Source of the DNA: an uncultured virus (IMG/VR IMGVR_UViG_3300045234_000013) | Lineage: Duplodnaviria > Heunggongvirae > Uroviricota > Caudoviricetes | Direction: 5' to 3' (one strand) | Virus record (IMG/VR): IMGVR_UViG_3300045234_000013 | Length of the DNA: 64,000 nucleotides | Shown: positions 1-64,000 of the stretch, one piece after another | Layout of the letters: every line of letters starts with the position of its first letter | Numbering within the stretch: position 1 is the first letter of the stretch | Notes under the pieces: model-generated | What the model was told of the DNA's origin: nothing | Database searches by the model: none | The model's input: only the letters and a program-made list of their open reading frames with translations | Translations under genes and position numbers: made by a program

Positions 1-107
1 CTGCCATTTTGGAGCTGGATTCGACACGTATAGGCTGGTTCCGGCAACCAAAGAAGAAATTGCCATTTACGAAGATAAAGTTAGAAAATATCGATCGGAG
101 GAAAACA

Positions 108-503
108 ATGATACCGAAGTTTAGAGCTTGGGTAAAACCAGGAGTTTTATCAAACCATCCCGACGGAGTAGTTGCGGATGCAAAACCCGACTTTTTAGGA
201 ATGGAATGCTTAGTAAAGAGAGACGATTTAAAAGGTAAAAAGTGCTTTACTGAAATATTTGATTTTGAAGACATCGAACTCATGCAATCAACAGGACTGA
301 AAGACAAGAACGGCGTGGAGATATTTGAAGGGGATGTAGGATGGGATGACCACTTAGAAGTAAATGGAAAAGTAATTTACGATGAAGGAAAATTCATTTA
401 TGAATGGGAAAATATCTGCGACGATCTCTGTGAAGTTAATGCTGATATAGATGTTATCGGCAACATCTATGAGAATCCGGAGTTGTTGGAGGCGATAGAA
501 TGA
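108..503 (+). CDS. YopX family phage protein
   Basis: MIPKFRAW...MQSTGLKDKNGVEIFEGD...VIGNIYENPELL signature; RBS GGAGG before ATG 108. Confidence 0.9.
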   Translation: MIPKFRAWVKPGVLSNHPDGVVADAKPDFLGMECLVKRDDLKGKKCFTEIFDFEDIELMQSTGLKDKNGVEIFEGDVGWDDHLEVNGKVIYDEGKFIYEWENICDDLCEVNADIDVIGNIYENPELLEAIE

Positions 504-673
504 AACTAAAAGAACTAATCGAGCAGCATACGTTAAAAGTTGTTTTGTGCGGTCACTGCGAATGTGGAGAGCGCAAATATGATTTGATTACAGATCATAA
601 TCTCGCTTATCCACCAATTCATGAGTCGACTATTTTAGAAGTTAAGCCAGAGTTGTTGGGGGTGCCGAAGTGA
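500..673 (+). CDS. Hypothetical protein, 57 aa (CxxCxC)
   Basis: ATGA overlap with yopX stop, RBS GGAGG; MKLKELIEQH...LLGVPK; below the ORF-track cutoff. Confidence 0.65.
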   Translation: MKLKELIEQHTLKVVLCGHCECGERKYDLITDHNLAYPPIHESTILEVKPELLGVPK

Positions 674-861
674 AAGATGAATTTATGGTTAGGTACACAA
701 ATAAACACGGTTTAGGCTGCACGATAGTCGTATATGCTGCCACGATGTTTGATGCAAAAGAAAAAGCTGAAAAAGAACTTGGTGATTACTTAAAGTCCAT
801 TAATGAGATTGTCAACTGTTCATTTGCACGAGAATTGATTCGCAGTCAAGACTTTGAGTAG
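670..861 (+). CDS. Hypothetical phage protein
   Basis: GTGA overlap with the previous ORF, 63 aa. Confidence 0.65.
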   Translation: MKDEFMVRYTNKHGLGCTIVVYAATMFDAKEKAEKELGDYLKSINEIVNCSFARELIRSQDFE

Positions 862-895
862 ATCCGGGATCGTCGCCAATTAAGGAGGAACTGTA

Positions 896-1090
896 ATGAA
901 TGACGAGGATATTCATGACCTCTTAGAAAAGATAAATGAGAAAGATATCGCTAGAAATAGTATGCGAGAACTTGCTCAAAATTTAGGGGCATTCCGTAAT
1001 CAGTTAGCCATTGAGGGATTTAGTGATGCTGAATCATTTGCTTTAACTTCTGTTTTTATGGCGACTACTATTAGCGCTAGTCAAAAGTAA
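896..1090 (+). CDS. Hypothetical phage protein
   Basis: Strong RBS AAGGAGG, 64 aa. Confidence 0.75.
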   Translation: MNDEDIHDLLEKINEKDIARNSMRELAQNLGAFRNQLAIEGFSDAESFALTSVFMATTISASQK

Positions 1091-1105
1091 GACTAAGTTA
1101 TTTAA

Positions 1106-1175
1106 GCACTATATATTGTACGCGAAAATACGTTCCCACGATATATTGTGGATAAACCTGTTAATATGTGTATAA
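1106..1175. promoter_or_regulatory. Two NrdR-like boxes plus DnaA boxes
   Basis: GCACTATATATTGTAC (1106-1121) and CCACGATATATTGTGG (1136-1151); TGTGGATAA (1147-1155) and TGTGTATAA (1167-1175). Confidence 0.6.
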
Positions 1176-1214
1176 CAAATACTTTGGGGAATAATTTGAT
1201 TGGGAGGAAACGAT

Positions 1215-1712
1215 TTGGAAATTCAAGTACATGAACTGCCAGAATCTCAGCTAGATATGATCGCTGAGAAAGTAGTTGCTAGGTTAGTGGAAGCGACTAA
1301 GCAAAGGCGAAAAGAGCTAAGGTCCAATTCATACCATAATACAAGGACGCTCTTGAGGAATTACTACAGATTAAAAACTCACTGCAAAATAGTAGAGGAG
1401 CAAGTCGAAGAGGATTTCGCTTCAATGTGGAATGACTGGCGCTTTGATGTAGATAGTCTACTAGAACATAAGGCGAAAACAGCAAAATTAATGAAACATG
1501 TTGATAAGGCTTTAGTTGAACTAAAAGCAGAGGATGAGCGAGCCTATGATATTTTAAACATGAAGTACTTGCTACCTAAGTGTTTTGCTGATGAATACAT
1601 TGCTTCGAAATACGCTGTTGATCGAAGGACGATAGGGAAGTGGATAAAAAAAGCTGTTGAACAGCTATCAGTATTTATCTTTGGAGTGGATGTTGTAATT
1701 GATTGGTTGTAA
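1215..1712 (+). CDS. Late transcription activator (ArpU/RinA/LtrC-like)
   Basis: Position just before the late leader and terminase; C-terminal HTH (DEYIASKYAVDRRTIGKWIKKAV); RBS GGAGG before TTG 1215. Confidence 0.75.
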   Translation: MEIQVHELPESQLDMIAEKVVARLVEATKQRRKELRSNSYHNTRTLLRNYYRLKTHCKIVEEQVEEDFASMWNDWRFDVDSLLEHKAKTAKLMKHVDKALVELKAEDERAYDILNMKYLLPKCFADEYIASKYAVDRRTIGKWIKKAVEQLSVFIFGVDVVIDWL

Positions 1713-1967
1713 GGCGCGTTTGTGGCGCCACGAGTGTACATTAAAAGTGTTACTATGATAGCGTGAAATAAATGTGATTAATCCGCCAAGCAGACGACTC
1801 AATTTAACTTTATTGGCATGAAGTTTCTCCTTATACTACTTAACATACATTCGTCTAGCTTGGTGGATTATTCGCTTTTTGACTACACTGCCACTTTGCG
1901 GAAACAGAGAAGGCAAACAATTGGCGGCATGAAATAATGATTTCTACATTGAGCATTCCGTCTTTAT

Positions 1968-2056
1968 GTCACTGTGGCGGAAGTAGAAGACGTGTTGCAT
2001 GCGTGCGAGGTTAATGCTTAGGCAACCATGAGTGGGGCGGTGCCACTCCAGTGATT
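1968..2056 (+). ncRNA. tRNA-like cloverleaf RNA with an expanded anticodon domain
   Basis: Acceptor GTCACTG/CAGTGAT, Leu-type D-arm start TGGCGGAA, GTTGC/GCAAC stem around 23 nt, GAGTGG/CCACTC T-like arm. Confidence 0.55.
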
Positions 2057-2132
2057 TAGGGAGGACTTAGTAAACTGGCCAACGCTAAGTATCTGACCTG
2101 AAAGCATATGTTAGGAGGTAGCTCCTCCGAGT

Positions 2133-2208
2133 TGACGTGTAGCATCATTGGTGATGCATCTGACTGTTAGAGTTGGAAATGAGGTCGGTTCGATCCCGGT
2201 CACGTCAA
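2133..2208 (+). tRNA. Atypical tRNA or pseudo-tRNA (nominal anticodon GTT, Asn; 9-nt loop)
   Basis: TGACGTG/CACGTCA acceptor, GCAT/ATGC D stem, GGTTCGATCCC T arm; no encoded CCA. Confidence 0.7.
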
Positions 2209-2362
2209 TAAACATTAAGTTGGACTTGCTAGGAACACGGTAAGTTGCCTTACGCAGGCTTTGTGAGCGGTCTATGAGCAGATACATCAATGCAATCATA
2301 GTTAAATGAGTTTGCTTTGATCAGGGGCGGTACGCTGATTCAGTGTTCTTTAATACATAATC

Positions 2363-2390
2363 AAGATCGCTTCGGCGGTCTTTTTATTTT
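2363..2390 (+). terminator. Intrinsic terminator at the end of the ncRNA leader
   Basis: AAGATCGC-TTCG-GCGGTCTT followed by a T tract. Confidence 0.75.
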
Positions 2391-2395
2391 GGATA

Positions 2396-2452
2396 CAAAA
2401 AAGACCACTGCTCGGCAAAGCAATGGTCTAACGCAGGATAAAAATTTGTTAC
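2396..2452 (-). ncRNA. Putative sRNA (unit B)
   Basis: Minus-strand TTGCCA-17bp-TAAACT promoter (2487-2459), short body, AGACCATTGC/GCAGTGGTCT terminator with T tract. Confidence 0.55.
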
Positions 2453-2487
2453 AACTAAAGTTTACGACTTTAGAACCTTTATGGCAA

Positions 2488-2550
2488 CAAAATAGACCGC
2501 TGTTTCCGCAGCGGTCAAGTGAAAAAACAAATTTTTAAAAAGGATGATAC
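2488..2550 (-). ncRNA. Putative CcpA-regulated sRNA (unit A)
   Basis: Minus-strand TTGTCC-17bp-TATAAT with cre-like TGTAAGCGTTACAA in the spacer (2566-2579); GACCGCTG/CAGCGGTC terminator. Confidence 0.6.
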
Positions 2551-2605
2551 ATAGAAATTATATCATTGTAACGCTTACAGGACAATGCGGAAAAGGAATA
2601 TAAAA

Positions 2606-2830
2606 ATGAGAAACTATTGGTATGTGTCACTAAACAATAAATATCCTTTACCAATGAGAGGTCAACATAAACGGGTGGTGATGTCTGTTCAGATGAAGGC
2701 GAAGTACTCGATCGTAGAAATGACCAGGGAAGCAACGCCGGTTGAGATTGATCAGTGCAAGATGGTCTATTGTGGGTTTGGTTATTGGAAAGAGGAGCAT
2801 GTGCAGGAGAATATCAGTAAATACATATAG
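2606..2830 (+). CDS. Hypothetical protein (near-identical copy at 44446)
   Basis: RBS AAGGA, MRNYWYVSL...; conserved in both prophages. Confidence 0.8.
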   Translation: MRNYWYVSLNNKYPLPMRGQHKRVVMSVQMKAKYSIVEMTREATPVEIDQCKMVYCGFGYWKEEHVQENISKYI

Positions 2831-2848
2831 AAAGGTGGTGGAGCTAGT

Positions 2849-3685
2849 GTGGAAAAATGGGAGTTAGCCTATAAGGACAGACAAGAAGGTATGAAGTATA
2901 AAGATATCGCTGAGAAGTACGATGTATCCATTAACACTGTCAAAGCTTGGAAGTCTAGGAAGTGGAATAAGCAGAAACAAGCTAGTGATCCGCCACCTAA
3001 AAAGGGTGCACACAAAAAAGAAAAAGGGCGCACACAAAAAAAGTTGCAACCAGTCATAGATAATGACGATCTGACAGAGCAACAGAAAATGTTCTGTCTT
3101 TTTTATTTGCAACACTTCAATGCGACAAAAGCGTATCAGCAAGCTTACGACGTTGATTACAAGACAGCTAATGCAAACGGAAGCAGGCTGCTAGTAAATG
3201 CTAGTGTTAAAGAAGAGTTGCATAAGCTCAAAGGGGAACTGCAACATGACACCTTTGTTACAGCGAAAGACTTAGTAAAAGAATATGTTAAGCAGGCCTT
3301 TTCAGACATTACCGACTTTACTGAGTTCGGCAATCAGACAAGAGTAGAAACTGAGCTTGATGAGAATATGAAACCTGTACCTGTGTTAGACCCAGAAACA
3401 GGTGAACCAATAACTTACTTAACAACGTTTGTAGCCCTAAAAAACTCAGATGAGGTTGACGGAACGCTTATTCAGGAAGTCAAAAAAGGTAAAGATGGCG
3501 TCTCAGTTAAATTATACGACAAGCAGAAGGCCATGAGTGAATTAATGAAGTACCTTGGTGGAGACAAACTTCGTGAAGCACAAATCAGCAAAGCGCAACA
3601 ATCTTCTGATGTGAACGAGACTACAGAAGATAAACTTGACGAATTAATGAATAAGATTAGTGGTGAGTTAGATGGCTCTGACTGA
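2849..3685 (+). CDS. terS: Terminase small subunit (N-terminal HTH + Terminase_2)
   Basis: LTEQQKMFCLFYLQHFNATKAYQQAY...ANGSRLL motif; upstream of TerL. Confidence 0.92.
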   Translation: MEKWELAYKDRQEGMKYKDIAEKYDVSINTVKAWKSRKWNKQKQASDPPPKKGAHKKEKGRTQKKLQPVIDNDDLTEQQKMFCLFYLQHFNATKAYQQAYDVDYKTANANGSRLLVNASVKEELHKLKGELQHDTFVTAKDLVKEYVKQAFSDITDFTEFGNQTRVETELDENMKPVPVLDPETGEPITYLTTFVALKNSDEVDGTLIQEVKKGKDGVSVKLYDKQKAMSELMKYLGGDKLREAQISKAQQSSDVNETTEDKLDELMNKISGELDGSD

Positions 3686-4910
3686 TGTCTATTCTAAAAA
3701 ACAGATTGAAGTTTTAAATCAGACCGTAAATCAAGAGTGGTTTATCGCTCTTTTACATGGAGCAAAAAGATCGGGAAAAACCAAAATTAACAACGACCTT
3801 TTCTTGTTTGAGTTGCGTAGGGTTCGTAAGATTGCTGATCGAGAGAATATCAAAGAACCAATGTATATACTTGCTGGTGTTTCTAGCGCAACTATTCAGA
3901 AAAATGTTTTACAAGAGCTTTACAACATGTATAACATCGATCCAAAGTTTGACAAACATGGAAACTTCAAACTATTTGGGGTAAAAGTAGTTCAGGCATA
4001 CACCGGGAACATATCTGGGGTAGGCGCGGTTCGAGGGATGACAGCGTTTGGGGCATACATTAATGAAGCGTCTCTAGCGAAACGAGAAGTGTTTGCCGAA
4101 ATCGTTTCTCGCTGTTCTGGTACTGATGCAAGGATACTTGCCGATACTAACCCTGATAACCCTGAACATTGGTTAAAAAAAGAATACATTGATAAATCTA
4201 GCAGCAATATTCGTTCATTCCATTTCCAATTAGACGACAATGTCTTTTTATCTGAGAGGTACAGAACAAATATTAAGGAAAGTACACCTAGCGGCATGTT
4301 TTACGATAGAGACATTAAAGGTTTGTGGGTCTCCGCAGATGGAGTTGTTTATCAAGATTTCGATGCGAGTAAGCATTATATTCGTTCAGATGACCTGCCA
4401 AGTCTATCAAAGTTTTATTGTGGAGTGGACTGGGGTTATGAGCATTGGGGAAGTATTGTTGTTATCGGAGAGACCGACGATGGAACAGCATTCCTAATTG
4501 AAGAACACGCAAAACAACACGAAGAAATAGATTATTGGGTAGAAATCGCGAAGGGGATTCAAGAGCGTTACGGCTCACGAGTGCCCTTCTATTGTGACTC
4601 GGCGAGACCTGAGCATGTTGCCAGGTTCAGAAGGGAACACATTGAAGCTTTTGATGGAGAAAAAGCTCGATTGAGTGGTGTTGAATCGGTAGCGAAAAGA
4701 ATCAAGCAAGACAGACTATTCGTTTGTAGGGATAAAGTTAGCAAATTCCCTGGTGAAATTTATCAATATGTTTGGGATGAAAAGAAAGGCGAACCTATTA
4801 AACTGTTTGATGATGTTTTAGATGCTTTGAGATACGCAATTTATACAAATGAAGTAGTGAATGCAAAAACAGCTGAGATTGTTAATAAAGTACAATTCGG
4901 GTTTAACTAA
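3672..4910 (+). CDS. terL: Terminase large subunit, PBSX family
   Basis: Walker A GAKRSGKT, DTNP, nuclease GVDWG...DDVLDALRY. Confidence 0.95.
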   Translation: MALTDVYSKKQIEVLNQTVNQEWFIALLHGAKRSGKTKINNDLFLFELRRVRKIADRENIKEPMYILAGVSSATIQKNVLQELYNMYNIDPKFDKHGNFKLFGVKVVQAYTGNISGVGAVRGMTAFGAYINEASLAKREVFAEIVSRCSGTDARILADTNPDNPEHWLKKEYIDKSSSNIRSFHFQLDDNVFLSERYRTNIKESTPSGMFYDRDIKGLWVSADGVVYQDFDASKHYIRSDDLPSLSKFYCGVDWGYEHWGSIVVIGETDDGTAFLIEEHAKQHEEIDYWVEIAKGIQERYGSRVPFYCDSARPEHVARFRREHIEAFDGEKARLSGVESVAKRIKQDRLFVCRDKVSKFPGEIYQYVWDEKKGEPIKLFDDVLDALRYAIYTNEVVNAKTAEIVNKVQFGFN

Positions 4911-4922
4911 AGGAGTGAGAAA

Positions 4923-6356
4923 ATGGCAATTGTTGTAAACAGAGAAATAGCTGGAGATTTAAACAATCCAACTGCTGAACTGCTTAATTATTGCATCCAA
5001 GAGCATTTGAAAATGTTGAGACGGTTAGAAAAACTATCAGATTATTACGATGGCAAGCATGATATCACGAAACGTAAAAAAGAAAATGAAGCTGCACCTA
5101 ATAACAAAATACTTGTCAATCATGCGAAATATGTAGTTGATATGAATGTTGGTTTCATGGTTGGAAATCCTATCTCCTATGTTTCAGATGCAAACAAAAA
5201 TATCCAACCTGTATTAGATGCGTTTGACGAGTTGGATATCGTATCGCATGACACAGAACTAGAAAAAGATTTGTCTACGTTTGGTATTGCCTATGAACTG
5301 CTTTATCTTGCGAGAGGGAAAGAAGTAAATACAACCGAAATGCGTATTAAGTGTATTGATCCAAGAGGAATCTTTTTAGTTACAGATGATACCGTTGATA
5401 AGAATCCTCTATTTTCAGTGCATTACCAACCAGTGTTCGACCTACAAGGCGGAATTGATCATTATATCGTAAAGTATTATAACGACAACCGTGTTATCAC
5501 TTATAAAACACAATCGAGAGAATTCGGTGAGTATTTATTAATCGATGCAAAACAGCATTTTTTCAAAAAGGTTCCGGTTATTGAATACCGGAATAACGAG
5601 GAGAAACAAGGTGATTTTGAGCAAGCTATTTCATTAATCGATGCGTATAATCTGCTCGAATCAGATCGTCTGAATGACAAAGAAGCTTTTGTAGACGCAA
5701 TTCTATTTATCCGTGGTTTTACATTACAAGATGGAGATGGCGCGAAGTTGGCAAGCGAAAAAATGCTTCAAACAAGCGCTAAACCATCTGAGGTTGCTGC
5801 AGATTATCTAACAAAGGAACTAAACGAAGACGGGGTAAACCTTCTCAGAGAAGCGATCTTAGATGATATCCATAAGGTAACGTATGTCCCTAATATGAAC
5901 GATGAAAAATTTGCTGGAAATATTAGCGGAGAAGCAATGAAATATAAGTTATTTGGTTTATTGCAACTTATGTCAGTTAAGTCACGTTATATGATCAAGG
6001 GGTTACGACAGCGCCTGCAACTGTTCGAAAATATCCTCAAAATTAAGGATTCATCATTAGATACAACAGGTACTAAGATTAAGTTAAAACCTAATTTGCC
6101 AGTCAACACTAGCGATATTATCAATCAGATTGTAGCAGCATATAATGCGGGCATTTTACCGCTAAAAGTTTTGCTTAGCTGGTTGCCGGACATTGACGAT
6201 GTGGACGAAGTAATTGAACAACTGAATTTCGAAAAAGAGGAAAAGATCGAACTTCAGAAAAAAGCAATGGGAGTTCAAGCGCAAGATAGTAATTCAGATT
6301 TGGATGATCCGCCAGAGGAGGAAGATGATGATCAAAGCAACCTTCAAAAAGAATAA
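4923..6356 (+). CDS. Portal protein, SPP1 gp6-like
   Basis: YYDGKHDI, NHAKYVVD, GNISGEAMKYKL motifs. Confidence 0.93.
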   Translation: MAIVVNREIAGDLNNPTAELLNYCIQEHLKMLRRLEKLSDYYDGKHDITKRKKENEAAPNNKILVNHAKYVVDMNVGFMVGNPISYVSDANKNIQPVLDAFDELDIVSHDTELEKDLSTFGIAYELLYLARGKEVNTTEMRIKCIDPRGIFLVTDDTVDKNPLFSVHYQPVFDLQGGIDHYIVKYYNDNRVITYKTQSREFGEYLLIDAKQHFFKKVPVIEYRNNEEKQGDFEQAISLIDAYNLLESDRLNDKEAFVDAILFIRGFTLQDGDGAKLASEKMLQTSAKPSEVAADYLTKELNEDGVNLLREAILDDIHKVTYVPNMNDEKFAGNISGEAMKYKLFGLLQLMSVKSRYMIKGLRQRLQLFENILKIKDSSLDTTGTKIKLKPNLPVNTSDIINQIVAAYNAGILPLKVLLSWLPDIDDVDEVIEQLNFEKEEKIELQKKAMGVQAQDSNSDLDDPPEEEDDDQSNLQKE

Positions 6357-6627
6357 CAATTCATTTATTGAGTATGAAGTTACTGGTCATGCTTATTTTG
6401 CTGAACCAGGGAAGGACATTGTTTGTGCAGGTGTTTCAGCATTATTTATTACGATTACTAATCAGATGCTATGTAAATCTTATGTGAAGTTACACGATCA
6501 ACGAGTGTCAATTCTTAATCCTAATGAGATTGATAACGTATTAGTAGAAGTGTTGCTTTGCGGGTTGTATGATATTCAGCAAAAGTATCCCGAACATGTT
6601 TCGGTAGAGGTGATTGGAGCTGATTAA
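6328..6627 (+). CDS. prp: Ribosomal-processing cysteine protease Prp (DUF464), phage-encoded
   Basis: GHA...GKDIVCAGVS catalytic His/Cys motif. Confidence 0.9.
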   Translation: MIKATFKKNNNSFIEYEVTGHAYFAEPGKDIVCAGVSALFITITNQMLCKSYVKLHDQRVSILNPNEIDNVLVEVLLCGLYDIQQKYPEHVSVEVIGAD

Positions 6628-8016
6628 ATGGCTCAAAAGAAACAAAAACAAGATGACTCTTATTGGCTCGATCGAAGCATCAAGCAAGAGAAGAAAATTA
6701 ACGATGCTGCACAAAAAGTCGAACAAAAAGTTATATCAGCGTACCGTCAAGCTCAGAGCTATTTAACAAGACAAGCAAGAAATTTATTCAGTCGAGCAAA
6801 GCAACGGTCAGGAATGGATGAGGAAGAAACGAGAGCCTTGCTTAATCAACCTGTACAGCCTGACGAACTGGTAGAACTCAGAAAACTTGCTGATGATGTA
6901 TCTAATCCTGATCTTCAAGAATCAGCAATAAAACGATTGAACGGTCTAGCGTTTAAAGAGCGAATAACAAGAGCCGAAGACTTGAAAGCTAAGTCTTTTT
7001 TAGTTTCTAAACAAATTGCTGATGTACAACTGAGCAAGTCCACCGACTTCTATATTGATGTCATACATGATTCTTATAATGAAGCAACGGCAGAAGCAGT
7101 AATTCAACAAATCGAGCAAGCGAAGAACGATTCGATTATAAATGTTTGGGATGGTCAAAAGTATGACTCACAAATAGAGACATTTAGACAAGCTAAAAAG
7201 CGTGGAGTACCAATTGAAGTTTGGAATGACCTTAAATACAGGAAAACTGATTATGAGTTTAAGGAGCTTTCCACTAAGTACACCAAGAACATCCTTGATT
7301 CCCATTGGCACGGATCGAACTATTCAAAACGGCTATGGAAAGATACTGAAGCATTGGCAAAACGTCTTGAAGAGCTGTTCACTGTTGAATCTATGACGGG
7401 CATGTCTGAGTTTGAAATGGCTAGAGCAATAGCGGGAGAATTTGACCGCTCAATTGGCGTTGCTCAGCGTTTAATACGAACCGAGGCCAATTACATGGCG
7501 AATCAAGCAAAGCTTAAAGCGTGGCAAGACAGAGGTGTTGAAGAGTATCGACTTATTGCTGTTTTAGATTTCAGGACTTCAAAAATTTGTCAGGGCAAAG
7601 ACGGAAAGATTTATCTTCTTTCCGAAGCTGTTGTTAATGGAGCAGCCGGAACATACCCACCGTTTCATCCTTGGTGCAGAACGATAGCTGTTGCTTATAT
7701 TGGAAAACGATCACTGGCAGGCAAACGAACAGCAAATGATCCGTTTACCAATAAAACAATGACAATTGAACAACGTGATACTTACGATGATTGGATGAAA
7801 CGGCTTAAGGGAAAATATTCTGATAGAAAGATAGAAAATCAGAAGAAAAGGGTCATTAATAGAAAGAAAGATTTAATTGAATATAAGCAACTCAAAAGTG
7901 TTCTTGGGAAAGTTGAAACTCCTGAAACATTAGACGATTATCAAGATATCAAGTACGGGAATAAAAAGAGATGGCAAGATTTAAAAAAGAAGTATCGAGA
8001 TAAGAGGAATAATTGA
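6628..8016 (+). CDS. Minor head protein (SPP1 gp7 / Mu gpF)
   Basis: RLIRTE, LDFRTSKIC, PPFHPWCRT motifs. Confidence 0.92.
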   Translation: MAQKKQKQDDSYWLDRSIKQEKKINDAAQKVEQKVISAYRQAQSYLTRQARNLFSRAKQRSGMDEEETRALLNQPVQPDELVELRKLADDVSNPDLQESAIKRLNGLAFKERITRAEDLKAKSFLVSKQIADVQLSKSTDFYIDVIHDSYNEATAEAVIQQIEQAKNDSIINVWDGQKYDSQIETFRQAKKRGVPIEVWNDLKYRKTDYEFKELSTKYTKNILDSHWHGSNYSKRLWKDTEALAKRLEELFTVESMTGMSEFEMARAIAGEFDRSIGVAQRLIRTEANYMANQAKLKAWQDRGVEEYRLIAVLDFRTSKICQGKDGKIYLLSEAVVNGAAGTYPPFHPWCRTIAVAYIGKRSLAGKRTANDPFTNKTMTIEQRDTYDDWMKRLKGKYSDRKIENQKKRVINRKKDLIEYKQLKSVLGKVETPETLDDYQDIKYGNKKRWQDLKKKYRDKRNN

Positions 8017-8172
8017 CAACTAAAGGATATTTAATACAAGAGATGGAAGTCTAGTTGTTGCTAGGCTTTTTATTATGCCCTCTACTGCTCAGGGCGTTAT
8101 AAATTGTAGCTGTTTCGGTGCCGACCGTAAAACGAGATTCGATTAGTCACGTAATGACTGGAGGAAAAATGA

Positions 8173-8811
8173 ATGAAAAATAAGGAAATTATTTCTTGGA
8201 ATCTTCAGCTCTTCGCAGAGGATGAACTGGCGGCCGAAGAAACAACTCTGGAGGACGAAACAAATGAAGAAATGAAGGAAAAAACTTTTACGCGTTCAGA
8301 TATCGCTAAAATGATAGCAGCAGAAAAAAATAAATGGGAAAAAGAATCAAAGACTGAAATCGAGCAACGTATCGAAGAAGAAAAAAATGAAGCTGCCCGA
8401 CTTGCAAAACTTTCTGAAGAGGAACGCCAAAAAGCTATCATTCAAAAAGAAAAAGATGAGTTTGAAAAAGAAAAAGCGGTTTTCCGTCAAGAACAATTGT
8501 TAGTAGAAAAGGGTAAACAGCTTCAAGAAATTGGAATTCCAAGTATTCTAGCTTCCCGTATACTAGGGAACACTGCAGAAGAAGCTATTGAGGATGTGAA
8601 GTCATTCAAATCCGAATGGGACAAAGCTTTGAAAGTAGCCGTTGACCAAGCACTATTGGACTCTGTAGACAATCCGCTGGGAGCTGGTTCGAACAAGACA
8701 GAAGCGAATCCTTTTGCTAAGGACACTTTAAACTTAACTGAGCAAGGGCGCTTATTTAAAGAAGATCCGGAACGTGCGAAAGCATTGCAATCACTAGCAA
8801 ACAAAAAATAG
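8173..8811 (+). CDS. Capsid scaffold protein (DUF4355)
   Basis: N-terminal NLQLFA, KTFTRSDI, coiled coil; precedes the capsid gene. Confidence 0.85.
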   Translation: MKNKEIISWNLQLFAEDELAAEETTLEDETNEEMKEKTFTRSDIAKMIAAEKNKWEKESKTEIEQRIEEEKNEAARLAKLSEEERQKAIIQKEKDEFEKEKAVFRQEQLLVEKGKQLQEIGIPSILASRILGNTAEEAIEDVKSFKSEWDKALKVAVDQALLDSVDNPLGAGSNKTEANPFAKDTLNLTEQGRLFKEDPERAKALQSLANKK

Positions 8812-8826
8812 AAATGAGGAATTAAA

Positions 8827-9867
8827 ATGGAAAAATCATTACTAAAAATAGATCTTCAATTATTTGCCGCAAAGACAAAAATTGAAGATGTCATCGTACC
8901 TGAAGTTTTTAACAAATACGTCATTGAACGTACAGCAGAATTATCTGCTTTATATCAATCTGGAATCGTTACTAAAAATCCTGAGCTCGACGCACTTGCA
9001 ACAGCTGGAGGTAAATTGATCAATATGCCATTTTGGCAAGATTTGTCTGGGGATGATGAAGTTTTATCTGACACTGATCCGCTAGATACTGATAAAATCG
9101 TTGCCAGCCAAGACGTTGCGGTTCTCTTAATGCGTGGTAAGGCTTGGAAGGCCAACGATTTGGCAAAAGCACTTTCTGGTGACGATCCAATGCGGGCTAT
9201 TGGAGATTTGGTGGCTGCTTATTGGGCCCGCCGTCAGCAAGTAACGTTACTTTCTATTTTAAAAGGAATCTATGCCGCTTCTGGAACTAAAATGACTGGT
9301 AATTCATTAGATATTTCCGCGTTAACAGGGAATGCGGCTGCGTTTACTGGGGAAACATTCTTAGATGCTTCTTACAAACTAGGAGACGCAGAAGAAAAGC
9401 TAACAGCTATTGGGGTCCATTCTTCCGTTTATGCGAATCTTCGGAAACAGAACTTAATTGAATTTTCGTTGGATTCTGAGAATAAACCTATTCCAACTTA
9501 CATGGGTAAACGAGTAATCGTAGATGATGGCATGCCTGTGGACGGAGATGTATTTACGTCTTATATCTTTGGACAAGGTGCCATTGGTTTAGGAAATGGC
9601 GCTGCACCAGTTCCAACTGAAACTGATCGTGTCGCATTGGCAGGAGATGATATTCTAATCAACCGTCAACATTTTATTCTTCACCCTCGTGGAGTGAAAT
9701 TTAAAAATAGTTCTGTTGCAGGATCTTCACCAACAAATGCTGAATTAGGAACAGGAGCAAACTGGGAACGTGTTTATGAACCTAAAAATGTTCGAATTGT
9801 CCAATTTAAACATAAACTTTATGTTCCTAATGTTACCGTACCTGGTGGAGGCGGAAGCGGCGAATAA
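8827..9867 (+). CDS. Major capsid protein
   Basis: TKIEDVIVPEVF, NMPFWQDL, HPRGVKF; size and position. Confidence 0.9.
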   Translation: MEKSLLKIDLQLFAAKTKIEDVIVPEVFNKYVIERTAELSALYQSGIVTKNPELDALATAGGKLINMPFWQDLSGDDEVLSDTDPLDTDKIVASQDVAVLLMRGKAWKANDLAKALSGDDPMRAIGDLVAAYWARRQQVTLLSILKGIYAASGTKMTGNSLDISALTGNAAAFTGETFLDASYKLGDAEEKLTAIGVHSSVYANLRKQNLIEFSLDSENKPIPTYMGKRVIVDDGMPVDGDVFTSYIFGQGAIGLGNGAAPVPTETDRVALAGDDILINRQHFILHPRGVKFKNSSVAGSSPTNAELGTGANWERVYEPKNVRIVQFKHKLYVPNVTVPGGGGSGE

Positions 9868-9870
9868 GAG

Positions 9871-10227
9871 GTGAATAAAATGAATGAGGAGTTGCTGAAA
9901 CAACACACAGATGTATTGATGAATCGCCTTGATGGTGTTCAAGAACAGGAGAGAACTAAAATCAAAGCATTGCTAGAGGATGCGATTATCCTCATTCTTG
10001 ATTACACTGGTCGCACTACTGAACAGATGAATGACCAGCTTTATTACTATGCCCGCCAGCTGGTCGTGATTACTTGGAATCAAGAGGGAAATGAGGGAGA
10101 TACTGCTCGTTCTGAAGGTGGTATCTCTCACACGTTCATTACTGATATTCCTGATAAATTGAAATCCGGGCTGAACAATCACCGATTGGGAAAGGTCGTG
10201 AGTTTCTATGCGCCTAAGGAAACGTGA
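9871..10227 (+). CDS. Head-tail connector (gp15-like)
   Basis: ILDYTGR...SEGGISHTF motif. Confidence 0.85.
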   Translation: MNKMNEELLKQHTDVLMNRLDGVQEQERTKIKALLEDAIILILDYTGRTTEQMNDQLYYYARQLVVITWNQEGNEGDTARSEGGISHTFITDIPDKLKSGLNNHRLGKVVSFYAPKET

Positions 10228-10561
10228 TCTTACAACTGTTTTCCATAAGGAACGTCTGACTGGTCAGGATGATGAAGGGAACTCTCAAACAGGGTTTTCC
10301 GACGATTCCACCGAACTAGAGATGAATGTTCAATCTGCGGGCGGACAAGTCATGGCTTCTGTATATGGTCAAAGCCTTCCTTACATCAAGTCCTGTAAAT
10401 ATCAGGGCGACAAAATCAAAGAAGGGAAAAATGAAAAAGATGGCATATGTCTTTATGTGAGTAAAGATAAAGCACCAGACTATGAAATTGTAGCCATTCA
10501 AACATTTTCCACTCATTGCAATGTGACCTTGAAGAAACTAGGTGATGAAGATGGGCGTTGA
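10208..10561 (+). CDS. Head closure / stopper protein
   Basis: Synteny and size. Confidence 0.7.
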   Translation: MRLRKRDLTTVFHKERLTGQDDEGNSQTGFSDDSTELEMNVQSAGGQVMASVYGQSLPYIKSCKYQGDKIKEGKNEKDGICLYVSKDKAPDYEIVAIQTFSTHCNVTLKKLGDEDGR

Positions 10562-11090
10562 GTTCAGAGGTGCTGACCGTTTGATGTCGAAAATACGAGC
10601 GATTCCAAAAGTGATGGAAGATGCTGTTTTCGAAGCAACATTTGACATTGTAGATGAAACTGTAGCGAGAGCATCAAGTCGTCTGCAATCGTCAATTAAG
10701 TATGGATCAGGCGAATTAAGCGGCTCTCCAAAACAAGAAGTCGTAATTGATGGTAAAGGCAAAGTAATCGGTCGTGTGTGGTCAGACAAGATTGAAGCGT
10801 TGTTTCGTGAATTTGGTACTGGACCTGTTGGGGCCGAATCTCCAAAAGATTTGCCACCAGGAGTCAATCCAGTCTATACAACTGAACGGTGGTTTATCCC
10901 TGTCCATAAAACACCAGTTGATCTTGAGACAGTGTACGGCATTCCAAGAGTAACTATCAAAGGTCAAGACTTCTTTATGACTCGTGGGCAGCCGGCTAGG
11001 CCTTGGCTATATCCGTCAATGAAAGAAGTAGTTGAAATGGCTGCTGACATTTATAAAGATCGTGTGCAGGAAGGACTGAGAAAACTATGA
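10551..11090 (+). CDS. HK97 gp10-like neck protein
   Basis: EFGTG...GQPARPWLYPS motif. Confidence 0.85.
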   Translation: MGVEFRGADRLMSKIRAIPKVMEDAVFEATFDIVDETVARASSRLQSSIKYGSGELSGSPKQEVVIDGKGKVIGRVWSDKIEALFREFGTGPVGAESPKDLPPGVNPVYTTERWFIPVHKTPVDLETVYGIPRVTIKGQDFFMTRGQPARPWLYPSMKEVVEMAADIYKDRVQEGLRKL

Positions 11091-11452
11091 CAGAGCGTTA
11101 TAACATAAAGTCTGATATTGTTACTCAGTTGAAAAAGGTTACTGAGCTAAAGCTCGTATCTGCTGAATATCCCAATACATGGTCGCAAATGCCTGCAGCA
11201 ATTTATTCGACAAAAGCAAAACCACACAAGAAAGATATTTCCGACAACGAAGCATTAACTGAATGGACAGTAAAAGTTGATTTATATGGAAACAAATCAT
11301 TATCAGAAATACAGAGTGAAATAATCAAAGTTTTGAAAGAAATAGGATTTAAAAATATAGCCAGTGATGATGGCAATCAAGATGCATTGAAGCGTTCGAT
11401 TCTAACATTCCGAGGAGTGGTAGATAACCGAACGCTTTTTGTATACCAATAA
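11087..11452 (+). CDS. Tail terminator / completion protein
   Basis: Synteny before the major tail protein. Confidence 0.7.
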   Translation: MTERYNIKSDIVTQLKKVTELKLVSAEYPNTWSQMPAAIYSTKAKPHKKDISDNEALTEWTVKVDLYGNKSLSEIQSEIIKVLKEIGFKNIASDDGNQDALKRSILTFRGVVDNRTLFVYQ

Positions 11453-11467
11453 TTAGGAGGAAATACC

Positions 11468-11908
11468 ATGAAGAAAACAATTTTACCGTTAAACTTACAA
11501 TTATTTGCCGGGTTGTTGACTAAGGATACAAAGCTTTCAATGAAGCAAGGAACAGGTGAAAGCGCAACTTTCAAAGAAATCGAAGGTTTGCAGGCAGTGC
11601 CTGAAATTGGAGGGGATCCAGAACAAGTCGATGTTACGACATTAAAAGATGCTAATAAGAAGTATATTTCGGGGATTCAAGATATGGATTCGCTAGAGTT
11701 CACTTTCTTATATGACAAAACCGTATTCTCTGGATTGAAAGCTGTTCAAACCTCTGGAAAAGAAGCGCAATTTGAATTGGAGTACCCAGACGGAGCGGTC
11801 TGCACATTTACTGGCGGCGTGACTGTGAAAATGGGATCAGGTGAAGTAAACGGAGCCTATCAATTTACCCTGTCTGTTACAGTTTCAGATGGTCCGGACT
11901 GGGCGTAA
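11468..11908 (+). CDS. Major tail tube protein
   Basis: VPEIGGDPEQVDVTTL...YISGIQD motif; N-terminal NLQLFA. Confidence 0.9.
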   Translation: MKKTILPLNLQLFAGLLTKDTKLSMKQGTGESATFKEIEGLQAVPEIGGDPEQVDVTTLKDANKKYISGIQDMDSLEFTFLYDKTVFSGLKAVQTSGKEAQFELEYPDGAVCTFTGGVTVKMGSGEVNGAYQFTLSVTVSDGPDWA

Positions 11909-11980
11909 ACGTTTAACGAAAACTATACGGGCTAGGGATAATTCTCTGGCCTTATTTAATTCTTAGGAGGAAAAAACAAT

Positions 11981-12352
11981 ATGAAACCAATGAAAGTGGA
12001 TTTTGGAGCAAAAACGTTATCTCTTGTACTAGATGGAAGTGCGACTGTAGACATTGAGAAGAAATTAGGAAAATCGTTGTTCGGAATTATGATGACTGGT
12101 AACGGTGGAATGAAAATGCCTCGCTTAGGAGAAATGCTAACCATTTTGCATTCAGCGAACCAAACAGCAAACATTAAGTCTGCGGATATGACGAAACTAT
12201 ATGATGAATATATTTCTAAGGGCGGATCGATGATGAAGCTATTCGAAGTCATCCAAGAATTGATGGAGAAGGCAGGTTTTTTCGAGTCGGAAACGACGGA
12301 CGAAGAAGACCTAGTTGGGGAAGAGAAAAACGAGGAAGAGAGTCTAGTATAG
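11981..12352 (+). CDS. Tail assembly chaperone (G)
   Basis: Between tail tube and tape measure; acidic tail. Confidence 0.8.
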   Translation: MKPMKVDFGAKTLSLVLDGSATVDIEKKLGKSLFGIMMTGNGGMKMPRLGEMLTILHSANQTANIKSADMTKLYDEYISKGGSMMKLFEVIQELMEKAGFFESETTDEEDLVGEEKNEEESLV

Positions 12353-12750
12353 GTTTCTCTTCCTTTTCTGATTTGCTCCAAGAGATGTATCCCAAAGCAG
12401 TAGAAGCTGGAATACCTGCGGAAAAATACTGGTCAATGACCTATGAAGAAATTGTTCTACAAGCTGAAGCAAACGTTGCGATTAGAAAGCAGCAGCTAGA
12501 AGAAAAAGCCATGATGGATTATAAAGCAGCACAATTGAATGCATATGGTTTTAATGATCCGAAGAAAATGCCTAAACCAGATCAACACTATCCATTCTTG
12601 AAAAAGGAAGATAAGCAAGAACCGACGAATCAACCACAAGCATGGGAGATCAATAAAGCGCGTATGCTCGAACGGACGGAACTAATCAAGGCTACCCGAC
12701 AACGCAAAAATAAACAGGAAAAGGAGGGGATAGATCATGGAACTGGATAG
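12325..12750 (+). CDS. Tail chaperone frameshift extension (GT), -1 frame
   Basis: The -1 frame is open across the G stop; GIPAEKYWSMTYEEI is typical; candidate slip site G AAA AAC (12325-12331). Confidence 0.65.
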   Translation, partial: EKRGRESSIGFSSFSDLLQEMYPKAVEAGIPAEKYWSMTYEEIVLQAEANVAIRKQQLEEKAMMDYKAAQLNAYGFNDPKKMPKPDQHYPFLKKEDKQEPTNQPQAWEINKARMLERTELIKATRQRKNKQEKEGIDHGTG

Positions 12751-15700
12751 ACTTGAAGTCGTCTTCGATGGCGACCTGAGTCCTATTGAGGAAAAGGTCG
12801 CTCGATTTGAACAAAAGATGGACTCAATGATGAGTCGAGTCAAAGGTTCATCTAGTCAAGGAATGGATGCGGTAGAAAAAAACTTATCGGATTCTAAAGG
12901 GTTCGATAAGTTTACCAAGCAAATTGAGAAAATGAATTCAAATTTTGATTCTATGTTGAAGCGGATGAATCAGTCTGCGTCAAGCAATGGTGAAGAAGTT
13001 GGAAAATCACTTTCTGCAGGTGTCTCTAAAGGCGCTGTCAAAATGACGAAAGATGTCCAAACGGCAGTTGATAAAGTGAACACGCAAATGCAGCAAGCGA
13101 AAGCAGCACAACAACGAATTTCTAATTTGCAGGCTAATAAAAACGGTGCTCGATTATCTGGTGATACGAAAAGTGAGTCTAGAATAGGCGAACAAATTTC
13201 CAAAGCACAAATTCAGATGAACAAGTCACAACAACAGGCGCAATCAATTGTGAGAGGCTTAAAATCCGAGTATGACGCTATCCCCAACTCCTTATCAAGC
13301 ATTTCGTCGAAGATGGAAGGCAACGAACGTCAAATCGAGTCTATGAGAGCCAAAGTCAAGTCGCTGAAAAATGAAATGAAGATGCAACAAACAGAAACAG
13401 GAAGCTTTGCATCCGGCAAGTGGAAAGCAACAGGCATTCAAGATACGCCACAATCAACAAAAACTGCTGAAGCGATAACCAAACAATCAGCGAAAATGGA
13501 GAAGTTGATTGCAGACAATGATGCTTTACAACGTTCATATGCTCAGTTGGAAGATCGATCGGGCATTTTAAAGACAGCCTTGTCTGGTGTAAACACGGAA
13601 CTTAGTGAACAGCCTGTTAAGGCACGTATGGCGGCCAATGGGATGAGAAACCTTTCAGGATCAACGAGACAATCTGGAGGGCTATTCTCTAGGTTCAAAA
13701 ATCTTGTAAGTAATTCTTTCAGTGGTTTTGGCAATCTTTTTGATCGACAATCAAAGCAAGTCACTAACGGAACATCTAGAATGTCTCAGGGTATGAGCGG
13801 TTTTGGCCGATCCATGAAAATGCTATGGTCACAGTTGTTCTTGTTCACTTTCTTGTATCAAGGAGTTATGACACTAGCAGGAGGGCTTTTTAAAGCGTTA
13901 CAAACGAACGCACAGTTTTCAGCTAGTTTAAATCAAATAAAAGTCAATTTACTAACGGCGTTTTATCCAATCTACCAAGCAGCGTTACCAGCGATAAATG
14001 CATTAATGTCAGCATTAGCTAAAGTTACGGGCTACATTGCTGGATTTATATCCACGCTTTTCGGAATGAACATCGGCGATGCATTTAATGGAGCGCAAGG
14101 ATTAATGAACAACGTGCAAGCCCTAGATGATACGGGTAATGCTGCATCTGATGCATCAGACGGATACGATGAGATGGCACAATCCATACGTGATTCTAAT
14201 AAGCAACTAAAAGCACAACATGACCAAACTGAAGCGGCAAGAAAAAAAGTCAAAGAATATAAACGATTACTAGCAGGGTTTGACGAATTAAATATTTTAG
14301 ATTTTAGCAATGACTCTGATGAAGATTTCTCGGACCCTTTTGTACCGCAAGAAATTCCTTCGAAACCTAAGAATCCTAATGCTGGAGGGAGTAAAGCGCC
14401 TTGGGCTGATTTTGGTTCAGCAACAGTTCCAGAAACGCCCAAATGGTTAACGGACTTTGCCAAAAAATTTAAAGATATTATGTCTCAACTTTTTGACCCT
14501 ATAAAAAAAGCCTGGGATGCACAAGGTCAAAAAGTCATTGACGCATGGAAATACGCTCTTAGAGAAGTTGTCGGATTGATTCAAGCGATAGGTAAATCGT
14601 TCATGGAAGTTTGGACCAATGGAACCGGGCAAAGGTTTGTTGAGAATCTTCTAATCCTCTTGGCAGATGTACTAAGTATTATTGGGGATATTGCAGGTGC
14701 CTTTAAGAGAGCTTGGGAAGACAATGGTCGAGGAACAGCATTAATCCAATCGATTTTCGATATGTTCAACTCTATATTAGAGTTGCTCCATCAAATTGCA
14801 GTATCATTTAGAAACGCTTGGAATGACGGAGTGGGCGAACGTATAGCAGCAAATATTCTTGAAATATTTACAAACATCAACAATACTATTAGCAATTTGG
14901 CCGATCGTCTTTCAATTGCGTGGCAAACTGGAAACATCGGTGAATCGATATTTAGACGTATTTTAGGTATTATTGAAGGTTTACTAGTAAATATTAATAA
15001 TATTACGAAAGCAACAGCTGAATGGGCTAAAAAGCTCGATTTCACCCCTTTGTTACAGTCAATAGATGGATTGTTGAAATCAATACAGCCGTTAACCAAG
15101 AATATCGGTGCTGGTCTGGAATGGTTTTATAAAAATGTTCTATTGCCATTAGCAGGCTTTACAATAGAAAAGCTGATTCCAGCATTCTTTGATGCGTTGG
15201 CGGGAGCGATTGATCTCGTAAATGGCATTATAAATGGTTGTAAACCGGCTTTTGATTTCTTGTGGAACTCTATATTAAAACCACTAGCTGAATGGACCGG
15301 AGGTGTCATAGTAGATGTCTTGAAAAAGCTAGGGGATACTCTTTCAAACATTGGTAATTGGATATCAGAACACCAAGAAGGTTTTTCAAACTTTGTAATA
15401 GTTATCGGATCATTTGCTACAGCATTAGGACTGGTAAATGCAGCGCTAGCAATTTGGAACACAGTTGCGGTTATTGCCACGGGAGTTACTGGAGCTTTAG
15501 GGGCAGCTATTGCTTTTCTTACTAGTCCAATTGGGATTGTAGTAATAGTCATTGGCACTTTAATTGCGGCTGGAGTACTACTTTATAAGAATTGGGACGT
15601 TATCGAAGAGAAAGCTGGACAATTAAAAGATTGGATCGGCGAAAAATGGGATGCAATAAAAAATGCAACCTCAACGGCTTGGGATAACGTAAAGAATTGG

Positions 15701-17164
15701 ACATCAGAAAAATGGGAAGCTGCAAAGAATGCAGTTACTTCAAAAGCCAATGATATTTATAATGCTGCTAGAGATAAATTTACCAACACAGCTAACACTG
15801 TTCGTGATAAGGCAGGACAGGCAAAAGATTGGGCAGAAGAGAAGTTCAGAAATCTCGCAGATGGAACAAAAAGTAAATTTGATGATATAAGATCTTCAGC
15901 ACAGTCAAAATGGTCTGACATATCAGAAAAAGTTCGATCTGGTGCAGAAACGGCTAGAAGTAAAGCTGAAACGGCATTCTCATCTATGAAAGATAATCTC
16001 GGAAAATCATTGCATGGGGTTAAGGATACCGCCTCTGAAGTATTTGGGAAGATTGGCGGATGGGCAAAAGATTTACCTGGAAATATCGCAAAAGGCTTAT
16101 CTGATGGTCTACAGTCTATTAAACAAGCGATGAATAATATTGCGAATGGATTAGCCTCTGGCATCGGTAAAGGTGTTAACGGCATTATCTCAGGAGTTAA
16201 CTGGGTGATGAGTAGCTTGGGTGCTGGATGGCGACTATCATCTTGGCAAGTTCCATACTTTAGTTATGCAACAGGCACTAATTCACATCCTGGCGGATTA
16301 GCTATGGTAAACGATGGAAGCGGCAGCAATTGGCGTGAAATGTATAAATTGCCGAATGGACAAATGGGTATGTTTCCAAATCAAAAAGACTACATGGTCA
16401 ATCTTCCTAAAGGGACACAAGTATTAAATGGTAGAGATACTAGTAACTTTATGAGTAACATTCCTCATTATAAGGGTGGATTAATTGATAGTGTGAAAGA
16501 TTTCTTCGGGTCAATAAGTCCTAGTTCGTTACTAGACAGCGCATTTGAAAAGTTTGTTGATATTTCAGGTATTCCAGAACCGGGAGCCTCTATGGCGATG
16601 GGTGCTGCTAAAAAAATAAAATCTAGTGCTTATCGCGTAGTTAGTGATCGAATATCTGAATTATTTAGATTAGATCGAGAAAATAGCAGGAAGAAAAAAG
16701 GCTTTGCTAATGGTGGGCGCGTCGATAATTTTGGATGGTACAAAATGGCTGAAGGCGACGATACTGAATGGGTCGTACCCGTTACCAAACCGCAACTCGC
16801 ATTTCAAAGAATTAATGAAGCGCTTGATTTCATGGGGTATGATGGTATCCCAGATTTATCTATGCCAGATGTGTTCAGAGATTCTTCTGAAAACTATTCA
16901 GGTGGAAGCTCAGGTAAGAAAGGAACATCAAGGATGTCTATTTCGGGAAACGGTATGGAAGGACTATCTAATAACTTATTATCCAATTTAGGTGAATCCA
17001 TTGCTAACGCGATCATCAAAGCTTTGGGGAATATAAATTCAACCGGTGGCGACCAACCAATAGAAGTGATTCTTGAAATAGATTCTACTCGTTTTGGGCA
17101 AGTGGCCGTTAAAGGTATCAATCAGTACCATGAACAAATAGGCACTGTAGAGCTAAACTTATAA
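12737..17164 (+). CDS. Tape measure protein
   Basis: 1475 aa, helical with Trp-periodic repeats and hydrophobic segments. Confidence 0.93.
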   Translation: MELDRLEVVFDGDLSPIEEKVARFEQKMDSMMSRVKGSSSQGMDAVEKNLSDSKGFDKFTKQIEKMNSNFDSMLKRMNQSASSNGEEVGKSLSAGVSKGAVKMTKDVQTAVDKVNTQMQQAKAAQQRISNLQANKNGARLSGDTKSESRIGEQISKAQIQMNKSQQQAQSIVRGLKSEYDAIPNSLSSISSKMEGNERQIESMRAKVKSLKNEMKMQQTETGSFASGKWKATGIQDTPQSTKTAEAITKQSAKMEKLIADNDALQRSYAQLEDRSGILKTALSGVNTELSEQPVKARMAANGMRNLSGSTRQSGGLFSRFKNLVSNSFSGFGNLFDRQSKQVTNGTSRMSQGMSGFGRSMKMLWSQLFLFTFLYQGVMTLAGGLFKALQTNAQFSASLNQIKVNLLTAFYPIYQAALPAINALMSALAKVTGYIAGFISTLFGMNIGDAFNGAQGLMNNVQALDDTGNAASDASDGYDEMAQSIRDSNKQLKAQHDQTEAARKKVKEYKRLLAGFDELNILDFSNDSDEDFSDPFVPQEIPSKPKNPNAGGSKAPWADFGSATVPETPKWLTDFAKKFKDIMSQLFDPIKKAWDAQGQKVIDAWKYALREVVGLIQAIGKSFMEVWTNGTGQRFVENLLILLADVLSIIGDIAGAFKRAWEDNGRGTALIQSIFDMFNSILELLHQIAVSFRNAWNDGVGERIAANILEIFTNINNTISNLADRLSIAWQTGNIGESIFRRILGIIEGLLVNINNITKATAEWAKKLDFTPLLQSIDGLLKSIQPLTKNIGAGLEWFYKNVLLPLAGFTIEKLIPAFFDALAGAIDLVNGIINGCKPAFDFLWNSILKPLAEWTGGVIVDVLKKLGDTLSNIGNWISEHQEGFSNFVIVIGSFATALGLVNAALAIWNTVAVIATGVTGALGAAIAFLTSPIGIVVIVIGTLIAAGVLLYKNWDVIEEKAGQLKDWIGEKWDAIKNATSTAWDNVKNWTSEKWEAAKNAVTSKANDIYNAARDKFTNTANTVRDKAGQAKDWAEEKFRNLADGTKSKFDDIRSSAQSKWSDISEKVRSGAETARSKAETAFSSMKDNLGKSLHGVKDTASEVFGKIGGWAKDLPGNIAKGLSDGLQSIKQAMNNIANGLASGIGKGVNGIISGVNWVMSSLGAGWRLSSWQVPYFSYATGTNSHPGGLAMVNDGSGSNWREMYKLPNGQMGMFPNQKDYMVNLPKGTQVLNGRDTSNFMSNIPHYKGGLIDSVKDFFGSISPSSLLDSAFEKFVDISGIPEPGASMAMGAAKKIKSSAYRVVSDRISELFRLDRENSRKKKGFANGGRVDNFGWYKMAEGDDTEWVVPVTKPQLAFQRINEALDFMGYDGIPDLSMPDVFRDSSENYSGGSSGKKGTSRMSISGNGMEGLSNNLLSNLGESIANAIIKALGNINSTGGDQPIEVILEIDSTRFGQVAVKGINQYHEQIGTVELNL

Positions 17165-17175
17165 GGGGGAGAAAT

Positions 17176-17535
17176 ATGGATTTTATAATTTCGGGATCAA
17201 AGGTGGCTACACCAAAAGAACTTAGTGTGAGTATCCAAACCTTAGATAGTGGCTCTAGTGGCCGAAATGCGAATGGAGAGATGGTTAGAGATATTTTAGG
17301 GAGCAAAACTAAATTGGACGTAAAGTGGGGACCTTTGGATACTTCAGAGGTCTCTTTAATTTTACGTTTGTTTGATGCAGCTTTCTTCACAGTTAGGTAT
17401 TTAGATCCCAAGGAAGCAGGGTTAATTACGAAAACATTTTATTGTGGTGATAGAACAGTCCCAGTTTATTCTTGGAACGCAAAATTTTCAAAAATGATGT
17501 GGCAGGGTTTGTCCGTGTCGTTAATAGAAAAGTAG
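17176..17535 (+). CDS. Distal tail (Dit-like) protein
   Basis: SGRNANGEMVRD...YCGDR...SLIE motif; follows the TMP. Confidence 0.8.
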   Translation: MDFIISGSKVATPKELSVSIQTLDSGSSGRNANGEMVRDILGSKTKLDVKWGPLDTSEVSLILRLFDAAFFTVRYLDPKEAGLITKTFYCGDRTVPVYSWNAKFSKMMWQGLSVSLIEK

Positions 17536-20181
17536 GTGAGAAGAATGCTGACAGTAACAAGTGAGTTTTTTGAAGCCTGCAAAGACAAAGAACGTGAAGT
17601 TCTCACTCGTGTAATTATTAATAACAAAACAATTTACCTTAAAGATAGTATCAAGAAGATTGATTATTCAATGGGGGCTTTAGGAGGGGAAAGCTTCCAG
17701 ATTGGTTCAACACAATCTGCGACACTAAAGATTGTTTTCTCGGAAATCATTGAGAATTTTAAGGAACTCGATGAAATTAAAGTTGAAATCGGGTTTAAAA
17801 TACGAGGAACGGGGCTACCTTCTAATATAAATAATGTTTCGAAGGTAAATAGAGCACGCGTTGGAAGAGCCAGGTTAGTCAGCTATGTTGCTGATAGATA
17901 TGAGTTTGTACCGCTAGGGACGTTCTACGTTTCAGGTCGAGTTGATCCAGACAGAAACGAGAAAACTACTACAGTTGAAGCAAGAGATGGCTTTATCTTC
18001 ATGGAGTCAACATACGAATCTAACCTGAACTTTCCTGCAAAACTAAGCGACGTAGCATTAGAGATAGCAAATAAAAGTGGAGCCGTTATCGATCCAATAT
18101 CATTTAATCATTTGAGTAATTACTCCATTAATAATCCGACAGGATACACGTTTAGACAGGCAATAGGATTAATCGGGCAATTTGAAGGTGGTTTTGCTTG
18201 TTTTGATAGAGAAGGTAAGCTAGCTATTCGAACACTATCAGATCCGAACTTCAAAATAGATCCTAACGAATATTTTTTGAAAGGTCTTACTAAAAACGAG
18301 TTACTTTATCAGCCAAGAGGATTGTCTTGTAAAGTTGTAAATCCGACAGAAGGATCAAGTAACGAAACGACAATTCTGCAGTCTGGATCAAAAAACGGTT
18401 CGCAGATTTCTCTCGAAAATAATGTCATGACCCAAACTTTATTGGATGATATTTTCCAGAAAATAAGATACATCAATTTTTTCCCAATTAATGTGAAATG
18501 GAGAGGGAACCCCGCTATTGAGGTAGGCGATTGGGTCACCCTGACAGATAGAGAAGGAAAAAATTTCAAGTCTCCTGTTTTGAATTACTCAATGACGTTC
18601 GATGGTGGTTTTAGTTCCGTGATAAGCGCAGACTCGAAAGCTTATTCATCCAATGTGTCATCTTTCAAAGGTCCGCTTCAACAGAAACTTGATGATGTGG
18701 ATTATAGAATTGATGCAGCGGGTAAAAATAATGTGTATGAAGGGACAGAAGAACCTCTAAATCCCAAAGAAGGCGATATTTGGTTTAAAAAGAATGGACC
18801 CGATGATGAAATTTGGGTTTACAAACAAACATCTCCAGGAGTCTTTGAGTGGGTAATGACAACTTCTACAGCTCTCGAAGAAAGTATTAAGAAGCAAATT
18901 GAAGATAGTACTCCTAAGGACGAAATCGTCAAGACCATTAATCTCAGTACAGAAATGGACGGCAAAGAGTGGCTGAAAATAAAAGGCGCTAAGTTATGGT
19001 TAACGAACGAGACGAAGATTGACAAAGCTATAATCACTTCAGCAATGATTGGATCAGTTGATGCCGGAACTATTAGTGTTGGAACACTAGATGCTGCAAA
19101 AATCAGAGTCATTAATTTAGATGCTTCTTCCATCTCTACAGGAATTCTCGATGCCTCAAAAATCAGAGTGAAAAATTTGAATGCATCTGAAATTACCGCC
19201 GGCACTTTAAAAGCTATCGATATTCAAGGGGTCACGATAACTGGTAGCAAAATAGTGACTGATGGTTCGCAATTTAGAATGACTCAGGATAATGGGAAAT
19301 TAACTTGGTTCTCTAAAGAGTACAATAAAGAGTTTATGTCGTTAGAACCCAGCAAATTCGACGGCGCTGATGTTGGTATTTTGAAATATAAAATGGGAAT
19401 CGGCGGAGGGTTTCAATTAAGAGATAGTAAAGATAACTATGTTATTAGTTCTTATGATAATGGTGCCAAAAATCAAACTTGGTTGTCATTTAGTTCGGAT
19501 AGTCTTTTTTGGAGTAATAGAGCGTTTGTCCCAGATGCAAACTATAGTTATATTAATGCTTCAGGAGTTTCTATAGTTATACAAGCTAATAGCTATTCCT
19601 ACAGTTTTGCAAATGGGAATATAACAACCTCTCAAATTAAATTAATGGGCTATCAAACGTCGATAATTAATAGCGGACTGAGAGTTTATGATGGATTGAG
19701 TGTTTCTGGCACTAAAAATTCGCTAGTTAATACCCAAAGTTATGGGGAACGACTTTTAAACGCGTATGAGACTCCAGAATACCTATTCGCCACATATGGG
19801 AAAGTGACAACTGATAGCAATGGACATGGGCAAGTAATTATAGAAGAAAAATTTTTAGAGACAATCAATACTAAGTCTGATAATTATCATGTTTTTCTTT
19901 CACCTTATGAGAACTCTATTGTTTACGCGGAAAACCTAAGAGGAGATTCCTTTTCAGTTAAGTCTGACAGACCCTATGTAACAATGAGTTATCAACTAGT
20001 CGCTTATCGTTTAGGGTATGAAGATTTCTATTTAGAAACTCCTAGATCCAATAAAGAAAAACATCCCAATTTACCAACTAAGATACTTTCCTCGGAAGAG
20101 GCGACAGAAACTATATCACCAATCATTCCGTACCCGGAAGATGATAGTGATCAGCTAAAATCATATTTAGATAATAAATAG
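17536..20181 (+). CDS. Tail tip / host-specificity protein
   Basis: 881 aa; RGNPAIEVGD, ITAGTL repeats, GTKNSLV...YETPE C-terminal domain. Confidence 0.85.
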   Translation: MRRMLTVTSEFFEACKDKEREVLTRVIINNKTIYLKDSIKKIDYSMGALGGESFQIGSTQSATLKIVFSEIIENFKELDEIKVEIGFKIRGTGLPSNINNVSKVNRARVGRARLVSYVADRYEFVPLGTFYVSGRVDPDRNEKTTTVEARDGFIFMESTYESNLNFPAKLSDVALEIANKSGAVIDPISFNHLSNYSINNPTGYTFRQAIGLIGQFEGGFACFDREGKLAIRTLSDPNFKIDPNEYFLKGLTKNELLYQPRGLSCKVVNPTEGSSNETTILQSGSKNGSQISLENNVMTQTLLDDIFQKIRYINFFPINVKWRGNPAIEVGDWVTLTDREGKNFKSPVLNYSMTFDGGFSSVISADSKAYSSNVSSFKGPLQQKLDDVDYRIDAAGKNNVYEGTEEPLNPKEGDIWFKKNGPDDEIWVYKQTSPGVFEWVMTTSTALEESIKKQIEDSTPKDEIVKTINLSTEMDGKEWLKIKGAKLWLTNETKIDKAIITSAMIGSVDAGTISVGTLDAAKIRVINLDASSISTGILDASKIRVKNLNASEITAGTLKAIDIQGVTITGSKIVTDGSQFRMTQDNGKLTWFSKEYNKEFMSLEPSKFDGADVGILKYKMGIGGGFQLRDSKDNYVISSYDNGAKNQTWLSFSSDSLFWSNRAFVPDANYSYINASGVSIVIQANSYSYSFANGNITTSQIKLMGYQTSIINSGLRVYDGLSVSGTKNSLVNTQSYGERLLNAYETPEYLFATYGKVTTDSNGHGQVIIEEKFLETINTKSDNYHVFLSPYENSIVYAENLRGDSFSVKSDRPYVTMSYQLVAYRLGYEDFYLETPRSNKEKHPNLPTKILSSEEATETISPIIPYPEDDSDQLKSYLDNK

Positions 20182-20289
20182 AATTAGTGATTGCTCTTTT
20201 CTTTCATCGAATAACTCTAAACACGTTTGAGTTGTAATGATAAATATAAATAATGTAAGTTATATTGCTTACTTTAGGGAGATGATCAT

Positions 20290-20442
20290 ATGAGAGATAA
20301 CGGCTATGAAGTAGATGCAAATAAAGTCATAGAACATTTATTAAAAAGGCTCTCACAAGTAGAATTAGAAAACGCAACTTTGAATGTTGCTCTGGGACAA
20401 TTGTCTGATAGTAAAGATTCAAAAGTAGGAGAAGGTGAGTAA
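20290..20442 (+). CDS. Small coiled-coil protein, 50 aa
   Basis: RBS GGGAG; MRDNGYEVDANKVIEHLL...; abuts the next gene. Confidence 0.65.
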   Translation: MRDNGYEVDANKVIEHLLKRLSQVELENATLNVALGQLSDSKDSKVGEGE

Positions 20443-21333
20443 ATGGCTTATGAAAAGCAGACTTGGGTACCTTACGATGATAATAAAACTGAAGAAGAAA
20501 ATATTCAGGCTGGGGCTGTAGTCACTGCCGAAAAAATGAATTATTTAGAGACAGGATTAGACGAGCATGATAAAAATACGACTAATCCTCACAAGGTAAC
20601 AAAGGCTCAGGTTGGCTTAGGTAATGTAGCAAATGTGGAACAAGCGACAAAAACTGAATTTGACTCACATACCTCAAGTAAAACAAATCCGCACTCTGTT
20701 ACTGCTAGTCAAGTAGGAGCGTATAGCAAGGTTGAGTCTGAAAACAGGTATGCAAAACCATCGGACATTACAAAGGATAAAGCAGGATTGGGAAATGTTG
20801 ACAATTTCGCTACAGCAACAAGGCTCGATGCCGAACAAGGATTTGCGGCAAACGCATTTATGACACCCTTTAGAGTAAAACAACAAATTGATTATCGTAT
20901 GGCTACTCAAGATGAGACCAACAACGGGGTATCAACAGAAAAAATTATTAGTCCGAGTACTTTAAAGGCTGCTTTAGATGCTCTGAAATCCTCTTATTTA
21001 CTAAGTAAACAAGAATTTGTAATAAATAGCTCTAACTCTAACTATATTGAATCTGGTCAAATTGTTTTTCAGAGGTATTGGGATGAAGTCTTTGTGACAG
21101 GAGTCTTCAAAACTAAAAATCAAATACCAGCAGGTACAAGTTATTTAACGACAGGAGACTTGCCTGATTGGTTAAAAACAGATACCAATAGAAATTTCTT
21201 TTCGAAGTATGATAGTACGGTGATTAATATCTACTTGGAACAAGCTACTAACATCATAAAAACGGATGGTGCTGTTATACCTGCTGGCAAATGGGTTGCA
21301 GTGACATCTAGTTCATATCCAGTAAGAGAATAG
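20443..21333 (+). CDS. Tail fibre / receptor-binding protein
   Basis: NPHKVTKAQVGLGNV and NPHSVTASQVG fibre repeats. Confidence 0.8.
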   Translation: MAYEKQTWVPYDDNKTEEENIQAGAVVTAEKMNYLETGLDEHDKNTTNPHKVTKAQVGLGNVANVEQATKTEFDSHTSSKTNPHSVTASQVGAYSKVESENRYAKPSDITKDKAGLGNVDNFATATRLDAEQGFAANAFMTPFRVKQQIDYRMATQDETNNGVSTEKIISPSTLKAALDALKSSYLLSKQEFVINSSNSNYIESGQIVFQRYWDEVFVTGVFKTKNQIPAGTSYLTTGDLPDWLKTDTNRNFFSKYDSTVINIYLEQATNIIKTDGAVIPAGKWVAVTSSSYPVRE

Positions 21334-21402
21334 ATCTAAACAAGTATTTCAGCACACTTTCGAGTGTGCTTTTTATTTTGATTGGAAGGGGGAGCCAAGT
21401 GG

Positions 21403-21756
21403 ATGGAACTAGAAACGCAGGTGAAGGAGCATGAAAACAAGCTTAAACAACATGACAAAGAAATTAGCCGATTGAATGAGCGGTCCCTAGCAATGCAAAA
21501 AACAATGGATGAAAGTTTGATTCGAGTGGATGAATCAAATAAATACTTGCGTGAACAAAACACCGAACAAATGAAACAAAACAACGAAATTCTAAACGCG
21601 ATATTGACGCGCAACACAGATGCTGAAAAACGTTCAGATGAATTAAAAAAACTAAATACGGAAAATCTTTGGAAAATGATTTTAGGTATTGGCGGGTCTG
21701 CAGCGGTTATTTTTGCGTTTATTATGGAGCTACTTAAATTTTTAGGAGGAAGATAA
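21403..21756 (+). CDS. Coiled-coil membrane protein (XhlA / holin-associated)
   Basis: Coiled coil plus one C-terminal TM helix, upstream of the holin. Confidence 0.7.
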   Translation: MELETQVKEHENKLKQHDKEISRLNERSLAMQKTMDESLIRVDESNKYLREQNTEQMKQNNEILNAILTRNTDAEKRSDELKKLNTENLWKMILGIGGSAAVIFAFIMELLKFLGGR

Positions 21757-21758
21757 AC

Positions 21759-22028
21759 ATGGATCTATCTTTTATTACAGAAAACTTTGTACCAGTAATT
21801 GTTGTCGCGTGTTTGATCGTAGGCTACGTAATTAAAGCGACACCACTATTTAATAAACTGGCTAATTTATATATCCCATTGATCGTGGCGGTGCTAGGAG
21901 CTGCATTAGGCGCAGTAATGAATGGCGTCAGTGTGGAATCCATTGTCTATGGTGCAGTAAGCGGGTTAGCCTCCACAGGGTTACATCAAGTCTTTACAAA
22001 ACTATTGAATTTAGGAGGGAATGACTAA
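21759..22028 (+). CDS. Holin
   Basis: Small multi-TM protein with GAVSGLASTGLHQ motif. Confidence 0.9.
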   Translation: MDLSFITENFVPVIVVACLIVGYVIKATPLFNKLANLYIPLIVAVLGAALGAVMNGVSVESIVYGAVSGLASTGLHQVFTKLLNLGGND

Positions 22029-22336
22029 TGTTTGAAGAAGGAAAGTTTGTCACAGCAATTGGCAGTTTTATTGTGAAAGAAGTTGGTGACGAATTCGTTG
22101 AATTGGATTCTTTCGGAAAAGGTGGCGTAGAAGTCACAGATACCTATATAGAAAATGGATTTTCGGAAATCACTTCGGAAGGGATCGAAAAAGAATTTGA
22201 TGGATTTACTGTTGGAGATTTTTTCAAGTTAAACGGGAAGTATAAAGTTCTCCGTTCGAATGACATTTTTACGAAGGTTCAAGCAGGAGAATACATGTTA
22301 TCTCTTCCCAATCATAAATTGATGGAGGTGGCTTAA
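22028..22336 (+). CDS. Hypothetical acidic protein with an internal duplication
   Basis: Between holin and lysin; strong RBS. Confidence 0.8.
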   Translation: MFEEGKFVTAIGSFIVKEVGDEFVELDSFGKGGVEVTDTYIENGFSEITSEGIEKEFDGFTVGDFFKLNGKYKVLRSNDIFTKVQAGEYMLSLPNHKLMEVA

Positions 22337-22337
22337 C

Positions 22338-23381
22338 ATGCAATTAATGTCAGGTATTGCAGGCAGCCGTGGAAGAAATCCCTATGGAGTGGTTATCCAC
22401 AATGATGCAGCTTCCCAAGGTGCTACTACTACTTTTTATAGAAATTGGTTGCCAAGTCATAATGCAGAGCTGGGTTTCGCCCATTGGTATGTTTGTAGTG
22501 ACGGTATCTTACAAGTTGAGAATGAAGCAAATATGGCATGGCATACAGCGAATGCAAATGGGAATGCGAATTATATAGGGATTGAAGCTTGTCAATCTAT
22601 GGGAAATCTAGACACGTTCAGAAATAATGAAGATCGTTCAGTAAAACTAGCTGCTGAAATTTTAAAACGCTATGGACTACAACCGAATAGAAATACGGTA
22701 ATCTTGCACAAACAATTCTCAGCCACCGCCTGTCCGCATAGATCGGTATCGGTGCATGGAGATTGGACGATCATGCAAGATTATTTTATTGCTCAAATTC
22801 AAAAATACATGAATGGTTCTACACCAAATCCTGCACCTAAGCCTCAACCAACCGGAAACAAAAACGGCATTGCGATCGATAATATCACCAAAGATCAGGC
22901 GGTAAAAATGGTTCAGCGTATTCAAACAAAGTATGCCTGGACACTTTTACGCGATCAAGTGAAACGTGTGTTGCAACCGAACAAAGTCTATACGCTGGTT
23001 ATCACTTGTGATTCAAAATGGAAGTATGAGAATGCGGTCAACCGGTTGAAGCAAGAGCTTAAAACCTACTATCCAGGCTACATGCAGCAAAACATTGCGA
23101 TCGTTGATGGAGACAAACCTATAATCAAGATCGAGGCACGGAATTTGAATGATGAGCAAAGCAAGAAGATGGAAGGCCACATGCGCAATTTCTTGAAAGA
23201 CATCTTACTAGACGGTCAAACATACGCAGAAGCGAATTCTTACGGAACGTACGATGTTCGTATCAAAGGCGAAGGCTTCAATGATCATGATGCGCCTATT
23301 GTATTGAAGGAAATTCAAGAGATGGGTAAAGCGAAGGATGTTGGAATTAATCCAGCACATATTAAAGGATTTAAGTATTAG
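22338..23381 (+). CDS. Endolysin, N-acetylmuramoyl-L-alanine amidase (Amidase_2)
   Basis: VVIHND, AHWYV, AWHTA, IGIE, H...SATACP Zn-binding motifs; Pro-rich linker. Confidence 0.92.
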   Translation: MQLMSGIAGSRGRNPYGVVIHNDAASQGATTTFYRNWLPSHNAELGFAHWYVCSDGILQVENEANMAWHTANANGNANYIGIEACQSMGNLDTFRNNEDRSVKLAAEILKRYGLQPNRNTVILHKQFSATACPHRSVSVHGDWTIMQDYFIAQIQKYMNGSTPNPAPKPQPTGNKNGIAIDNITKDQAVKMVQRIQTKYAWTLLRDQVKRVLQPNKVYTLVITCDSKWKYENAVNRLKQELKTYYPGYMQQNIAIVDGDKPIIKIEARNLNDEQSKKMEGHMRNFLKDILLDGQTYAEANSYGTYDVRIKGEGFNDHDAPIVLKEIQEMGKAKDVGINPAHIKGFKY

Positions 23382-23423
23382 AATGCGCTTGCAAGATATT
23401 AACAAAAGAGCTATTATGAATGT

Positions 23424-23510
23424 GTAAGTTTTGCCAGAACTTACTTCTTTTTCATAACTAAGTTTCATCTTGATCGGCAACCAGTCGTGTGCGGGCTGGT
23501 TGTTTCTTTC
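23424..23510 (+). ncRNA. Putative sRNA (unit C)
   Basis: TTGCAA-17bp-TATTAT promoter (23389-23417); GTAAGTT/AACTTAC hairpin, U/C-rich linker, CAACCAGT/GCTGGTTG terminator. Confidence 0.6.
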
Positions 23511-23597
23511 TGTAGTGTATCACTTTGTCATGAGTGTATCATTTGCAAAGAAAACGGGTTATGGGTAAGTTTATTGTAATGGGAAGTCACTCGCCCA

Positions 23598-23663
23598 TAA
23601 AAAAGGGAACGTCAGATACAGTTACTTGGGGAAGTGGACTGTGGGGAAATCTGACGTTCCGTC
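23598..23663 (-). ncRNA. Putative sRNA (unit D) with two UUCCCC motifs
   Basis: Extended -10 TGTTACAAT; 12-bp stem GGAACGTCAGAT/ATCTGACGTTCC followed by a T tract. Confidence 0.55.
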
Positions 23664-23710
23664 TTTTTATATTGTAACATGAAGAAAAAATAATCATAGT
23701 TCTTTTAAAA

Positions 23711-23782
23711 GTATCCCTAGTTCAATTGGTAGAATACTCCGGTTCATATCGGAAGATGCGGGTTCGAGGCCTGCGGGGTACA
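23711..23782 (+). tRNA. tRNA, probably Met(CAT), with an irregular anticodon arm
   Basis: GTATCCC/GGGGTAC acceptor, GTTC/GAAT D stem, GCGGG-TTCGAGG-CCTGC T arm. Confidence 0.75.
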
Positions 23783-23871
23783 TACATTCTAATTTAAATA
23801 TAATGTTTGTTGCAAAACATTTACTATAGGTAAATTCACTGATAAGATGTTAAATAGAAGGAGGGGTTAGT

Positions 23872-24378
23872 ATGGATGAAAACCAAGAAGTTGTATTTGA
23901 TAACATTAATGTCTTAGCTAAATTTGTATGTGACAACTCTATTAGAAAAATGACTCCGTTACGACTTCAAAAGACATTATATTTTTTATTCGCATTTTAC
24001 GGGGCAACATATGGACTATTAAATAATGAAAATGTTGAAGAAAAACATTTTGAAGGTAGTGCTGATTATCCCAAACATCTATTTAAAGAAAATTTTGAGG
24101 CATGGCAGTACGGTCCAGTCATAAGAGAAATTTACAAAAATAATAAATATCATCAGGATGTTATTGAATCTTCTGAAATATGGCAACCTGCGAATGACCA
24201 AGAAGATTCTATAAAAGAGCTTTTGATACAAGTTATCCATCAGACAGATGAAATGGGTGATTTCACATTGGTTGAGCGAACACATGAAGACTTGGAATGG
24301 AAAAGGGCGTTCGATGATGGTCAAGGAGAGATGAATAAAGAATCCATTATAGAGGAATATAAACTTGAAGTCTTTTAA
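23872..24378 (+). CDS. Panacea / SocA (DUF4065) antitoxin-domain protein
   Basis: TPLRLQKTLYF, LFKENFEAWQYGPVIREIY and LVERTHED..W motifs. Confidence 0.9.
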   Translation: MDENQEVVFDNINVLAKFVCDNSIRKMTPLRLQKTLYFLFAFYGATYGLLNNENVEEKHFEGSADYPKHLFKENFEAWQYGPVIREIYKNNKYHQDVIESSEIWQPANDQEDSIKELLIQVIHQTDEMGDFTLVERTHEDLEWKRAFDDGQGEMNKESIIEEYKLEVF

Positions 24379-25009
24379 TTTTGACATTCAAAATAAAAAG
24401 AATATAAAGACAAGAGAAAAGCAAATACAAGAAAAGTTAGAAGTTCTTTCAACTATTAATATCAAATCAAAATTAAAAAACGGTGGAGAAATTTTTCTTA
24501 CTAGACCAGAAAAAAGAGCGGTAATTACTATCTCCTCGCTTTTTCTAGAATCTAAAACAAACTTTCCTTTAAAATTTACAAATTTTGTAGATAAAGAAAA
24601 TGTTAGTGAATCAACTAAAAAAACGTTGAATGAGATTGTTAATAATATTGAGTATGTTTGCGATAATACTGAGTCGGTTGCATTTAATAAGTTTAATGTT
24701 AAGAGGCTACGGGATGTATTAAAACTATACGGTCATAAAGAGTTATTAAGCGAGGATAACAATACTATCTTTAAGGTAGATGGTGTTCCATACTATGAAA
24801 GAGAAAAAAAGCAAAACCCATTTCGGATATATTTAAAAATTGATGAAAGCGATGAGGAGATTACTACTTATATTTTGATGTTTTGCGATGTATATCATCT
24901 TTGTTTAGTTACCGGGCATGGCGGTTTAACTGCAGACCAAATGTTAGAAAGGACGTTTCTCGGGCATGCTTATTCTTGCAAGGATCATATTAGATCACTA
25001 TTAGATTAA
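24365..25009 (+). CDS. Hypothetical protein, candidate toxin partner of the Panacea protein
   Basis: Overlaps the DUF4065 gene by 14 nt, AT-rich, followed by a terminator. Confidence 0.75.
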   Translation: MKSFNFDIQNKKNIKTREKQIQEKLEVLSTINIKSKLKNGGEIFLTRPEKRAVITISSLFLESKTNFPLKFTNFVDKENVSESTKKTLNEIVNNIEYVCDNTESVAFNKFNVKRLRDVLKLYGHKELLSEDNNTIFKVDGVPYYEREKKQNPFRIYLKIDESDEEITTYILMFCDVYHLCLVTGHGGLTADQMLERTFLGHAYSCKDHIRSLLD

Positions 25010-25079
25010 AAGGCCTCTAGCTCACGCTAAGGTCTTCTTTTCTATTGCGCATGTAAGCGTTACATTGTATAATAGCATC

Positions 25080-25138
25080 AATCCAAGAAAATCTTTATTT
25101 TCTGCAAGGAGCATTCGAGAAATCGGGTGTTCTTTTTG
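25080..25138 (+). ncRNA. Putative CcpA-regulated sRNA (unit E)
   Basis: TTGCGC-17bp-TATAAT with cre-like TGTAAGCGTTACAT (25052-25065); terminator GGAGCATTCG/CGGGTGTTCT with T tract. Confidence 0.6.
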
Positions 25139-25192
25139 TGTTAAGATAGTATAATTCTTGTTGCTGAAAACGTTTTATGCTAAACTAACAAT

Positions 25193-25260
25193 CAGAAACT
25201 ATCCATTTCTACTCCCTTTTAGGGAGGGCAGGCACCCTGGCGAAAGGTGCCTGTTTTTTA
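25193..25260 (+). ncRNA. Putative sRNA (unit F)
   Basis: TTGTTG-17bp-(TG)TAAACT; CTCCCT/AGGGAG hairpin; CAGGCACC/GGTGCCTG terminator. Confidence 0.55.
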
Positions 25261-25293
25261 TTGCACTGAAACCTAAAAGTGATAAACTATTAA

Positions 25294-25358
25294 GTAGAGA
25301 GTAGTCCACTCTCACTTTCTTTTGCCCACTCTTTACCCTTACTAGAGAGTGGGTTTTT
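25294..25358 (+). ncRNA. Putative sRNA (unit G)
   Basis: TTGCAC-16bp-(TG)TAAACT; GAGAGT/ACTCTC hairpin; CCCACTCT/AGAGTGGG terminator, which may also serve the convergent operon. Confidence 0.5.
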
Positions 25359-25611
25359 ATATTCTCATCATCTCAAACTCCATCATAATCTTCGTCATGC
25401 CTACCACCGCATACTTCTTCACCACGAACTGTTTCCTACTATTGTACTCCCCAGCAACAGCGATCCGCATTCCATCCTCTACATCTGCAAGAAAATTCAA
25501 CGAGTGACCAGCAATCAAGCAGCTAGTATCATCAAGCTTAAAATAGACGAGGGGACGTTCAGAATACTTTAGAATCTTTACGCTACTCACAATACCATTC
25601 AGACTTTGCAT
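25357..25611 (-). CDS. Hypothetical protein (OB-fold-like)
   Basis: Last gene of the SOS-boxed operon. Confidence 0.75.
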   Translation of the reverse strand: MQSLNGIVSSVKILKYSERPLVYFKLDDTSCLIAGHSLNFLADVEDGMRIAVAGEYNSRKQFVVKKYAVVGMTKIMMEFEMMRI

Positions 25612-25795
25612 TTAAACCACTCCCGTATTTTAGTATGTAGTAATCAAAATTATGAAGACCATTAGCTTTGCTGCAGTAGAAAGCAAAGCATCGTTCTCCG
25701 ATTTCATCTATAGCGTTAGGACCGAAATCCCACAATAAGACTTGGAGACGATCGAATGTTATCAATCCTAGATGATAAGAGAAGATAGGATTCAT
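25583..25795 (-). CDS. Hypothetical protein
   Basis: ATGA-coupled to the yolD-like gene. Confidence 0.6.
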   Translation of the reverse strand: MNPIFSYHLGLITFDRLQVLLWDFGPNAIDEIGERCFAFYCSKANGLHNFDYYILKYGSGLNAKSEWYCE

Positions 25796-26187
25796 TTCAG
25801 TTCACTCCATTTTTTCCAGTTGTAAACCTCAACATTTCTAATTTCATCGTAATGTACTTTTTGATCACCTATGTAAATTCCTAACTCATCGTAACCTCGA
25901 ATCATTCCTATAACATCATCGTAATACTGTGCATTTTCATTGAGGGCTTCTAACTGAACAGAGACAGGTTTGCTTTTTAGTCTAGCTTCGTTTAAGACCT
26001 TTTCGATTTCTTCACTCTGCATTAACGGTTTTTGATTATTGACCTTAGACCGTTCGGTTACATCCTTATTGATTGCTGCTGTTTGGTCGGATAGGTAAAA
26101 TCCGATCCATTTAAGCATATTCCGGTCCTCGTAAACTTTTTTAGCTTCTAAAAACAGTTTGATAGCTGACTCGTCATCGTAGATCAT
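25792..26187 (-). CDS. YolD-like protein
   Basis: YEDRNMLKWIGFYLSD...KPLMQSEEI motif. Confidence 0.8.
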   Translation of the reverse strand: MIYDDESAIKLFLEAKKVYEDRNMLKWIGFYLSDQTAAINKDVTERSKVNNQKPLMQSEEIEKVLNEARLKSKPVSVQLEALNENAQYYDDVIGMIRGYDELGIYIGDQKVHYDEIRNVEVYNWKKWSELK

Positions 26188-26408
26188 TTATAATCATCTG
26201 CCTCTAATTCAATGATATATCTTAATTTGGTAGCACCATTTTGATTTGTAACAATCTCTCTGTCGCACTTAAGCTTATTATGCTTTCTAAGAATAAGTAA
26301 CATGTCGATCTCGGCCATAAATTGGTCTTCCTCACAAGCGCTGTTAAAAAGTTCTATGTTTTCTTCAGATAGATAGTCGATAATAAATGATTTCCTCATA
26401 TCCATATG
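26184..26408 (-). CDS. Hypothetical protein (start after RBS GAGGTG, near MDMRKS)
   Basis: First gene of the SOS operon; the longer ORF-track start crosses the promoter and att region. Confidence 0.65.
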   Translation of the reverse strand, partial: HMDMRKSFIIDYLSEENIELFNSACEEDQFMAEIDMLLILRKHNKLKCDREIVTNQNGATKLRYIIELEADDYK

Positions 26409-26424
26409 ATCACCTCTTTGTGAC

Positions 26425-26454
26425 ATTATACGAACATATGTTCTAGAATGTAAA
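26425..26454 (-). promoter_or_regulatory. Sigma-A promoter overlapped by a LexA (SOS) box
   Basis: TTTACA-18bp-TATAAT on the minus strand; CGAACATATGTTCT at 26431-26444 matches Firmicute GAAC-N4-GTTC. Confidence 0.85.
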
Positions 26455-26477
26455 GCGAACAGTTTCTTAAGAATAAA

Positions 26478-26705
26478 AAAAGGGGCAAAAAAGGGGCAAA
26501 CGTTTGCTAATGTTATCAAATAATGGCGAATATTCTGTATAAATTGAACGACAAAAACGTTGATTTGACAGTATTTTAGAACATTTGTTTCGTAGTAATC
26601 CAACTAAGTAGGATCCGGCATGTGTCTGATATGAATCGCGTAACAGCAAGCCTGAGAGCTTGCTTTTTTATTTGTCAAAAACCAAAAGGGGCAGAAAAGG
26701 GGCAA
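26478..26705. repeat. attP-like junction between the two prophages
   Basis: Paired direct repeats AAAAGGGGCA at 26478-26500 and 26684-26705 (arm-type sites) flank a putative core at ~26603-26640 and a terminator at 26645-26669; adjacent to the integrase 3' end. Confidence 0.8.
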
Positions 26706-26708
26706 GAG

Positions 26709-27845
26709 CTACTTACCCTTAGCATTGAGTTTTTCAACAATACTAGCCTTTGTCTTCTTGGTTACATGGGTGTATATCTTCATTGTTGTTTCCATGTCGG
26801 AGTGTCCTACACGTTCCATGATTGCTTTTACAGGTATGTTCAATTCAGCAAGTAGCGAGATGTGAGAGTGTCTAAAAATATGGCTAGACATTTTCTTTTT
26901 GATAGCATCTTTACCAAGCTTGTCATTCATAGTCTTTAGCGAGTTATTAAATGCATTGATTTGAATCGGCTTGCCAGTCTTACCAATAAAGAGATAAGGA
27001 GTTTTACCCTTGAATTTTAACTTATTCTCCAAAATCAATTCGTCGATTATTTCAATCGCTCGATTAGATAGATCAATTTCACGATATGATGCTAGGGTCT
27101 TAGGCATCTCTTTTTTTGCATTTTTATAGCCGTCCGAATAATCTAAAGTACCAATAACCTTTATAGTTTGGCTATTCGGATTGTAATCATCAATTGTGAG
27201 GCTTATAGCTTCGCCTGCACGCAGTCCAGTTAAATACATGAACTCAGCTAACCTTCCGTGATGGACGCTCTGAAACGTGCTGTAATAGACGTTCAATAGC
27301 TTGTTGATTTCTTCTTCTTCTAAATACTTATCTTCCACTCTTTCATAAGTTTCTTTTGTTAAAGCTGGTTTAGGAACTTTCGCCCTGTTAATAGGATTAA
27401 TTTTGATCATTTCCATATCCACTGCATAATCAAGCGCCATTTTTAGCACACTTCGAAACTTCTTCTTATATTCGTAAGATTGAGGTAACTCATTTATGAA
27501 ATCTTGATAAAATCTTGTGTCTGTATTTCGCACCACCGCAGCAGTGTTAATATTCTTTCGTATGTATTTCAAAAGTTTTTCATAATTAACTTGTGATGAT
27601 TGGCGAATAGAAACCTTATGCTGATTCCACCACGCATCTAATAGCTCGCCAAGTGTAATCTTGATTTGATTTTTTTCTTCGATCTTCTTATCAATTTTTT
27701 CTTGAAGTTCTATGTTTGCTTGCTTCTTAGCTTGATTAGATTTGCTGTTAAGTGTGATGGAAACTTTTCTGCTTTTTTCTGTGTATGGGTCAATGTATCG
27801 TTCAGAATATTTGTATTTCCCGTTCGGTAATTCTTCGATCCACAT
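26709..27845 (-). CDS. int: Tyrosine integrase
   Basis: TGLRAGE, HIFRHSH, RVGH, IYTH catalytic motifs. Confidence 0.96.
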   Translation of the reverse strand: MWIEELPNGKYKYSERYIDPYTEKSRKVSITLNSKSNQAKKQANIELQEKIDKKIEEKNQIKITLGELLDAWWNQHKVSIRQSSQVNYEKLLKYIRKNINTAAVVRNTDTRFYQDFINELPQSYEYKKKFRSVLKMALDYAVDMEMIKINPINRAKVPKPALTKETYERVEDKYLEEEEINKLLNVYYSTFQSVHHGRLAEFMYLTGLRAGEAISLTIDDYNPNSQTIKVIGTLDYSDGYKNAKKEMPKTLASYREIDLSNRAIEIIDELILENKLKFKGKTPYLFIGKTGKPIQINAFNNSLKTMNDKLGKDAIKKKMSSHIFRHSHISLLAELNIPVKAIMERVGHSDMETTMKIYTHVTKKTKASIVEKLNAKGK

Positions 27846-27865
27846 GTATATTCAACTCCTTAAAG

Positions 27866-27879
27866 GGAATGTATGTTCT
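27866..27879 (-). promoter_or_regulatory. Degenerate LexA box upstream of int
   Basis: AGAACATACATTCC on the minus strand, one mismatch to GAAC-N4-GTTC. Confidence 0.5.
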
Positions 27880-27920
27880 TTTCTGGCGTTATTAAAGAAG
27901 CCCCTAAAGTGGGGGCAGCT

Positions 27921-28535
27921 TTAGTACGAACCAACCCATGAAGCATTTGCAAAATAGACTTCATAATCAGTTGTATCGTTCATTATATCGAAATAAGCGA
28001 TACCTGTAGCAGATTTTCCTGGTTGGATTGTTTCAGAATAAAAATCTCTTGAATTTAGTTCAGCTTTCATATTGTTACCATCGTAGAAATCTAATTGATG
28101 CGACGTAACTTCAAAAGGCTTATCCCCTAAATTCGTCACTGTAAAAGTAACTTTAGCGAAGTATCCATTTTGAGGAATATAATAGTCCCCGTCACCCATA
28201 TCTTTTTCCACCGAATCAATCTTTACATCTAACATATCTCCGGATTCGCTTTTTAAAGGCTGGCTTTGACCGATAGAGGTAGAGGTGGTGGTATTCGGAC
28301 TAGAACTGTCACCACCGACGTATTCAGAATCTGGCTTAGGAGCATTTTCGTCTGAAACTTGTTGCTTTGCCTTCTCAAATTCCGAGTCGAAATCGTAACT
28401 ACTTGTACTAGAAATTGAAGATTTAGTATCGCTAGAATTACTATTTACTATTCCACTAATAATGAATATTGAAGCAACAATAAACAACCCTAATATTACC
28501 CAAATAATTGGATTTTTAAATTCACTTTTATTCAT
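27921..28535 (-). CDS. Membrane-anchored DUF4352-like protein (possible superinfection exclusion)
   Basis: N-terminal TM, Ser-rich linker, VTFTVTNLGDKP...IQPGKSATG Ig-like domain; between int and cI. Confidence 0.75.
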   Translation of the reverse strand: MNKSEFKNPIIWVILGLFIVASIFIISGIVNSNSSDTKSSISSTSSYDFDSEFEKAKQQVSDENAPKPDSEYVGGDSSSPNTTTSTSIGQSQPLKSESGDMLDVKIDSVEKDMGDGDYYIPQNGYFAKVTFTVTNLGDKPFEVTSHQLDFYDGNNMKAELNSRDFYSETIQPGKSATGIAYFDIMNDTTDYEVYFANASWVGSY

Positions 28536-28549
28536 TTTATACCCTCCGA

Positions 28550-29209
28550 TTAATATTTTCTTTTATTAGGATTAGCCATATCCCACACAACTTTTCCTTC
28601 TATGCAAACCTCACTAAGCGTAATTGGGTCATCTATCATCCATGGTTTGAAACCATCATCATAAGAATCAGGCTGTAGCACTAAGAGATTTTTCCCGCAT
28701 ATAACTCTTTTTACAGTCGTCTCATCTCCGTTTATTCTGACTGCATAAACTAAACCGGATTCGATCTCTGCATCAGGATCAATTACTAATAATTGTCCGT
28801 CTGGAAATAACCTATTCATCGATTCACCCGATGTTTCGAGAAGATAGCCATTTGGATAATTTTCCTTAATCTCTGCGGGCACTTGGATTTCTTCGGGATT
28901 TGAGTAGGTGACTAAAGGTTTGCCCGCAACTATGGTTCCTATTAAAGGCATGGTTTCTCTAGAACCTATCAACCTAGGTTTAACAACTCCTGGTAAAGAA
29001 TAGTAATCAATACTGTACAGGTTTGATAGTTTAATCAAAATTGAATCTGGAAATGGCAGTTTCCCATTTTCGTATTTAGATAGTGTAGCATTATTAAGCC
29101 CCAATTTAGGAGCTATTTCCAGTTGGCTTAACTTCTTTTCTTTTCTTGCTTGTTTCATTATTGCTGCAACTTTTAATTGATCTTCATTTAATTTATCTGT
29201 CGCCATCAA
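28550..29209 (-). CDS. cI-like repressor (HTH + S24 peptidase)
   Basis: XRE HTH, AG cleavage site (IVAG), GESM serine and TVKR lysine. Confidence 0.93.
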   Translation of the reverse strand: MMATDKLNEDQLKVAAIMKQARKEKKLSQLEIAPKLGLNNATLSKYENGKLPFPDSILIKLSNLYSIDYYSLPGVVKPRLIGSRETMPLIGTIVAGKPLVTYSNPEEIQVPAEIKENYPNGYLLETSGESMNRLFPDGQLLVIDPDAEIESGLVYAVRINGDETTVKRVICGKNLLVLQPDSYDDGFKPWMIDDPITLSEVCIEGKVVWDMANPNKRKY

Positions 29210-29252
29210 TAAACACCACTTTTCCTTTAGAACTAAATTTACTATAACATTT

Positions 29253-29610
29253 TTGCTTTATAGGCAATAGAATTATTTTAATCGAAAAATAGTTTGCTTG
29301 TGGGCAAATATCGTGTTATAGTCAATTTGTAATAACGAAGGGAGGTAAAAATAAGTGTTATTAAATTTAAAAAAAATCGAAACAACGAGAAAGTCTAATA
29401 AGAAAAGCGTTACTGAAATGGGATTAATAATGGGAATGAATGGCGCTTCCTATTGGAAAAAGGAAAATGGAATTTATTCTTTTAATGCCAATGAGTTGCC
29501 TATTTTAATGGACGCTTTGGGGAAAGACATCACTGAATTACCTGAATTTTTTTTAGATGACAATTTGCCCATAAGCAAATAATTTGTTATTTATTTTGCT
29601 TTTAAAGCAA
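29253..29610. promoter_or_regulatory. Palindromic operators TTGC-N6/7-GCAA
   Basis: Copies at 29253-29267, 29294-29307, 29565-29578 and 29596-29610. Confidence 0.7.
29355..29582 (+). CDS. Cro-like HTH repressor
   Basis: Divergent from cI; SYWKKENG motif. Confidence 0.85.
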   Translation: MLLNLKKIETTRKSNKKSVTEMGLIMGMNGASYWKKENGIYSFNANELPILMDALGKDITELPEFFLDDNLPISK

Positions 29611-29737
29611 AAAGGCAAATGCTTGTTCTGCTGTGAAACATTACAATAGACAAAAGTTATTTAGTTGTTATGGAAATTCATAAAAGCTGTGAAACATTTT
29701 TTCCCAATTTATTAAATAACGCAAAGGAGGATAAATA

Positions 29738-29983
29738 ATGACTGAAAAAATCGCCTTAGCAGAAACCATCAAATTGCCTCAATTATCAATGCCAAAGGAT
29801 GAAGCGATAAAATATTTCGGATTTGAAGGACATGAATCTACATTTCAAAGATTGTTAGCAGAATTCAAAGTACATCCTGATTACAAACGTGGTTATCGAG
29901 CACCGACATACAAAATTGTGCTGATAAACATCAATCTGTTTGATCAATTTTTGGATTGGAAGGACAAGAACAAATTTAAATAA
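29738..29983 (+). CDS. Putative excisionase / DNA-binding protein
   Basis: MPKDEAIKYFG...LININLFDQFLDW winged-helix pattern; early position. Confidence 0.65.
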   Translation: MTEKIALAETIKLPQLSMPKDEAIKYFGFEGHESTFQRLLAEFKVHPDYKRGYRAPTYKIVLININLFDQFLDWKDKNKFK

Positions 29984-29995
29984 GGGGGTAACAAC

Positions 29996-30142
29996 ATGAA
30001 TGAAGTAAAAATCAATGTAAAGCTAACCGGTGTAGAAGAAGCTACTGAAAAAGCAGAGCGATATGTCGAACTATTAAAAGAAGCCAAAACGTTGGCAGAC
30101 GAATTAGCTTCAATGGAGTTTGAAATTGGAATTAAGCAGTAG
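29996..30142 (+). CDS. Small hypothetical protein, 48 aa
   Basis: RBS AAGGGGG; MNEVKINVKLTGVEEA... Confidence 0.7.
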   Translation: MNEVKINVKLTGVEEATEKAERYVELLKEAKTLADELASMEFEIGIKQ

Positions 30143-30155
30143 AGGAGGCAACAGC

Positions 30156-30353
30156 ATGAATAATATACCAGTAAATATTGTCATTAGAGGGGTGGAAGCT
30201 TTAGAAAGCATAGCAAAAAGCCTTAGCACTTTGGCAGAAGATACTAAGGCAAGAAAAGAATTAAATATAGAAATCCATAATAGGTTAGAAAATCTTGAAG
30301 AAGTTCTATTGGATTTGAAAAACGATCCTTTTGGACTAAATAAAAGGAATTAA
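30156..30353 (+). CDS. Hypothetical protein
   Basis: RBS GGAGG before ATG 30156. Confidence 0.65.
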   Translation: MNNIPVNIVIRGVEALESIAKSLSTLAEDTKARKELNIEIHNRLENLEEVLLDLKNDPFGLNKRN

Positions 30354-30680
30354 GCTTTTTATTTTAATAGCATAATCAAGGACAGTATCAATCTTATCTT
30401 TAAATGTAGTTTCTAGCATAGCAATAGCTTCAGTATTGAGCGAGATGTACCAAATTGTAGAAGACACGTTTTTACCGGAAATCATATCGTGCCTCATGAG
30501 TTCCCAGCAAACAGATTTTACGTCTTCGATACTCCATTCAGGCATAACAGTTTCATGTAATTTCTCAAGATTTCCAAATTTCAACGATGTACTTCTATTA
30601 GCACCAGATTTTCTTTTTTGTAGATACTCTTTATACATCATAGACAATAAATATTTGGCTTCATTTGTTAGTTCATCCAT
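30336..30680 (-). CDS. Hypothetical winged-helix-like protein, antisense to the early operon
   Basis: RBS GAGGTG on the minus strand; 114 aa. Confidence 0.75.
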   Translation of the reverse strand: MDELTNEAKYLLSMMYKEYLQKRKSGANRSTSLKFGNLEKLHETVMPEWSIEDVKSVCWELMRHDMISGKNVSSTIWYISLNTEAIAMLETTFKDKIDTVLDYAIKIKSLIPFI

Positions 30681-30732
30681 AATTTTTCACCTCACTTTCT
30701 ATAGTGAGTATACCAAAGAAGGAGGCGACAGC

Positions 30733-30891
30733 ATGAAACGCTTAAATTTTCAAACGATCCTGCTTTCGATGATCGCAATTCCAGTTTTCACGTTAGTCAA
30801 TATTTGGCTGGCCTACGGCTACATTCTACTTTTCTTTTTAGTGATCGGATGGGAAAAGAAAAAGCCAACCGAGGGGGCTGACTATGAGTAG
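30733..30891 (+). CDS. Small membrane protein
   Basis: RBS GGAGG; two hydrophobic segments. Confidence 0.65.
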   Translation: MKRLNFQTILLSMIAIPVFTLVNIWLAYGYILLFFLVIGWEKKKPTEGADYE

Positions 30892-30982
30892 CAGTGACAT
30901 CATTACTCTGTTAACAATTTTTTTTGGATTAGCTTCAATAATCATCAATGTGTATTTGATTATTAAAGATATATTTTTTTAA
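30884..30982 (+). CDS. Small single-TM peptide, 32 aa
   Basis: RBS GAGGGGG; MSSSDIITLLTIFFGLASIIINVYLIIKDIFF. Confidence 0.55.
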   Translation: MSSSDIITLLTIFFGLASIIINVYLIIKDIFF

Positions 30983-30999
30983 ATGTCGGGGGTACAAAA

Positions 31000-31269
31000 A
31001 TGGAGATTCAAATAACTGGAACACCAAATGAAGTTGAAGAAATGTTTCGTCGTATTGGTAAAAGTAAAGAACCAGTTGATTTAACAATAAACAATATCAA
31101 TCCAAATAGGGCTTTGAAAGTTGCAAAAAGTATAGAAGACGTAACCTATAGTCTTTCTAATGACAACGTTGTAAACACGGAAAACATTTCACCTGAATCA
31201 ATTACAATCATTGCTGAATGTCAGTTGAGCCCGGTAATGAAGCTACGTTCTTCAAGGGAGGTAATTTAA
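31000..31269 (+). CDS. Hypothetical protein
   Basis: MEIQITGTPNEVEEMF N-terminus typical of phage early genes. Confidence 0.7.
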   Translation: MEIQITGTPNEVEEMFRRIGKSKEPVDLTINNINPNRALKVAKSIEDVTYSLSNDNVVNTENISPESITIIAECQLSPVMKLRSSREVI

Positions 31270-31361
31270 AATGCTCCGTACCTCTTTATTCACAAAAAAA
31301 AGACTAGCCCCGTCTACCAAACTAAGCTAGTCAAAATACATCTATATAAGGAGAGTTTATC

Positions 31362-31706
31362 ATGACATTACGCGATAGTCTAGGTGTTCCTATGGATCCA
31401 CCGGAAGAAAAAGAAATATTGAAAGATATCTACGGAGATCCAATTTATTTGAACAGTACCATTTACATCAATAAAGATGGTTTGCTGCTTGAAGAAAACT
31501 TAGAACGCTATACAAATGAGTATGTGGAGGAGTTAACCGCAGGCGAAGCGAACGAAGAACTTAGAGAAACTATGCTGCCGAGTGAGTATTCAGAGGTAGT
31601 CAAAGAAGCTTTACTCACTTGGATCGTTAATAACGGCTATGCAAAATTTTTCGACTTACTGCCTAAGAGAGGAGAGGACATTTTTGAATCTAGAAGATAT
31701 CACTAG
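31362..31706 (+). CDS. Hypothetical protein
   Basis: RBS AAGGAG; 114 aa. Confidence 0.75.
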   Translation: MTLRDSLGVPMDPPEEKEILKDIYGDPIYLNSTIYINKDGLLLEENLERYTNEYVEELTAGEANEELRETMLPSEYSEVVKEALLTWIVNNGYAKFFDLLPKRGEDIFESRRYH

Positions 31707-32181
31707 AGAAATAGAAATGATGAGACAGGTACAAAAATCAAAACTAGATCTGTACGATCGTCAGATAGCTGAAATTACAGACGCAAAAGTAGCATTTCTA
31801 AATAAATCAAAGCAAGAGTTAGATGCTGCGTTAGAGATTCAAAGGCAGCTTTTAGGTGACGTGGAGTCGGTAGAAACTGAGAGTTTCTTAATCAGTAAAA
31901 AACACCCAAATATGAAAAGTAAAACAACTTACAAATTGAATCTTCCAAATTCAAAAGAGGAAAAGGTCCGATTTGATCGATACATGAAAGAAGAACATCC
32001 GGGTTTAATAAAGGAAGAATTAGTGGTCAAACCTATACAAAACGATATTAAGCAACTTCTAGTCGATGGAATTTTCCATATGACTGATGAAGGATTGTTG
32101 ATTGATGATAACGGAATGGCTATTCCAAACACAACCGTTGATGTTAAGGGAATCGAAGTGAAAGTGAAGGTGAAAGAGTAG
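31684..32181 (+). CDS. Gam / gp157-like coiled-coil recombination accessory protein
   Basis: Directly upstream of Sak4; N-terminal coiled coil. Confidence 0.55.
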   Translation: MNLEDITREIEMMRQVQKSKLDLYDRQIAEITDAKVAFLNKSKQELDAALEIQRQLLGDVESVETESFLISKKHPNMKSKTTYKLNLPNSKEEKVRFDRYMKEEHPGLIKEELVVKPIQNDIKQLLVDGIFHMTDEGLLIDDNGMAIPNTTVDVKGIEVKVKVKE

Positions 32182-32895
32182 ATGGAGATAATTAAAGCAG
32201 CTGATATTGATCGCGCTAGTAGTTTTTCCATTTTAATCTATGCACCGCCTGGCGGGGGTAAAACATATACGGCTAATTACCTAAAAGGAAAAACACTTGT
32301 GATAGATATTGACCGCACTACAAACGTTTTAGCAGGAAATCCAAACATTGATATCGTTTATGCAGATTTAAATGATGTGGAGGTTGGAATGAAACGAATG
32401 TTAAGAGATATTCATGACAATTATTTAGACCAATATGACAATATCTTTTTTGATAACTTATCTGAATTCGAACAAGCATGGCTAGCAGAGAAATCAAGAC
32501 TATCAAAAACACGTGACGGTAAAGCAATGGGGATTCCTGAAATGGGCGATTATAACAAATTCTCATTTTACCTGCCTGACATGATTCGATACATCAATTC
32601 ATGGAAAGGTGTAAACAAAGTTTTTACCGCTTGGGAAACACAAATTCAAATTCAATCACCGGGTGGTCAAATATTCAATCAGTTTCATCCACAGATTCGA
32701 GAGAAGATTGTGAACAATATAATGGGCCTGATGAATATGGTTGGTCGTTTAATGCTCAATGAAGAAACAGGTAAAAGAGGGTTTTTATTAAAACGAACAG
32801 ATCAAACCTATGCCAAAAATCAACTAGACGATCGAGAGTTTGCTCTGCAAGAGGAGTTGTTCGATATTGATGAAACTATACGATTATCAGAATGA
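32182..32895 (+). CDS. Sak4-like AAA ATPase (single-strand annealing)
   Basis: IYAPPGGGKT, FDNLSE, YAKNQLD motifs. Confidence 0.88.
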   Translation: MEIIKAADIDRASSFSILIYAPPGGGKTYTANYLKGKTLVIDIDRTTNVLAGNPNIDIVYADLNDVEVGMKRMLRDIHDNYLDQYDNIFFDNLSEFEQAWLAEKSRLSKTRDGKAMGIPEMGDYNKFSFYLPDMIRYINSWKGVNKVFTAWETQIQIQSPGGQIFNQFHPQIREKIVNNIMGLMNMVGRLMLNEETGKRGFLLKRTDQTYAKNQLDDREFALQEELFDIDETIRLSE

Positions 32896-34219
32896 TCTAG
32901 TTAAGCGTGCTAAACAAGCTTATATCGAGGGATTTAAAGCTCCCTGTATTGTTTCGCCATGTGGCTCAGGGAAGTCGGTCATGGTCGCTGAAATCGCACG
33001 TATGACGACTTCAAAAGGCAATCGAGTTTTGTTTTTAGTTCATCGTCATGAACTTATAGATCAAATAAAAAAGACTTTCGAAACGATAGGTGTGGATTTA
33101 AAATTGGTTAATTTCGGAATGGTTCAAACGGTGGTAAGGCATCTTGAGACGATTAAAAAACCGCAATTAGTCATCACTGATGAAAATCATCATGGATTAG
33201 CAGCATCGTATAGAAAAATCTATGATTATTTTTCGGACGTACCAAGACTAGGCTTTACTGCAACACCTATCCGATTAAATGGGAGTGGGTTAGGAGATGT
33301 TAACGATCTATTAATTGAAGGAGTATCAGCTAAATGGTTGATTGAAAATCATCGGTTGGCTCCTTATGAATATTATGCACCTAAATTAATCGATACTGCT
33401 GAATTGAAAAAAGCTTCAACTGGAGATTTTACGAAGAAATCAATGGATAAAGCAGTGAAGAATACAATTTATGGAGATGTCTTGAAGCACTATCGAACGT
33501 TAGCAGACGGAGAACAAGCGATAGCGTACTGCCACAGTATTGAAGCAAGCAAACACACCAACGAGATATTCAATAATGCTGGTTATAAAGCAGCACATAT
33601 TGATGCAAAAACACCAAAAGATCAACGTGCAGACATTATTGAAGCATTCAGAAATCACGAAATTAAAATATTATGCAATGTTGATTTGATTGGAGAAGGA
33701 TTTGATGTCCCTGATTGTTCAACTGTGATTATGTTGAGACCTACTCAATCATTGTCACTATACATTCAACAATCGATGAGAGGGATGCGTTACAGACCAG
33801 ATAAAATGTCAATCATCATTGACCATGTGGGGAATGTGAATCGTTTTGGATTGCCTGATATGGATCGCGAGTGGAGTTTAGATAGCAAGAAAAAAGCGAA
33901 CTCGGATAGCGATATTTCAATCGTTCAATGTCAGTTCTGTTTCGGAGCATACGAACGACCGAAGGGTGAGAATATTTGTCCGTATTGCGAAGAGGTACAG
34001 CCAATTGAAGAAAGAAAAAGTGAAATAGAGATTGATGAATCTGCCGAATTAATGAAAGTTGGAGAAACGAAAATTACGTTGAATTTCGAGAATAACAAGT
34101 ATTACAACATGACGGAAGATGAGGCTTCCACAGTTGAAGACTTATACGCAATCGCTAGAGCGAAAGGGTTTAAACCTGGTTGGGCATATATGGCAGCTAA
34201 AAGAAAGGGGATGTTGTAG
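32870..34219 (+). CDS. SF2 DEAD/DEAH-type helicase with a Zn ribbon
   Basis: SPCGSGKS, DENHH, TAT, EGFDVPD, QSMRGMR. Confidence 0.93.
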   Translation: MKLYDYQNDLVKRAKQAYIEGFKAPCIVSPCGSGKSVMVAEIARMTTSKGNRVLFLVHRHELIDQIKKTFETIGVDLKLVNFGMVQTVVRHLETIKKPQLVITDENHHGLAASYRKIYDYFSDVPRLGFTATPIRLNGSGLGDVNDLLIEGVSAKWLIENHRLAPYEYYAPKLIDTAELKKASTGDFTKKSMDKAVKNTIYGDVLKHYRTLADGEQAIAYCHSIEASKHTNEIFNNAGYKAAHIDAKTPKDQRADIIEAFRNHEIKILCNVDLIGEGFDVPDCSTVIMLRPTQSLSLYIQQSMRGMRYRPDKMSIIIDHVGNVNRFGLPDMDREWSLDSKKKANSDSDISIVQCQFCFGAYERPKGENICPYCEEVQPIEERKSEIEIDESAELMKVGETKITLNFENNKYYNMTEDEASTVEDLYAIARAKGFKPGWAYMAAKRKGML

Positions 34220-34689
34220 TGCCGGGAAGAAAAGATTATTCAGGAGAAAAAATTGGGGACTGGAAAATTGTTGGCGACACTGGTTTAACAAGCAAACACA
34301 ACGGACAGATTGTAATAGCAAAGAACTTGATAACAGGCGAATACAAGGAAATTACGCCCGGTAATCTTCGAAATGGCAAAAAAACTAGTCAGATGAAGCA
34401 ACTTGCTGATCAAAATCTAAAAAAGATAGAAGACAAATACAGAAAAGACGGAATAATGATTAACAAATTAACAGAAAAAATTAGAAGCAACAACACAACA
34501 GGAGTTAAAGGCGTTTATTGGGATAAAAGCGTAAATAAATGGCGTGCAAAATTAACCTTCAAAGGAAAAGTTGTGTTAAATAGAACTTTTTATACCAAAG
34601 AAGAAGCAATTGCAGCACGACTTGCAGCTGAAGAAAAATATTTCAAACCAATATTAGAAAAATACAACCAAACTAAAGGAGAAGATTAA
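34219..34689 (+). CDS. AP2-domain protein
   Basis: NNTTGVKGVYWDK...WRAKL...EEAIAARLAAE. Confidence 0.85.
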   Translation: MPGRKDYSGEKIGDWKIVGDTGLTSKHNGQIVIAKNLITGEYKEITPGNLRNGKKTSQMKQLADQNLKKIEDKYRKDGIMINKLTEKIRSNNTTGVKGVYWDKSVNKWRAKLTFKGKVVLNRTFYTKEEAIAARLAAEEKYFKPILEKYNQTKGED

Positions 34690-34691
34690 TT

Positions 34692-35189
34692 ATGACAGGA
34701 TTTAACTTAGACTTTTCAAAAGCACAACAAGGAAACGAGATTAAAGACGGGGCTTATGAGGTAGTGGTCAATAAGGCAATCGAAAACGCCACGCCATCAG
34801 GCGCTGAGTATATCGATATCGATTTGATTGTTCGAAACGATGTGGAGCAAACATTCCAAAACAAACATATTTTTGCGAAGATTTGGAAAGCTAAAGCCAC
34901 TGGAAAATACAATGAAGGAATGGTCATGGCAATCGCACAAGCTTTGCAATTAGAAGACGGAAAGTCTTATAACGGATTTGATGAACTATTAGCTGATTTC
35001 GTACTAAAACCAGTGTTGGTTCGAGTGAAAACAGAAGAATCAAATGGTTATAAAAACGTGAATGTTAAGTCTTGGGAAAAGACAAATACAACTGGGGCAG
35101 TAAATCACCAATTTAAAAATGGAGACGAACCATCATTCGGACCTGCTCGTCCCGATGTAACGGTTCAAAAAGACGACCTACCATTCTAA
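34692..35189 (+). CDS. DUF669 family ssDNA-binding protein
   Basis: GAYEVVV N-terminus, acidic DDLPF tail. Confidence 0.85.
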   Translation: MTGFNLDFSKAQQGNEIKDGAYEVVVNKAIENATPSGAEYIDIDLIVRNDVEQTFQNKHIFAKIWKAKATGKYNEGMVMAIAQALQLEDGKSYNGFDELLADFVLKPVLVRVKTEESNGYKNVNVKSWEKTNTTGAVNHQFKNGDEPSFGPARPDVTVQKDDLPF

Positions 35190-35204
35190 TCACGAGGTGT
35201 AAAG

Positions 35205-37517
35205 ATGTACGAAAAAATCCCAACAGAGCTTAAAAATCTCAAACAGTGGTGTGTTTACAAGCTAGTTTGGGATGAAAAAAGAAACAAACACACAAAGATT
35301 CCTTATAACGCAAACAATGGATATAAAGCAAAATCTAACGATGAGAGCACATGGTCTGATTTCCAGACCGCTCTCGATGCTGTTAGCACATTCGATATGA
35401 GTGGATTAGGTTTTTTCTTCAAACCGCCATATTTTGGAATTGATATTGATAACGCAGAAGGTGAAGTCGAGCGATATAAAACAGGAGATGTGGAAGAGAA
35501 TATCATTTATGAATTCATAGAAAGCATGAAGTCTTATGCTGAATATTCGCAGTCAGGTACTGGCATCCACATTATCGCTAGGGGAGAACTGCCCGGCGGA
35601 AGGCGTCGCAAAGGTGATGTTGAGATGTATCAAGATGGACGGTTTTTCGTTATGACAGGCAATGCAGCATCTAGCTATTTAGATGTTTCGGATCCTAATC
35701 CCAAAAATATTAAGCGTTTATATGATCGTTATGTAGGCGATTCTAAAGTTATTCAATTTAAAGAAGAGAACCCTTTGATGAATACAGTAGAATTGCCAAT
35801 CGATGAAATTGTTAAGCGAGCGCTGGCTTCTTCTCAAGGGGCACGCTTTAAAGTTTTTATGGATGGCGGTTGGGAAGCATTTTATTCTTCTCAATCAGAA
35901 GCAGATATGGCTTTTGCAAATGACCTAGCATTCTGGACAGGTAGAGATTTTGGAAAGATGGATGAAATTTTTCGTTCGTCAGCAATGATCCGAAGTAAAT
36001 ATGATCAAAAAAGAGGCGCCACAACTTATGGTGAAGGTCTTCTAAATAAAGCGATTGCCGACACGAACTCCGTTTATAACCCGAAACGTAAATCTGATTT
36101 TAGGATCTATATCAAAGACCAAGAACAACTTAAAGAAAAGAAATTTTACTCATATGACGACACAGGAAATGCAGATCGTTTTAATGATATTTATGGAACG
36201 TTAGTCCGGTATTCCTATATTGACAAATCATGGTATTACTATGATGGAAAAGTCTGGATGCAAGATAATACCGGTGAAGTTCGGAAAATGGTCGATACAA
36301 CTGTTGAAATCATGGGGAAAGAACCTTTATCCGTTCCGGAAGGAGCCGATGAAGAAACAAGAGAAGCGTTAGAAAAAGCAAAAGAAAAGCACGTCAAACG
36401 ATCTCGAAGCAACGCTGGTAAAAATGCAATGATGGACGAATTAAAACACCGTTTATCTGTGTTGCCTGAAGAATTCGATCGAGACAAATCATTATTCAAT
36501 ACGCAAAGCGGATATTTGTCACTCAATAATGGGCTTCTACATGAGCATGAAATTAGAAAAATGTTCACTCGCATTTCAGACGTTGAATATACTGAATCGG
36601 TTGATTATCCAATGTGGGAAGAGTTCATCAATCAGATATTTAACAATGATCAAGAATTAATCGAGTACATTCAAAAGTGTGTCGGATACTCACTCACAGG
36701 TTCCACGAGAGAGCAGTGCATGTTCATTCTTTATGGTCACGGTTCGAATGGTAAATCTGTATTCTTGGAAATCATTTCAGAACTCATGGGGAATTATGCT
36801 ATGACTATGCAAGCGCAAACGATCATGGTGAAACAGAATCAATCATCGGCAAACAGTGATATTGCAAGATTGAAAGGCGCACGATTAGTTACATCGTCAG
36901 AACCAAACGAAGGCGTCCGATTGGACGAAGGCTTAGTAAAACAGTTGACGGGTGGCGATAAGGTAACTGCACGGCATCTTTATGGGAAAGAATTTGAGTT
37001 TGAACCTGAATTCAAATTATGGTTAGCGACAAACCACAAACCGATTATTCGCGGAACCGACGATGGTATTTGGCGGAGATTGAACCTAATTCCGTTTATT
37101 GTACAGATTCCTGACCACAAGAAAGATAAAAACTTGAAATACAAACTGCAAACAGAACTGCAAGGCATTTTAAAATGGGCCATCGATGGTTGCTTAATGT
37201 GGCAGAGAGAGGGCTTGAAAAAACCACCGTCAGTTGTTGCAGCCAGTCAGGATTATCGCAGTGAAATGGACCAGATAGGTACATTTGTTGAAACATGTTG
37301 CGAAACAGGCACAGGACTAAAAATATCAGGCGGAGAATTATACAAAGTTTATCGTGAATGGGCGTTGGACAATGGAGAGCATACATTTACAAATACGAAA
37401 TTCGGTAGAGAGATTTCAAAGAAATATACCAAAAAAAAATCTGATGGCGTAATGGTTTATACAGGAATAACACTGAAACCAAGAAAATACGATAACGTTC
37501 GAGAATTGTTTAAATAG
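35205..37517 (+). CDS. Primase-polymerase / D5-type SF3 helicase (P4 family)
   Basis: GIDID, EYSQSGTGIH, DDTGNA, GHGSNGKS, DDGIWRR. Confidence 0.93.
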   Translation: MYEKIPTELKNLKQWCVYKLVWDEKRNKHTKIPYNANNGYKAKSNDESTWSDFQTALDAVSTFDMSGLGFFFKPPYFGIDIDNAEGEVERYKTGDVEENIIYEFIESMKSYAEYSQSGTGIHIIARGELPGGRRRKGDVEMYQDGRFFVMTGNAASSYLDVSDPNPKNIKRLYDRYVGDSKVIQFKEENPLMNTVELPIDEIVKRALASSQGARFKVFMDGGWEAFYSSQSEADMAFANDLAFWTGRDFGKMDEIFRSSAMIRSKYDQKRGATTYGEGLLNKAIADTNSVYNPKRKSDFRIYIKDQEQLKEKKFYSYDDTGNADRFNDIYGTLVRYSYIDKSWYYYDGKVWMQDNTGEVRKMVDTTVEIMGKEPLSVPEGADEETREALEKAKEKHVKRSRSNAGKNAMMDELKHRLSVLPEEFDRDKSLFNTQSGYLSLNNGLLHEHEIRKMFTRISDVEYTESVDYPMWEEFINQIFNNDQELIEYIQKCVGYSLTGSTREQCMFILYGHGSNGKSVFLEIISELMGNYAMTMQAQTIMVKQNQSSANSDIARLKGARLVTSSEPNEGVRLDEGLVKQLTGGDKVTARHLYGKEFEFEPEFKLWLATNHKPIIRGTDDGIWRRLNLIPFIVQIPDHKKDKNLKYKLQTELQGILKWAIDGCLMWQREGLKKPPSVVAASQDYRSEMDQIGTFVETCCETGTGLKISGGELYKVYREWALDNGEHTFTNTKFGREISKKYTKKKSDGVMVYTGITLKPRKYDNVRELFK

Positions 37518-37754
37518 GGAGGGTTTAGGGAGAGTTTGAATGTAACCCTCCCTGTACAAAAAACCTTATATATCAATACTTATATTACATTTTCTTCTTT
37601 TTAGGGAGGGTTTAAAAAAAATAATAAAGTATTAAAGTAAAAAATGAAAAGTAAATTATATAAAAAAGAATAGGTTTTTGGTACAAACCCTCCAGAACTA
37701 TCCCTGTTTTACTAAGAAAGCCTATTATATCAACGATTATCAATAGGGAGGGTT
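37516..37754. repeat. Putative replication origin
   Basis: Direct and inverted AGGGAGGGTT iterons (37516, 37527, 37544 inverted, 37603, 37686 inverted, 37745) around an AT-rich core after the primase gene. Confidence 0.8.
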
Positions 37755-37757
37755 ACA

Positions 37758-38072
37758 TTGAAATCAGAACATCAAATACAAGATGAGATCAGAATTGCCT
37801 TATCAAAGAACGGTTGTACCATTTTTAGATCAAACGCTGGACAGGTAACTACGATCGAAGGAAGACAATTTTATGGAATGCCAAAAGGATTCCCTGATCT
37901 GTGTGGGCATAGAAATTCAGATGGAAAATCGATCTATATCGAAGTCAAAAACGAAACAGGCAAACTTCGACCAGATCAAATACGATTCGGCGAATTTTTA
38001 AAAAAGCAGCCTGTTCTATATGGAGTCGCAAGGTCTGTCGAGGACGCTTTGCGGATTGTTAATAAGAAATAA
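37758..38072 (+). CDS. VRR-NUC nuclease
   Basis: GFPDL, IEVK, LRPDQ motifs. Confidence 0.9.
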   Translation: MKSEHQIQDEIRIALSKNGCTIFRSNAGQVTTIEGRQFYGMPKGFPDLCGHRNSDGKSIYIEVKNETGKLRPDQIRFGEFLKKQPVLYGVARSVEDALRIVNKK

Positions 38073-38101
38073 AAATATTTCAATTGAAATAGGAGGGTCT
38101 A

Positions 38102-38368
38102 ATGAATACAACCAATAATAGAAAATTTGGTAAGTTTCTCGCGACGAACAACACGTTATCGCCAAAGAGACCGCAATTAAATCCGGACAAATATTACAAG
38201 CTGGATTACGAAAAATGCATCTATTCGATCGTTGGGAAATTGATTAACGAGTATAAACATACGGCGTGTTTTGAAATTGTGAATTGGCATGAAGCTGACG
38301 GTGCTACATTGAGAAACTTGGGCCATCGGGTGATCGTTAGAAAACAAGAAGCCGTTGAGATTGAGTAG
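38102..38368 (+). CDS. Hypothetical protein
   Basis: RBS AGGAGG. Confidence 0.75.
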   Translation: MNTTNNRKFGKFLATNNTLSPKRPQLNPDKYYKLDYEKCIYSIVGKLINEYKHTACFEIVNWHEADGATLRNLGHRVIVRKQEAVEIE

Positions 38369-38423
38369 CGTAAAGTTACTTAGTTTGGGGCATTAGCAGA
38401 GGAAAAGGAAAAGAGGGAATTAG

Positions 38424-38657
38424 ATGATTTACATTAAAAATTTCAATCATGATTTTGAATCTTCTACAATCACGTTTGAAGTAGAAAATGAAGGAGTAAC
38501 AAATAAAGTGGAGACTAAAGAAAGCGGCTACGGTGCAACTTCTACTGATATAGATTCATTTCCTGACATCGAGGATTGGTCTGACGCTGAGTACAGCCAG
38601 CTAGAAGATTTTCTGAGCGGTTGCCAACAAATTGTTCACCAATTTTATCATTATTGA
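38424..38657 (+). CDS. Hypothetical acidic protein
   Basis: RBS; 77 aa. Confidence 0.75.
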   Translation: MIYIKNFNHDFESSTITFEVENEGVTNKVETKESGYGATSTDIDSFPDIEDWSDAEYSQLEDFLSGCQQIVHQFYHY

Positions 38658-38688
38658 TCCACTAACGGAGGACTTAGAGGAGGAAAAA

Positions 38689-38997
38689 ATGAAGACGTTA
38701 AAAATTGAAATGACTAGACGAGATAAAGTAAAAGTGAAACTTGATGAATCATATTTTACCGATGAATGGTTCGAAGAATTTAGAGAGTTTTTCTATGACT
38801 TTTATGATTTGGAACAGTTAGCCGAACATATCGCTTACAACATTGTCCATAACAATGCGACGTTTATTGAAGGCGTGGGCACACCTCTCAGAGATGGTGA
38901 AAAGCCGTATTGGTTGAGCGAGTCAGAGGAGAAACAACTTAATAAGCATGTGAACGTAATTTTTAATCCGTATGATACGGATGTTGAATACGAATAG
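38689..38997 (+). CDS. Hypothetical acidic protein
   Basis: RBS GAGGAGG before ATG 38689. Confidence 0.8.
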   Translation: MKTLKIEMTRRDKVKVKLDESYFTDEWFEEFREFFYDFYDLEQLAEHIAYNIVHNNATFIEGVGTPLRDGEKPYWLSESEEKQLNKHVNVIFNPYDTDVEYE

Positions 38998-39031
38998 TTC
39001 CGCAAACGACGGGCTTAGAGGAGGAAAATAA

Positions 39032-39307
39032 ATGAGAACAGAATGTAATAAATACCAAGAATACATGACTCATGGAGATAATACGATTGCTAATCATCGA
39101 GTTTACAAGTTCCCTAATGGTTGGGGTGCAAGTGTGATTTGCGGTTTCGGATCATACGGGTTGGAGTTAATGCCAATCAGTTTTGACGGATCAGGCGATT
39201 ATACCTTTAACTGGGAGCCTTTTGGCCATCTGTCTGACCAAGAGATGGAAGCTCACCTAACTGATATTTTTGAAAACGGAGAGAAATGTCAAAGAGAAGA
39301 AGTGTAA
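39032..39307 (+). CDS. Hypothetical protein (YKFPNGWGASVI motif)
   Basis: RBS GAGGAGG. Confidence 0.8.
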   Translation: MRTECNKYQEYMTHGDNTIANHRVYKFPNGWGASVICGFGSYGLELMPISFDGSGDYTFNWEPFGHLSDQEMEAHLTDIFENGEKCQREEV

Positions 39308-39341
39308 TTCCAGAAACGAAGGCAATAGGAGAGGTTTTTAA

Positions 39342-39509
39342 ATGAATCAATATCAAGTTAAATATATTTCTCATAACGATCGGATAGCAGTCTGCTATTT
39401 ACATGCGGACAGTCTTAAAGAGGCGGAAGAATCTGCACGGATACTGCAAGGCTGCAAGCAATTGATTTCTATTCATGTGTGGCCAAAAGAACAGGAGGAC
39501 GGCGAATGA
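39342..39509 (+). CDS. Hypothetical protein, 55 aa
   Basis: RBS GAGG; MNQYQVKYISH... Confidence 0.7.
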   Translation: MNQYQVKYISHNDRIAVCYLHADSLKEAEESARILQGCKQLISIHVWPKEQEDGE

Positions 39510-39685
39510 TACCAGATGATAGATTACCGCGGTTCACCGCTTGGAAATTAACCGGACCGACTCCATTAAAAGGACAACACTGTGGGTATTGTAGTTCATT
39601 AACTGAAAAGCAAAAAAGAAAATTGGATTCGTGTCCAGAATGTGGAAAATCTTTATTTGCTTTTAGAAAAAGAAAGTTCCAGTAA
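39506..39685 (+). CDS. Small Zn-finger protein
   Basis: CGYC...CPEC; ATGA overlap. Confidence 0.7.
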   Translation: MIPDDRLPRFTAWKLTGPTPLKGQHCGYCSSLTEKQKRKLDSCPECGKSLFAFRKRKFQ

Positions 39686-39711
39686 CCACGCCAATAAAGG
39701 AGGATCTAAAA

Positions 39712-40008
39712 ATGGATATCATGGATCGATATTACGGACTGATCCTCAAAGAACAAGTAAAAATTTTGAAGCAGTACGTTAAGAAAAAGAGTCGAGCAGA
39801 TCAAATTATTCAAGAGTTAGCATTGACTCCTTCGCATACAACACAAAAGTATTGGCAAGCTGTTAGTCAGTCTGAATTATGTATTGCTGAGATTGATAAG
39901 CTCAAAAGGGAAATGAACTATTTAAATGAAAAATACAACTGGAAAAACTTGTTACATCAAGATCGGTTTAAGTTTATTGATGACGATGTATTAAAAGTGA
40001 TTGATTAG
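39712..40008 (+). CDS. Hypothetical protein
   Basis: RBS AAGGAGG. Confidence 0.75.
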   Translation: MDIMDRYYGLILKEQVKILKQYVKKKSRADQIIQELALTPSHTTQKYWQAVSQSELCIAEIDKLKREMNYLNEKYNWKNLLHQDRFKFIDDDVLKVID

Positions 40009-40055
40009 AACGTAGCTCGGCTAACTCAGCCTATCAAATAGAAAAGAGGTATGAA

Positions 40056-40586
40056 ATGAATAAACTAGAAAAAGAAGAACTTATTACTTTTGTTAACAGA
40101 GCAAAAGAAGATTTAAATTTTAGTTTTAGCGCATATCATAAAACATGTCCTGGATACGTCCAAGGAAACAAATTAATTAATTATATTGAACACCTATACG
40201 AGCAGCAGAAAGTCAAAGTGCCAGCATTTGCAGCTAAGTGGATTTCAAAATGTCTGGAATTAAATTGGATCTTGACTGACTTACTTGCACCAGAAGCTTT
40301 TGAATCAAACTTTGCTCGTAATACTGAAGAATGGCTGCGACAAGACAAACAAAATTACGATATTCTAGCTCGCGCATGGCTAGACGGCTACGAGGTCGAG
40401 GAGGAGCAGAAGTGGGTTGTGTTAGGCAAGCGAGGCTATTTGACTAGTCTTTCCATAGGTAAAGGTAAATCAACCGGATGGACAGGAAACGGTGATAAGC
40501 ACGGATCAGGAGCAATTCATTTTGATGATAAAGAAATGGCTCAATATACCGCATATATCGCTGGCGGCACAGTCGAGAAAGTGTAG
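40056..40586 (+). CDS. DUF1642-domain protein
   Basis: KVKVPAFAAKWI...ARAWLDGYEVEEE. Confidence 0.85.
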   Translation: MNKLEKEELITFVNRAKEDLNFSFSAYHKTCPGYVQGNKLINYIEHLYEQQKVKVPAFAAKWISKCLELNWILTDLLAPEAFESNFARNTEEWLRQDKQNYDILARAWLDGYEVEEEQKWVVLGKRGYLTSLSIGKGKSTGWTGNGDKHGSGAIHFDDKEMAQYTAYIAGGTVEKV

Positions 40587-40588
40587 GT

Positions 40589-41056
40589 GTGAAAATGGAA
40601 GAACAATATATTGTTTACGACAAAGAGGATGGTCTCATTTGCGCTGCTGACAAAGAAATGGCTGAAAAAGAATATAGAAAAGCAGTAGATTCAGCTCAGA
40701 GTTATTTAAATGGAATGTATCTTGACGGAGATGACATGGGATATCAAACAGTCCTTGCACAAGTAAAACAAGGATATCTGCTGCAGATGAATGAAGCTGA
40801 TAGTGAATGGGAAGAAGTATTTATAAAACCCCTGAAATTCAACGAAAACCAACAGATCGTATTGGAATGGCTGAAGAAAAAATACAAAACTACTGATATA
40901 GAACCAATTGAACTAATCTGGCGGCTTAGAGTTAATTCGAACTCAGATAGATGGAGACTTCAACCTCCATACAAAAATTATCGCTATCTGACTGAGGCAG
41001 CACAGTTTGAAGTCCTAGCAGCCTTCGCAGAATGGGGGTGCGAATCTAGTGAATGA
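40589..41056 (+). CDS. Hypothetical protein
   Basis: NENQQIVLEWLK...QFEVLAAFAEW domain. Confidence 0.75.
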   Translation: MKMEEQYIVYDKEDGLICAADKEMAEKEYRKAVDSAQSYLNGMYLDGDDMGYQTVLAQVKQGYLLQMNEADSEWEEVFIKPLKFNENQQIVLEWLKKKYKTTDIEPIELIWRLRVNSNSDRWRLQPPYKNYRYLTEAAQFEVLAAFAEWGCESSE

Positions 41057-41603
41057 AGAATGGAAAACAATTGAGCTGGAAGGCCATTTATACGAGATAT
41101 CCAATTTCGGCAGAGTGAGAAGTATCAGTAGATTTATTTACAGAAAAGATGGAATAAAAAGTTGGTACGAAGGTAAAGAACTTAATATTTTAAAAACTAA
41201 TCGAGGGTACAAATTTGTAAATATAACAAACAAAAACAAGCATACATGTACTAGATATAAGCTCCACAGATTGGTGGCTGTTTGCTTTGTTGATGGAAAA
41301 ACTAAAGAGAAAAAATATGTGAATCATATTGATGGAGATAAAAGTAACAATAATGCGAACAACCTTGAATGGGTAACCGATGCGGAAAACAAAAGACATG
41401 CAGCAAAAAATAAACTTTATTGCCAGGGATCGCGACACCCAGAAGCTAAATTTACGGAAGAAAAAATCCAAGAAATTAGAAAACAATACAAAGCTGGAGT
41501 GAGTCAAGCAGAATTGAGAAAAATGTACCATGTCGCTAATGCAACTATGTTCAATATAGTCCACAATATTTCTTGGAAATCGGTGAAAGAGGTGGCGGAA
41601 TAG
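41049..41603 (+). CDS. NUMOD4-HNH homing endonuclease
   Basis: EEWKTI...YEISNFGRVRS, HRLVA, VNHIDGDKSNNNANNLEW. Confidence 0.92.
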   Translation: MNEEWKTIELEGHLYEISNFGRVRSISRFIYRKDGIKSWYEGKELNILKTNRGYKFVNITNKNKHTCTRYKLHRLVAVCFVDGKTKEKKYVNHIDGDKSNNNANNLEWVTDAENKRHAAKNKLYCQGSRHPEAKFTEEKIQEIRKQYKAGVSQAELRKMYHVANATMFNIVHNISWKSVKEVAE

Positions 41604-41783
41604 ATGTGTAAATATTGCGACGGTTCAATTCATGAAGTAGAAAGCAAAGATTATGTGCACGTTGATACAACAGGAAGAACTATTCGTATTAAAGCTTACC
41701 CGGAAGGATACGAAGACGGCACTTGTATTTATATCAGACGGAAGTTTTGCCATGAATGTGGAAGAAAGTTGGCAGCAAAATGA
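41604..41783 (+). CDS. Small Zn-ribbon protein, 59 aa
   Basis: MCKYC...FCHECGRKL. Confidence 0.75.
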   Translation: MCKYCDGSIHEVESKDYVHVDTTGRTIRIKAYPEGYEDGTCIYIRRKFCHECGRKLAAK

Positions 41784-41986
41784 AGTTCTCAGATGAGTTA
41801 GATAAGCTGTGGACCATCGAAGATATTAATTCTACTGATCCTGAATATCCGGCGTATAAGGACGAGTACACTCAAGGCTATTTAGATGGAATTGAACAAT
41901 CAAAGAACTATGTCAGACAGCTTGAAAAGACACATGACGGTGCCCTAGAGACGCTTAAACAGAACATCAAGCGCTTCTTCTGCTAA
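41780..41986 (+). CDS. Hypothetical protein
   Basis: ATGA overlap; start at MKFSDE. Confidence 0.7.
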   Translation: MKFSDELDKLWTIEDINSTDPEYPAYKDEYTQGYLDGIEQSKNYVRQLEKTHDGALETLKQNIKRFFC

Positions 41987-42002
41987 CCGACCCAACTGCA
42001 TA

Positions 42003-42157
42003 GAAAAAGACAGCCGACCACTGGCTGCCTTGGAAAAAGAAACTTTCGCCTAGTTTCCGCTAGGCAGGTTTATTTTAGCACAAAAAGACCACCGGGATAA
42101 GTCAGTGGTCAGTGAGCTGGACATTGAAAGGATCAATAAAAAAGGAGTACCAGCTCT
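42003..42157 (-). ncRNA. Two tandem putative sRNAs (units H, I)
   Basis: Minus-strand -10 TATAAT (42163-68) and TGcTAAAAT (42072-80), each followed by a hairpin and an intrinsic terminator. Confidence 0.55.
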
Positions 42158-42191
42158 CACATATTATACAACAAAAAAGGAGTGGATTAAA

Positions 42192-42614
42192 ATGATACCG
42201 AAGTTTAGAGCGTGGGATAAAGAAGATAAACGAATGAGTTATGGTGAGATTGAATATTATGATGATTCATTCGGAGTTAGATTTGACCATTTCTGCGTAG
42301 GTGCAGATTTTGAAGTAGAATTCATGCAATCAACAGGCCTCAAAGACAAGAACGGCGTGGAGATATTCGATGGTGATTGCTTTATTAAAAATTTTAGAAC
42401 TATTGAAATACCTACTGGAAAAGATGGAATTGAAAAAGCTGTCGGAATAGTTAAATTTCATGAAGGAGCGTTTCACGTTCATATTGTCGGCTGGGGCTAT
42501 GAGCTGTTATCAAAAGTTGTGAAACCACAAATGTACGGAGCAAATAATGACTATTGGGAGAGTGAAGTAATCGGCAACATCTACGAAAATCCAGAGTTGT
42601 TGGAGGTGGAATAA
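42192..42614 (+). CDS. YopX family protein
   Basis: MIPKFRAWDK...QSTGLKDKNG...VIGNIYENPELL. Confidence 0.9.
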   Translation: MIPKFRAWDKEDKRMSYGEIEYYDDSFGVRFDHFCVGADFEVEFMQSTGLKDKNGVEIFDGDCFIKNFRTIEIPTGKDGIEKAVGIVKFHEGAFHVHIVGWGYELLSKVVKPQMYGANNDYWESEVIGNIYENPELLEVE

Positions 42615-42824
42615 GTGGATAAAAAAGAAGGATTTATCATTGATAATGCCCGATTCATCAACAGGCATTGTACGGGAGAAGATACCTTGTATTTTAGTGT
42701 GAATGAGGACGGCATACTTTTTCAAACGACGAGAGAGCCAGAAGATAAACAACATGATATTCCTATGACGAAGGATGAGTGGGAGTTGCTAAAGCGTCTA
42801 ATCGATGTTCAGTTAATCCGCTAA
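42615..42824 (+). CDS. Hypothetical protein
   Basis: RBS GGAGGTG. Confidence 0.75.
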   Translation: MDKKEGFIIDNARFINRHCTGEDTLYFSVNEDGILFQTTREPEDKQHDIPMTKDEWELLKRLIDVQLIR

Positions 42825-42858
42825 CGTCACCAATAGAGGAAGTTTAGGAGGGGTGTGA

Positions 42859-43083
42859 ATGAGCACGACAGAGGCTGTTTTTCGAATCATTTTGTTTATC
42901 GTTACATGGCGTATAGTCGCTTCTATATTCAAATCGTACAATAAAGCAATTAATGAACTGAATAAACGAATGAAAACGTTGGAGACACAAAAAGATCTCT
43001 ACATTGAATTCATTATGAAATTGAATGAAATTTTGAATAAAAGTGATAGCAAAGATACAGAACAACGGGGGAAGAATGATTGA
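42859..43083 (+). CDS. Small membrane / coiled-coil protein
   Basis: RBS AGGAGG; N-terminal TM. Confidence 0.7.
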   Translation: MSTTEAVFRIILFIVTWRIVASIFKSYNKAINELNKRMKTLETQKDLYIEFIMKLNEILNKSDSKDTEQRGKND

Positions 43084-43493
43084 GTAGAAATGATTATCTC
43101 ATAAACGAATTAGACAGGAAGTTTGCGAATTATCCGAATTACAATAGAGAAATCGCGATTCGAAAAGAAGAACTAAAAATGAAAGAGGCTGATGAGAACA
43201 TCGGCGGCGGTAAAGGGAACATTCGTAGCAATCCTGTTGAACAGCAAGTAATTAAAGAGTTATCTGATCCGTATATTGTCAATCGGCAGCTTTGGAAGAA
43301 GTGTATCAGGGAGACTTTAGAAAGTCAGAGCGCTGATATTAGAAAACTGATGGAGCTTAAATACTGGGGTGAAGATAGTTGGATGGATTGGGTAAGTTTT
43401 GGTCAAAAACATGGATATGCTCAAAAGACTATTTATCGATTGCGGCAGAAAATTTTACTTGATTTTGGAAGACGAATTGGGGAAATCAATTAA
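43080..43493 (+). CDS. RinA-family late transcription activator
   Basis: DENIGGGKGN..SNPVE, LKYW, C-terminal HTH; precedes the late leader. Confidence 0.85.
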   Translation: MSRNDYLINELDRKFANYPNYNREIAIRKEELKMKEADENIGGGKGNIRSNPVEQQVIKELSDPYIVNRQLWKKCIRETLESQSADIRKLMELKYWGEDSWMDWVSFGQKHGYAQKTIYRLRQKILLDFGRRIGEIN

Positions 43494-43751
43494 AATGACA
43501 CAAAAGTGGGTAGTTTTGTCACTGTCAACCCCTATATAATTGTATTATCAGAGAGTTTTAAATAATCCATCAAACAGACGACTCAAATTAACTTTATTGG
43601 CATGAAGTTTCTTCTTATACCTCTTAACATACAAACGTCTAGCTTGGTGGGTTATTCTCTTTTTGACTACACTGCCACTTTGCGGAAACAGAGTAGGCAA
43701 ACAATTGACGGCATGAAATAATGATTTCTACATTGAGCATGCCGTCTTTAT

Positions 43752-43840
43752 GTCACTGTGGCGGAAGTAGAAGACGTGTTGCATGCGTGCGAGGTTAATG
43801 CTTAGGCAACCATGAGTGGGGCGGTGCCACTCCAGTGACT
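43752..43840 (+). ncRNA. tRNA-like cloverleaf RNA (copy of 1968-2056)
   Basis: Perfect GTCACTG/CAGTGAC acceptor-like stem. Confidence 0.55.
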
Positions 43841-43980
43841 TAGACGAAAGGTAACTTAAATGTGACCACATCAGTATCGTCAGCGAGCTGATAAAGGTAA
43901 CTAGTAGACTCTAGGATTTAAGATAGTCTTGCCGATTAGTCAATCTCAACAGCAAGCTTGCAGGAGGTAGCTCCTCCAGT

Positions 43981-44055
43981 TGACGTGTAGCATCATGGTG
44001 ATGCATCTGACTGTCAGAGTTGGAAATGAGGTCGGTTCGATCCCGGCCACGTCAA
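43981..44055 (+). tRNA. Atypical tRNA (nominal anticodon GTC, Asp; 9-nt loop)
   Basis: Same body as 2133-2208 with a T>C change in the loop. Confidence 0.7.
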
Positions 44056-44327
44056 TAGGGACGAAGGTGCCCAAGAAACATCGGGACATAAGCGCCCACA
44101 AATAGCAACCGAGCATTCCTATCTGCCAGTCATGGATAAACAGTGGGTTCCATAATGGAGTAGGTTGCTTAATTTAATGTCAATACTCTCATTCCTGTTT
44201 AGGCAGATGCGTTCTGAGGTGAGAGTTTTAATTATTAATAGAACCCCGTACACCTCTCAACGATGTGTCCCAAGCGGGGACGATATACATAATCAAGATC
44301 GCTTAGGCGGTCTTTTTATTTTGCACA

Positions 44328-44390
44328 CAAAAATAGACCGCTGTTTCCGCAGCGGCCAAATGAAAAACAAATTTTTAAAAAGGATGATAC
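44328..44390 (-). ncRNA. Putative CcpA-regulated sRNA (unit A copy)
   Basis: Same promoter and cre site (44406-44419) and terminator as 2488-2585. Confidence 0.6.
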
Positions 44391-44445
44391 GTAGAAATTA
44401 TATCATTGTAACGCTTACAGGACAATGCGGAAAAGGAATATAAAA

Positions 44446-44673
44446 ATGAGAAACTATTGGTATGTGTCACTAAACAATAAATATCCTTTGCCAATGAGAG
44501 GTCAACATAAACGGGTGGTGATGTCTGTTCAGATGAAGGCGAAGTATTCGATCGTAGAAATGACCAGGGAAGCAACACCGGTTGAGGTTGATCAGTGCAA
44601 GATGGTCTATTGTGGGTTTGGTTATTGGAAAGAGGAACATGTGCAAGAGAACATAAAGAGGTGGTTAAGATGA
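44446..44673 (+). CDS. Hypothetical protein (paralog of 2606-2830)
   Basis: Near-identical except the last residues. Confidence 0.8.
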   Translation: MRNYWYVSLNNKYPLPMRGQHKRVVMSVQMKAKYSIVEMTREATPVEVDQCKMVYCGFGYWKEEHVQENIKRWLR

Positions 44674-44933
44674 CTATATACAAATATCTAGTTGTGGGTG
44701 AGACGGTGAAACAAGCTGAGCATTATATCAAAATGTTTGATGAAACCTTCCACGATAAATGCAAGGCAATTTCTATAACAGTTATGAAACATACAGAACC
44801 AGCTCCAGCAATGCATATTATTTTTACTGAGTCATTTGGCGAGAGAGCGGATATAAAAGATGTCCGGTTTGCTCGAAACTATTTTGGTTTATGCCGGCGA
44901 TTGGCGAATGGTTTCTTAGAGGAATCAACATGA
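44670..44933 (+). CDS. Hypothetical protein
   Basis: ATGA overlap, RBS GAGGTG. Confidence 0.7.
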   Translation: MTIYKYLVVGETVKQAEHYIKMFDETFHDKCKAISITVMKHTEPAPAMHIIFTESFGERADIKDVRFARNYFGLCRRLANGFLEEST

Positions 44934-45121
44934 CATACTTTGAATACTTGCAACAGTGTTTCAACCATGCACGAGATAAGTTACCAGACACATACACCGT
45001 AGATGATGTTGCTATACATGTATTGAAGACAGAGAGCCATAGTAGCCCTGATGGTAACAGCAAGGAGCAGACGCTCGCGTGGTTCAAGTTCTTTAAGTGG
45101 ATTAAGGAGGAAGAGCAATGA
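44930..45121 (+). CDS. Hypothetical protein
   Basis: ATGA overlap, RBS GAGG. Confidence 0.7.
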   Translation: MTYFEYLQQCFNHARDKLPDTYTVDDVAIHVLKTESHSSPDGNSKEQTLAWFKFFKWIKEEEQ

Positions 45122-45654
45122 AGCTAATAGATTATATACATGAAGGATACAGCATAGTAACATCGGAATGCCTAGGAAGAGCGATTAGACAATCACATCC
45201 GGCTACGTTTGTGTTTACAGGCGGAGACTTTGAAAAGATACCACGCGGAAAATTACTGGTTGATAGTTTCTACAGCTATCTTCCTGAAATTAGGGACGCT
45301 ATGGAACTTCAGAAAGCTTATGCAGTGGAACGATTCACTAATGACTTTGTTGGAGCGGAAGCAAGAGTCAAATCAATGAAGTTGCTTGAACAAAGCCTTA
45401 AGTATCTGAATAACAAAGAAGAACCTAACCTACTAGAAATCAAACTGAAGGATACTGATTCGGTCCCTGAAGTGTATTACAAAGGTGAGAGGTTGGATGA
45501 GCTGCCTAAAGCTTTGGTAGATATCTCGTATCATTACAGGACGACCGGAGAGTGGCCTGATGATTCAGCCAATGACATCAACATCGAATACTACTCAACA
45601 TCGAATGATAAGTACCTCGATAAGAAGATCATTGGACACAAGCGGGACATGTAG
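45118..45654 (+). CDS. Hypothetical protein
   Basis: LLEIKLKDTDSVPEVYYKGE C-terminal domain. Confidence 0.75.
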   Translation: MKLIDYIHEGYSIVTSECLGRAIRQSHPATFVFTGGDFEKIPRGKLLVDSFYSYLPEIRDAMELQKAYAVERFTNDFVGAEARVKSMKLLEQSLKYLNNKEEPNLLEIKLKDTDSVPEVYYKGERLDELPKALVDISYHYRTTGEWPDDSANDINIEYYSTSNDKYLDKKIIGHKRDM

Positions 45655-45966
45655 ATGATTGAAGTAACAACTAAAGCAGATAGAGCTAAGTTCTATTCAT
45701 CAAGCGAGTGGAAGCAGCTAAGGCAAGAAGTGCTGGAACGTGATCACTACGAGTGTCTATGGTGTAAAGAAGAGGGCAAGGTTACAACTATTAATGATGC
45801 TATCTTGGAAGTGGATCACATTAAAGAACTTGAATATCACCCAGAACTTGCTACTGATATAGATAATCTAAGAACATTATGCAAAGAATGCCACAATAAA
45901 CGGCATAGTCGTATGAATTATCGCGGAGCAGAACGTAAGAAAAAATTTGATGATGAATGGTGGTAG
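45655..45966 (+). CDS. HNH endonuclease (terminase-associated, HK97 gp74-like)
   Basis: FYSSSEW, CLWC, VDHIKE, NLRTLCKECHN. Confidence 0.92.
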   Translation: MIEVTTKADRAKFYSSSEWKQLRQEVLERDHYECLWCKEEGKVTTINDAILEVDHIKELEYHPELATDIDNLRTLCKECHNKRHSRMNYRGAERKKKFDDEWW

Positions 45967-46095
45967 AAAATCATACCCCCGGTCGAAATATTTTGGCTAA
46001 AAATAAAAATTTTGGAAACCGGTGGATGGGTCAACTCCACAGATCTATTGATGATACGCGTATAACCCCCTCCCCAGAAGAAAGGAAGTGATTGG
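45967..46095. other. Probable cos region
   Basis: Intergenic between HNH and terS, with ACCCCCGG...ACCGGTGGATGGG typical of cos phages; exact cut site not determinable. Confidence 0.55.
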
Positions 46096-46455
46096 ATGGC
46101 GGATTTAAAAATCAGAAATGAAAAGGTAGCAGCTGAGGAAAAACGATTGAATGACTTATTTTACGATCTTGCAGATGACAAGAAAAAAGTCGTATCTGGA
46201 TTAGTAACTCAAGCAGCTAGATTAAAAATTTTGTTAGATGAAATGTGGATTGATATTTCTGAAAAAGGAGATTATGAATTATTCTCACAGTCAGAAAATC
46301 AGATTCCTTACGAAAGGGAGCGGCCAGTTGCTAAACAATATAATGCACGAGATCAATCGTATCAGCGGATTGTCAAGCAGTTAACAGACTATTTGCCAGA
46401 AGAAAAACGAGAAGCAGCTACCACTGCAGCTTTGGATGGTAGTGATCTCTTATGA
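46096..46455 (+). CDS. terS: Terminase small subunit (P27-like)
   Basis: RERPVAKQYN motif; position. Confidence 0.85.
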   Translation: MADLKIRNEKVAAEEKRLNDLFYDLADDKKKVVSGLVTQAARLKILLDEMWIDISEKGDYELFSQSENQIPYERERPVAKQYNARDQSYQRIVKQLTDYLPEEKREAATTAALDGSDLL

Positions 46456-48095
46456 CGTTGCTTCAACCATATTTTTTTGACGAATACGTGGACTTGTACG
46501 AGCGAGGTGCTATCCCGTTTAACAAGGAACGCATTCAACTAGTCGAGTATTTAAAAAAAGAAGTTCTGGTCCGAGATGATTTATATTTCGATAATGAAAT
46601 GATTCAAAAATTTATTTTATATGCTGAGAAAAATTTTTTTCCTTTAGCAAAGTATCAAAAATTCATGACACCTTTCATTTTTCTTTACAAAAAAGAAGAT
46701 GATGAGGTGTTTTTTAATGAAATTTTGAACTCGATAGCACGCGGTGGTGGTAAAAATGGTTTTATGTCAGCTAGAGACTCGTTTTTTATTTCCCCACTTT
46801 ACGGAGTTCGAAACTACGATGTGACGATTACAGCCAATTCCGAAAAACAAGGGAAAGTGAGTTTTAAAGAAGTTTACGAAACCGTTCAAGCAAAACGTTT
46901 AGAACAGCAATTTTACCTGACAAAAATGGCAATCACGAACCGAGTTACGAATTCTATCTTTAGTTATCGGACGAATAATCCTAAAACCATGGATAGTGCC
47001 CGTGATGGATGTCTTGAATTTGATGAAATCCATATGTTTGAAAACTCGGATATTGTTGATATCCAGCGAAGTGGATTAGGGAAAATCAAACATCCACGCA
47101 CATTTTACAACGGTACAAACGGGCATGTTCGAGAAGGTTTTTATGACCGAACATTAGAACGAGCACAAAAAATATTTACTGGTGAAAACAAGAATGATCG
47201 TTTATTCCCGTTTATATGCAAACTGGACACGATCGAAGAAATGGACAAGCCAGAATTGTGGTCGAAAGCGAATCCGATGTTTGAAGAAGAATCATCCTAC
47301 GCAAAACGCCTGTATTCAACGGTTATGGATGAATACTTGAAATTAGAAGAAGAACCCTCTGGTCGCCGTGAATTCGTTGTAAAACGGATGAATTTTACAG
47401 AAGGCGACATGGAAACGGATATAACTACACATGATAAATTAATGGCTACCGATCAACCTATTGGTGATTTGAAAGGAAAATCATGTGTGGCTGGTTTTGA
47501 CTATGCCGAAATTCGGGATTTTGCAAGCGTTGGGCTGTTGTTTAAACGTGAAGAGAAGTTTATTTGGATGCAGCATAGTTTTGCACGGAAAGAGTTCTTA
47601 GATACATTCAAAATTAAAGCACCGATAAAAGAATGGACGGAAAAAGGTATATTCACAATTGTGGACGCGCCGTCTATTTCTCCCCAACTACTGATTGATT
47701 GGTTGAACGAAAAGCGTGAACTGTATCAAATTGAAATGGTGTGCGCGGATGGTTACCGAATGGATTTACTGCAACCGTTACTTGAAAAAGAAGGGTATAA
47801 CTATGAATTTATTCGAAATATTCGTGGCGTGCAATCGAAAGTGGCGCCAATTATTGAAGATGGTTTTGCGAACGAAAAATTTATTTTTGGCGATGATCCA
47901 TCGATGCGATGGTACACAAATAACAGCTATGCAAAAGTAGATAAATCAGGAAATAAAACATTCTTGAAAAAAGAACCAGTCCGTAGAAAGACAGATGGTT
48001 TTCATGCGTTTTTAGCGGCTTTATATAAACGAGAAGAAATTCAAGATGTTGATTTAGAAGGCTTTTTTGACATGATGGAAAATTGGGACTTTTAA
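46452..48095 (+). CDS. terL: Terminase large subunit (Terminase_1)
   Basis: ARGGGKNG, FDEIH, WSKANP, RKTDG. Confidence 0.95.
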   Translation: MTLLQPYFFDEYVDLYERGAIPFNKERIQLVEYLKKEVLVRDDLYFDNEMIQKFILYAEKNFFPLAKYQKFMTPFIFLYKKEDDEVFFNEILNSIARGGGKNGFMSARDSFFISPLYGVRNYDVTITANSEKQGKVSFKEVYETVQAKRLEQQFYLTKMAITNRVTNSIFSYRTNNPKTMDSARDGCLEFDEIHMFENSDIVDIQRSGLGKIKHPRTFYNGTNGHVREGFYDRTLERAQKIFTGENKNDRLFPFICKLDTIEEMDKPELWSKANPMFEEESSYAKRLYSTVMDEYLKLEEEPSGRREFVVKRMNFTEGDMETDITTHDKLMATDQPIGDLKGKSCVAGFDYAEIRDFASVGLLFKREEKFIWMQHSFARKEFLDTFKIKAPIKEWTEKGIFTIVDAPSISPQLLIDWLNEKRELYQIEMVCADGYRMDLLQPLLEKEGYNYEFIRNIRGVQSKVAPIIEDGFANEKFIFGDDPSMRWYTNNSYAKVDKSGNKTFLKKEPVRRKTDGFHAFLAALYKREEIQDVDLEGFFDMMENWDF

Positions 48096-48117
48096 AGTAG
48101 TGAAGGGGGGTGTGTAA

Positions 48118-49275
48118 ATGGGAGTATTTCAATCGTTTTTTGATATTTTCAAAAAAAATTCAGAGATTGAATCAAGCTATGATTTTGATGCGTTAATCGA
48201 TGAATACCATACACTTTACTTGAAACACCTAGCCGTCGATACGTGTGCTGAGTTTTTAGCTCGGTCTTTTGGCCGTTCAGAATTTAGGATTCGAAAAAAT
48301 GGGCAACCGCTTAAAAATGAATGGTCGTATTTGCTGAACGTCCGACCGAATTTAGACCAATCTGCATCATCATTTTGGCAACAAGTCGTTTATAAGTTGA
48401 TCACGCAAAATGAGGTTTTAATTGTTTTGTCTGATGATGACCAATTATTAATCGCAGAAAGTTATGTCAGAAAAGAATATGCGTTGTACGAAGATTATTT
48501 CGAAAGCGTGTGGTTGAAAGGGTATGAGTTCAAACGAAAGTTTCCAATGAGTGAAGTAATTTTTCTTCAGTATAACAACAATGATTTAAGTCGATATGTA
48601 CGTGGCCTGTATGAAGACTATGCCTCTCTCTACAATCGCATGGTTGAAGTGGCAATGCGCAACCATCAGATTAGAGCAACTGTTACTGGTAAAGAAGGTC
48701 GCGGTTTTGATGACAAGTTACAAAAGAGAGCACAATCGTATATTGATAAGGTTTATGCGAAATTCAGCAATGAATCTATTGCAATTGTCCCGGTGCAAGC
48801 CGGACTCGAGTACAACGAACTAACAAATACAGTTGGAGAAACGAATCAGTCGATTGATGAACTGAAAAAGCTAAAACGACAATTCGTGGATGAAGTCGCT
48901 GATATTTTAGGGATCCCTTCTACAATCTTGCATGGTGAATTAGCAGATTTAGAAAGTGCGCAAACAGTATTGAATAAATATTGTTTGAAGTCATTAAATA
49001 AAAAAATTGAAGATGAGTTAAACGCTAAAATCATTGATAAAACTGAATTTGTTAATGGGACTGAAATCAAAGTTGTAGGCGTGGACAAAAAAGATATTTT
49101 CGATCTGGCTGATGCGGTAGATAAATTAATTTCAAGTGGCGGATTCAATCGAAATGAGATTCGAAAAGAAGTCGATTATGAAAGTATTGATGGTGGCGAC
49201 GAGTTTTACATCACCAAAAACTATGAGAAGGCAGCGAAAGGAGGGGAGGAAGTAAATGACGAAACTGGAAATTAA
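48118..49275 (+). CDS. Portal protein, HK97 family
   Basis: LLNVRPN, ILGIP, NRNEIR motifs. Confidence 0.93.
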   Translation: MGVFQSFFDIFKKNSEIESSYDFDALIDEYHTLYLKHLAVDTCAEFLARSFGRSEFRIRKNGQPLKNEWSYLLNVRPNLDQSASSFWQQVVYKLITQNEVLIVLSDDDQLLIAESYVRKEYALYEDYFESVWLKGYEFKRKFPMSEVIFLQYNNNDLSRYVRGLYEDYASLYNRMVEVAMRNHQIRATVTGKEGRGFDDKLQKRAQSYIDKVYAKFSNESIAIVPVQAGLEYNELTNTVGETNQSIDELKKLKRQFVDEVADILGIPSTILHGELADLESAQTVLNKYCLKSLNKKIEDELNAKIIDKTEFVNGTEIKVVGVDKKDIFDLADAVDKLISSGGFNRNEIRKEVDYESIDGGDEFYITKNYEKAAKGGEEVNDETGN

Positions 49276-49963
49276 AGGAACGATTATTTCGAACAATCAA
49301 AAATGGATCTACGATTTGTTCGAAATGGATAGCACCGCACCGCGTGACATTGTTTTACCCGAAACCAATGAACCATTAGAAATTGTGATTAATTCGGGTG
49401 GAGGAGATGTCTATGCTGGAAGTGAGATATACACGGCTTTGCGTGCATATCAAGGTGAAGTGACAGTGAAAATTGTAGGGATTGCAGCTAGTGCGGCAAG
49501 CGTTATTGCGATGGCTGGTAGTTCAATTGAAATTAGTCCAACCGCCCAAATTATGATTCACAATGTTTCTAGTGGTGCAAGCGGTGATCACAGAGCGTTG
49601 GCTCATGAAGCAGAAGTCTTAAAGAACTATAATTTGTCGATCGCGAATGCTTATATCGGTAAAACGGGTCTTGAAAAAGAAAACTTACTTGAACTAATGA
49701 ATCATGAAACCTGGTTGACAGCAGAACAAGCAGTAGAGAAAGGATTTGCGGACAAAGTAATGTTTCAAAATGAAGAAGCACCTTTACTAGTCGCAAGTGT
49801 CTCGCCGGTTATTCCGCCAGACGCGATTTCAAAATTGGCAGAAAAGTTAAAACCGCAGTTTGATTTAGATGAATTGGCAAATAAAGTAGCAGAAAAACTA
49901 AATACTAAAAAACAAGAATCGATTGAACCAGAAAATGCTGGTTTGAAACGGTTCTTTTTTTAA
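49256..49963 (+). CDS. ClpP-type prohead protease
   Basis: INSGGGDV, AASAAS, MIHN, ETWLTAEQAVEKGFAD. Confidence 0.93.
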   Translation: MTKLEIKGTIISNNQKWIYDLFEMDSTAPRDIVLPETNEPLEIVINSGGGDVYAGSEIYTALRAYQGEVTVKIVGIAASAASVIAMAGSSIEISPTAQIMIHNVSSGASGDHRALAHEAEVLKNYNLSIANAYIGKTGLEKENLLELMNHETWLTAEQAVEKGFADKVMFQNEEAPLLVASVSPVIPPDAISKLAEKLKPQFDLDELANKVAEKLNTKKQESIEPENAGLKRFFF

Positions 49964-49989
49964 TACAAAAAATAAGGAGGTCATACTGA

Positions 49990-51105
49990 ATGACTATGAA
50001 ACTATCAAACGAATTCAAAACAATTCGTGACAACTTCTTAGCTGCTGTTAATAATAACGAGCCAGCTGAAAAACAAAATGAACTATACGGTGCAATGCTC
50101 GATGAATTGCTGAACGAAGCAAAAAAACAAGCGCGTGCTGAGGCAGAAGGATTAATTGCTGAAAATCCGGCAGATGCGAAATTATCTGCTCGTGAGCGTA
50201 AATTTTTTAATGCTATCAGCACGGACGTCGGTTATAAAGAAGAAAAATTGTTGCCGCAAGAAACCATTGATCGAATCTTTGAGAACTTAACTACTGCCCA
50301 TTCACTATTAGCTGAAATCGGTTTAGTAAACGCAGGGCTACGATTGAAATTCTTGAAATCTGAAACAAGTGGTGTTGCTGTATGGGGAAAAATCTTCGGC
50401 GAGATCAAAGGTCAGTTAGATGCAGCGTTCAGTGAAGAAGAAGCAATTCAAAGCAAATTGACGGCGTTTGTAGTTGTTCCTAAGGATTTGAAAGACTTCG
50501 GACCAGCTTGGATTGAATCATTTGTGGCTACTCAAATTGATGAAGCTTTTGCAGTGGCTTTAGAGGCTGCTTTTTTATCAGGAGATGGAAATGACAAGCC
50601 GATTGGTTTAAATCGTCAAGTTCAAGAAGGTGTAGCCATTACTGGTGGTGTTTATCCAGAAAAAACTTCAATGGGCGATTTAACATTTGCTGATTCAGCA
50701 ACGACCGTTAAAGAACTAACGAATGTTTACAAACATCATTCAACTGACGAAAAAGGTCATGCAGTTGCTGTAGATGGAAAAGTTGTCATGGTAGTTAATC
50801 CTAGTGATGCTTGGGATGTCAAACGTCAATATACTTCATTAAATGCGCAAGGAGTATATGTAACTGCGTTACCTTACAATTTGAAAATTGTTGAATCATT
50901 AGCGCAAGCAACTGAAAAAGTTTTAACGTTCGTAAACGGCCGATACGATGCATATATTGGCGGGGGCATTACTTTACGTAAATACGATCAAACATTAGCG
51001 ATTGAAGACATGGATTTATACACTGCTAAACAGTTTGCTTATGGGAAAGCTAAAGATGATAAGGCTGCTGCAGTTTGGGGATTAAAAGTATCCGAGGGAA
51101 AATAG
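49990..51105 (+). CDS. Major capsid protein, HK97 family; -1 frameshift form extends to 51167
   Basis: GDGNDKPIGL; slippery G GGA AAA (51096-51102) directly before TAG. Confidence 0.93.
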   Translation: MTMKLSNEFKTIRDNFLAAVNNNEPAEKQNELYGAMLDELLNEAKKQARAEAEGLIAENPADAKLSARERKFFNAISTDVGYKEEKLLPQETIDRIFENLTTAHSLLAEIGLVNAGLRLKFLKSETSGVAVWGKIFGEIKGQLDAAFSEEEAIQSKLTAFVVVPKDLKDFGPAWIESFVATQIDEAFAVALEAAFLSGDGNDKPIGLNRQVQEGVAITGGVYPEKTSMGDLTFADSATTVKELTNVYKHHSTDEKGHAVAVDGKVVMVVNPSDAWDVKRQYTSLNAQGVYVTALPYNLKIVESLAQATEKVLTFVNGRYDAYIGGGITLRKYDQTLAIEDMDLYTAKQFAYGKAKDDKAAAVWGLKVSEGK

Positions 51106-51182
51106 AGGCCCCCGCAGTTATTAATGTTGAACCGACAAGTGACGGAGCAACAATTGCACTGCGATAGAAAGGGGCGTTTCTA

Positions 51183-51485
51183 TTGGATGAGAAATTGCTA
51201 AAAGATTTCAAATCGCGGATGAGAATCTTTCATACTGCTGACGATGAAAACTTAGAAAATATTTTGAAAAGTTCAAAAGTAGCTGTTAAGCGATGGTGTG
51301 GGACTGACAATGTTTCAAATCCTGAAATTCGCGAACTCGTGATTGAACGCAGCCGATATGTCTACAATGATTCGTTAGAATTTTTCAATGATAACTTTCA
51401 ATCGGAATTAATGGCTGTCTCTTTAGCAAATTATGAAGAGGGAGCTGATGGCGAAGATGAAGTACCAGAAACCCAAAGTCAATAA
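51183..51485 (+). CDS. Head-tail connector
   Basis: FKSRMRIFH..DD, ERSRYVYND. Confidence 0.85.
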   Translation: MDEKLLKDFKSRMRIFHTADDENLENILKSSKVAVKRWCGTDNVSNPEIRELVIERSRYVYNDSLEFFNDNFQSELMAVSLANYEEGADGEDEVPETQSQ

Positions 51486-51822
51486 CGGCGCTATGAGAAC
51501 ACCTGTTGAATTTTTTCAATATCGACCTCATAAAGGCCCTGAGCCAGGCGAGCAAGAGAAGCAGACCATTTTTAATTGTTTCGCTGAGATTTATAACCCC
51601 TCAATGAAAGACTTGGAAATTTTGAACTCAAAGACGACTAAACAAGCAGTAACTCTCACGATTAGAGATCCGCAAACTGACTACATTGTTTCAAACAAGC
51701 ATTATGTAGAGGTTATGGATAGGAGATATTCAGGCATTCGTTGGAACATCGTTGACGTTCGAAATGATTTCACTGACAACCGATTCATCACGATTTTGTT
51801 AGCGGTGTATGACGATGAATAA
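51448..51822 (+). CDS. Head closure protein
   Basis: Synteny; MRTPVEF...TIRDP. Confidence 0.8.
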   Translation: MAKMKYQKPKVNNGAMRTPVEFFQYRPHKGPEPGEQEKQTIFNCFAEIYNPSMKDLEILNSKTTKQAVTLTIRDPQTDYIVSNKHYVEVMDRRYSGIRWNIVDVRNDFTDNRFITILLAVYDDE

Positions 51823-52219
51823 TGTTGATTTTAAAGGTGTAAATGAAACGCTACGTGAGATGGAAAAACGTTTAGGGTCCACTAAAACACGAAAAATTGC
51901 TCGTGAAGCGGTTGACGAAGGGGCTTCTGATGTTGAGGAACAAATGAAATGGGCAATGATGTCTTTTAAAGACACTGGCGCTACTATCGATGAAGTCGTC
52001 AAAAAGAAAGCAACGTACCGCAATGAAAACACCGAAGCTGAAATTGGCTGGAACGGTCCAAAACAGCGGTATCGAATTATCCATTTGAACGAGTGGGGAT
52101 ACACCAGAAATGGTCGTCAAATAAAGCCGCGTGGATTTGGAGTAATAACAAAATCACTGAAATCATCTGAAAAAATTTACTTTAATACAGTAGCTAGGGA
52201 GTTGAGGAATAAGTTATGA
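51809..52219 (+). CDS. HK97 gp10-like neck protein
   Basis: DTGAT, IHLNEWG. Confidence 0.8.
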   Translation: MTMNNVDFKGVNETLREMEKRLGSTKTRKIAREAVDEGASDVEEQMKWAMMSFKDTGATIDEVVKKKATYRNENTEAEIGWNGPKQRYRIIHLNEWGYTRNGRQIKPRGFGVITKSLKSSEKIYFNTVARELRNKL

Positions 52220-52626
52220 AAGATATGTTGATGACAATTTATGAGGCACTATGCTCAAACTCTTATATCCACGATATGACTTACAACTCTGATTCAGAAG
52301 AGTACAGGATTAAGTTTTACGAGCAACCTGAAACGGCTGACAAAACAGGTGCGTTTATCACAATTCGACCTGCAGATGTACCGAACGAAGCATTCCACGG
52401 GAGCGATAAAGAGCTTTCTATCGAACACCTGATACAAATTGATGTGGAGTCAAAATACAGAGCGACATGCAAACAAATGCAGTATGAAATTAAAAAAGAG
52501 ATGAAGAAGCTTGGTTTTGGCCAAGTGAGCGGCCAAGGTTTAGACGAATATTTCTCGGAGACTAGACGTTATGTAGACGCTCGACGATATGACGGGAATA
52601 CACGAATTTACGATACACAATATTAA
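52216..52626 (+). CDS. Tail terminator
   Basis: Synteny; QIDVES...RYVDARRY. Confidence 0.75.
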   Translation: MKDMLMTIYEALCSNSYIHDMTYNSDSEEYRIKFYEQPETADKTGAFITIRPADVPNEAFHGSDKELSIEHLIQIDVESKYRATCKQMQYEIKKEMKKLGFGQVSGQGLDEYFSETRRYVDARRYDGNTRIYDTQY

Positions 52627-52698
52627 AACAGAATAACAGGAATTAAGACACGAAAACTCGTGTCTTTTTTTGTTGTCAAAATTAGGAGGAAATAAATT

Positions 52699-53283
52699 AT
52701 GACTTTAGTCGGATTTAAAAAAATGACAATCGGAATTTTTGATAAGGACGGTAAAATTCCAACAGCTAATCAATTTGTTATTGAAGGTAAACAAGATAAA
52801 GGGGCCACTGTATCCGCTGAAATTAGCGGCCTATCAAAAGAAGCTACAAAGGTATATGGATCAAATATTGCTTACTATATCTCGCAAAAAGGAACAGGGG
52901 ACATTTCTGCAACGTTTGGATTGTTAGATTTGCCAGAAGATCTAAATGACAAGATTCTTGGTTACAAAACTGATGCAAACAAGATCAGCTTTCTTGGCGA
53001 AGACACGGAGCCGCCATATTGCGCATTGCTTATGGAGTCAGAAGATCTCGGTGGGGATACAGCTATGTTGACAATCTTTAAAGGTAAGTTTAGTCGTGAA
53101 GCTATCAATTTGAATACTACAACAAATGAAGCCTTTGAACCTGAAGCAGAGGAGTATGTATTTTCTGCAATTGCCAATGATGCTGATGGCGATGCAAAGG
53201 GGCAATCGGTTGCTAAATATGTTGGAGATGAAGAGGCGTCAATTACAGCAATGCGCACAATGGCTTTTCCAGCGGGGGAGTAA
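52699..53283 (+). CDS. Major tail protein (phi13 family); -1 frameshift form extends to 53345
   Basis: VGFKK, KVYGSN, EPPYCA; G GGG GAG directly before TAA. Confidence 0.92.
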   Translation: MTLVGFKKMTIGIFDKDGKIPTANQFVIEGKQDKGATVSAEISGLSKEATKVYGSNIAYYISQKGTGDISATFGLLDLPEDLNDKILGYKTDANKISFLGEDTEPPYCALLMESEDLGGDTAMLTIFKGKFSREAINLNTTTNEAFEPEAEEYVFSAIANDADGDAKGQSVAKYVGDEEASITAMRTMAFPAGE

Positions 53284-53355
53284 CAAGCCCAGTCGTTGGG
53301 ACAGTTACCCCGACGACGACAGGGGCAACAATCGCATTAAGTTAGGAGAATGAGT

Positions 53356-53697
53356 GTGGTAGATACATTTAGAATTTATAAAAAAGATGGAACAAAAGTA
53401 GTGGAGGGCACAAGCCCTCTTTCTATCACTGGTATTGCAGCAAATACACAAGTAGCAAAGGGAGACTATCAAGCAACTCGGTTGGTTAATGATGTTGAAT
53501 CAATGAAAGTTGATATCCCAGCATTTAAGACATTGCCCGAACAAGAGCCGGAAACACCTAGCTTTGATCCTGAAGGAGATGTAAAGCCAACAAATGCGAA
53601 TACCGTTGAAGAAATAAAAGCATGGTTGACAGCACATGGTATTGATTACACCGGAAAGACACTTAAATCAGATTTGCTTGCATTAGTACCAGCGTAG
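53356..53697 (+). CDS. Truncated FN3/Ig-like tail accessory protein with a C-terminal HeH-like domain
   Basis: RBS AGGAG 7 nt before GTG 53356; FRIY...ITGIAANT...YQA...ES.KVDIPAFKT; TVEEIKAWLTAHGIDY...KSDLLALV. Confidence 0.75.
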   Translation: MVDTFRIYKKDGTKVVEGTSPLSITGIAANTQVAKGDYQATRLVNDVESMKVDIPAFKTLPEQEPETPSFDPEGDVKPTNANTVEEIKAWLTAHGIDYTGKTLKSDLLALVPA

Positions 53698-53757
53698 GTT
53701 TTTAGAGGACTGTAGTAGTCCTCTTTTTTATTTGAAAATATTAGGAGGAAATTATAG

Positions 53758-54069
53758 ATGGCACAAGTTCGAATTGAATTAAAAAATAAAAAAGGCAAAA
53801 AAGAAGTCTTTGAGAAATTAGAAACAACCGGGAAAGACTATCGTTTAGCTTTGCAAACAATTAAAAAATTAAATGCAGAAAAAATCATGCTGTGGGATCA
53901 GTTAGATATTTATTTAGCTTTTGCAGTGGAAATTTTCAAAGCAGACAAATTGACTACAGATCAGATTTTGGAAGGATTACCTTCTGAAAAAACTCGGGAA
54001 ACTTTGGATGATTTATTAGGGCAAGTAATGGGAATTGAAGATAATCCTGATCCAGATGCAAAAAAGTAA
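53758..54069 (+). CDS. Tail assembly chaperone G; -1 frameshift form GT ends at 54248
   Basis: Canonical A AAA AAG (54060-54066) before TAA; the -1 frame is open for ~60 codons. Confidence 0.88.
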   Translation: MAQVRIELKNKKGKKEVFEKLETTGKDYRLALQTIKKLNAEKIMLWDQLDIYLAFAVEIFKADKLTTDQILEGLPSEKTRETLDDLLGQVMGIEDNPDPDAKK

Positions 54070-54263
54070 CTCCGGAAGAGGCCGAAGAAATGTATCTGGA
54101 ATTGTGCCGAGAATTAACTAAACAGGGATGGTCTCTCTCTGATATTGAAAATAATTCTTTTGACACGTTAATTGAAATTGCTTGTGTAAGACCGAAAAAA
54201 GAAAAATCAAAAGAAGTCGACCTAAAAGACTTCGTCAAATCTATTTAGGAAAGGAGGAAAATT

Positions 54264-57200
54264 ATGGCAAACGGGAAACCGTTAGGTAATATGAAGGTTA
54301 TCTTAGACCTAGACAGTTCTGCCTTTTCAAAAGGACTTGATGGAGCAAAAAAAAGTGTTGCGTACAATATGAAAGCCATGCAATCACAGATGAAAGTAAT
54401 GAATTCATCGGGTGATAAATTGGGCGCTTTGCAAACAAAATACGACGGACTTAGCAAAACGCTTAGCTCTAACGAAAAGTACATGAGTAAGTTAAAGACT
54501 CAGTATGATAAAAGCTTCGACGCGAATGGTAAAGCAACGGCTTCCACTGCTAAATATGCAAATGAATTGAATCAAGCGATTGCTAAGTCTGCTAGTTATG
54601 AAGCTCAGATGAAAACCACTACAGGACAAATTGCCCGCATGAAGGTAGAAACAGAAGGTGTAACTGGGAAACTTAAAGCACAATCTGATCAGTGGATTAA
54701 GTCAGGAAAGAAAATTGAATCTTTCGGTAAAAAAATGTCTAGCATAGGAAGCACATTGACCATGTCTGTTACAGCGCCGATCGCTGCTGGGTTTGGATTG
54801 GCTACTAAGAAGGCTGTTGATTTTCAAACTCAAATTGGTGAAATTGGTCCATTGTTGACCAACGGTGGGAAAATGACAACCGAATATCGCAATCAATTAG
54901 ATCAGATGTCTGTTAGCTCGAAAAAATGGGCGAAGGAATATGGCGTTTCTACTACTGAAATAAATACTGGTTTAGCAGAAATTGTTCGTAAAGGCTATGA
55001 CGCGAATCAAACGCTTGGTGTAATGCCTTCTATTTTAGATGCTACCAAAGCATCCGGGGACGACTTCAACGATGTAATGAATGTAACAACCGAGGTAATC
55101 AGTCAGTTTAATTTAAAAGGCAAAGATTACAATAGCACTGTTAAGAACGCAACACGTGTGACGGATGCGTTGACTTATGTGGCTAATGCAACTTCTGCTG
55201 GTTTCTCAGATTTAGGACTAGCAATGGGGTATGTGGGACCAGTAGCGAATAGCTTAGGCATGGATGTAGAAGAAACTGCTTCTGCAATTGGTCTGCTAAG
55301 TGATGCTGGTATCGGCGGAGAAAAAGCTGGGACTGCATTACGTGGAGCATTAACTCGTTTATTGAAGCCATCAAAACAAAACATTGCCGGATTTGAAAAA
55401 CTAGGTATTTCTGTAGATGAGTTTAAAAACGGTACGTTAACTCTTCCAGATATGTTGAATAAGATTAAGCAAAACACTGAAGGCTGGACGGATGCGCAAC
55501 GTACATCTGCAATAGCCTTAGCCTTCGGCACCGAATCTCAATCAGCAATGAACGTATTAGTTGGGCAAGGCGGTGACGCGTTAAAAGGGTTAACTAAAGA
55601 AACTTATAACGCTAACGGTGCCACTAAAGAAATTGCAAAATCAATGAATGATTTACCAGCCAATAAGGTGGCTCGATTTAAAGAATCGTTAAATGTTTTA
55701 GCCATTACCGCTGGAGAGAAATTGCTTCCAGTGTTTACACCTATACTTGAGAAAGCAACTCAGTTGATCAACAAATTCTCTGAGTTGGATGATGAAACTC
55801 AACAGAACATTCTTAAATGGGGGCTTATGGCGGCCGCTGTCGGTCCAACATTAAAACTATTTGGCACCGGGGCTACAGTAATAGGTAAGACTCAAACTGC
55901 TGTCGGCAAATTGACTGGTGGGATTGTAGACTTAGCCGCTAAAGCAGCTGAGAAGAAAGCAATTGCAGGATTTAGTACGACTGTTGCATCAGTAGGTACT
56001 GCTTCTGCTACTGCTGCTGGGGCAAGTGGTGTGGCTGGGTTAGGAGCGTCTATCGCTGGCTTGGCAGGACCCATTGGAATTGGATTAGTAGCATTAGGAG
56101 CGGTAGCTGGTGCTGTAGTTGTAGGTAAAAAGGCCTATGATGATTACCAATTATCTGGTGGCAAGTGGGGCACAGAAGTTACTGGCACCCAAGATAAAGT
56201 AATCACAAAATCGAACGAGTTAAAAGAAAAAGGCGTTCAGTATATGAACGAGTACCAAGACGGTGTCAATACCAATGCTGAAAAAATCAAAAAGGCAAAT
56301 AAAGGTATTCAAGACGCGATTGAAGGAACGCTGGAAAAAGAAGAAAAACGTCGTGAGAAGATTACTAAATTAAGCTTTTTGGATGAAGAAACAAAAGCTT
56401 GGTATGATCAAGTTATTGCCGCGCAGAAAAAAGTTGATGAGAAAACAGCCGAAACGGTTAAAGCACAAATCGATAAGATTAACGGAATATACAAAAATGC
56501 TTCTGATAATAATCGACAATTATCTGATCAAGAAATGCAATATATCAGAGCGTCGTACGCTAACTTATCCGATGATCAATTGAAAGCAGCTGGTTTTACT
56601 AAGTCGCAGCGGTTGGCAATCGAAACAGCTTATCAGGATGATTTGTCGAAGTTGAGTGAAAAAGAAGTAAGTACACGAATTAAAACGTTAGAAAAAGCCT
56701 TGGATAAGGAAAAGACCTCTTATGATAAGCAACGTAAAGAGATTGAAAGTAACGAAACTCTTAGCTCATCTGTCAGAAAAAGATTATTAAACGATTTAAA
56801 AGAAAATTATAAGAAAAGCACTAGTGAAATGATTACGGCTCTTGGTAATCTTACTGAAAAATCAGGATCTTCATTAGATTCGGTTTGGTTCAAATGGGAA
56901 AAGTACGGATACAACGTTGAAGAAGTGACTGCATTAGTGTCTAGCAGTGTCAAAGATACCACTAAAGACCTAAGCTTATTCGCAAAAGGAACTTCCGATG
57001 CTGATATGCAATGGAACGCTTTAAGTCTTGATCCTAAGACTGGTGAAGTTAAAACAAACATGACTGATGTTTTAACTGAAATCGCTCAGACTGATGATGG
57101 ATGGAATCAGCTCAAATTTATGGTTAAGGAAGCTAAATTAACTTCTAACGCAAAAGAAGAAGTCGCAATTGCTATGGGTGAAGCTGGCAAGTGGGATCAG

Positions 57201-60200
57201 TTGTGGTTGACCGAAAAAATGTTATTGGTCAATGGCGATGAAGCAAAGCTAGAGCTTTATGAAACTATCAATGCTATGGGTGCGTGGAACCAATATGTCT
57301 TAGATCGAAAAACGTTAGGTATTGACAATGCGGATGCAGTTTATAAGTTATTCACCACACAAGAGCAAATCAATCAGTGGAATACTCTACCAGTAAATCA
57401 GAAAAAGTTATTAGCTGACAATACAGACTTAACAGAAAAGATATTTGCTTCAAATGAATCCTACACTGCTTGGACTCAAGTTCCAGATAATATCAAATAT
57501 ATGTTAGCAAACAATGAAGATTTGAATGCAAAAATTCAAGAAGGTGTAATAAGTACTGAACAATACAATCAAATATTACCCTTATTGAAGCAAATGTTCG
57601 GCGAAAATTATGATGTCCTTGCAAAAGGCAAACAGGCGAAAGCTGACATTGACGATTATAACAAAAATCACAACCCTGCTAACAAAATCCTTAATGCTGA
57701 CAACTCTGATCTTTTAAACAAAGAAAAAGCTGCCCGAGAGAAACTTACTGGCCCTGGTGGGTACAATCAAATTCCTGTTCCTGAAAAGACGATGACTGCC
57801 AAAGATGATGTAACTCCAAATGTGGAAAAAGCCGTTAAATCCTATAGAGAAGTTGCGAACTTACAAGATAAAACAATCAGTTTCAAATTGACCGCATTTT
57901 TTGATGATACATGGGAAAAAGTTAAAAAGGCATTCAATCAAAAAGGGAACAATATCACTGGCAACTACGCAAACGGCACTAACTACCATAAAGGCGGTTT
58001 AGCTCTCGTAAACGACCAGATTGGTTCAAAGTATAAAGAACTAGTTAAACTTCCTAACGGGCGAGCATTCGTTCCACAGGAAAGAAATACTTTGCTTGAT
58101 TTACCTAAAGGCTCGTCTGTATTAAAAGCCTCTCAAACAGCAAAATTGATACCTCGCTATGCCGGTGGTATAGGCGAAGTGATCACGCAAGACTCTCAAA
58201 TTACTGAATTAATAGCAGCCATAAATGAATTAATTCTGACGTTCAAAACTATGCAGCCTCAATCAGCTGAATCGGATACAGTTGGGATGATGACTGAAAA
58301 ATCTGTTATCCCAAATACTCAAGGATCAACAGGAGTGGCTTCGATAACACCAGATCAGCTATTGGCTCAAGGAGAAGAGTATACTGCGATCGGCACAATG
58401 TGGATGACGAATCTTATGAATGGCTGGAATTCAATTGTTCCGTCTTACATGAAGAGTGAGTCCATATTTATTTCTAACTACTTAACCCAATTAAAAAATC
58501 AAAACAATCCGAATTATTTGCAAGGTGTTACGTGGAATAGAAACTTAATGAATGGTTGGAACAGTTTAACAGGAACATTTATCAATCTAATCAAGACCTT
58601 CTGTAATCAAGCGATGACGACTCTTCGGAGTTACAATGCGCCTATGTACAACAATGGCCGTACTTGGCAACAGAATAATTTGAACGGTTGGAACTCGTTG
58701 TATGGATCGTTTATTGCAAGAGTTAACCAGCTGGGAAATGATTCAATTAATAATCTCCGTTCCAAAAACGGCGGTTTTTACAGCGCCGGAAACTATCTGA
58801 TGCAATCGCTAATCAACGGGTTAAACTCAATGGGTGGTTCGCTATCATCAACGATGAACGGTGTAGCGAACAAGATGGTTGGTGGAATCGGTAAAGGTGT
58901 TAATGGAGTAATCGGCGGTGTTAACTATGTTCTAAAAGAGGTTGAATCAGACAAGAAATTAGGAAACTGGACTGTTCCACAATATTCAAAGGGAACAGAC
59001 GGACACCCTGGCGGATTAGCAATGATCAACGATCAAAAAGGGCCTGTTCATGAAGAGTATGTTCAGATGCCTGATGGCCGTGGTTTTATTGCCAAAGGAA
59101 AGGATCTATTGGTCAACCTTCCTAAAGGGGCGCAAGTACTGAATGCAAGTCTTACTAAGAAATTAAAGAAAGGTTTCGATATTCCGCATTATGCCAATGG
59201 AACGGATGACTTTGATATCTTTGATTTGATTGATGATGAGGGAGCGTTTAGGAAAGTTGTAGACCAAAGAATTGACTACAATAGTATCGCGGAACCTTGG
59301 AAGAGAATGACAAAAGATGGCGTTAAGTTAATGACAAGCGCGGCTTATCCTTTTGCACAAAAGCAAGTTGAAGATTCGTTTGGTGGTGGCAGTTTTGATG
59401 GAGCTATGAATGCCAATAATGTATACCAATACTTAGTGGATATTGCACAAAAAGTTATGTCAAAATTTGGAGGACTAACTATCACTTCTGGATACAGACC
59501 GGGAGATCCTTATTGGCATGGTAAGCATCAAGCGTTAGATATCTCGGGTTATCCTTACGGAAGCCCTAGATACACGGAAGCAGCAAATTGGGCCTTCGAG
59601 AAATTCCCTAAACAGATTGCTTATGTGATTACGAATGGTAGGGTACGTGACCGTGTGGGAATGTCAGGCCAAGCTGCAACAGGACAATGGGTCCCTTGGC
59701 CAGATGGCGATCATTATGATCATATTCATTTGAACGGTTCTTTGGGATCAGGAAACATATTTAAAGCTGGAACGGACGTGGCAGGAGGACTTCCTACGCC
59801 AAGTGGGGCTTCTGTTGAACGCTGGCGTCCTTCTATTAAGAAAGCACTGAAAATGAATGGACTACCCACTTCTCAAGCATATGTGAATGCCTGGATGTCT
59901 CAAATCCAAACAGAATCTGGTGGTAACCCTTCTGCAATCGGAGGTAACGATGGATTGGCAGATGGAAATGCTACTGGACTTCTACAGACTAAGCCAGGAA
60001 CTTTTGCAGCAAATGCTTTTCCAGGACACGGTAATATTATGAACGGTTTTGATAACATGTTGGCAGCAATCCGTTATGCCAAAAATCGATACGGAGCGAA
60101 TATGCTAGGCGTGATCGGCCGAGGACATGGTTACGAAAATGGGGGCTTAATCAATAAAGATGGTCTTTATAGAGCAGGTGAAGGAAACAAACCGGAAATG

Positions 60201-60494
60201 GTGATTCCCTTAACTCGCAAAACGAGAGCGATAGAACTAATGGGACAAGCTTTAGCATTTCTGGCTGGGGATAATAAAAATAGTTCGAAACAGTCCGCTG
60301 GCGTTGATAATACAGCAGAGTTGGTAACACTGATTAAGCAACAACAAAAGCAACATAGTGATCTGATGCGAATTTTGAGAGCGATATTGAGCAAGGAAAG
60401 TGGAATAACCAGTGAAGCGGTTGGAAATGCTGCAAATGATTTGATGGGGAGCGATTTGAATAAATTAGGCTATACGATAGGAGGTGGCTTCTAA
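54264..60494 (+). CDS. Tape measure protein with C-terminal peptidase-like and SLT transglycosylase domains
   Basis: TP901-type core (GEKAGTALR); H..QALD...HYDHIH; IQTESGGNP...GLLQ. Confidence 0.94.
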   Translation: MANGKPLGNMKVILDLDSSAFSKGLDGAKKSVAYNMKAMQSQMKVMNSSGDKLGALQTKYDGLSKTLSSNEKYMSKLKTQYDKSFDANGKATASTAKYANELNQAIAKSASYEAQMKTTTGQIARMKVETEGVTGKLKAQSDQWIKSGKKIESFGKKMSSIGSTLTMSVTAPIAAGFGLATKKAVDFQTQIGEIGPLLTNGGKMTTEYRNQLDQMSVSSKKWAKEYGVSTTEINTGLAEIVRKGYDANQTLGVMPSILDATKASGDDFNDVMNVTTEVISQFNLKGKDYNSTVKNATRVTDALTYVANATSAGFSDLGLAMGYVGPVANSLGMDVEETASAIGLLSDAGIGGEKAGTALRGALTRLLKPSKQNIAGFEKLGISVDEFKNGTLTLPDMLNKIKQNTEGWTDAQRTSAIALAFGTESQSAMNVLVGQGGDALKGLTKETYNANGATKEIAKSMNDLPANKVARFKESLNVLAITAGEKLLPVFTPILEKATQLINKFSELDDETQQNILKWGLMAAAVGPTLKLFGTGATVIGKTQTAVGKLTGGIVDLAAKAAEKKAIAGFSTTVASVGTASATAAGASGVAGLGASIAGLAGPIGIGLVALGAVAGAVVVGKKAYDDYQLSGGKWGTEVTGTQDKVITKSNELKEKGVQYMNEYQDGVNTNAEKIKKANKGIQDAIEGTLEKEEKRREKITKLSFLDEETKAWYDQVIAAQKKVDEKTAETVKAQIDKINGIYKNASDNNRQLSDQEMQYIRASYANLSDDQLKAAGFTKSQRLAIETAYQDDLSKLSEKEVSTRIKTLEKALDKEKTSYDKQRKEIESNETLSSSVRKRLLNDLKENYKKSTSEMITALGNLTEKSGSSLDSVWFKWEKYGYNVEEVTALVSSSVKDTTKDLSLFAKGTSDADMQWNALSLDPKTGEVKTNMTDVLTEIAQTDDGWNQLKFMVKEAKLTSNAKEEVAIAMGEAGKWDQLWLTEKMLLVNGDEAKLELYETINAMGAWNQYVLDRKTLGIDNADAVYKLFTTQEQINQWNTLPVNQKKLLADNTDLTEKIFASNESYTAWTQVPDNIKYMLANNEDLNAKIQEGVISTEQYNQILPLLKQMFGENYDVLAKGKQAKADIDDYNKNHNPANKILNADNSDLLNKEKAAREKLTGPGGYNQIPVPEKTMTAKDDVTPNVEKAVKSYREVANLQDKTISFKLTAFFDDTWEKVKKAFNQKGNNITGNYANGTNYHKGGLALVNDQIGSKYKELVKLPNGRAFVPQERNTLLDLPKGSSVLKASQTAKLIPRYAGGIGEVITQDSQITELIAAINELILTFKTMQPQSAESDTVGMMTEKSVIPNTQGSTGVASITPDQLLAQGEEYTAIGTMWMTNLMNGWNSIVPSYMKSESIFISNYLTQLKNQNNPNYLQGVTWNRNLMNGWNSLTGTFINLIKTFCNQAMTTLRSYNAPMYNNGRTWQQNNLNGWNSLYGSFIARVNQLGNDSINNLRSKNGGFYSAGNYLMQSLINGLNSMGGSLSSTMNGVANKMVGGIGKGVNGVIGGVNYVLKEVESDKKLGNWTVPQYSKGTDGHPGGLAMINDQKGPVHEEYVQMPDGRGFIAKGKDLLVNLPKGAQVLNASLTKKLKKGFDIPHYANGTDDFDIFDLIDDEGAFRKVVDQRIDYNSIAEPWKRMTKDGVKLMTSAAYPFAQKQVEDSFGGGSFDGAMNANNVYQYLVDIAQKVMSKFGGLTITSGYRPGDPYWHGKHQALDISGYPYGSPRYTEAANWAFEKFPKQIAYVITNGRVRDRVGMSGQAATGQWVPWPDGDHYDHIHLNGSLGSGNIFKAGTDVAGGLPTPSGASVERWRPSIKKALKMNGLPTSQAYVNAWMSQIQTESGGNPSAIGGNDGLADGNATGLLQTKPGTFAANAFPGHGNIMNGFDNMLAAIRYAKNRYGANMLGVIGRGHGYENGGLINKDGLYRAGEGNKPEMVIPLTRKTRAIELMGQALAFLAGDNKNSSKQSAGVDNTAELVTLIKQQQKQHSDLMRILRAILSKESGITSEAVGNAANDLMGSDLNKLGYTIGGGF

Positions 60495-61316
60495 TTGTTC
60501 TACAAGTTATTGATTAATCAGAGTGGAAATCTGTTTGATCCACAAGTTAAAGATAAAATAGTCTGTAAAGAAATAAAGAGACAGGCTCCTCTATACGAAG
60601 TTAAGTATGAAGAGTTTGAAGGAACGAATGGAAGCAGAGAATCAAATGCCTCCTTTCGTCCTTTTGAATTAGTTCTCACTTTCGACATATTTTATAAAAA
60701 TGAATATGACAAAGAATTGATAGTAACAGAGTTACATCAAATATTTTTCCCCGGCTATCAGTATTATTTGACACACGAACTGAGCCCAGGTAAAAGGTTT
60801 AAAGTGAATCCAGTAAATTTCGAACTTACTGAAGAAGAAAATGATTACTCGACTATAGAAATCACCTTCGATGTTCCTAGTGCTTGTTCTGAATCTCTCT
60901 CAACCACACTGTCAGAATTTAGCTTATCGAACGAGTGGCAATTCTCACAAAATCTTGAAGCTGCGGATTATAAGTACAGTTTTGATGTAAGCCGTTTCCA
61001 AGTATTTAACGCAGGAGACTTTGCAATTGATCCAAGGGAACATGCATTGAACATCACTCTTCAAGGTGAATCGCTAGGTAATGCTACAATTTTCAACCGA
61101 ACGACAGGCGATCGATTTATTTACTATCCTGAATTTTCAACAAATTTAGGACAGACTGTCACGCTAGATCGTGTTTATCCGAAACTAAATGGTGTCAATC
61201 GTGGTATTGACACAAACTTAAGTCTGATCACTTTAGTTCCTGGTATTAACGAAATAGAAATACAGAATGTATCAAACGTGAAGTCCTCTTGGGATTTCCG
61301 TTACTTGTATAAGTAG
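60495..61316 (+). CDS. Distal tail protein (Dit)
   Basis: After the TMP; LVPGINEI...FRYLY. Confidence 0.85.
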   Translation: MFYKLLINQSGNLFDPQVKDKIVCKEIKRQAPLYEVKYEEFEGTNGSRESNASFRPFELVLTFDIFYKNEYDKELIVTELHQIFFPGYQYYLTHELSPGKRFKVNPVNFELTEEENDYSTIEITFDVPSACSESLSTTLSEFSLSNEWQFSQNLEAADYKYSFDVSRFQVFNAGDFAIDPREHALNITLQGESLGNATIFNRTTGDRFIYYPEFSTNLGQTVTLDRVYPKLNGVNRGIDTNLSLITLVPGINEIEIQNVSNVKSSWDFRYLYK

Positions 61317-61324
61317 GTGATAAC

Positions 61325-62350
61325 GTGACAAACATCATCATTCAGAATTACGAAAAGACAAAGAAGGAGCTCCTTGTTGATTATGACAAGGACTCTTTTT
61401 TTGAGAATTGGCAACAGAATGAAACATGGGAAGTTAGTTTAGATGTTACTAAGACAGAAGTAAACAGCTATGCTTTTGACCTTGTTGATTATGAAAATTC
61501 CATACTATTGAATGGTCAAGAATTTGTTATTAAATCTATGACGACTTCTGGCGAAGGGGCACAAGTAACTAAGAGTATTACTGCTACGCATGTTTACTAC
61601 ACGATTCAGGATGGAAGACAATACAATACTCTGCAGCCGAACGGAGCGAAAAGTATCCAACAATTACTCTCCCATATCTTCAGCGCGGGAAATCGAGGAT
61701 TCACTTGGGAAGTCGTAGATCCGAATAAAAAGTTTCTTACGGTTGAACAAGAAAACTTTGGCAATGCGAATTACTTAAAGCTGATTGAAGAAATATTAAG
61801 TGATTATGATGCGGTGGTTATTCCAAATAATAAACATCTAACCTTCTATCCACGCTCAGAGTTCGGGGATAAAGTTCAGGAGCAGATTCGATACAAATAC
61901 AACACGGATTCAGTGAAGTTCGACATAGACACCTATTCGTTGAAAACGCAGATTAAGGGATTTGGTAAGAAAAAGGAAGATGACACGTATTATTTCTCTC
62001 CGATTACTTACACTTCTCCCGAATCGGAGAAATGGGGAATACGGATACAAGATCCGGTAGAAGATGAGCGATATACGGTTGTTGGTAACATGATGGGACG
62101 ACTAAAAAAAGATTTACAAGATTATCCTTCAATCAGCGGTTCAGTAACTCTGAAATGGCGAATTGATCCACAAAAAGGAGATTATGTACCATTCATTTAT
62201 GAACCGCTAAATATAAAAACGTACATTCAAATTGTGGGAATTAAGACATATCCTGCATTACCTAATAAACCGCCTGAAATCACGTTATCAAATACGAAGA
62301 AAACAATGACATCAATACTAGCGAACTTAGCTAGGAAAGGAGTGATTTAG
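61325..62350 (+). CDS. Tail-associated protein (Tal, prophage endopeptidase-tail family)
   Basis: ITATHVYY, LKTQIKGFG, DERY motifs. Confidence 0.85.
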   Translation: MTNIIIQNYEKTKKELLVDYDKDSFFENWQQNETWEVSLDVTKTEVNSYAFDLVDYENSILLNGQEFVIKSMTTSGEGAQVTKSITATHVYYTIQDGRQYNTLQPNGAKSIQQLLSHIFSAGNRGFTWEVVDPNKKFLTVEQENFGNANYLKLIEEILSDYDAVVIPNNKHLTFYPRSEFGDKVQEQIRYKYNTDSVKFDIDTYSLKTQIKGFGKKKEDDTYYFSPITYTSPESEKWGIRIQDPVEDERYTVVGNMMGRLKKDLQDYPSISGSVTLKWRIDPQKGDYVPFIYEPLNIKTYIQIVGIKTYPALPNKPPEITLSNTKKTMTSILANLARKGVI

Positions 62351-63393
62351 TGGAATTACTAAAACTCATTAAAAATAGAATTTCAACAGAATGGAAAAAA
62401 ACGTTCAACGATAATGTGGATATTTTGAACGGTATTACACGTGACCAAAATCAAAAAATAGACGTTGTTGATAAGAGAATTGACAATCTAGTCTTGCGCA
62501 GTGGCGGTGAGTCCCCGAATGAAGTAGTGGATGCACGTGTTAATAATACGGGCAAAACTTTCGATACGCTTGAATCTAGGTTGCTCGCTGCAGAAAACCA
62601 AAATGATCAAAACATTGAAGAAGCAAATCGTCAAATTTTAGAAAACAAATATCAACTCGCTCAATTAAATGGAGTAGTTAGAATGCTATACAATGCAGCG
62701 GGATCAAATATTGCTATTTATGTTTCTAAAGAACGTGGAAGTGATGTCGCTGGAGATGGGACACAAGAAAAACCTTTTCGCACGATTCAAACTGCTGTAA
62801 ATCAAATCCCCTTAATTAATCGTTCGAACACCACAATTTTTATTGAAGACGGAACCTACTTAGAGGATGTGCGTATATCTAATTGCTCGGCAGCATCCAT
62901 TTACATTCGGACTATACAAAATGTTGACAGTCTAGATATTAAGGCGAATGTCATGCCGGTCAAAGTTCGATCAATCGGCTTTACCTACTGTCAAGGATAT
63001 TTCAATTTGTATGGCTTAGAATTTATAGATCAAGCGAATGCAACAAGCGTGTTTAGTACTAAACTTTCAGCTTTTTGTGAACAGGGAGGGTATTTATCAC
63101 TAAGTAAATGCGGGTTTAGAGAAAACACGAAAGCTTTAGATCATAACACTCTTTATGTCGGTGGGACTGGTCAGATGGCTGTTTATGACTGTATGTTTGT
63201 AAATCAAAAAGTGATTGCAAGAGCAAATTTGATGGCAGATTTAAATTTCGCTAGTCCAAATGGTTTTGGGTGTGAAACTGGTGTAATTTCTAATACGGCA
63301 ACCGTGAGAACATCAAACCTATCTTCTGTGGCGACAACTCCTACAAAAACAGAAGGAAATGGGCTGATTATTACTAAAGGGACGGTGTTGTAA
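62350..63393 (+). CDS. Baseplate / receptor-binding protein with a beta-helix-like domain
   Basis: EVVDARV...TLESRL, GSDVAGDGTQEKPFRTIQTAV. Confidence 0.8.
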   Translation: MELLKLIKNRISTEWKKTFNDNVDILNGITRDQNQKIDVVDKRIDNLVLRSGGESPNEVVDARVNNTGKTFDTLESRLLAAENQNDQNIEEANRQILENKYQLAQLNGVVRMLYNAAGSNIAIYVSKERGSDVAGDGTQEKPFRTIQTAVNQIPLINRSNTTIFIEDGTYLEDVRISNCSAASIYIRTIQNVDSLDIKANVMPVKVRSIGFTYCQGYFNLYGLEFIDQANATSVFSTKLSAFCEQGGYLSLSKCGFRENTKALDHNTLYVGGTGQMAVYDCMFVNQKVIARANLMADLNFASPNGFGCETGVISNTATVRTSNLSSVATTPTKTEGNGLIITKGTVL

Positions 63394-64000
63394 TTGTTCA
63401 AGATTAGCGAAGAAATAATTGTGATCCAAGCTGAAGCAACTACTCCTATACCAACTGGAGTGGTTTTTTGGTCTCATGACAAAGGGACTGCAAAACTGAT
63501 CATTCAGTTAAAAAAAGATCATCTAAATCAGACCTTACCTCAAGGAACAATCGTACCGATTCTTTTAGAGTTCAATTCAGCCACAGCAGAGAATGGCAAA
63601 GGGCGTCATATTTACCATGCGATAATTGAAGATGCTTTAGAGGGAATTGTCTCCATTGTTTTAGAAGATAATATTCTCGGTTACGTTGGCCGTGTGGATG
63701 GTTCGGTTTATATTGAGTTACCTGATTCACGGTCACTTGATACTGCCGGTCGATTTACTTTTGACATTAAACGAAGCCCGATTGATGATGATGTTCCTGA
63801 ATTGGAAGATTACTATTGGCAAGGTTTCAGCGAAATTAACAAAGAATTTGTCGACATGAAGAACAAATTGAACACAGCAATCGTTGATTTTGGAAACAAA
63901 AAGAATGAAATTGTTCAAGATTTTAATACAAAATTTACTGAAGTGAATACAGCATTGACTTCTGCTTTAACTGAATTTGAAAAGGGAAACTTTTATACTA
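63394..64000 (+). CDS. Baseplate upper protein (BppU-like), partial
   Basis: Open frame to the window end: FWSHDKGTAKL...GRFTFDIKRSPID. Confidence 0.8.
   Translation, partial: MFKISEEIIVIQAEATTPIPTGVVFWSHDKGTAKLIIQLKKDHLNQTLPQGTIVPILLEFNSATAENGKGRHIYHAIIEDALEGIVSIVLEDNILGYVGRVDGSVYIELPDSRSLDTAGRFTFDIKRSPIDDDVPELEDYYWQGFSEINKEFVDMKNKLNTAIVDFGNKKNEIVQDFNTKFTEVNTALTSALTEFEKGNFYT

Follow-up and report, generated by a model that had tools for sequence, protein, structure and literature searches.

The small early genes of this phage DNA are separated by copies of a short, degenerate sequence, and the question is what that sequence is and whether it marks places at which genes are exchanged. The window (the whole stretch that was analysed, 64,000 nucleotides of an uncultured virus, IMG/VR IMGVR_UViG_3300045234_000013) was originally predicted to carry a 19-nt motif at eight positions, the copies being possible targets or scars of a site-specific system that shuffles gene cassettes. 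All eight sequences were found at the coordinates given for them, and the motif at the early-gene junctions is real. Six copies are strong (38657, 38998, 39308, 39677, 42816 and 862) and two are weak (40016 and 41978), with clear relatives of both weak copies present in other phages. The features, with leave-one-out scores in bits, are as follows.

37758..43083, plus strand: array lying between primase and late activator, with about 17 small early genes punctuated by linkers
38369..38423, plus strand: junction with the right half only, of linker family GGGGCATTAGCAGAGGAAA, without the TCC head
38657..38675, plus strand: linker copy 1; TGA 38655-38657 overlaps position 1; Shine-Dalgarno sequence and ATG 38689 downstream; 13.8 bits
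38998..39016, plus strand: linker copy 2; abuts TAG 38995-38997; next start 39032; 15.3 bits
39308..39326, plus strand: linker copy 3; abuts TAA 39305-39307; next start 39342; 19.3 bits
39677..39695, plus strand: linker copy 4; the upstream stop TAA 39683-39685 forms positions 7-9; start 39712; 21.9 bits
40016..40034, plus strand: weak copy 5, of a sub-family conserved from the TAA to the start of gene 40056; 6.0 bits
41978..41996, plus strand: weak copy 6, at the operon end; TAA 41984-41986 inside; 9.5 bits
42816..42834, plus strand: linker copy 7; TAA 42822-42824 inside; next start 42859; 20.2 bits
862..880, plus strand: linker copy 8; first phage, early region; after TAG 859-861; start 896; 15.3 bits

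Placement is as had been proposed: each of the eight copies adjoins or overlaps a stop codon, and in six of them a Shine-Dalgarno (SD) sequence and a start codon follow about 20 nt downstream. The motif is the filler, about 19 nt long, of the gap between a stop codon and the following SD sequence; its refined consensus is nTCCrCwAAC-gnnssC-wAT, with T2, C3, C4, A8, C10, A18 and T19 conserved, and the spacers that hold it measure 26-47 nt and lack a hairpin. Within the array the motif occupies 7 of 16 internal junctions. Eight of the nine motif-free junctions overlap, abut or lie 8 nt apart, and the ninth (38072/38102) has a 29-nt spacer. The reported absence from the morphogenesis genes also holds: their junctions in the window have no such spacer, and the few matrix matches among them (7269, 51668, 59930) all lie within coding sequence.

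A pattern of this kind might owe everything to chance and to the ordinary constraints on stop codons and ribosome-binding sites, there being no true motif. Consistent with this, copies 40016 and 41978 are not individually significant in the leave-one-out test (66 and 21 positions, respectively, score at least as high), and a loose form of the pattern also matches host coding sequence, where 11 of its 17 matches in eight genomes lie. For the six strong copies, which score 13.8-21.9 bits, only 2-12 positions in 128 kb (both strands) reach as high a score. The earlier consensus, from which copy 3 differs at no position, has six matches in the window at up to two mismatches against 0.52 expected, and none of 100 shuffles reaches six, although this test is circular, the consensus having been derived from the same window copies. 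A scoring matrix was built from the window copies only and was compared with 30 column-permuted matrices. In 19 independent Enterococcus prophage loci, 19 of 50 matrix matches were stop-proximal and on the plus strand (permuted mean 0.9, maximum 2), and in 17 Enterococcus-type viral loci the count was 14 of 37 (permuted mean 0.8, maximum 4). A distant primase group of 26 loci gave 0 of 33, and 61 non-Enterococcus loci gave 5 of 68, which is no excess (permuted mean 2.9, maximum 8). When the matrix was dispensed with and spacers were searched simply for a stop codon followed by (N)TCC, the arrangement was present in 20 of 285 Enterococcus-type spacers vs 3 of 333 in other genera. The strong enrichment in independent Enterococcus loci, seen neither with permuted matrices nor in other genera, and the existence of 72 copies of one word with 18 specified bases refute the chance reading, to which we attach next to no weight.

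The wider set of copies shows the motif to be stop-anchored and strand-specific. Among 52 stop-proximal matches it begins immediately after the stop in 18, uses the TAA at its own positions 7-9 as the stop in 11, and is overlapped by the stop at position 1 in 6; together with the eight window copies, the stop-proximal matches in relatives all lie on the transcribed strand in direct orientation. The motif ends upstream of the SD sequence, the distance to the start codon being 30-49 nt, and A occurs at +25 in 32 of 32 instances (a fixed SD spacing, in instances selected with the matrix). No SD sequence and start codon were found within 80 nt of 9 of 42 plus-strand matches. Chromosomal copies are located in prophage early arrays.

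The exact variant TTCCRCAATCGTCAGCGAT occurs in 72 copies in 71 IMG/VR viral stretches, immediately preceded by TAA in 58 and by TGA in 2, and its flanks fall into 30 upstream and 21 downstream groups of non-alignable sequence, joined in 49 combinations. For 1289 of 2278 pairs of copies, homology to the left ends 3-4 nt out, at the stop codon; to the right it ends at several different points. A second variant set of 22 copies (11 upstream and 9 downstream groups) is composite: the left part goes with the upstream gene and the SD side with the downstream gene. Two left and two right variants are found in all four combinations, which places the exchanges within the linker itself. The identity profile forms an island reaching from the stop codon to about +30, and the apparent crossover points are scattered within it, at positions from about 10 to beyond 27. 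The linker is thus portable between unrelated flanks, and chimeric linkers exist.

The same behavior is evident at individual copies in the window. Homology to the related locus L003 spans exactly 38663-39035, and that to L004 38664-39013; these blocks correspond to gene 38689-38997, with their edges within two motif copies (the left edges, 38663 and 38664, in copy 1; the right edge to L004, 39013, in copy 2). In L003, L004 and L048 the orthologues of the gene upstream of copy 2 keep its first approximately 13 nt behind them, and divergence begins beyond these. The linker of copy 4 recurs in L019 behind a different gene, whose stop directly precedes the motif. At copy 5, window positions 40022-40060 match L019 at 97.5% identity between flanking genes that have diverged, and the junction is also present in L083. 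Copy 6 has no gene downstream but a hairpin/terminator region (terminator-like hairpins at 42007-42110); its homologue in L019 at 15738 is a better match followed by the same downstream sequence. The 19-mer of copy 8 is identical in L019 at 16616 between unrelated flanks (identity 0.19 upstream, 0.24 downstream), and in IMG/VR contigs its linker leads into other downstream genes. The right half GGGGCATTAGCAGAGGAAA, which stands alone at 38369-38423, is preceded at 5634 of L003 by a complete motif head and is also found in L019. With a gene bounded inside two copies, identical linkers between unrelated genes and chimeric linkers, the part of the original prediction that concerns cassette boundaries is supported.

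Breaks between related phages fall within the motif at the 38689-38997 cassette, but blastn ends cluster at all gene ends. Of 1558 alignment ends, 13 lie inside the 42 motif sites and 632 lie between -20 and +9 of the 972 other stops. Variants that co-occur in four sets of RNA-library contigs behave similarly: only 42000/42011 break near a motif copy, the remaining breaks (39510, 40570-40589, 41010, 41037/41584, 41601, 42107 and 42191) being away from it. Breakpoints are not specific to the motif.

What process would make such exchanges? The original prediction envisaged an integron- or pdif-type system in which the copies are sites for a trans-acting tyrosine recombinase (Xer or a phage integrase) that moves single-gene circles. 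attC sites are imperfect inverted repeats, tens of bases long, that fold into hairpins; they differ from cassette to cassette, and an integron array has the IntI integrase adjacent, with attI and a cassette promoter. A Xer/dif (pdif) site has two inverted arms of about 11 bp around a 6-8 bp spacer, and the pdif sites that flank one module are in opposite orientation. The linker has in common with both that it punctuates a gene array, one site per cassette boundary; that its units are cassette-like, its left edge sharp and precisely at the stop, and its halves segregated each with its own flanking gene would also accord with site-specific recombination. Yet the motif does not look like either kind of site. 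Dyad symmetry is absent (the best dyad fraction averages 0.539 vs 0.542 +/- 0.016 in shuffles), and hence neither the inverted repeat of attC nor the inverted arms of pdif; mean fold z is -0.09 and the 26-47 nt spacers form no hairpin; every copy is in direct orientation; the same linker serves different cassettes, whereas integron sites are cassette-specific; and the exchange points are spread rather than fixed. No IntI integrase is adjacent, the sole integrase being of the ordinary phage type and 11 kb away (26709-27845). In a comparison of 16 loci with and 15 without the motif (about 6 kb of flank), no protein group was linked to motif-bearing loci except YopX, the anchor with which the compared loci were fetched. 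No contig of the four RNA-library sets joins two neighboring copies, although rare circles could escape such contigs. Likeness to the Firmicute dif arm ACTTCCTAGAA extends to the shared TTCC..AA and to nothing beyond. The tyrosine-recombinase mechanism is accordingly not supported as an account of these sites (we consider it highly improbable), and of the shuffling hypothesis it is the cassette-like exchange boundaries that survive.

A different possibility is that the stop-adjacent 19-mer is a cis-acting signal, a site in RNA or DNA that a trans factor of host or phage origin binds or cuts, for instance in coordinated translational control, in reinitiation after termination or in processing of the early polycistronic message, with portability as a by-product. 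Conservation is indeed position-specific: in 31 unique sites picked by stop plus TCC alone, C10 is present in 23, A8 in 21 and A18 in 21. The exact 19-mer keeps sharp edges across 49 contexts, orientation is strictly that of transcription, SD spacing is fixed (the A at +25, in matrix-selected instances), and the start-associated sequences of Cluster K mycobacteriophages, whose function is unknown, offer a precedent (described in part of PMC3203893). Against such a signal, there is no conserved fold (3 of 32 copies have z below -2), pairing of the head with the SD region shows no covariation (own pairs 10.61 vs cross pairs 10.24, p 0.15), Rfam holds no match, the YopX anchor is the only protein group to co-occur in the flanks of about 6 kb, and most junctions of the same arrays manage without the motif. 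The cI/cro switch (29207-29354) carries no copy: no matrix match of at least 7 bits was found there, and its repeats are of another type. We regard a cis-acting signal as possible but rather unlikely. A special form of translational control, in which the TCC head pairs with the GGA of the downstream SD sequence so that only a ribosome terminating upstream frees the site, is very doubtful. Head/SD helices of 5-8 bp can be drawn (L118 at 9998, 8 bp; L048 at 6090, 6 bp; L084 at 6717, 5 bp), but own-pair complementarity does not exceed cross-pair complementarity in 33 copies (p 0.15), folds are no more stable than those of shuffles, and the SD sequence and start that would be sequestered are missing downstream of the 9 of 42 plus-strand copies noted above.

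On balance we judge it somewhat probable that the motif makes up the body of an intercistronic linker, portable between genes, whose short homology is used in recombinational gene shuffling. The linker unit would consist of a stop codon, about 19 nt and an SD sequence at fixed spacing, and would connect small accessory genes of the early region in temperate Enterococcus phages. Since many phages have the same stretch of approximately 25-30 nt between unrelated pairs of genes, the linker is a patch of homology where crossover could occur by general or phage-encoded recombination, for example by single-strand annealing proteins. Each exchange would bring together an upstream and a downstream gene not previously paired, and both would stay intact and expressed. 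We infer that the exchanges are homology-driven; the linker may persist through the easier spread of the cassettes that carry it and through its supply of a working stop/SD module. One further feature of the window is a candidate catalyst of short-homology exchange.

32389..32895, plus strand: Sak4-like single-strand annealing protein (phrog_124, E 5e-31)

Motif-bearing phages encode annealing recombinases (Sak4-like here, RecT in EG-TP1), and such enzymes have a role in phage mosaicism, as set out in PMC3945230 and PMC5499656. Five observations argue against the linker reading: the position-specific conservation and the exact 19-mer in 49 contexts look more like selection on a signal than like passive homology; in 58 of 72 copies TAA directly precedes the unit, and the model does not account for so precise a fusion of many unrelated genes; the homology is only 20-30 nt, exchange being deduced from sequence comparisons; breakpoints are not motif-specific, only 13 blastn ends falling in motif sites; and all but one of the breaks in the RNA-library contigs lie away from a copy.

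Several known phage elements bear comparison. Stoperators are asymmetric 13-bp sites; they occupy short intergenic regions, all face one way relative to transcription, and have their sequence in common with the operator of the repressor. The linker is likewise asymmetric, intergenic and of single orientation relative to transcription, but no copy lies in the cI/cro switch at 29207-29354. The stoperators of mycobacteriophage L5 and Cluster A are mentioned in PMC3203893, part of which describes the start-associated sequences (SAS) and ESAS of Cluster K mycobacteriophages (Pope et al. 2011). SAS and linker are both asymmetric, in one orientation, confined to non-structural genes of different families, restricted to one phage group and of unknown function. 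SAS, as characterized there, is 13 bp long, includes the SD sequence and lies 3-7 bp before the start, whereas the linker lies upstream of the SD sequence, is anchored to the preceding stop and may stand where no gene follows; unlike ESAS, it has no inverted repeats.

Closer in behavior are the promoter-early stem-loops (PeSLs) of T4-type phages (Arbiol et al. 2010, PMC2839356). These are regulatory cassettes repeated in plastic regions among ORFan genes that are small and non-essential; when copies recombine, genes are inserted, deleted or replaced and chimeric elements result. The linker shows the same recombination-type reshuffling of small genes with chimeric elements. PeSLs consist of a strong sigma-70 promoter and a terminator stem-loop, and PeSL mini-circles have been demonstrated (PMC2839356); the Enterococcus linker has neither promoter nor terminator, nor a stable fold. 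Promoter-like sites number 18 vs 18.4 in shuffles, with none at junctions, and terminators were found only at 42007-42110. The linker concept of modular phage evolution (Susskind and Botstein 1978; Botstein 1980; summarized in PMC2839356) holds that short conserved sequences flank interchangeable modules and that exchange keeps a module placed and expressed. A short conserved sequence common to the borders between otherwise unrelated DNA is what is seen here. The concept was framed for functional modules of lambdoid phages, whereas here single small accessory genes are concerned; the Enterococcus linker differs also in running exactly from stop codon to SD sequence, and homology-driven exchange, with which the scattered crossover points agree, would be its presumed mode of movement. 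It is akin to Botstein linkers, T4 PeSLs and mycobacteriophage SAS, a variant of such known elements, and it marks places where Enterococcus phages swap accessory genes.

The first 2830 nt of the window are the end of one phage's early region, and morphogenesis and lysis genes follow up to 23381 (PHROG scans). A second temperate phage lies in tandem, its replication module also encoding a helicase, an HNH protein and an SSB (PHROG scans).

Main features of the window
108–503: YopX gene (phrog_98), first phage (PHROG scan)
26709–27845, minus strand: integrase, second phage (PHROG scan)
28550–29206, minus strand: cI-like repressor, second phage (PHROG scan)
32389–32895: Sak4-like annealing protein, replication module of the second phage (PHROG scan)
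35205–37517: primase, second phage (PHROG scan)
37758–43083: array of about 17 small genes, second phage; the region of the motif finding
41049–41603, plus strand: free-standing HNH endonuclease gene (phrog_59)
43080–43493: ArpU-like late activator, second phage (PHROG scan)
from 46452: terminase, second phage (PHROG scan)

The tandem phages have families in common at equivalent places – YopX (phrog_98), phrog_1202 and ArpU-like regulators (108–503 and 42192–42614; 2606–2830 and 44425–44673) – while their packaging modules are unlike. In the second phage a tRNA gene (43981–44055, plus strand) separates the late activator from the packaging genes; its Rfam match (RF00005, 37.3 bits) exceeds the gathering score. 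Within the array, a non-coding gap of 205 nt (41987–42191) holds terminator-like hairpins on both strands and gives a weak match, below threshold, to the Enterococcus sRNA Ref1C (24.6 bits; gathering score 90).

All eight copies of the motif (consensus nTCCrCwAAC-gnnssC-wAT) that had been claimed are present: seven in the second phage (38657, 38998, 39308, 39677, 40016, 41978 and 42816) and one in the first (862). Each is about 19 nt long and fills the spacer (26–47 nt) from a stop codon to the Shine-Dalgarno (SD) sequence that follows. Copies occupy seven of the 16 internal junctions of the array; of the other nine, eight are overlapping, abutting or 8 nt apart, and one (38072/38102) is a 29-nt spacer that lacks the motif. 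Junctions among the morphogenesis genes have no such spacer, in agreement with the original prediction. Allowing up to two mismatches, the consensus first proposed finds six matches where 0.52 are expected, and six or more in none of 100 shuffles, a test that is circular. Scored with matrices built from the other copies (leave-one-out), six copies reach 13.8–21.9 bits, positions as good numbering only 2–12 across both strands of the window; 40016 (6.0 bits) and 41978 (9.5 bits) are weak. A look-alike on the minus strand (1274–1292; 17.5 bits, two mismatches to the proposed consensus) lies inside the ArpU-like gene of the first phage (1200–1712) and is probably due to chance.

Relatives were retrieved via three queries (a cassette protein, the primase and an alignment of YopX proteins) and scanned with a matrix built from the window's eight copies only, stop-proximal matches on the plus strand being counted against 30 column-permuted matrices. 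The motif recurs in related Enterococcus prophages: across 19 genome loci, 19 of 50 matches were stop-proximal (permuted mean 0.9, maximum 2), and 17 viral loci of Enterococcus type gave 14 of 37 (mean 0.8, maximum 4). In a distant primase group (26 loci) none of 33 matches was stop-proximal, and 61 loci from other genera gave five of 68, no excess over the permuted mean of 2.9 (maximum 8). A matrix-free search for a stop followed by (N)TCC found 20 cases in 285 Enterococcus-type spacers vs. three in 333 from other genera; 31 unique sites selected by this criterion alone show C at position 10 in 23 cases and A at positions 8 and 18 in 21 cases each. Iterating the matrix made it drift into noise, and the iterated version was discarded.

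Named E. gallinarum phages, phiEG37K and EG-TP1, carry the motif, and one copy of a linker sub-family occurs at about 83780–83820 of the 176-kb Streptococcus agalactiae phage vB_SagM-GXN1 (PQ819873.1). In this last copy TAG is followed by a 19-mer altered at one position, then SD and ATG; the surrounding sequence is unannotated. The motif is absent from phages (L010–L018) that have the same primase but an array made of ATGA overlaps, and no motif follows the stop of distant orthologues of gene 38689 (36–46% identity; L005 and L006). No close relatives were found among named phages at megablast level. No description of the motif in Enterococcus phages was found in the literature; the words 'intergenic', 'repeat', 'motif', 'mosaic' and 'junction' are absent from the phiEG37k paper (PMC8511138).

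The same spacer follows many unrelated genes. One variant, TTCCRCAATCGTCAGCGAT, has 72 exact copies across 71 IMG/VR stretches, directly preceded by TAA in 58 cases and by TGA in two, and its flanks fall into 30 non-alignable groups upstream (200 nt) and 21 downstream (coding sequence), in 49 combinations. Among 2278 pairs formed by 68 copies, common sequence stops after 3–4 nt leftward in 1289, and rightward it has several end points (1, 13, 18, 23 or 38 nt). Eight genomes from the genus of E. casseliflavus gave 17 matches to a loose pattern vs. four for a reversed control: six (in five genomes) are exact copies of TTCCRCAATCGTCAGCGAT, five of them directly after TAA, and the remaining 11 lie within coding-looking sequence. 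Phage early genes (methyltransferase, YopX, late regulator) were present in four of the five chromosomal contexts of TTCCRCAATCGTCAGCGAT that were scanned.

Comparison with individual relatives upheld the proposal that the motif bounds cassette-like units. Two loci, L003 and L004, share with the window only 38663–39035 and 38664–39013, respectively (blastn): the common stretch is gene 38689–38997, and both edges fall within two motif copies. Between a third locus (L019) and the window there is a 40-nt island (40022–40060; 97.5% identity; blastn) in the midst of diverged genes. In four phages, the motif that follows an orthologue of gene 38689 retains its first ~13 nt, the remainder being unlike. 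The CCAAT-SD sub-family, to which window copies 862 and 39677 belong, was retrieved with a second pattern: 22 copies, with 11 upstream and nine downstream groups. In these the left ten bases track the upstream gene and the SD side the downstream gene, and all four pairings of two left with two right variants are seen. Middle and right variants also re-assort, and thus the exchange points are spread rather than fixed. The identity profile takes the form of an island that extends from the stop codon as far as about +30.

The best-supported reading is that the motif is a portable stop-to-SD linker that provides homology for gene exchange by recombinases. The linker would supply 20–30 nt of homology that recombinases, either general or of the phage annealing type, could use to exchange neighboring genes; according to PMC3945230, such recombinases drive mosaicism on diverged substrates. 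The original prediction had instead proposed tyrosine-recombinase sites (integron- or pdif-like), but the features tested do not fit such sites: exchange points are spread, dyad symmetry is absent (0.539 vs. 0.542±0.016) and there is no conserved RNA or DNA fold (mean z −0.09; 3 of 32 below −2), a hairpin, ATCG-TCAG-CGAT, being restricted to one sub-family. Contrary to the original prediction, breakpoints did not single out the motif: 13 alignment ends lie inside 42 motif sites and 632 within −20 to +9 of 972 other stops. Alignment ends gather at gene ends in general, so this comparison has no discriminating power.

Four RNA libraries yielded contigs that cover the array and include co-occurring variants; such contigs show neither RNA ends nor proof of transcription. 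In three of the four runs the HNH region (41038–41583) is missing, contigs joining 41037 and 41584 through two different letters, which fits a mobile homing endonuclease. In one contig 40589–41010 (420 nt, most of gene 40595–41056) is replaced by 354 other letters, with edges that are not at motif copies. Other variants are altered at 42011–42107 (a joint of 42011 to 42107, within the gap 41987–42191), with further loose ends at 39510, 40570, 41601, 42000 and 42191. The only break adjoining a motif copy is 42000/42011, and none of these contigs joins two neighboring copies.

Anchoring to the stop is tighter than to the start. Among 52 stop-proximal matches, 18 start right after the stop, in 11 a TAA at positions 7–9 is the stop, and in six position 1 is the last base of the stop; the start codon lies at a more variable distance (30–49 nt), and nine of 42 plus-strand matches lack an SD and start within 80 nt, some being followed by a terminator-like hairpin (e.g. 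41978 in the window). A second reading is that the unit next to the stop, made up of TAA and the 19 nt, is an active punctuation signal; a host or phage factor would recognize it on DNA or RNA and join or process ORFs exactly at stops. This would account for the TAA abutting 58 of 72 exact 19-mers after 30 unrelated genes, and for the position-specific conservation; the linker account explains neither, and a signal-type function is for that reason kept in view, although we consider it unlikely. Were it true, Enterococcus phages would possess a counterpart of integron cassette sites that lacks both promoter and hairpin.

Searches for particular signals gave the following. Promoter-like sites show no excess (18 vs. 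18.4 in shuffles), terminators are confined to 42007–42110 and no Rfam family matches at the motif. Pairing of the TCC head (the part near the stop) with the SD region was rejected for want of covariation (own 10.61 vs. cross 10.24, P=0.15), as was a stoperator role, the cI/cro switch having no motif copy. A resemblance to a conserved 16S rRNA segment was also rejected: in an rRNA operon of a related genome the segment scores 8.8 bits and the best match 11.8 bits, a value attained by permuted matrices in 89 of 300 runs, whereas the weakest real copy scores 12.3. In a comparison of 16 loci with the motif and 15 without, no protein group was linked to motif-bearing loci except YopX, the anchor used for fetching them. 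A selection test on diverged orthologous junctions had only two usable pairs, neither with the motif.

The linker account matches the Botstein-type linker concept as described in PMC2839356. PeSLs (PMC2839356) behave alike, but their promoter and stem-loop are absent from the Enterococcus linker; mycobacteriophage SAS (PMC3203893) are alike in distribution but unlike in position.

Whether phage mosaicism arises via conserved linkers, or via random joints then sorted by selection, is an old debate, for which this family offers a clean case, open to counting, from temperate phages of Gram-positive hosts: one short, structure-less spacer lies between dozens of unrelated accessory genes, and chimeric copies record the exchanges. 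In Enterococcus prophages, the linker could serve to locate accessory-gene cassettes, many of which have no known function, and to set their limits. If the conserved positions are a signal, they would constitute a new regulatory element; the linker also offers an experimental handle on the part that annealing recombinases and 20–30 nt of homology play in gene flow among phages.

What the first reader, a model, noticed from the sequence alone, without database searches (positions are those of the whole stretch)
51096..53697. Capsid and tail tube get the same frameshift-encoded peptide tag, which may complete a split FN3 domain
Seen: the capsid gene ends G GGA AAA TAG. The -1 frame adds IEAPAVINVEPTSDGATIALR (stop 51167), and a long stem (GCCCC-CGCAGT...ACTGCG...GGGGC) begins 5 nt downstream. 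The tail tube gene ends G GGG GAG TAA. Its -1 frame adds VTSPVVGTVTPTTTGATIALS (stop 53345), followed by a CCCA/TGGG hairpin whose GTCGT loop could pair with a downstream ACGAC. The two hidden peptides are homologous (P.V..V.PT..GATIAL) and are missing from the ORF track. The next ORF (53356-53697) has its own RBS and looks like FN3 strands C-G without strands A-B, followed by a HeH-like domain. Known: frameshifts that append whole Ig-like domains to capsid or tail proteins are described in siphophages. Inference: here only the first two beta-strands are appended, and the rest of the domain docks in trans by strand complementation. One decoration protein could then be displayed on both head and tail at a frameshift-set stoichiometry, like a natural tag/catcher pair.
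Basis: partly seen in the sequence, partly recalled or inferred. Interest (0 to 1): 0.8.

Follow-up and report, generated by a model that had tools for sequence, protein, structure and literature searches.

The report
Frameshift tags dock split-FN3 decoration protein
In this Enterococcus-type prophage, ribosomal frameshifting very probably adds the same 21-residue, two-strand peptide to some head and tail-tube subunits, and the next gene makes a small protein that starts with the other five strands of that fibronectin-type domain, so one surface protein can plug into both head and tail.

Summary
The capsid gene (49990-51105) ends G_GGA_AAA_TAG and the tail-tube gene (52699-53283) ends G_GGG_GAG_TAA. 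Their -1 frames encode homologous 21-residue peptides.

- **Conservation:** 86 of 93 related loci carry such a tag just upstream of a homologue of ORF 53356. 64 of 78 loci with enough flank carry two tags, one behind a capsid-sized ORF and one behind a tail-tube-sized ORF. Tags sit behind -1 or +1 (CCC-stop) recoding sites.
- **Coding signal:** codon differences are 53-58% synonymous in the tag frame and 4-18% in the other frames.
- **Co-occurrence:** among 72 loci picked by capsid homology, no locus has a tag without the partner gene, and 40 lack all three parts.
- **Fold:** the partner's first ~60 residues align to strands C-G of FN3 domains.
- **Docking:** a complex model scores 0.72 against 0.02 for the best control.
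- **Precedent:** a Tuc2009 crystal structure shows the same hairpin-completes-domain principle.
- **Virion data in relatives:** published Staphylococcus phage mass spectra contain the partner protein and an unassigned 25,208 Da peak. The predicted tagged tail tube weighs 25,205 Da.

Binding in this phage is still untested. Four earlier notes of this scan report the same idea on other genomes.

The parts
49990..51105 (+). Major capsid protein gene (371 aa, zero frame)
   Evidence: Pfam Phage_capsid PF05065, E 3.9e-12. Preceded by portal and ClpP-type protease genes.
51096..51102 (+). Capsid -1 slippery heptamer G_GGA_AAA, directly followed by the zero-frame stop TAG at 51103-51105
   Evidence: Sequence read. 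The same or equivalent heptamers (G_GGA_AAR, A_AAA_AAG, C_CCA_AAA) occur at the capsid ends of related loci.
51102..51167 (+). Capsid tag in the -1 frame: IEAPAVINVEPTSDGATIALR plus stop (51165-51167). Proposed FN3 strands A-B.
   Evidence: Translation. Tag profile score 26.4 bits. Conserved at capsid ends of relatives.
51104..51179 (+). Stem-loop downstream of the capsid slippery site. It spans the whole tag-coding stretch.
   Evidence: RNA fold -28.2 kcal/mol, z -4.4, 0 of 200 shuffles as good. In related -1 capsid sites, 18 of 30 have z at or below -2.
52699..53283 (+). Tail tube protein gene (194 aa, zero frame)
   Evidence: Pfam Phage_TTP_1 PF04630, E 1.1e-17.
53274..53280 (+). Tail-tube shift site G_GGG_GAG (run of five G), followed by the zero-frame stop TAA at 53281-53283
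   Evidence: Sequence read. GCG GGG GAG TAA, or GGG AAG / GGA AAG variants, are conserved at tail-tube ends of the Enterococcus-group loci. Not a canonical heptamer.
53280..53345 (+). Tail-tube tag in the -1 frame: VTSPVVGTVTPTTTGATIALS plus stop (53343-53345). Proposed FN3 strands A-B.
   Evidence: Translation. Tag profile score 34.0 bits. Modelled docking into the next protein.
53287..53326 (+). Hairpin downstream of the tail-tube shift site
   Evidence: RNA fold -22.5 kcal/mol, z -1.6, 14 of 200 shuffles as good. Weak on its own.
53344..53348 (+). Shine-Dalgarno AGGAG of the accessory gene. It overlaps the tag's stop codon.
   Evidence: Sequence read. It lies 7 nt before GTG 53356. The 10-nt gap between tag stop and gene start is shared by the Enterococcus-group loci.
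53356..53541 (+). Accessory protein residues 1-62: the 'catcher' module, FN3 strands C-G without A-B
   Evidence: AF2 pLDDT above 90. Aligns to the C-terminal two thirds of FN3 domains, Z 5-7. 127 of 150 family representatives carry it at their N-terminus.
53542..53697 (+). Accessory protein residues 63-113: acidic linker plus a two-helix HeH-like cargo domain (residues 83-111), and the stop codon
   Evidence: Pfam HeH, E 3e-4, 20.9 bits, below the 28.9 cut-off. Helices at 84-93 and 104-109. Relatives replace this part with Big_2, G5, fn3, He_PIG or nothing.

Best explanation
This is a split FN3-like domain used as a non-covalent plug and socket to decorate the virion.

1. A fraction of ribosomes slip -1 at the last codons of the capsid gene (G_GGA_AAA before TAG) and of the tail-tube gene (G_GGG_GAG before TAA). 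They add a 21-residue peptide that corresponds to beta-strands A and B of an FN3 domain.
2. The gene after the tail-tube tag (53356-53697) is translated from its own ribosome-binding site. Its product begins at residue 1 with strands C-G of the same domain, followed by a linker and a small HeH-like cargo domain.
3. The tag hairpin inserts into the open face of the five-strand module. Strand B pairs with E, and the A region lies along G. This completes the sandwich and tethers the accessory protein to those head and tail subunits that carry the tag.

What is shown: the sequences, their conservation, the coding signal in the shifted frames, the co-occurrence of the three parts, and the fold assignment of the five-strand module.

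What is shown in relatives only: the accessory protein and a mass that fits the tagged tail tube are present in virions.

What is inferred: frameshifting in this prophage, docking of both tags, occupancy set by shift efficiency, and possible coupling of accessory-gene translation to termination at the tag stop 10 nt upstream.
For: **1. Tags are conserved and coding.**
- 86 of 93 loci chosen for a homologue of the accessory module have a tag (10 bits or more) ending within 70 nt upstream of it. 58 lie behind a tail-tube-sized ORF, 27 behind a capsid-sized ORF, and 1 has its upstream ORF cut.
- 64 of 78 loci with enough flank have two tags behind long ORFs.
- Of the ORFs before tags that were tested, 13 of 17 large ones hit Pfam capsid families and 9 of 15 small ones hit Phage_TTP_1.
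- The tag profile gives 165 hits of 10 bits or more on the gene strand and 5 on the reverse strand.
- Codon differences are synonymous in 420 of 730 (tail) and 156 of 292 (capsid) cases in the tag frame, against 4-18% in the other frames.

**2. Recoding sites are of known kinds.**
- 24 of 26 distinct +1 contexts are CCC followed by a stop. This is the Listeria phage tsh site named in PMC5009743 (passages).
- The -1 contexts are G_GGA_AAR, A_AAA_AAG, C_CCA_AAA, G_GGG_RAG or TCA_AAA, each before a stop.

**3. The parts co-occur.** Of 72 loci picked by capsid homology, 40 have none of the three parts, 22 have all three, 10 have the catcher with one tag or with tags below threshold, and 0 have a tag without the catcher. 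The 7 loci below threshold show divergent tags by eye.

**4. The domain is split.**
- The catcher model aligns to residues ~30-40 onwards of single FN3 domains, for example 7jgt 31-92 of 92 and 8oty 36-103 of 102, at Z 5-7.
- Relatives P0069, P0070, P0096, P0105 and P0110 carry a tag-like segment, a loop and the module in one frame.

**5. The tag also occurs in frame.** It is in frame on the phiEf11 tail tube, and on Kayvirus Sb-1 orf141 and orf142, each followed by a gene that starts with the catcher.

**6. The complex model supports docking.**
- ipSAE was 0.72, 0.72 and 0.77. The best of 3 controls was 0.02.
- That mark was reached by 116 of 157 solved complexes and 2 of 215 mismatched pairs.
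- The runs share at least 97% of contacts, and the partner's pLDDT is at least 77.
- The 7 out-of-frame lead residues of the peptide make no contacts.

**7. There is a solved precedent.** In Tuc2009, a 25-residue C-terminal hairpin of BppU 'completes one of the beta-sheets' of BppA domain 2, and the composite resembles a titin FN3 domain (PMC4742702, passages). BppA 229-286 is the best structural match of the catcher: Z 7.1, rmsd 2.3 over 57 residues, 28% identity.

**8. Virion data exist for relatives.**
- PMC5923470 (passages and Tables 3-4) lists the 15,871 Da 'Ig-like domain' protein of phage 47 in virions. This is the catcher-Big_2 protein; my calculated mass is 15,871.
- The same paper lists a shared Triavirus peak at m/z 25,208. 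The +1 tagged tail tube is predicted at 25,205 Da.
- None of 179 start-stop combinations in the phage 47 genome comes within 15 Da of 25,208.
- phiEf11 virions show two capsid bands about 3 kDa apart from one gene, and the authors proposed a 21-residue -1 extension (PMC5221750, section 4 part 1).
Against: - No experiment exists on this prophage. Frameshifting, its efficiency and binding are all inferred.
- The tail-tube site is not a canonical heptamer, and its downstream hairpin is not better than shuffles (z -1.6).
- The capsid tag was not modelled with the catcher, because only one complex job was allowed.
- AF2 predicts the catcher alone with pLDDT 91, so the models do not show that it needs the tag to fold.
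- Foldseek gave no PDB match at E 0.001 or better (best 0.083). The VIA Z-scores of 5-7 are in the range the tool calls common.
- The catcher profile did not find BppA by sequence (12 sequences at E up to 1, best 5.1e-4 to fibronectin).
- Pfam fn3 does not hit the catcher.
- In phiEf11, mass spectrometry did not find peptides of the extension (PMC5221750).
- 7 of 32 catcher-positive loci in the capsid-based set had no tag at the 10-bit threshold, and one (L134) seems to lack a tail tag altogether.
- Only 6 of 85 internal modules in family representatives are preceded by a segment that scores 8 bits or more with my tag profile.
- The 25,208 Da assignment is my own reading of a published peak list, not the authors'.
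- Related loci are not phylogenetically independent.
Confidence: 0.8

Rival explanations
1. The tags are translated but act on their own, for example as assembly or stabilising tails. The accessory protein binds the virion by some other surface, and the FN3-half likeness is only historical.
For: AF2 folds the catcher alone with high confidence. No binding experiment exists. L134 appears to have a catcher behind a tail tube that has no tag.
Against: - No tag occurs without a catcher: 0 of 25 tag-bearing loci, and 40 of 40 catcher-free loci lack tags.
- Capsids 93-96% identical to this one lack the tag together with the catcher (L105, L111-L113, L115-L117; L110 and L137 have no capsid tag but keep the tail tag and catcher).
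- The complex model places the tag as strands A-B, far above the controls.
- Tuc2009 supplies a structural precedent.
Confidence: 0.08
2. The tail-tube ribosome shifts twice, or hops over the stop and ribosome-binding site. The tag and ORF 53356 are then made as one contiguous FN3 domain fused to the tail tube, as in classical frameshift-appended Ig domains.
For: In the window, the last tag codon AGT (53340-53342) recurs as AGT at 53353-53355, in the accessory frame just before GTG. A hop between them would join the halves seamlessly. In-frame complete domains exist in relatives.
Against: - The frame of the tag relative to the accessory ORF is 0, +1 or +2 in different loci, and the gap ranges from 1 to 61 nt.
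- The AGT repeat is absent in close relatives such as L026-L029.
- The accessory gene has its own AGGAG and start codon.
- In every two-tag locus, one of the two tags (here the capsid tag) has no catcher gene behind it.
- In 27 loci the catcher follows the capsid instead of the tail tube.
- In Triavirus and Kayvirus virions, the catcher proteins are seen at their free monomer masses.
Confidence: 0.03
3. The short shifted frames are not translated. Their conservation reflects RNA structure (terminators or frameshift-like hairpins) or chance.
For: The tag-coding stretch of the capsid gene is itself a strong hairpin. phiEf11 mass spectrometry did not detect extension peptides.
Against: - The synonymous-biased substitution pattern is specific to the tag frame.
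- The peptide motif is kept across -1 and +1 lineages whose DNA is unrelated.
- The tag is in frame in annotated virion proteins: the phiEf11 tail tube and Kayvirus orf141 and orf142.
- The 25,208 Da peak fits the tagged tail tube.
Confidence: 0.02
4. The tags are decaying remnants of once complete frameshift-appended Ig/FN3 extensions. The accessory gene is the severed remainder, kept for an unrelated role.
For: Complete in-frame versions of the domain exist. Frameshift-appended whole domains are known in related phages (PMC5009743).
Against: - The split sits at the same loop (B-C) in hundreds of diverged loci from at least six genera named in the loci and records.
- Both halves are under purifying selection.
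- 127 of 150 family representatives start exactly with strand C.
- Capsid and tail tags end at the homologous position.
Confidence: 0.05

Closest known systems
Programmed frameshift extensions of both capsid and tail-tube proteins: Listeria phages PSA, A118 and A500; Lactobacillus phage A2; Bacillus phage SPP1 gp17.1*; T3/T7 gene 10B
   Same: Recoding occurs at the 3' end of the major capsid and major tail genes and gives a minority C-terminally extended, surface-exposed form. Relatives of this system use the very site CCC+stop that is described for the Listeria tsh genes (PMC5009743 passages).
   Different: Those extensions are described as whole Ig-like domains. SPP1 gains 9.1 kDa, as quoted in PMC5221750. 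The A2 figure of about 85 residues is recalled, not from a call. Here only 21 residues (two strands) are added, and the remaining five strands come from a separate gene.
Tuc2009 baseplate tripod: BppU C-terminal hairpin plus BppA domain 2 (PDB 5E7T)
   Same: A 25-residue C-terminal beta-hairpin of one virion protein completes a sheet of a ~57-residue five-strand sandwich in another protein, and the composite resembles a titin FN3 domain (PMC4742702 passages). BppA 229-286 is the best structural match of the catcher: Z 7.1, 28% identity.
   Different: The pair is a baseplate pair, not on the capsid or tail tube. The hairpin is in frame, with no recoding. The five-strand module is at the C-terminus of BppA, not the N-terminus. 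No sequence-profile match was found. It was not described as a portable system.
Enterococcus phage phiEf11 ORF10 (proposed 21-residue -1 extension of the head protein)
   Same: It is the same tag at the same place. Two head bands about 3 kDa apart arise from one gene, with an AAAAAAA site, a downstream stem-loop and a 21-residue extension (PMC5221750). phiEf11 also has the catcher gene, ORF16.
   Different: The authors did not link the extension to the tail tube or to ORF16. I find that the phiEf11 tail tube carries the tag in frame. Their mass spectrometry did not detect the extension.
Donor-strand complementation in chaperone-usher pili, and SpyTag/SpyCatcher (both recalled, not from a call)
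   Same: An incomplete Ig-like fold is completed by a strand or strands from another chain. A short tag and a larger catcher derive from one domain.
   Different: Pilins lack the C-terminal G strand and receive one N-terminal strand. SpyCatcher forms an isopeptide bond. Here two N-terminal strands are donated from a C-terminal tail, and homologous proteins appear in virions at monomer mass, so no covalent bond is indicated.

Membership tests
FN3 (fibronectin type III) fold | Seven-strand sandwich: sheet A-B-E packed on sheet C-C'-F-G | tested here: inconclusive
   Catcher residues 1-63 align to the C-terminal two thirds of many FN3 domains (Z 5.0-5.8, rmsd 2.2-2.8, 55-61 residues). In the complex model, the tag pairs with the E and G strands. 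Z below 8 is in the tool's 'common arrangement' range, and Foldseek's best E-value is 0.083.
FN3 (fibronectin type III) fold | Sequence-profile match to fn3 families | tested here: inconclusive
   Pfam fn3 gives no hit on the accessory protein at E up to 0.01. The catcher profile hits fibronectin FN3 repeats at E 5.1e-4 over the ItGLxpgTeY region.
Programmed -1 ribosomal frameshift cassette | Slippery heptamer X_XXY_YYZ in the zero frame | tested here: met
   The capsid site G_GGA_AAA (51096-51102) meets it. The tail site G_GGG_GAG does not fit the canonical form, but it is conserved and interchanges with G_GGA_AAG in relatives.
Programmed -1 ribosomal frameshift cassette | Stimulatory RNA structure 5-9 nt downstream | tested here: met
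   The capsid site has a stem-loop starting 5 nt after the heptamer (z -4.4). The tail site is inconclusive (z -1.6). Across relatives, 40 of 70 distinct -1 sites have z at or below -2.
Programmed -1 ribosomal frameshift cassette | Conserved, selected coding sequence in the shifted frame | tested here: met
   The synonymous fraction is 0.53-0.58 in the tag frame and 0.04-0.18 elsewhere. The motif is conserved in 86 of 93 loci.
Programmed -1 ribosomal frameshift cassette | Detection of the trans-frame product | not testable with these tools
   Only relatives give evidence: the phiEf11 double capsid band and the Triavirus 25,208 Da peak against the predicted 25,205 Da.
Frameshift-appended whole Ig-like domain (A2, PSA, SPP1 type) | The extension encodes a complete Ig-like or FN3 domain | tested here: not met
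   The extensions are 21 residues and end at a stop. That is only about two strands.
Trans-completed composite FN3 (Tuc2009 BppU-BppA type) | A C-terminal hairpin of one protein completes a five-strand module of another | tested here: met
   Met at the level of the model only: complex score 0.72 against 0.02, with B-E and A-G contacts. Best structural match is BppA domain 2. Homology by sequence is not shown.
HeH/LEM domain (cargo part) | Pfam PF12949 above its gathering score; helix-extension-helix | tested here: inconclusive
   20.9 bits against a cut-off of 28.9. Two helices are modelled. Relatives P0130 and P0136 pass the cut-off at 29.0 and 29.4 bits.
Covalent tag/catcher (SpyCatcher-like isopeptide) | Covalent bond between tag and catcher | tested here: not met
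   There is no conserved Asp or Asn in the tags. In Triavirus and Kayvirus virions, the catcher and tag-bearing proteins appear at monomer masses. This was tested on relatives only.

The most novel reading that the evidence does not exclude
This is one copy of a widespread, portable plug-and-socket system of phages of Gram-positive bacteria.

- Any virion protein can acquire the ~21-residue A-B tag, either in frame or through -1 or +1 recoding that doses it.
- Any cargo (Big_2, G5, fn3, HeH, or none) can acquire the C-G socket at its N-terminus.
- Proteins that carry both a socket and a tag form ordered chains. Examples are the Kayvirus orf141-orf142-orf143 trio and the 89-residue socket+tag proteins of L008, L013 and L014.
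- Such chains would grow head-to-tail on heads and tails by a donor-strand-like mechanism.
- Socket synthesis may be coupled to termination of the ribosomes that made the tag.
Probability: 0.45. Interest if true: 0.9.

Novelty: new variant of a known kind. Interest (0 to 1): 0.8.

Why it matters
It would explain a common but unannotated feature of Enterococcus, Staphylococcus, Listeria-like and lactobacillus phage genomes: short hidden peptides after the capsid and tail-tube genes, and small 'major tail protein' or 'Ig-like' genes next to them.

It gives a simple rule for how one decoration protein is placed on two unrelated lattices at a dose set by recoding.

It also points to a natural, small, non-covalent tag and socket pair. 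This pair could be used to display cargo on phage heads and tails without altering most subunits.

Finally, it makes annotated virion proteomes easier to read. One example is the unassigned 25,208 Da peak in Staphylococcus Triavirus spectra.

Tried and rejected
- **Pseudoknot at the tail site.** The minimum-energy fold is a single extended hairpin and is not significant. I dropped the pseudoknot as a needed element.
- **Ribosome hop from AGT to AGT across the stop.** Rejected, because the repeat is absent in close relatives and frames and gaps vary.
- **Isopeptide (SpyCatcher-like) bond.** Rejected, see the membership test.
- **Foldseek against the PDB.** No match at E 0.001 or better.
- **Catcher profile against PDB sequences.** BppA was not found.
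- **Tag profile on internal repeats of long family members.** Only 6 of 85 modules have an upstream segment of 8 bits or more. The profile is too narrow for those divergent repeats. I read the complete-domain state by eye in 5 proteins only.
- **Listeria phage B025.** It is the closest named capsid relative by DNA and has neither tags nor catcher. It serves as a negative example.
- **Brochothrix phage NF5 cryo-EM paper** (PMC12917162, passages). It mentions no frameshift and no decoration, so it does not bear on this.
- **PMC13370021** (passages). Unrelated engineered display.
- **Bxb1 tail-tip entry 9d93** (second structural match, N-terminal residues 4-73). Its paper was not found in the library, so I could not check whether that domain is also completed in trans.
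- **Searches for a prior description**. They found only the Tuc2009 and phiEf11 papers.

Full report
**Setting.** The window holds two tandem prophages.
- The first lies at about 1-25 kb. It has an SPP1-type portal, a Gp13-like capsid, a Phage_tail_3 tube and an amidase, and it has no tags.
- An integrase (26709-27845, minus strand) and a CI-like repressor (28550-29209, minus strand) open the second prophage.
- The structural module of the second prophage runs from the terminase (46452) through the portal, a ClpP-type protease, the capsid (49990-51105), four head-tail genes, the tail tube (52699-53283), the ORF at 53356-53697, a tail chaperone (Phage_TAC_19) and a 2076-residue tape measure.
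- The nearest relatives of the accessory protein are Enterococcus sequences.

**The observation.** Both hidden peptides are present as described.
- Capsid: GAG GGA AAA TAG. After a -1 slip on G_GGA_AAA, the frame reads IEAPAVINVEPTSDGATIALR and stops at 51165-51167.
- Tail tube: GCG GGG GAG TAA. After a -1 slip on the run of five G, the frame reads VTSPVVGTVTPTTTGATIALS and stops at 53343-53345.
- A profile built from related tags finds exactly these two places in the 64-kb window, on either strand, at 10 bits or more (34.0 and 26.4 bits; next best 6.2).
- The capsid site has a strong hairpin 5 nt downstream that spans the whole tag-coding stretch (-28.2 kcal/mol, z -4.4, 0 of 200 shuffles as good).
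- The tail hairpin is weaker (z -1.6, 14 of 200), and the minimum-energy fold needs no pseudoknot.

**The accessory protein.**
- A homology search returned 62 proteins at E 0.001 or better among 65 candidates.
- Their alignment shows that the first ~60 residues (M..TFKIYKKDGTKVVEG.SPL.ITGIAANTQVAKGDYQA.RV...ES.KVDIPAFKTLP) are conserved and start at residue 1.
- The rest varies: HeH-like as here, Big_2, He_PIG, or nothing.
- A profile of this module finds 454 clusters at E 0.001 or better in a 1.84-billion-protein library.
- Of the best 150, 127 carry the module at the N-terminus, 20 carry it only internally, and 3 were not re-detected by my local profile.
- I scanned 81 of the 132 representatives of 420 residues or fewer against Pfam, leaving out the shortest. 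44 have Big_2, 7 fn3, 3 G5, 2 HeH, 2 Big_15, 1 He_PIG and 24 nothing. No Pfam model covers the module itself.

**Tags in relatives.** I fetched 13 genome loci and 80 viral loci (the best 80 of 110) that encode the module.
- 86 of 93 loci have a tag (10 bits or more) ending within 70 nt upstream of the module. 58 lie behind a tail-tube-sized ORF, 27 behind a capsid-sized ORF, and 1 has its upstream ORF cut.
- 7 loci have none at that threshold. One of these is cut short, one has the tag in frame on a preceding Big_2 protein, and four show divergent tag-like peptides by eye.
- Of 78 loci with enough flank, 64 have two tags behind long ORFs.
- Pfam confirmed capsid families for 13 of 17 large ORFs tested and Phage_TTP_1 for 9 of 15 small ORFs tested.
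- So the accessory gene sits behind the tail-tube tag, as here, or behind the capsid tag, and in both layouts the other structural gene usually carries a tag too.
- The tag frame relative to the accessory ORF is 0, +1 or +2, and the gap is 1-61 nt. This excludes a fixed translational fusion.
- The profile gives 165 hits of 10 bits or more on the gene strand and 5 on the reverse strand.
- Codon differences between close pairs are synonymous in 58% (tail) and 53% (capsid) of cases in the tag frame, against 4-18% in the other two frames.

**Recoding sites.**
- In the +1 lineages, 24 of 26 distinct contexts are CCC followed by a stop. This is the site reported for the tsh genes of Listeria phages PSA, A118 and A500 (PMC5009743, passages). 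phiSLT and phage 47 use CCC_AGC.
- In the -1 lineages, the sites are G_GGA_AAR, A_AAA_AAG, C_CCA_AAA, G_GGG_RAG or TCA_AAA. Nearly all lie directly before the zero-frame stop.
- Downstream structure is more common at -1 sites. The median z is -2.2 for capsid sites and -2.1 for tail sites, and 40 of 70 sites have z at or below -2. At +1 sites the median z is -1.5 and -1.2 (60 mononucleotide shuffles each).

**Co-occurrence.** I fetched 80 further loci by capsid homology alone (57-100% identity). 72 had at least 3500 nt downstream.

| Capsid tag | Tail tag | Catcher | Loci |
|---|---|---|---|
| no | no | no | 40 |
| yes | yes | yes | 22 |
| no | yes | yes | 2 |
| yes | no | yes | 1 |
| below threshold | below threshold | yes | 7 |
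| any tag | any tag | no | 0 |

- By eye, the 7 below-threshold loci have divergent tags. One of them, L134, seems to have only a capsid tag.
- Capsids 93-96% identical to this one occur without any of the three parts (L105, L111-L113, L115-L117). L110 and L137 have no capsid tag but keep the tail tag and catcher. The parts are therefore gained and lost together.
- These loci are related to one another, so the counts are not independent events.

**Is it a split FN3 domain?**
- AF2 models the accessory protein at pLDDT 91.1 with five strands in residues 1-60.
- Foldseek finds nothing at E 0.001 or better, though most weak hits are FN3 domains.
- VIA-align gives 20 chains at Z 5 or more and none at Z 8 or more. 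Residues 1-63 align to the last two thirds of single FN3 domains, for example 7jgt 31-92 of 92, 1x5x 38-104 of 109 and 8oty 36-103 of 102. That is the part after strands A and B.
- Several family members carry the whole domain in one frame. In P0069, P0070, P0096, P0105 and P0110, a tag-like segment (for example PPEVESVVPTDTTATITM) is followed by a 6-10-residue loop and then the module.
- The split therefore lies in the B-C loop.

**Docking model.** I modelled the catcher (39-row alignment) with the 30-residue -1 frame peptide.
- ipSAE was 0.72, 0.72 and 0.77. The best of 3 controls was 0.02.
- That mark was reached by 116 of 157 solved complexes and 2 of 215 mismatched pairs.
- At least 97% of contacts are shared between runs, and the partner's pLDDT is at least 77.
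- Tag residues 24-27 (strand B) pair with catcher residues 21-24 (E). Tag residues 18-22 lie on catcher residues 57-60 (G).
- The seven out-of-frame lead residues make no contacts.
- A like complex has been solved (next paragraph), so part of this pass may reflect likeness to it.

**Solved precedent.** The best structural match is BppA residues 229-286 of the Tuc2009 tripod (5e7t_B; Z 7.1, rmsd 2.3 over 57 residues, 28% identity). [quoted passage not shown] The principle is thus experimentally established in one baseplate pair. The catcher profile does not detect BppA by sequence.

**Experimental traces in relatives.**
1. **phiEf11.** Two prominent head bands (38-39 and 41-43 kDa) both derive from ORF10. 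The authors proposed a -1 shift on AAAAAAA that adds 21 residues, but their mass spectrometry did not find the extension (PMC5221750, passages and section 4 part 1). I find that the phiEf11 tail tube ORF15 carries the tag in frame (...VDSPSVESVTPTFDGASTELS) and that ORF16 is catcher plus Big_2.
2. **Staphylococcus Triavirus phages 3A, 42E and 47.** Intact-virion MALDI lists the 'Ig-like domain' protein among the most frequently detected proteins (15,871 Da for phage 47). It also lists shared peaks at 23,295, 25,208 and 30,373 (PMC5923470, passages and Tables 3-4). The word 'frameshift' does not occur in that paper.
   - My masses for phage 47 are: tail tube without Met 23,295, catcher-Big_2 protein without Met 15,871, and +1 tagged tail tube without Met 25,205.
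   - None of 179 start-stop combinations of 120-320 residues in the phage 47 genome falls within 15 Da of 25,208.
   - The 30,373 peak fits the capsid from residue 114 (30,375), but also an internal start of ORF014 (30,369), so I leave it open.
3. **Kayviruses.** The three adjacent proteins are all seen in virions at monomer mass: tag-bearing orf141, catcher-Big_2-tag orf142 and catcher orf143 of Sb-1. The masses are 23,069, 17,718-17,745 and 7,818. This argues for virion association and against a covalent bond.

**Spread.** tblastn of the module finds 311 phage records with the window's sequence as query and 536 with a Staphylococcus sequence as query. They include Enterococcus, Staphylococcus (sipho- and myoviruses), Brochothrix and Lactobacillus phages.

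**Prior description.** Searches of the paper library found no description of short capsid and tail-tube tags that complete a separately encoded domain. Subscription journals are not covered, and supplements were not read. Four earlier notes of this scan report the same idea on other genomes. They are unchecked AI notes and add no independent support. I had seen the Kayvirus trio before reading them.

**Verdict.** The system combines two known things: recoding-made C-terminal extensions on heads and tails, and a hairpin-completed FN3 domain. The combination is an arrangement not found described in the library searched. The function of the displayed HeH-like cargo is unknown. Binding to anionic wall polymers or DNA would fit the fold class, but that is only a guess.

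Noticed in passing
L013:6001-6270, L014:6001-6270, L008:6001-6270 (also L065 and L012:2645-2923): Some accessory proteins consist of the catcher followed, after about 5 residues, by their own in-frame tag (89 residues in all). A linker that short cannot fold back onto its own module, so these proteins could polymerise head to tail from a capsid or tail tag.
   Followed up: no
L096 (Staphylococcus phage Sb-1) 1837-3246; L081:5460-6204: In this Kayvirus gene trio, each gene boundary cuts the domain. orf141 ends with a tag, orf142 is catcher-Big_2-tag, and orf143 is a catcher. All three are found in virions at monomer mass in published MALDI data.
   Followed up: partly
L177 / L178 (Staphylococcus phage 47) 6729-7370 and downstream: The shared Triavirus MALDI peak at m/z 25,208 is unassigned in the published table. 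It matches the predicted +1 frameshift product of the tail-tube gene (25,205 Da). No ordinary ORF product of the genome comes within 15 Da.
   Followed up: yes
L105 and L110, just after the capsid gene; L001 (Listeria phage B025) 5074-5244: Close capsid relatives without a capsid tag carry a small gene at the same place instead. It resembles B025 gp6 and begins MKYTILKSFRDKYTKELYEKGQEIDL... This may be an alternative head accessory module.
   Followed up: no
window 1-25000: A second, unrelated prophage lies upstream in tandem. It has an SPP1-type portal, a Gp13-like capsid at 8827-9867, a Phage_tail_3 tube at 11468-11908 and an amidase at 22338-23381. It has no tag or catcher.
   Followed up: partly
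window 53758-54248: A tail assembly chaperone gene (Phage_TAC_19) is followed by a 52-residue ORF before the tape measure gene. This is the usual place of the conserved chaperone frameshift. I did not examine it.
   Followed up: no
PDB 9d93 chain Sb, residues 4-73: The second-best structural match of the catcher is the N-terminal ~70 residues of a 475-residue protein of the mycobacteriophage Bxb1 tail tip (Z 6.8). Whether that domain is also completed in trans could not be checked, because the paper is not in the library.
   Followed up: partly
L095 (phiEf11) 4392-4985: The phiEf11 tail-tube protein ORF15 carries the tag in frame, so every tube subunit should be tagged. The tube belongs to a different Pfam family (PF06199, per the record's note) from the window's tube.
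   Followed up: partly
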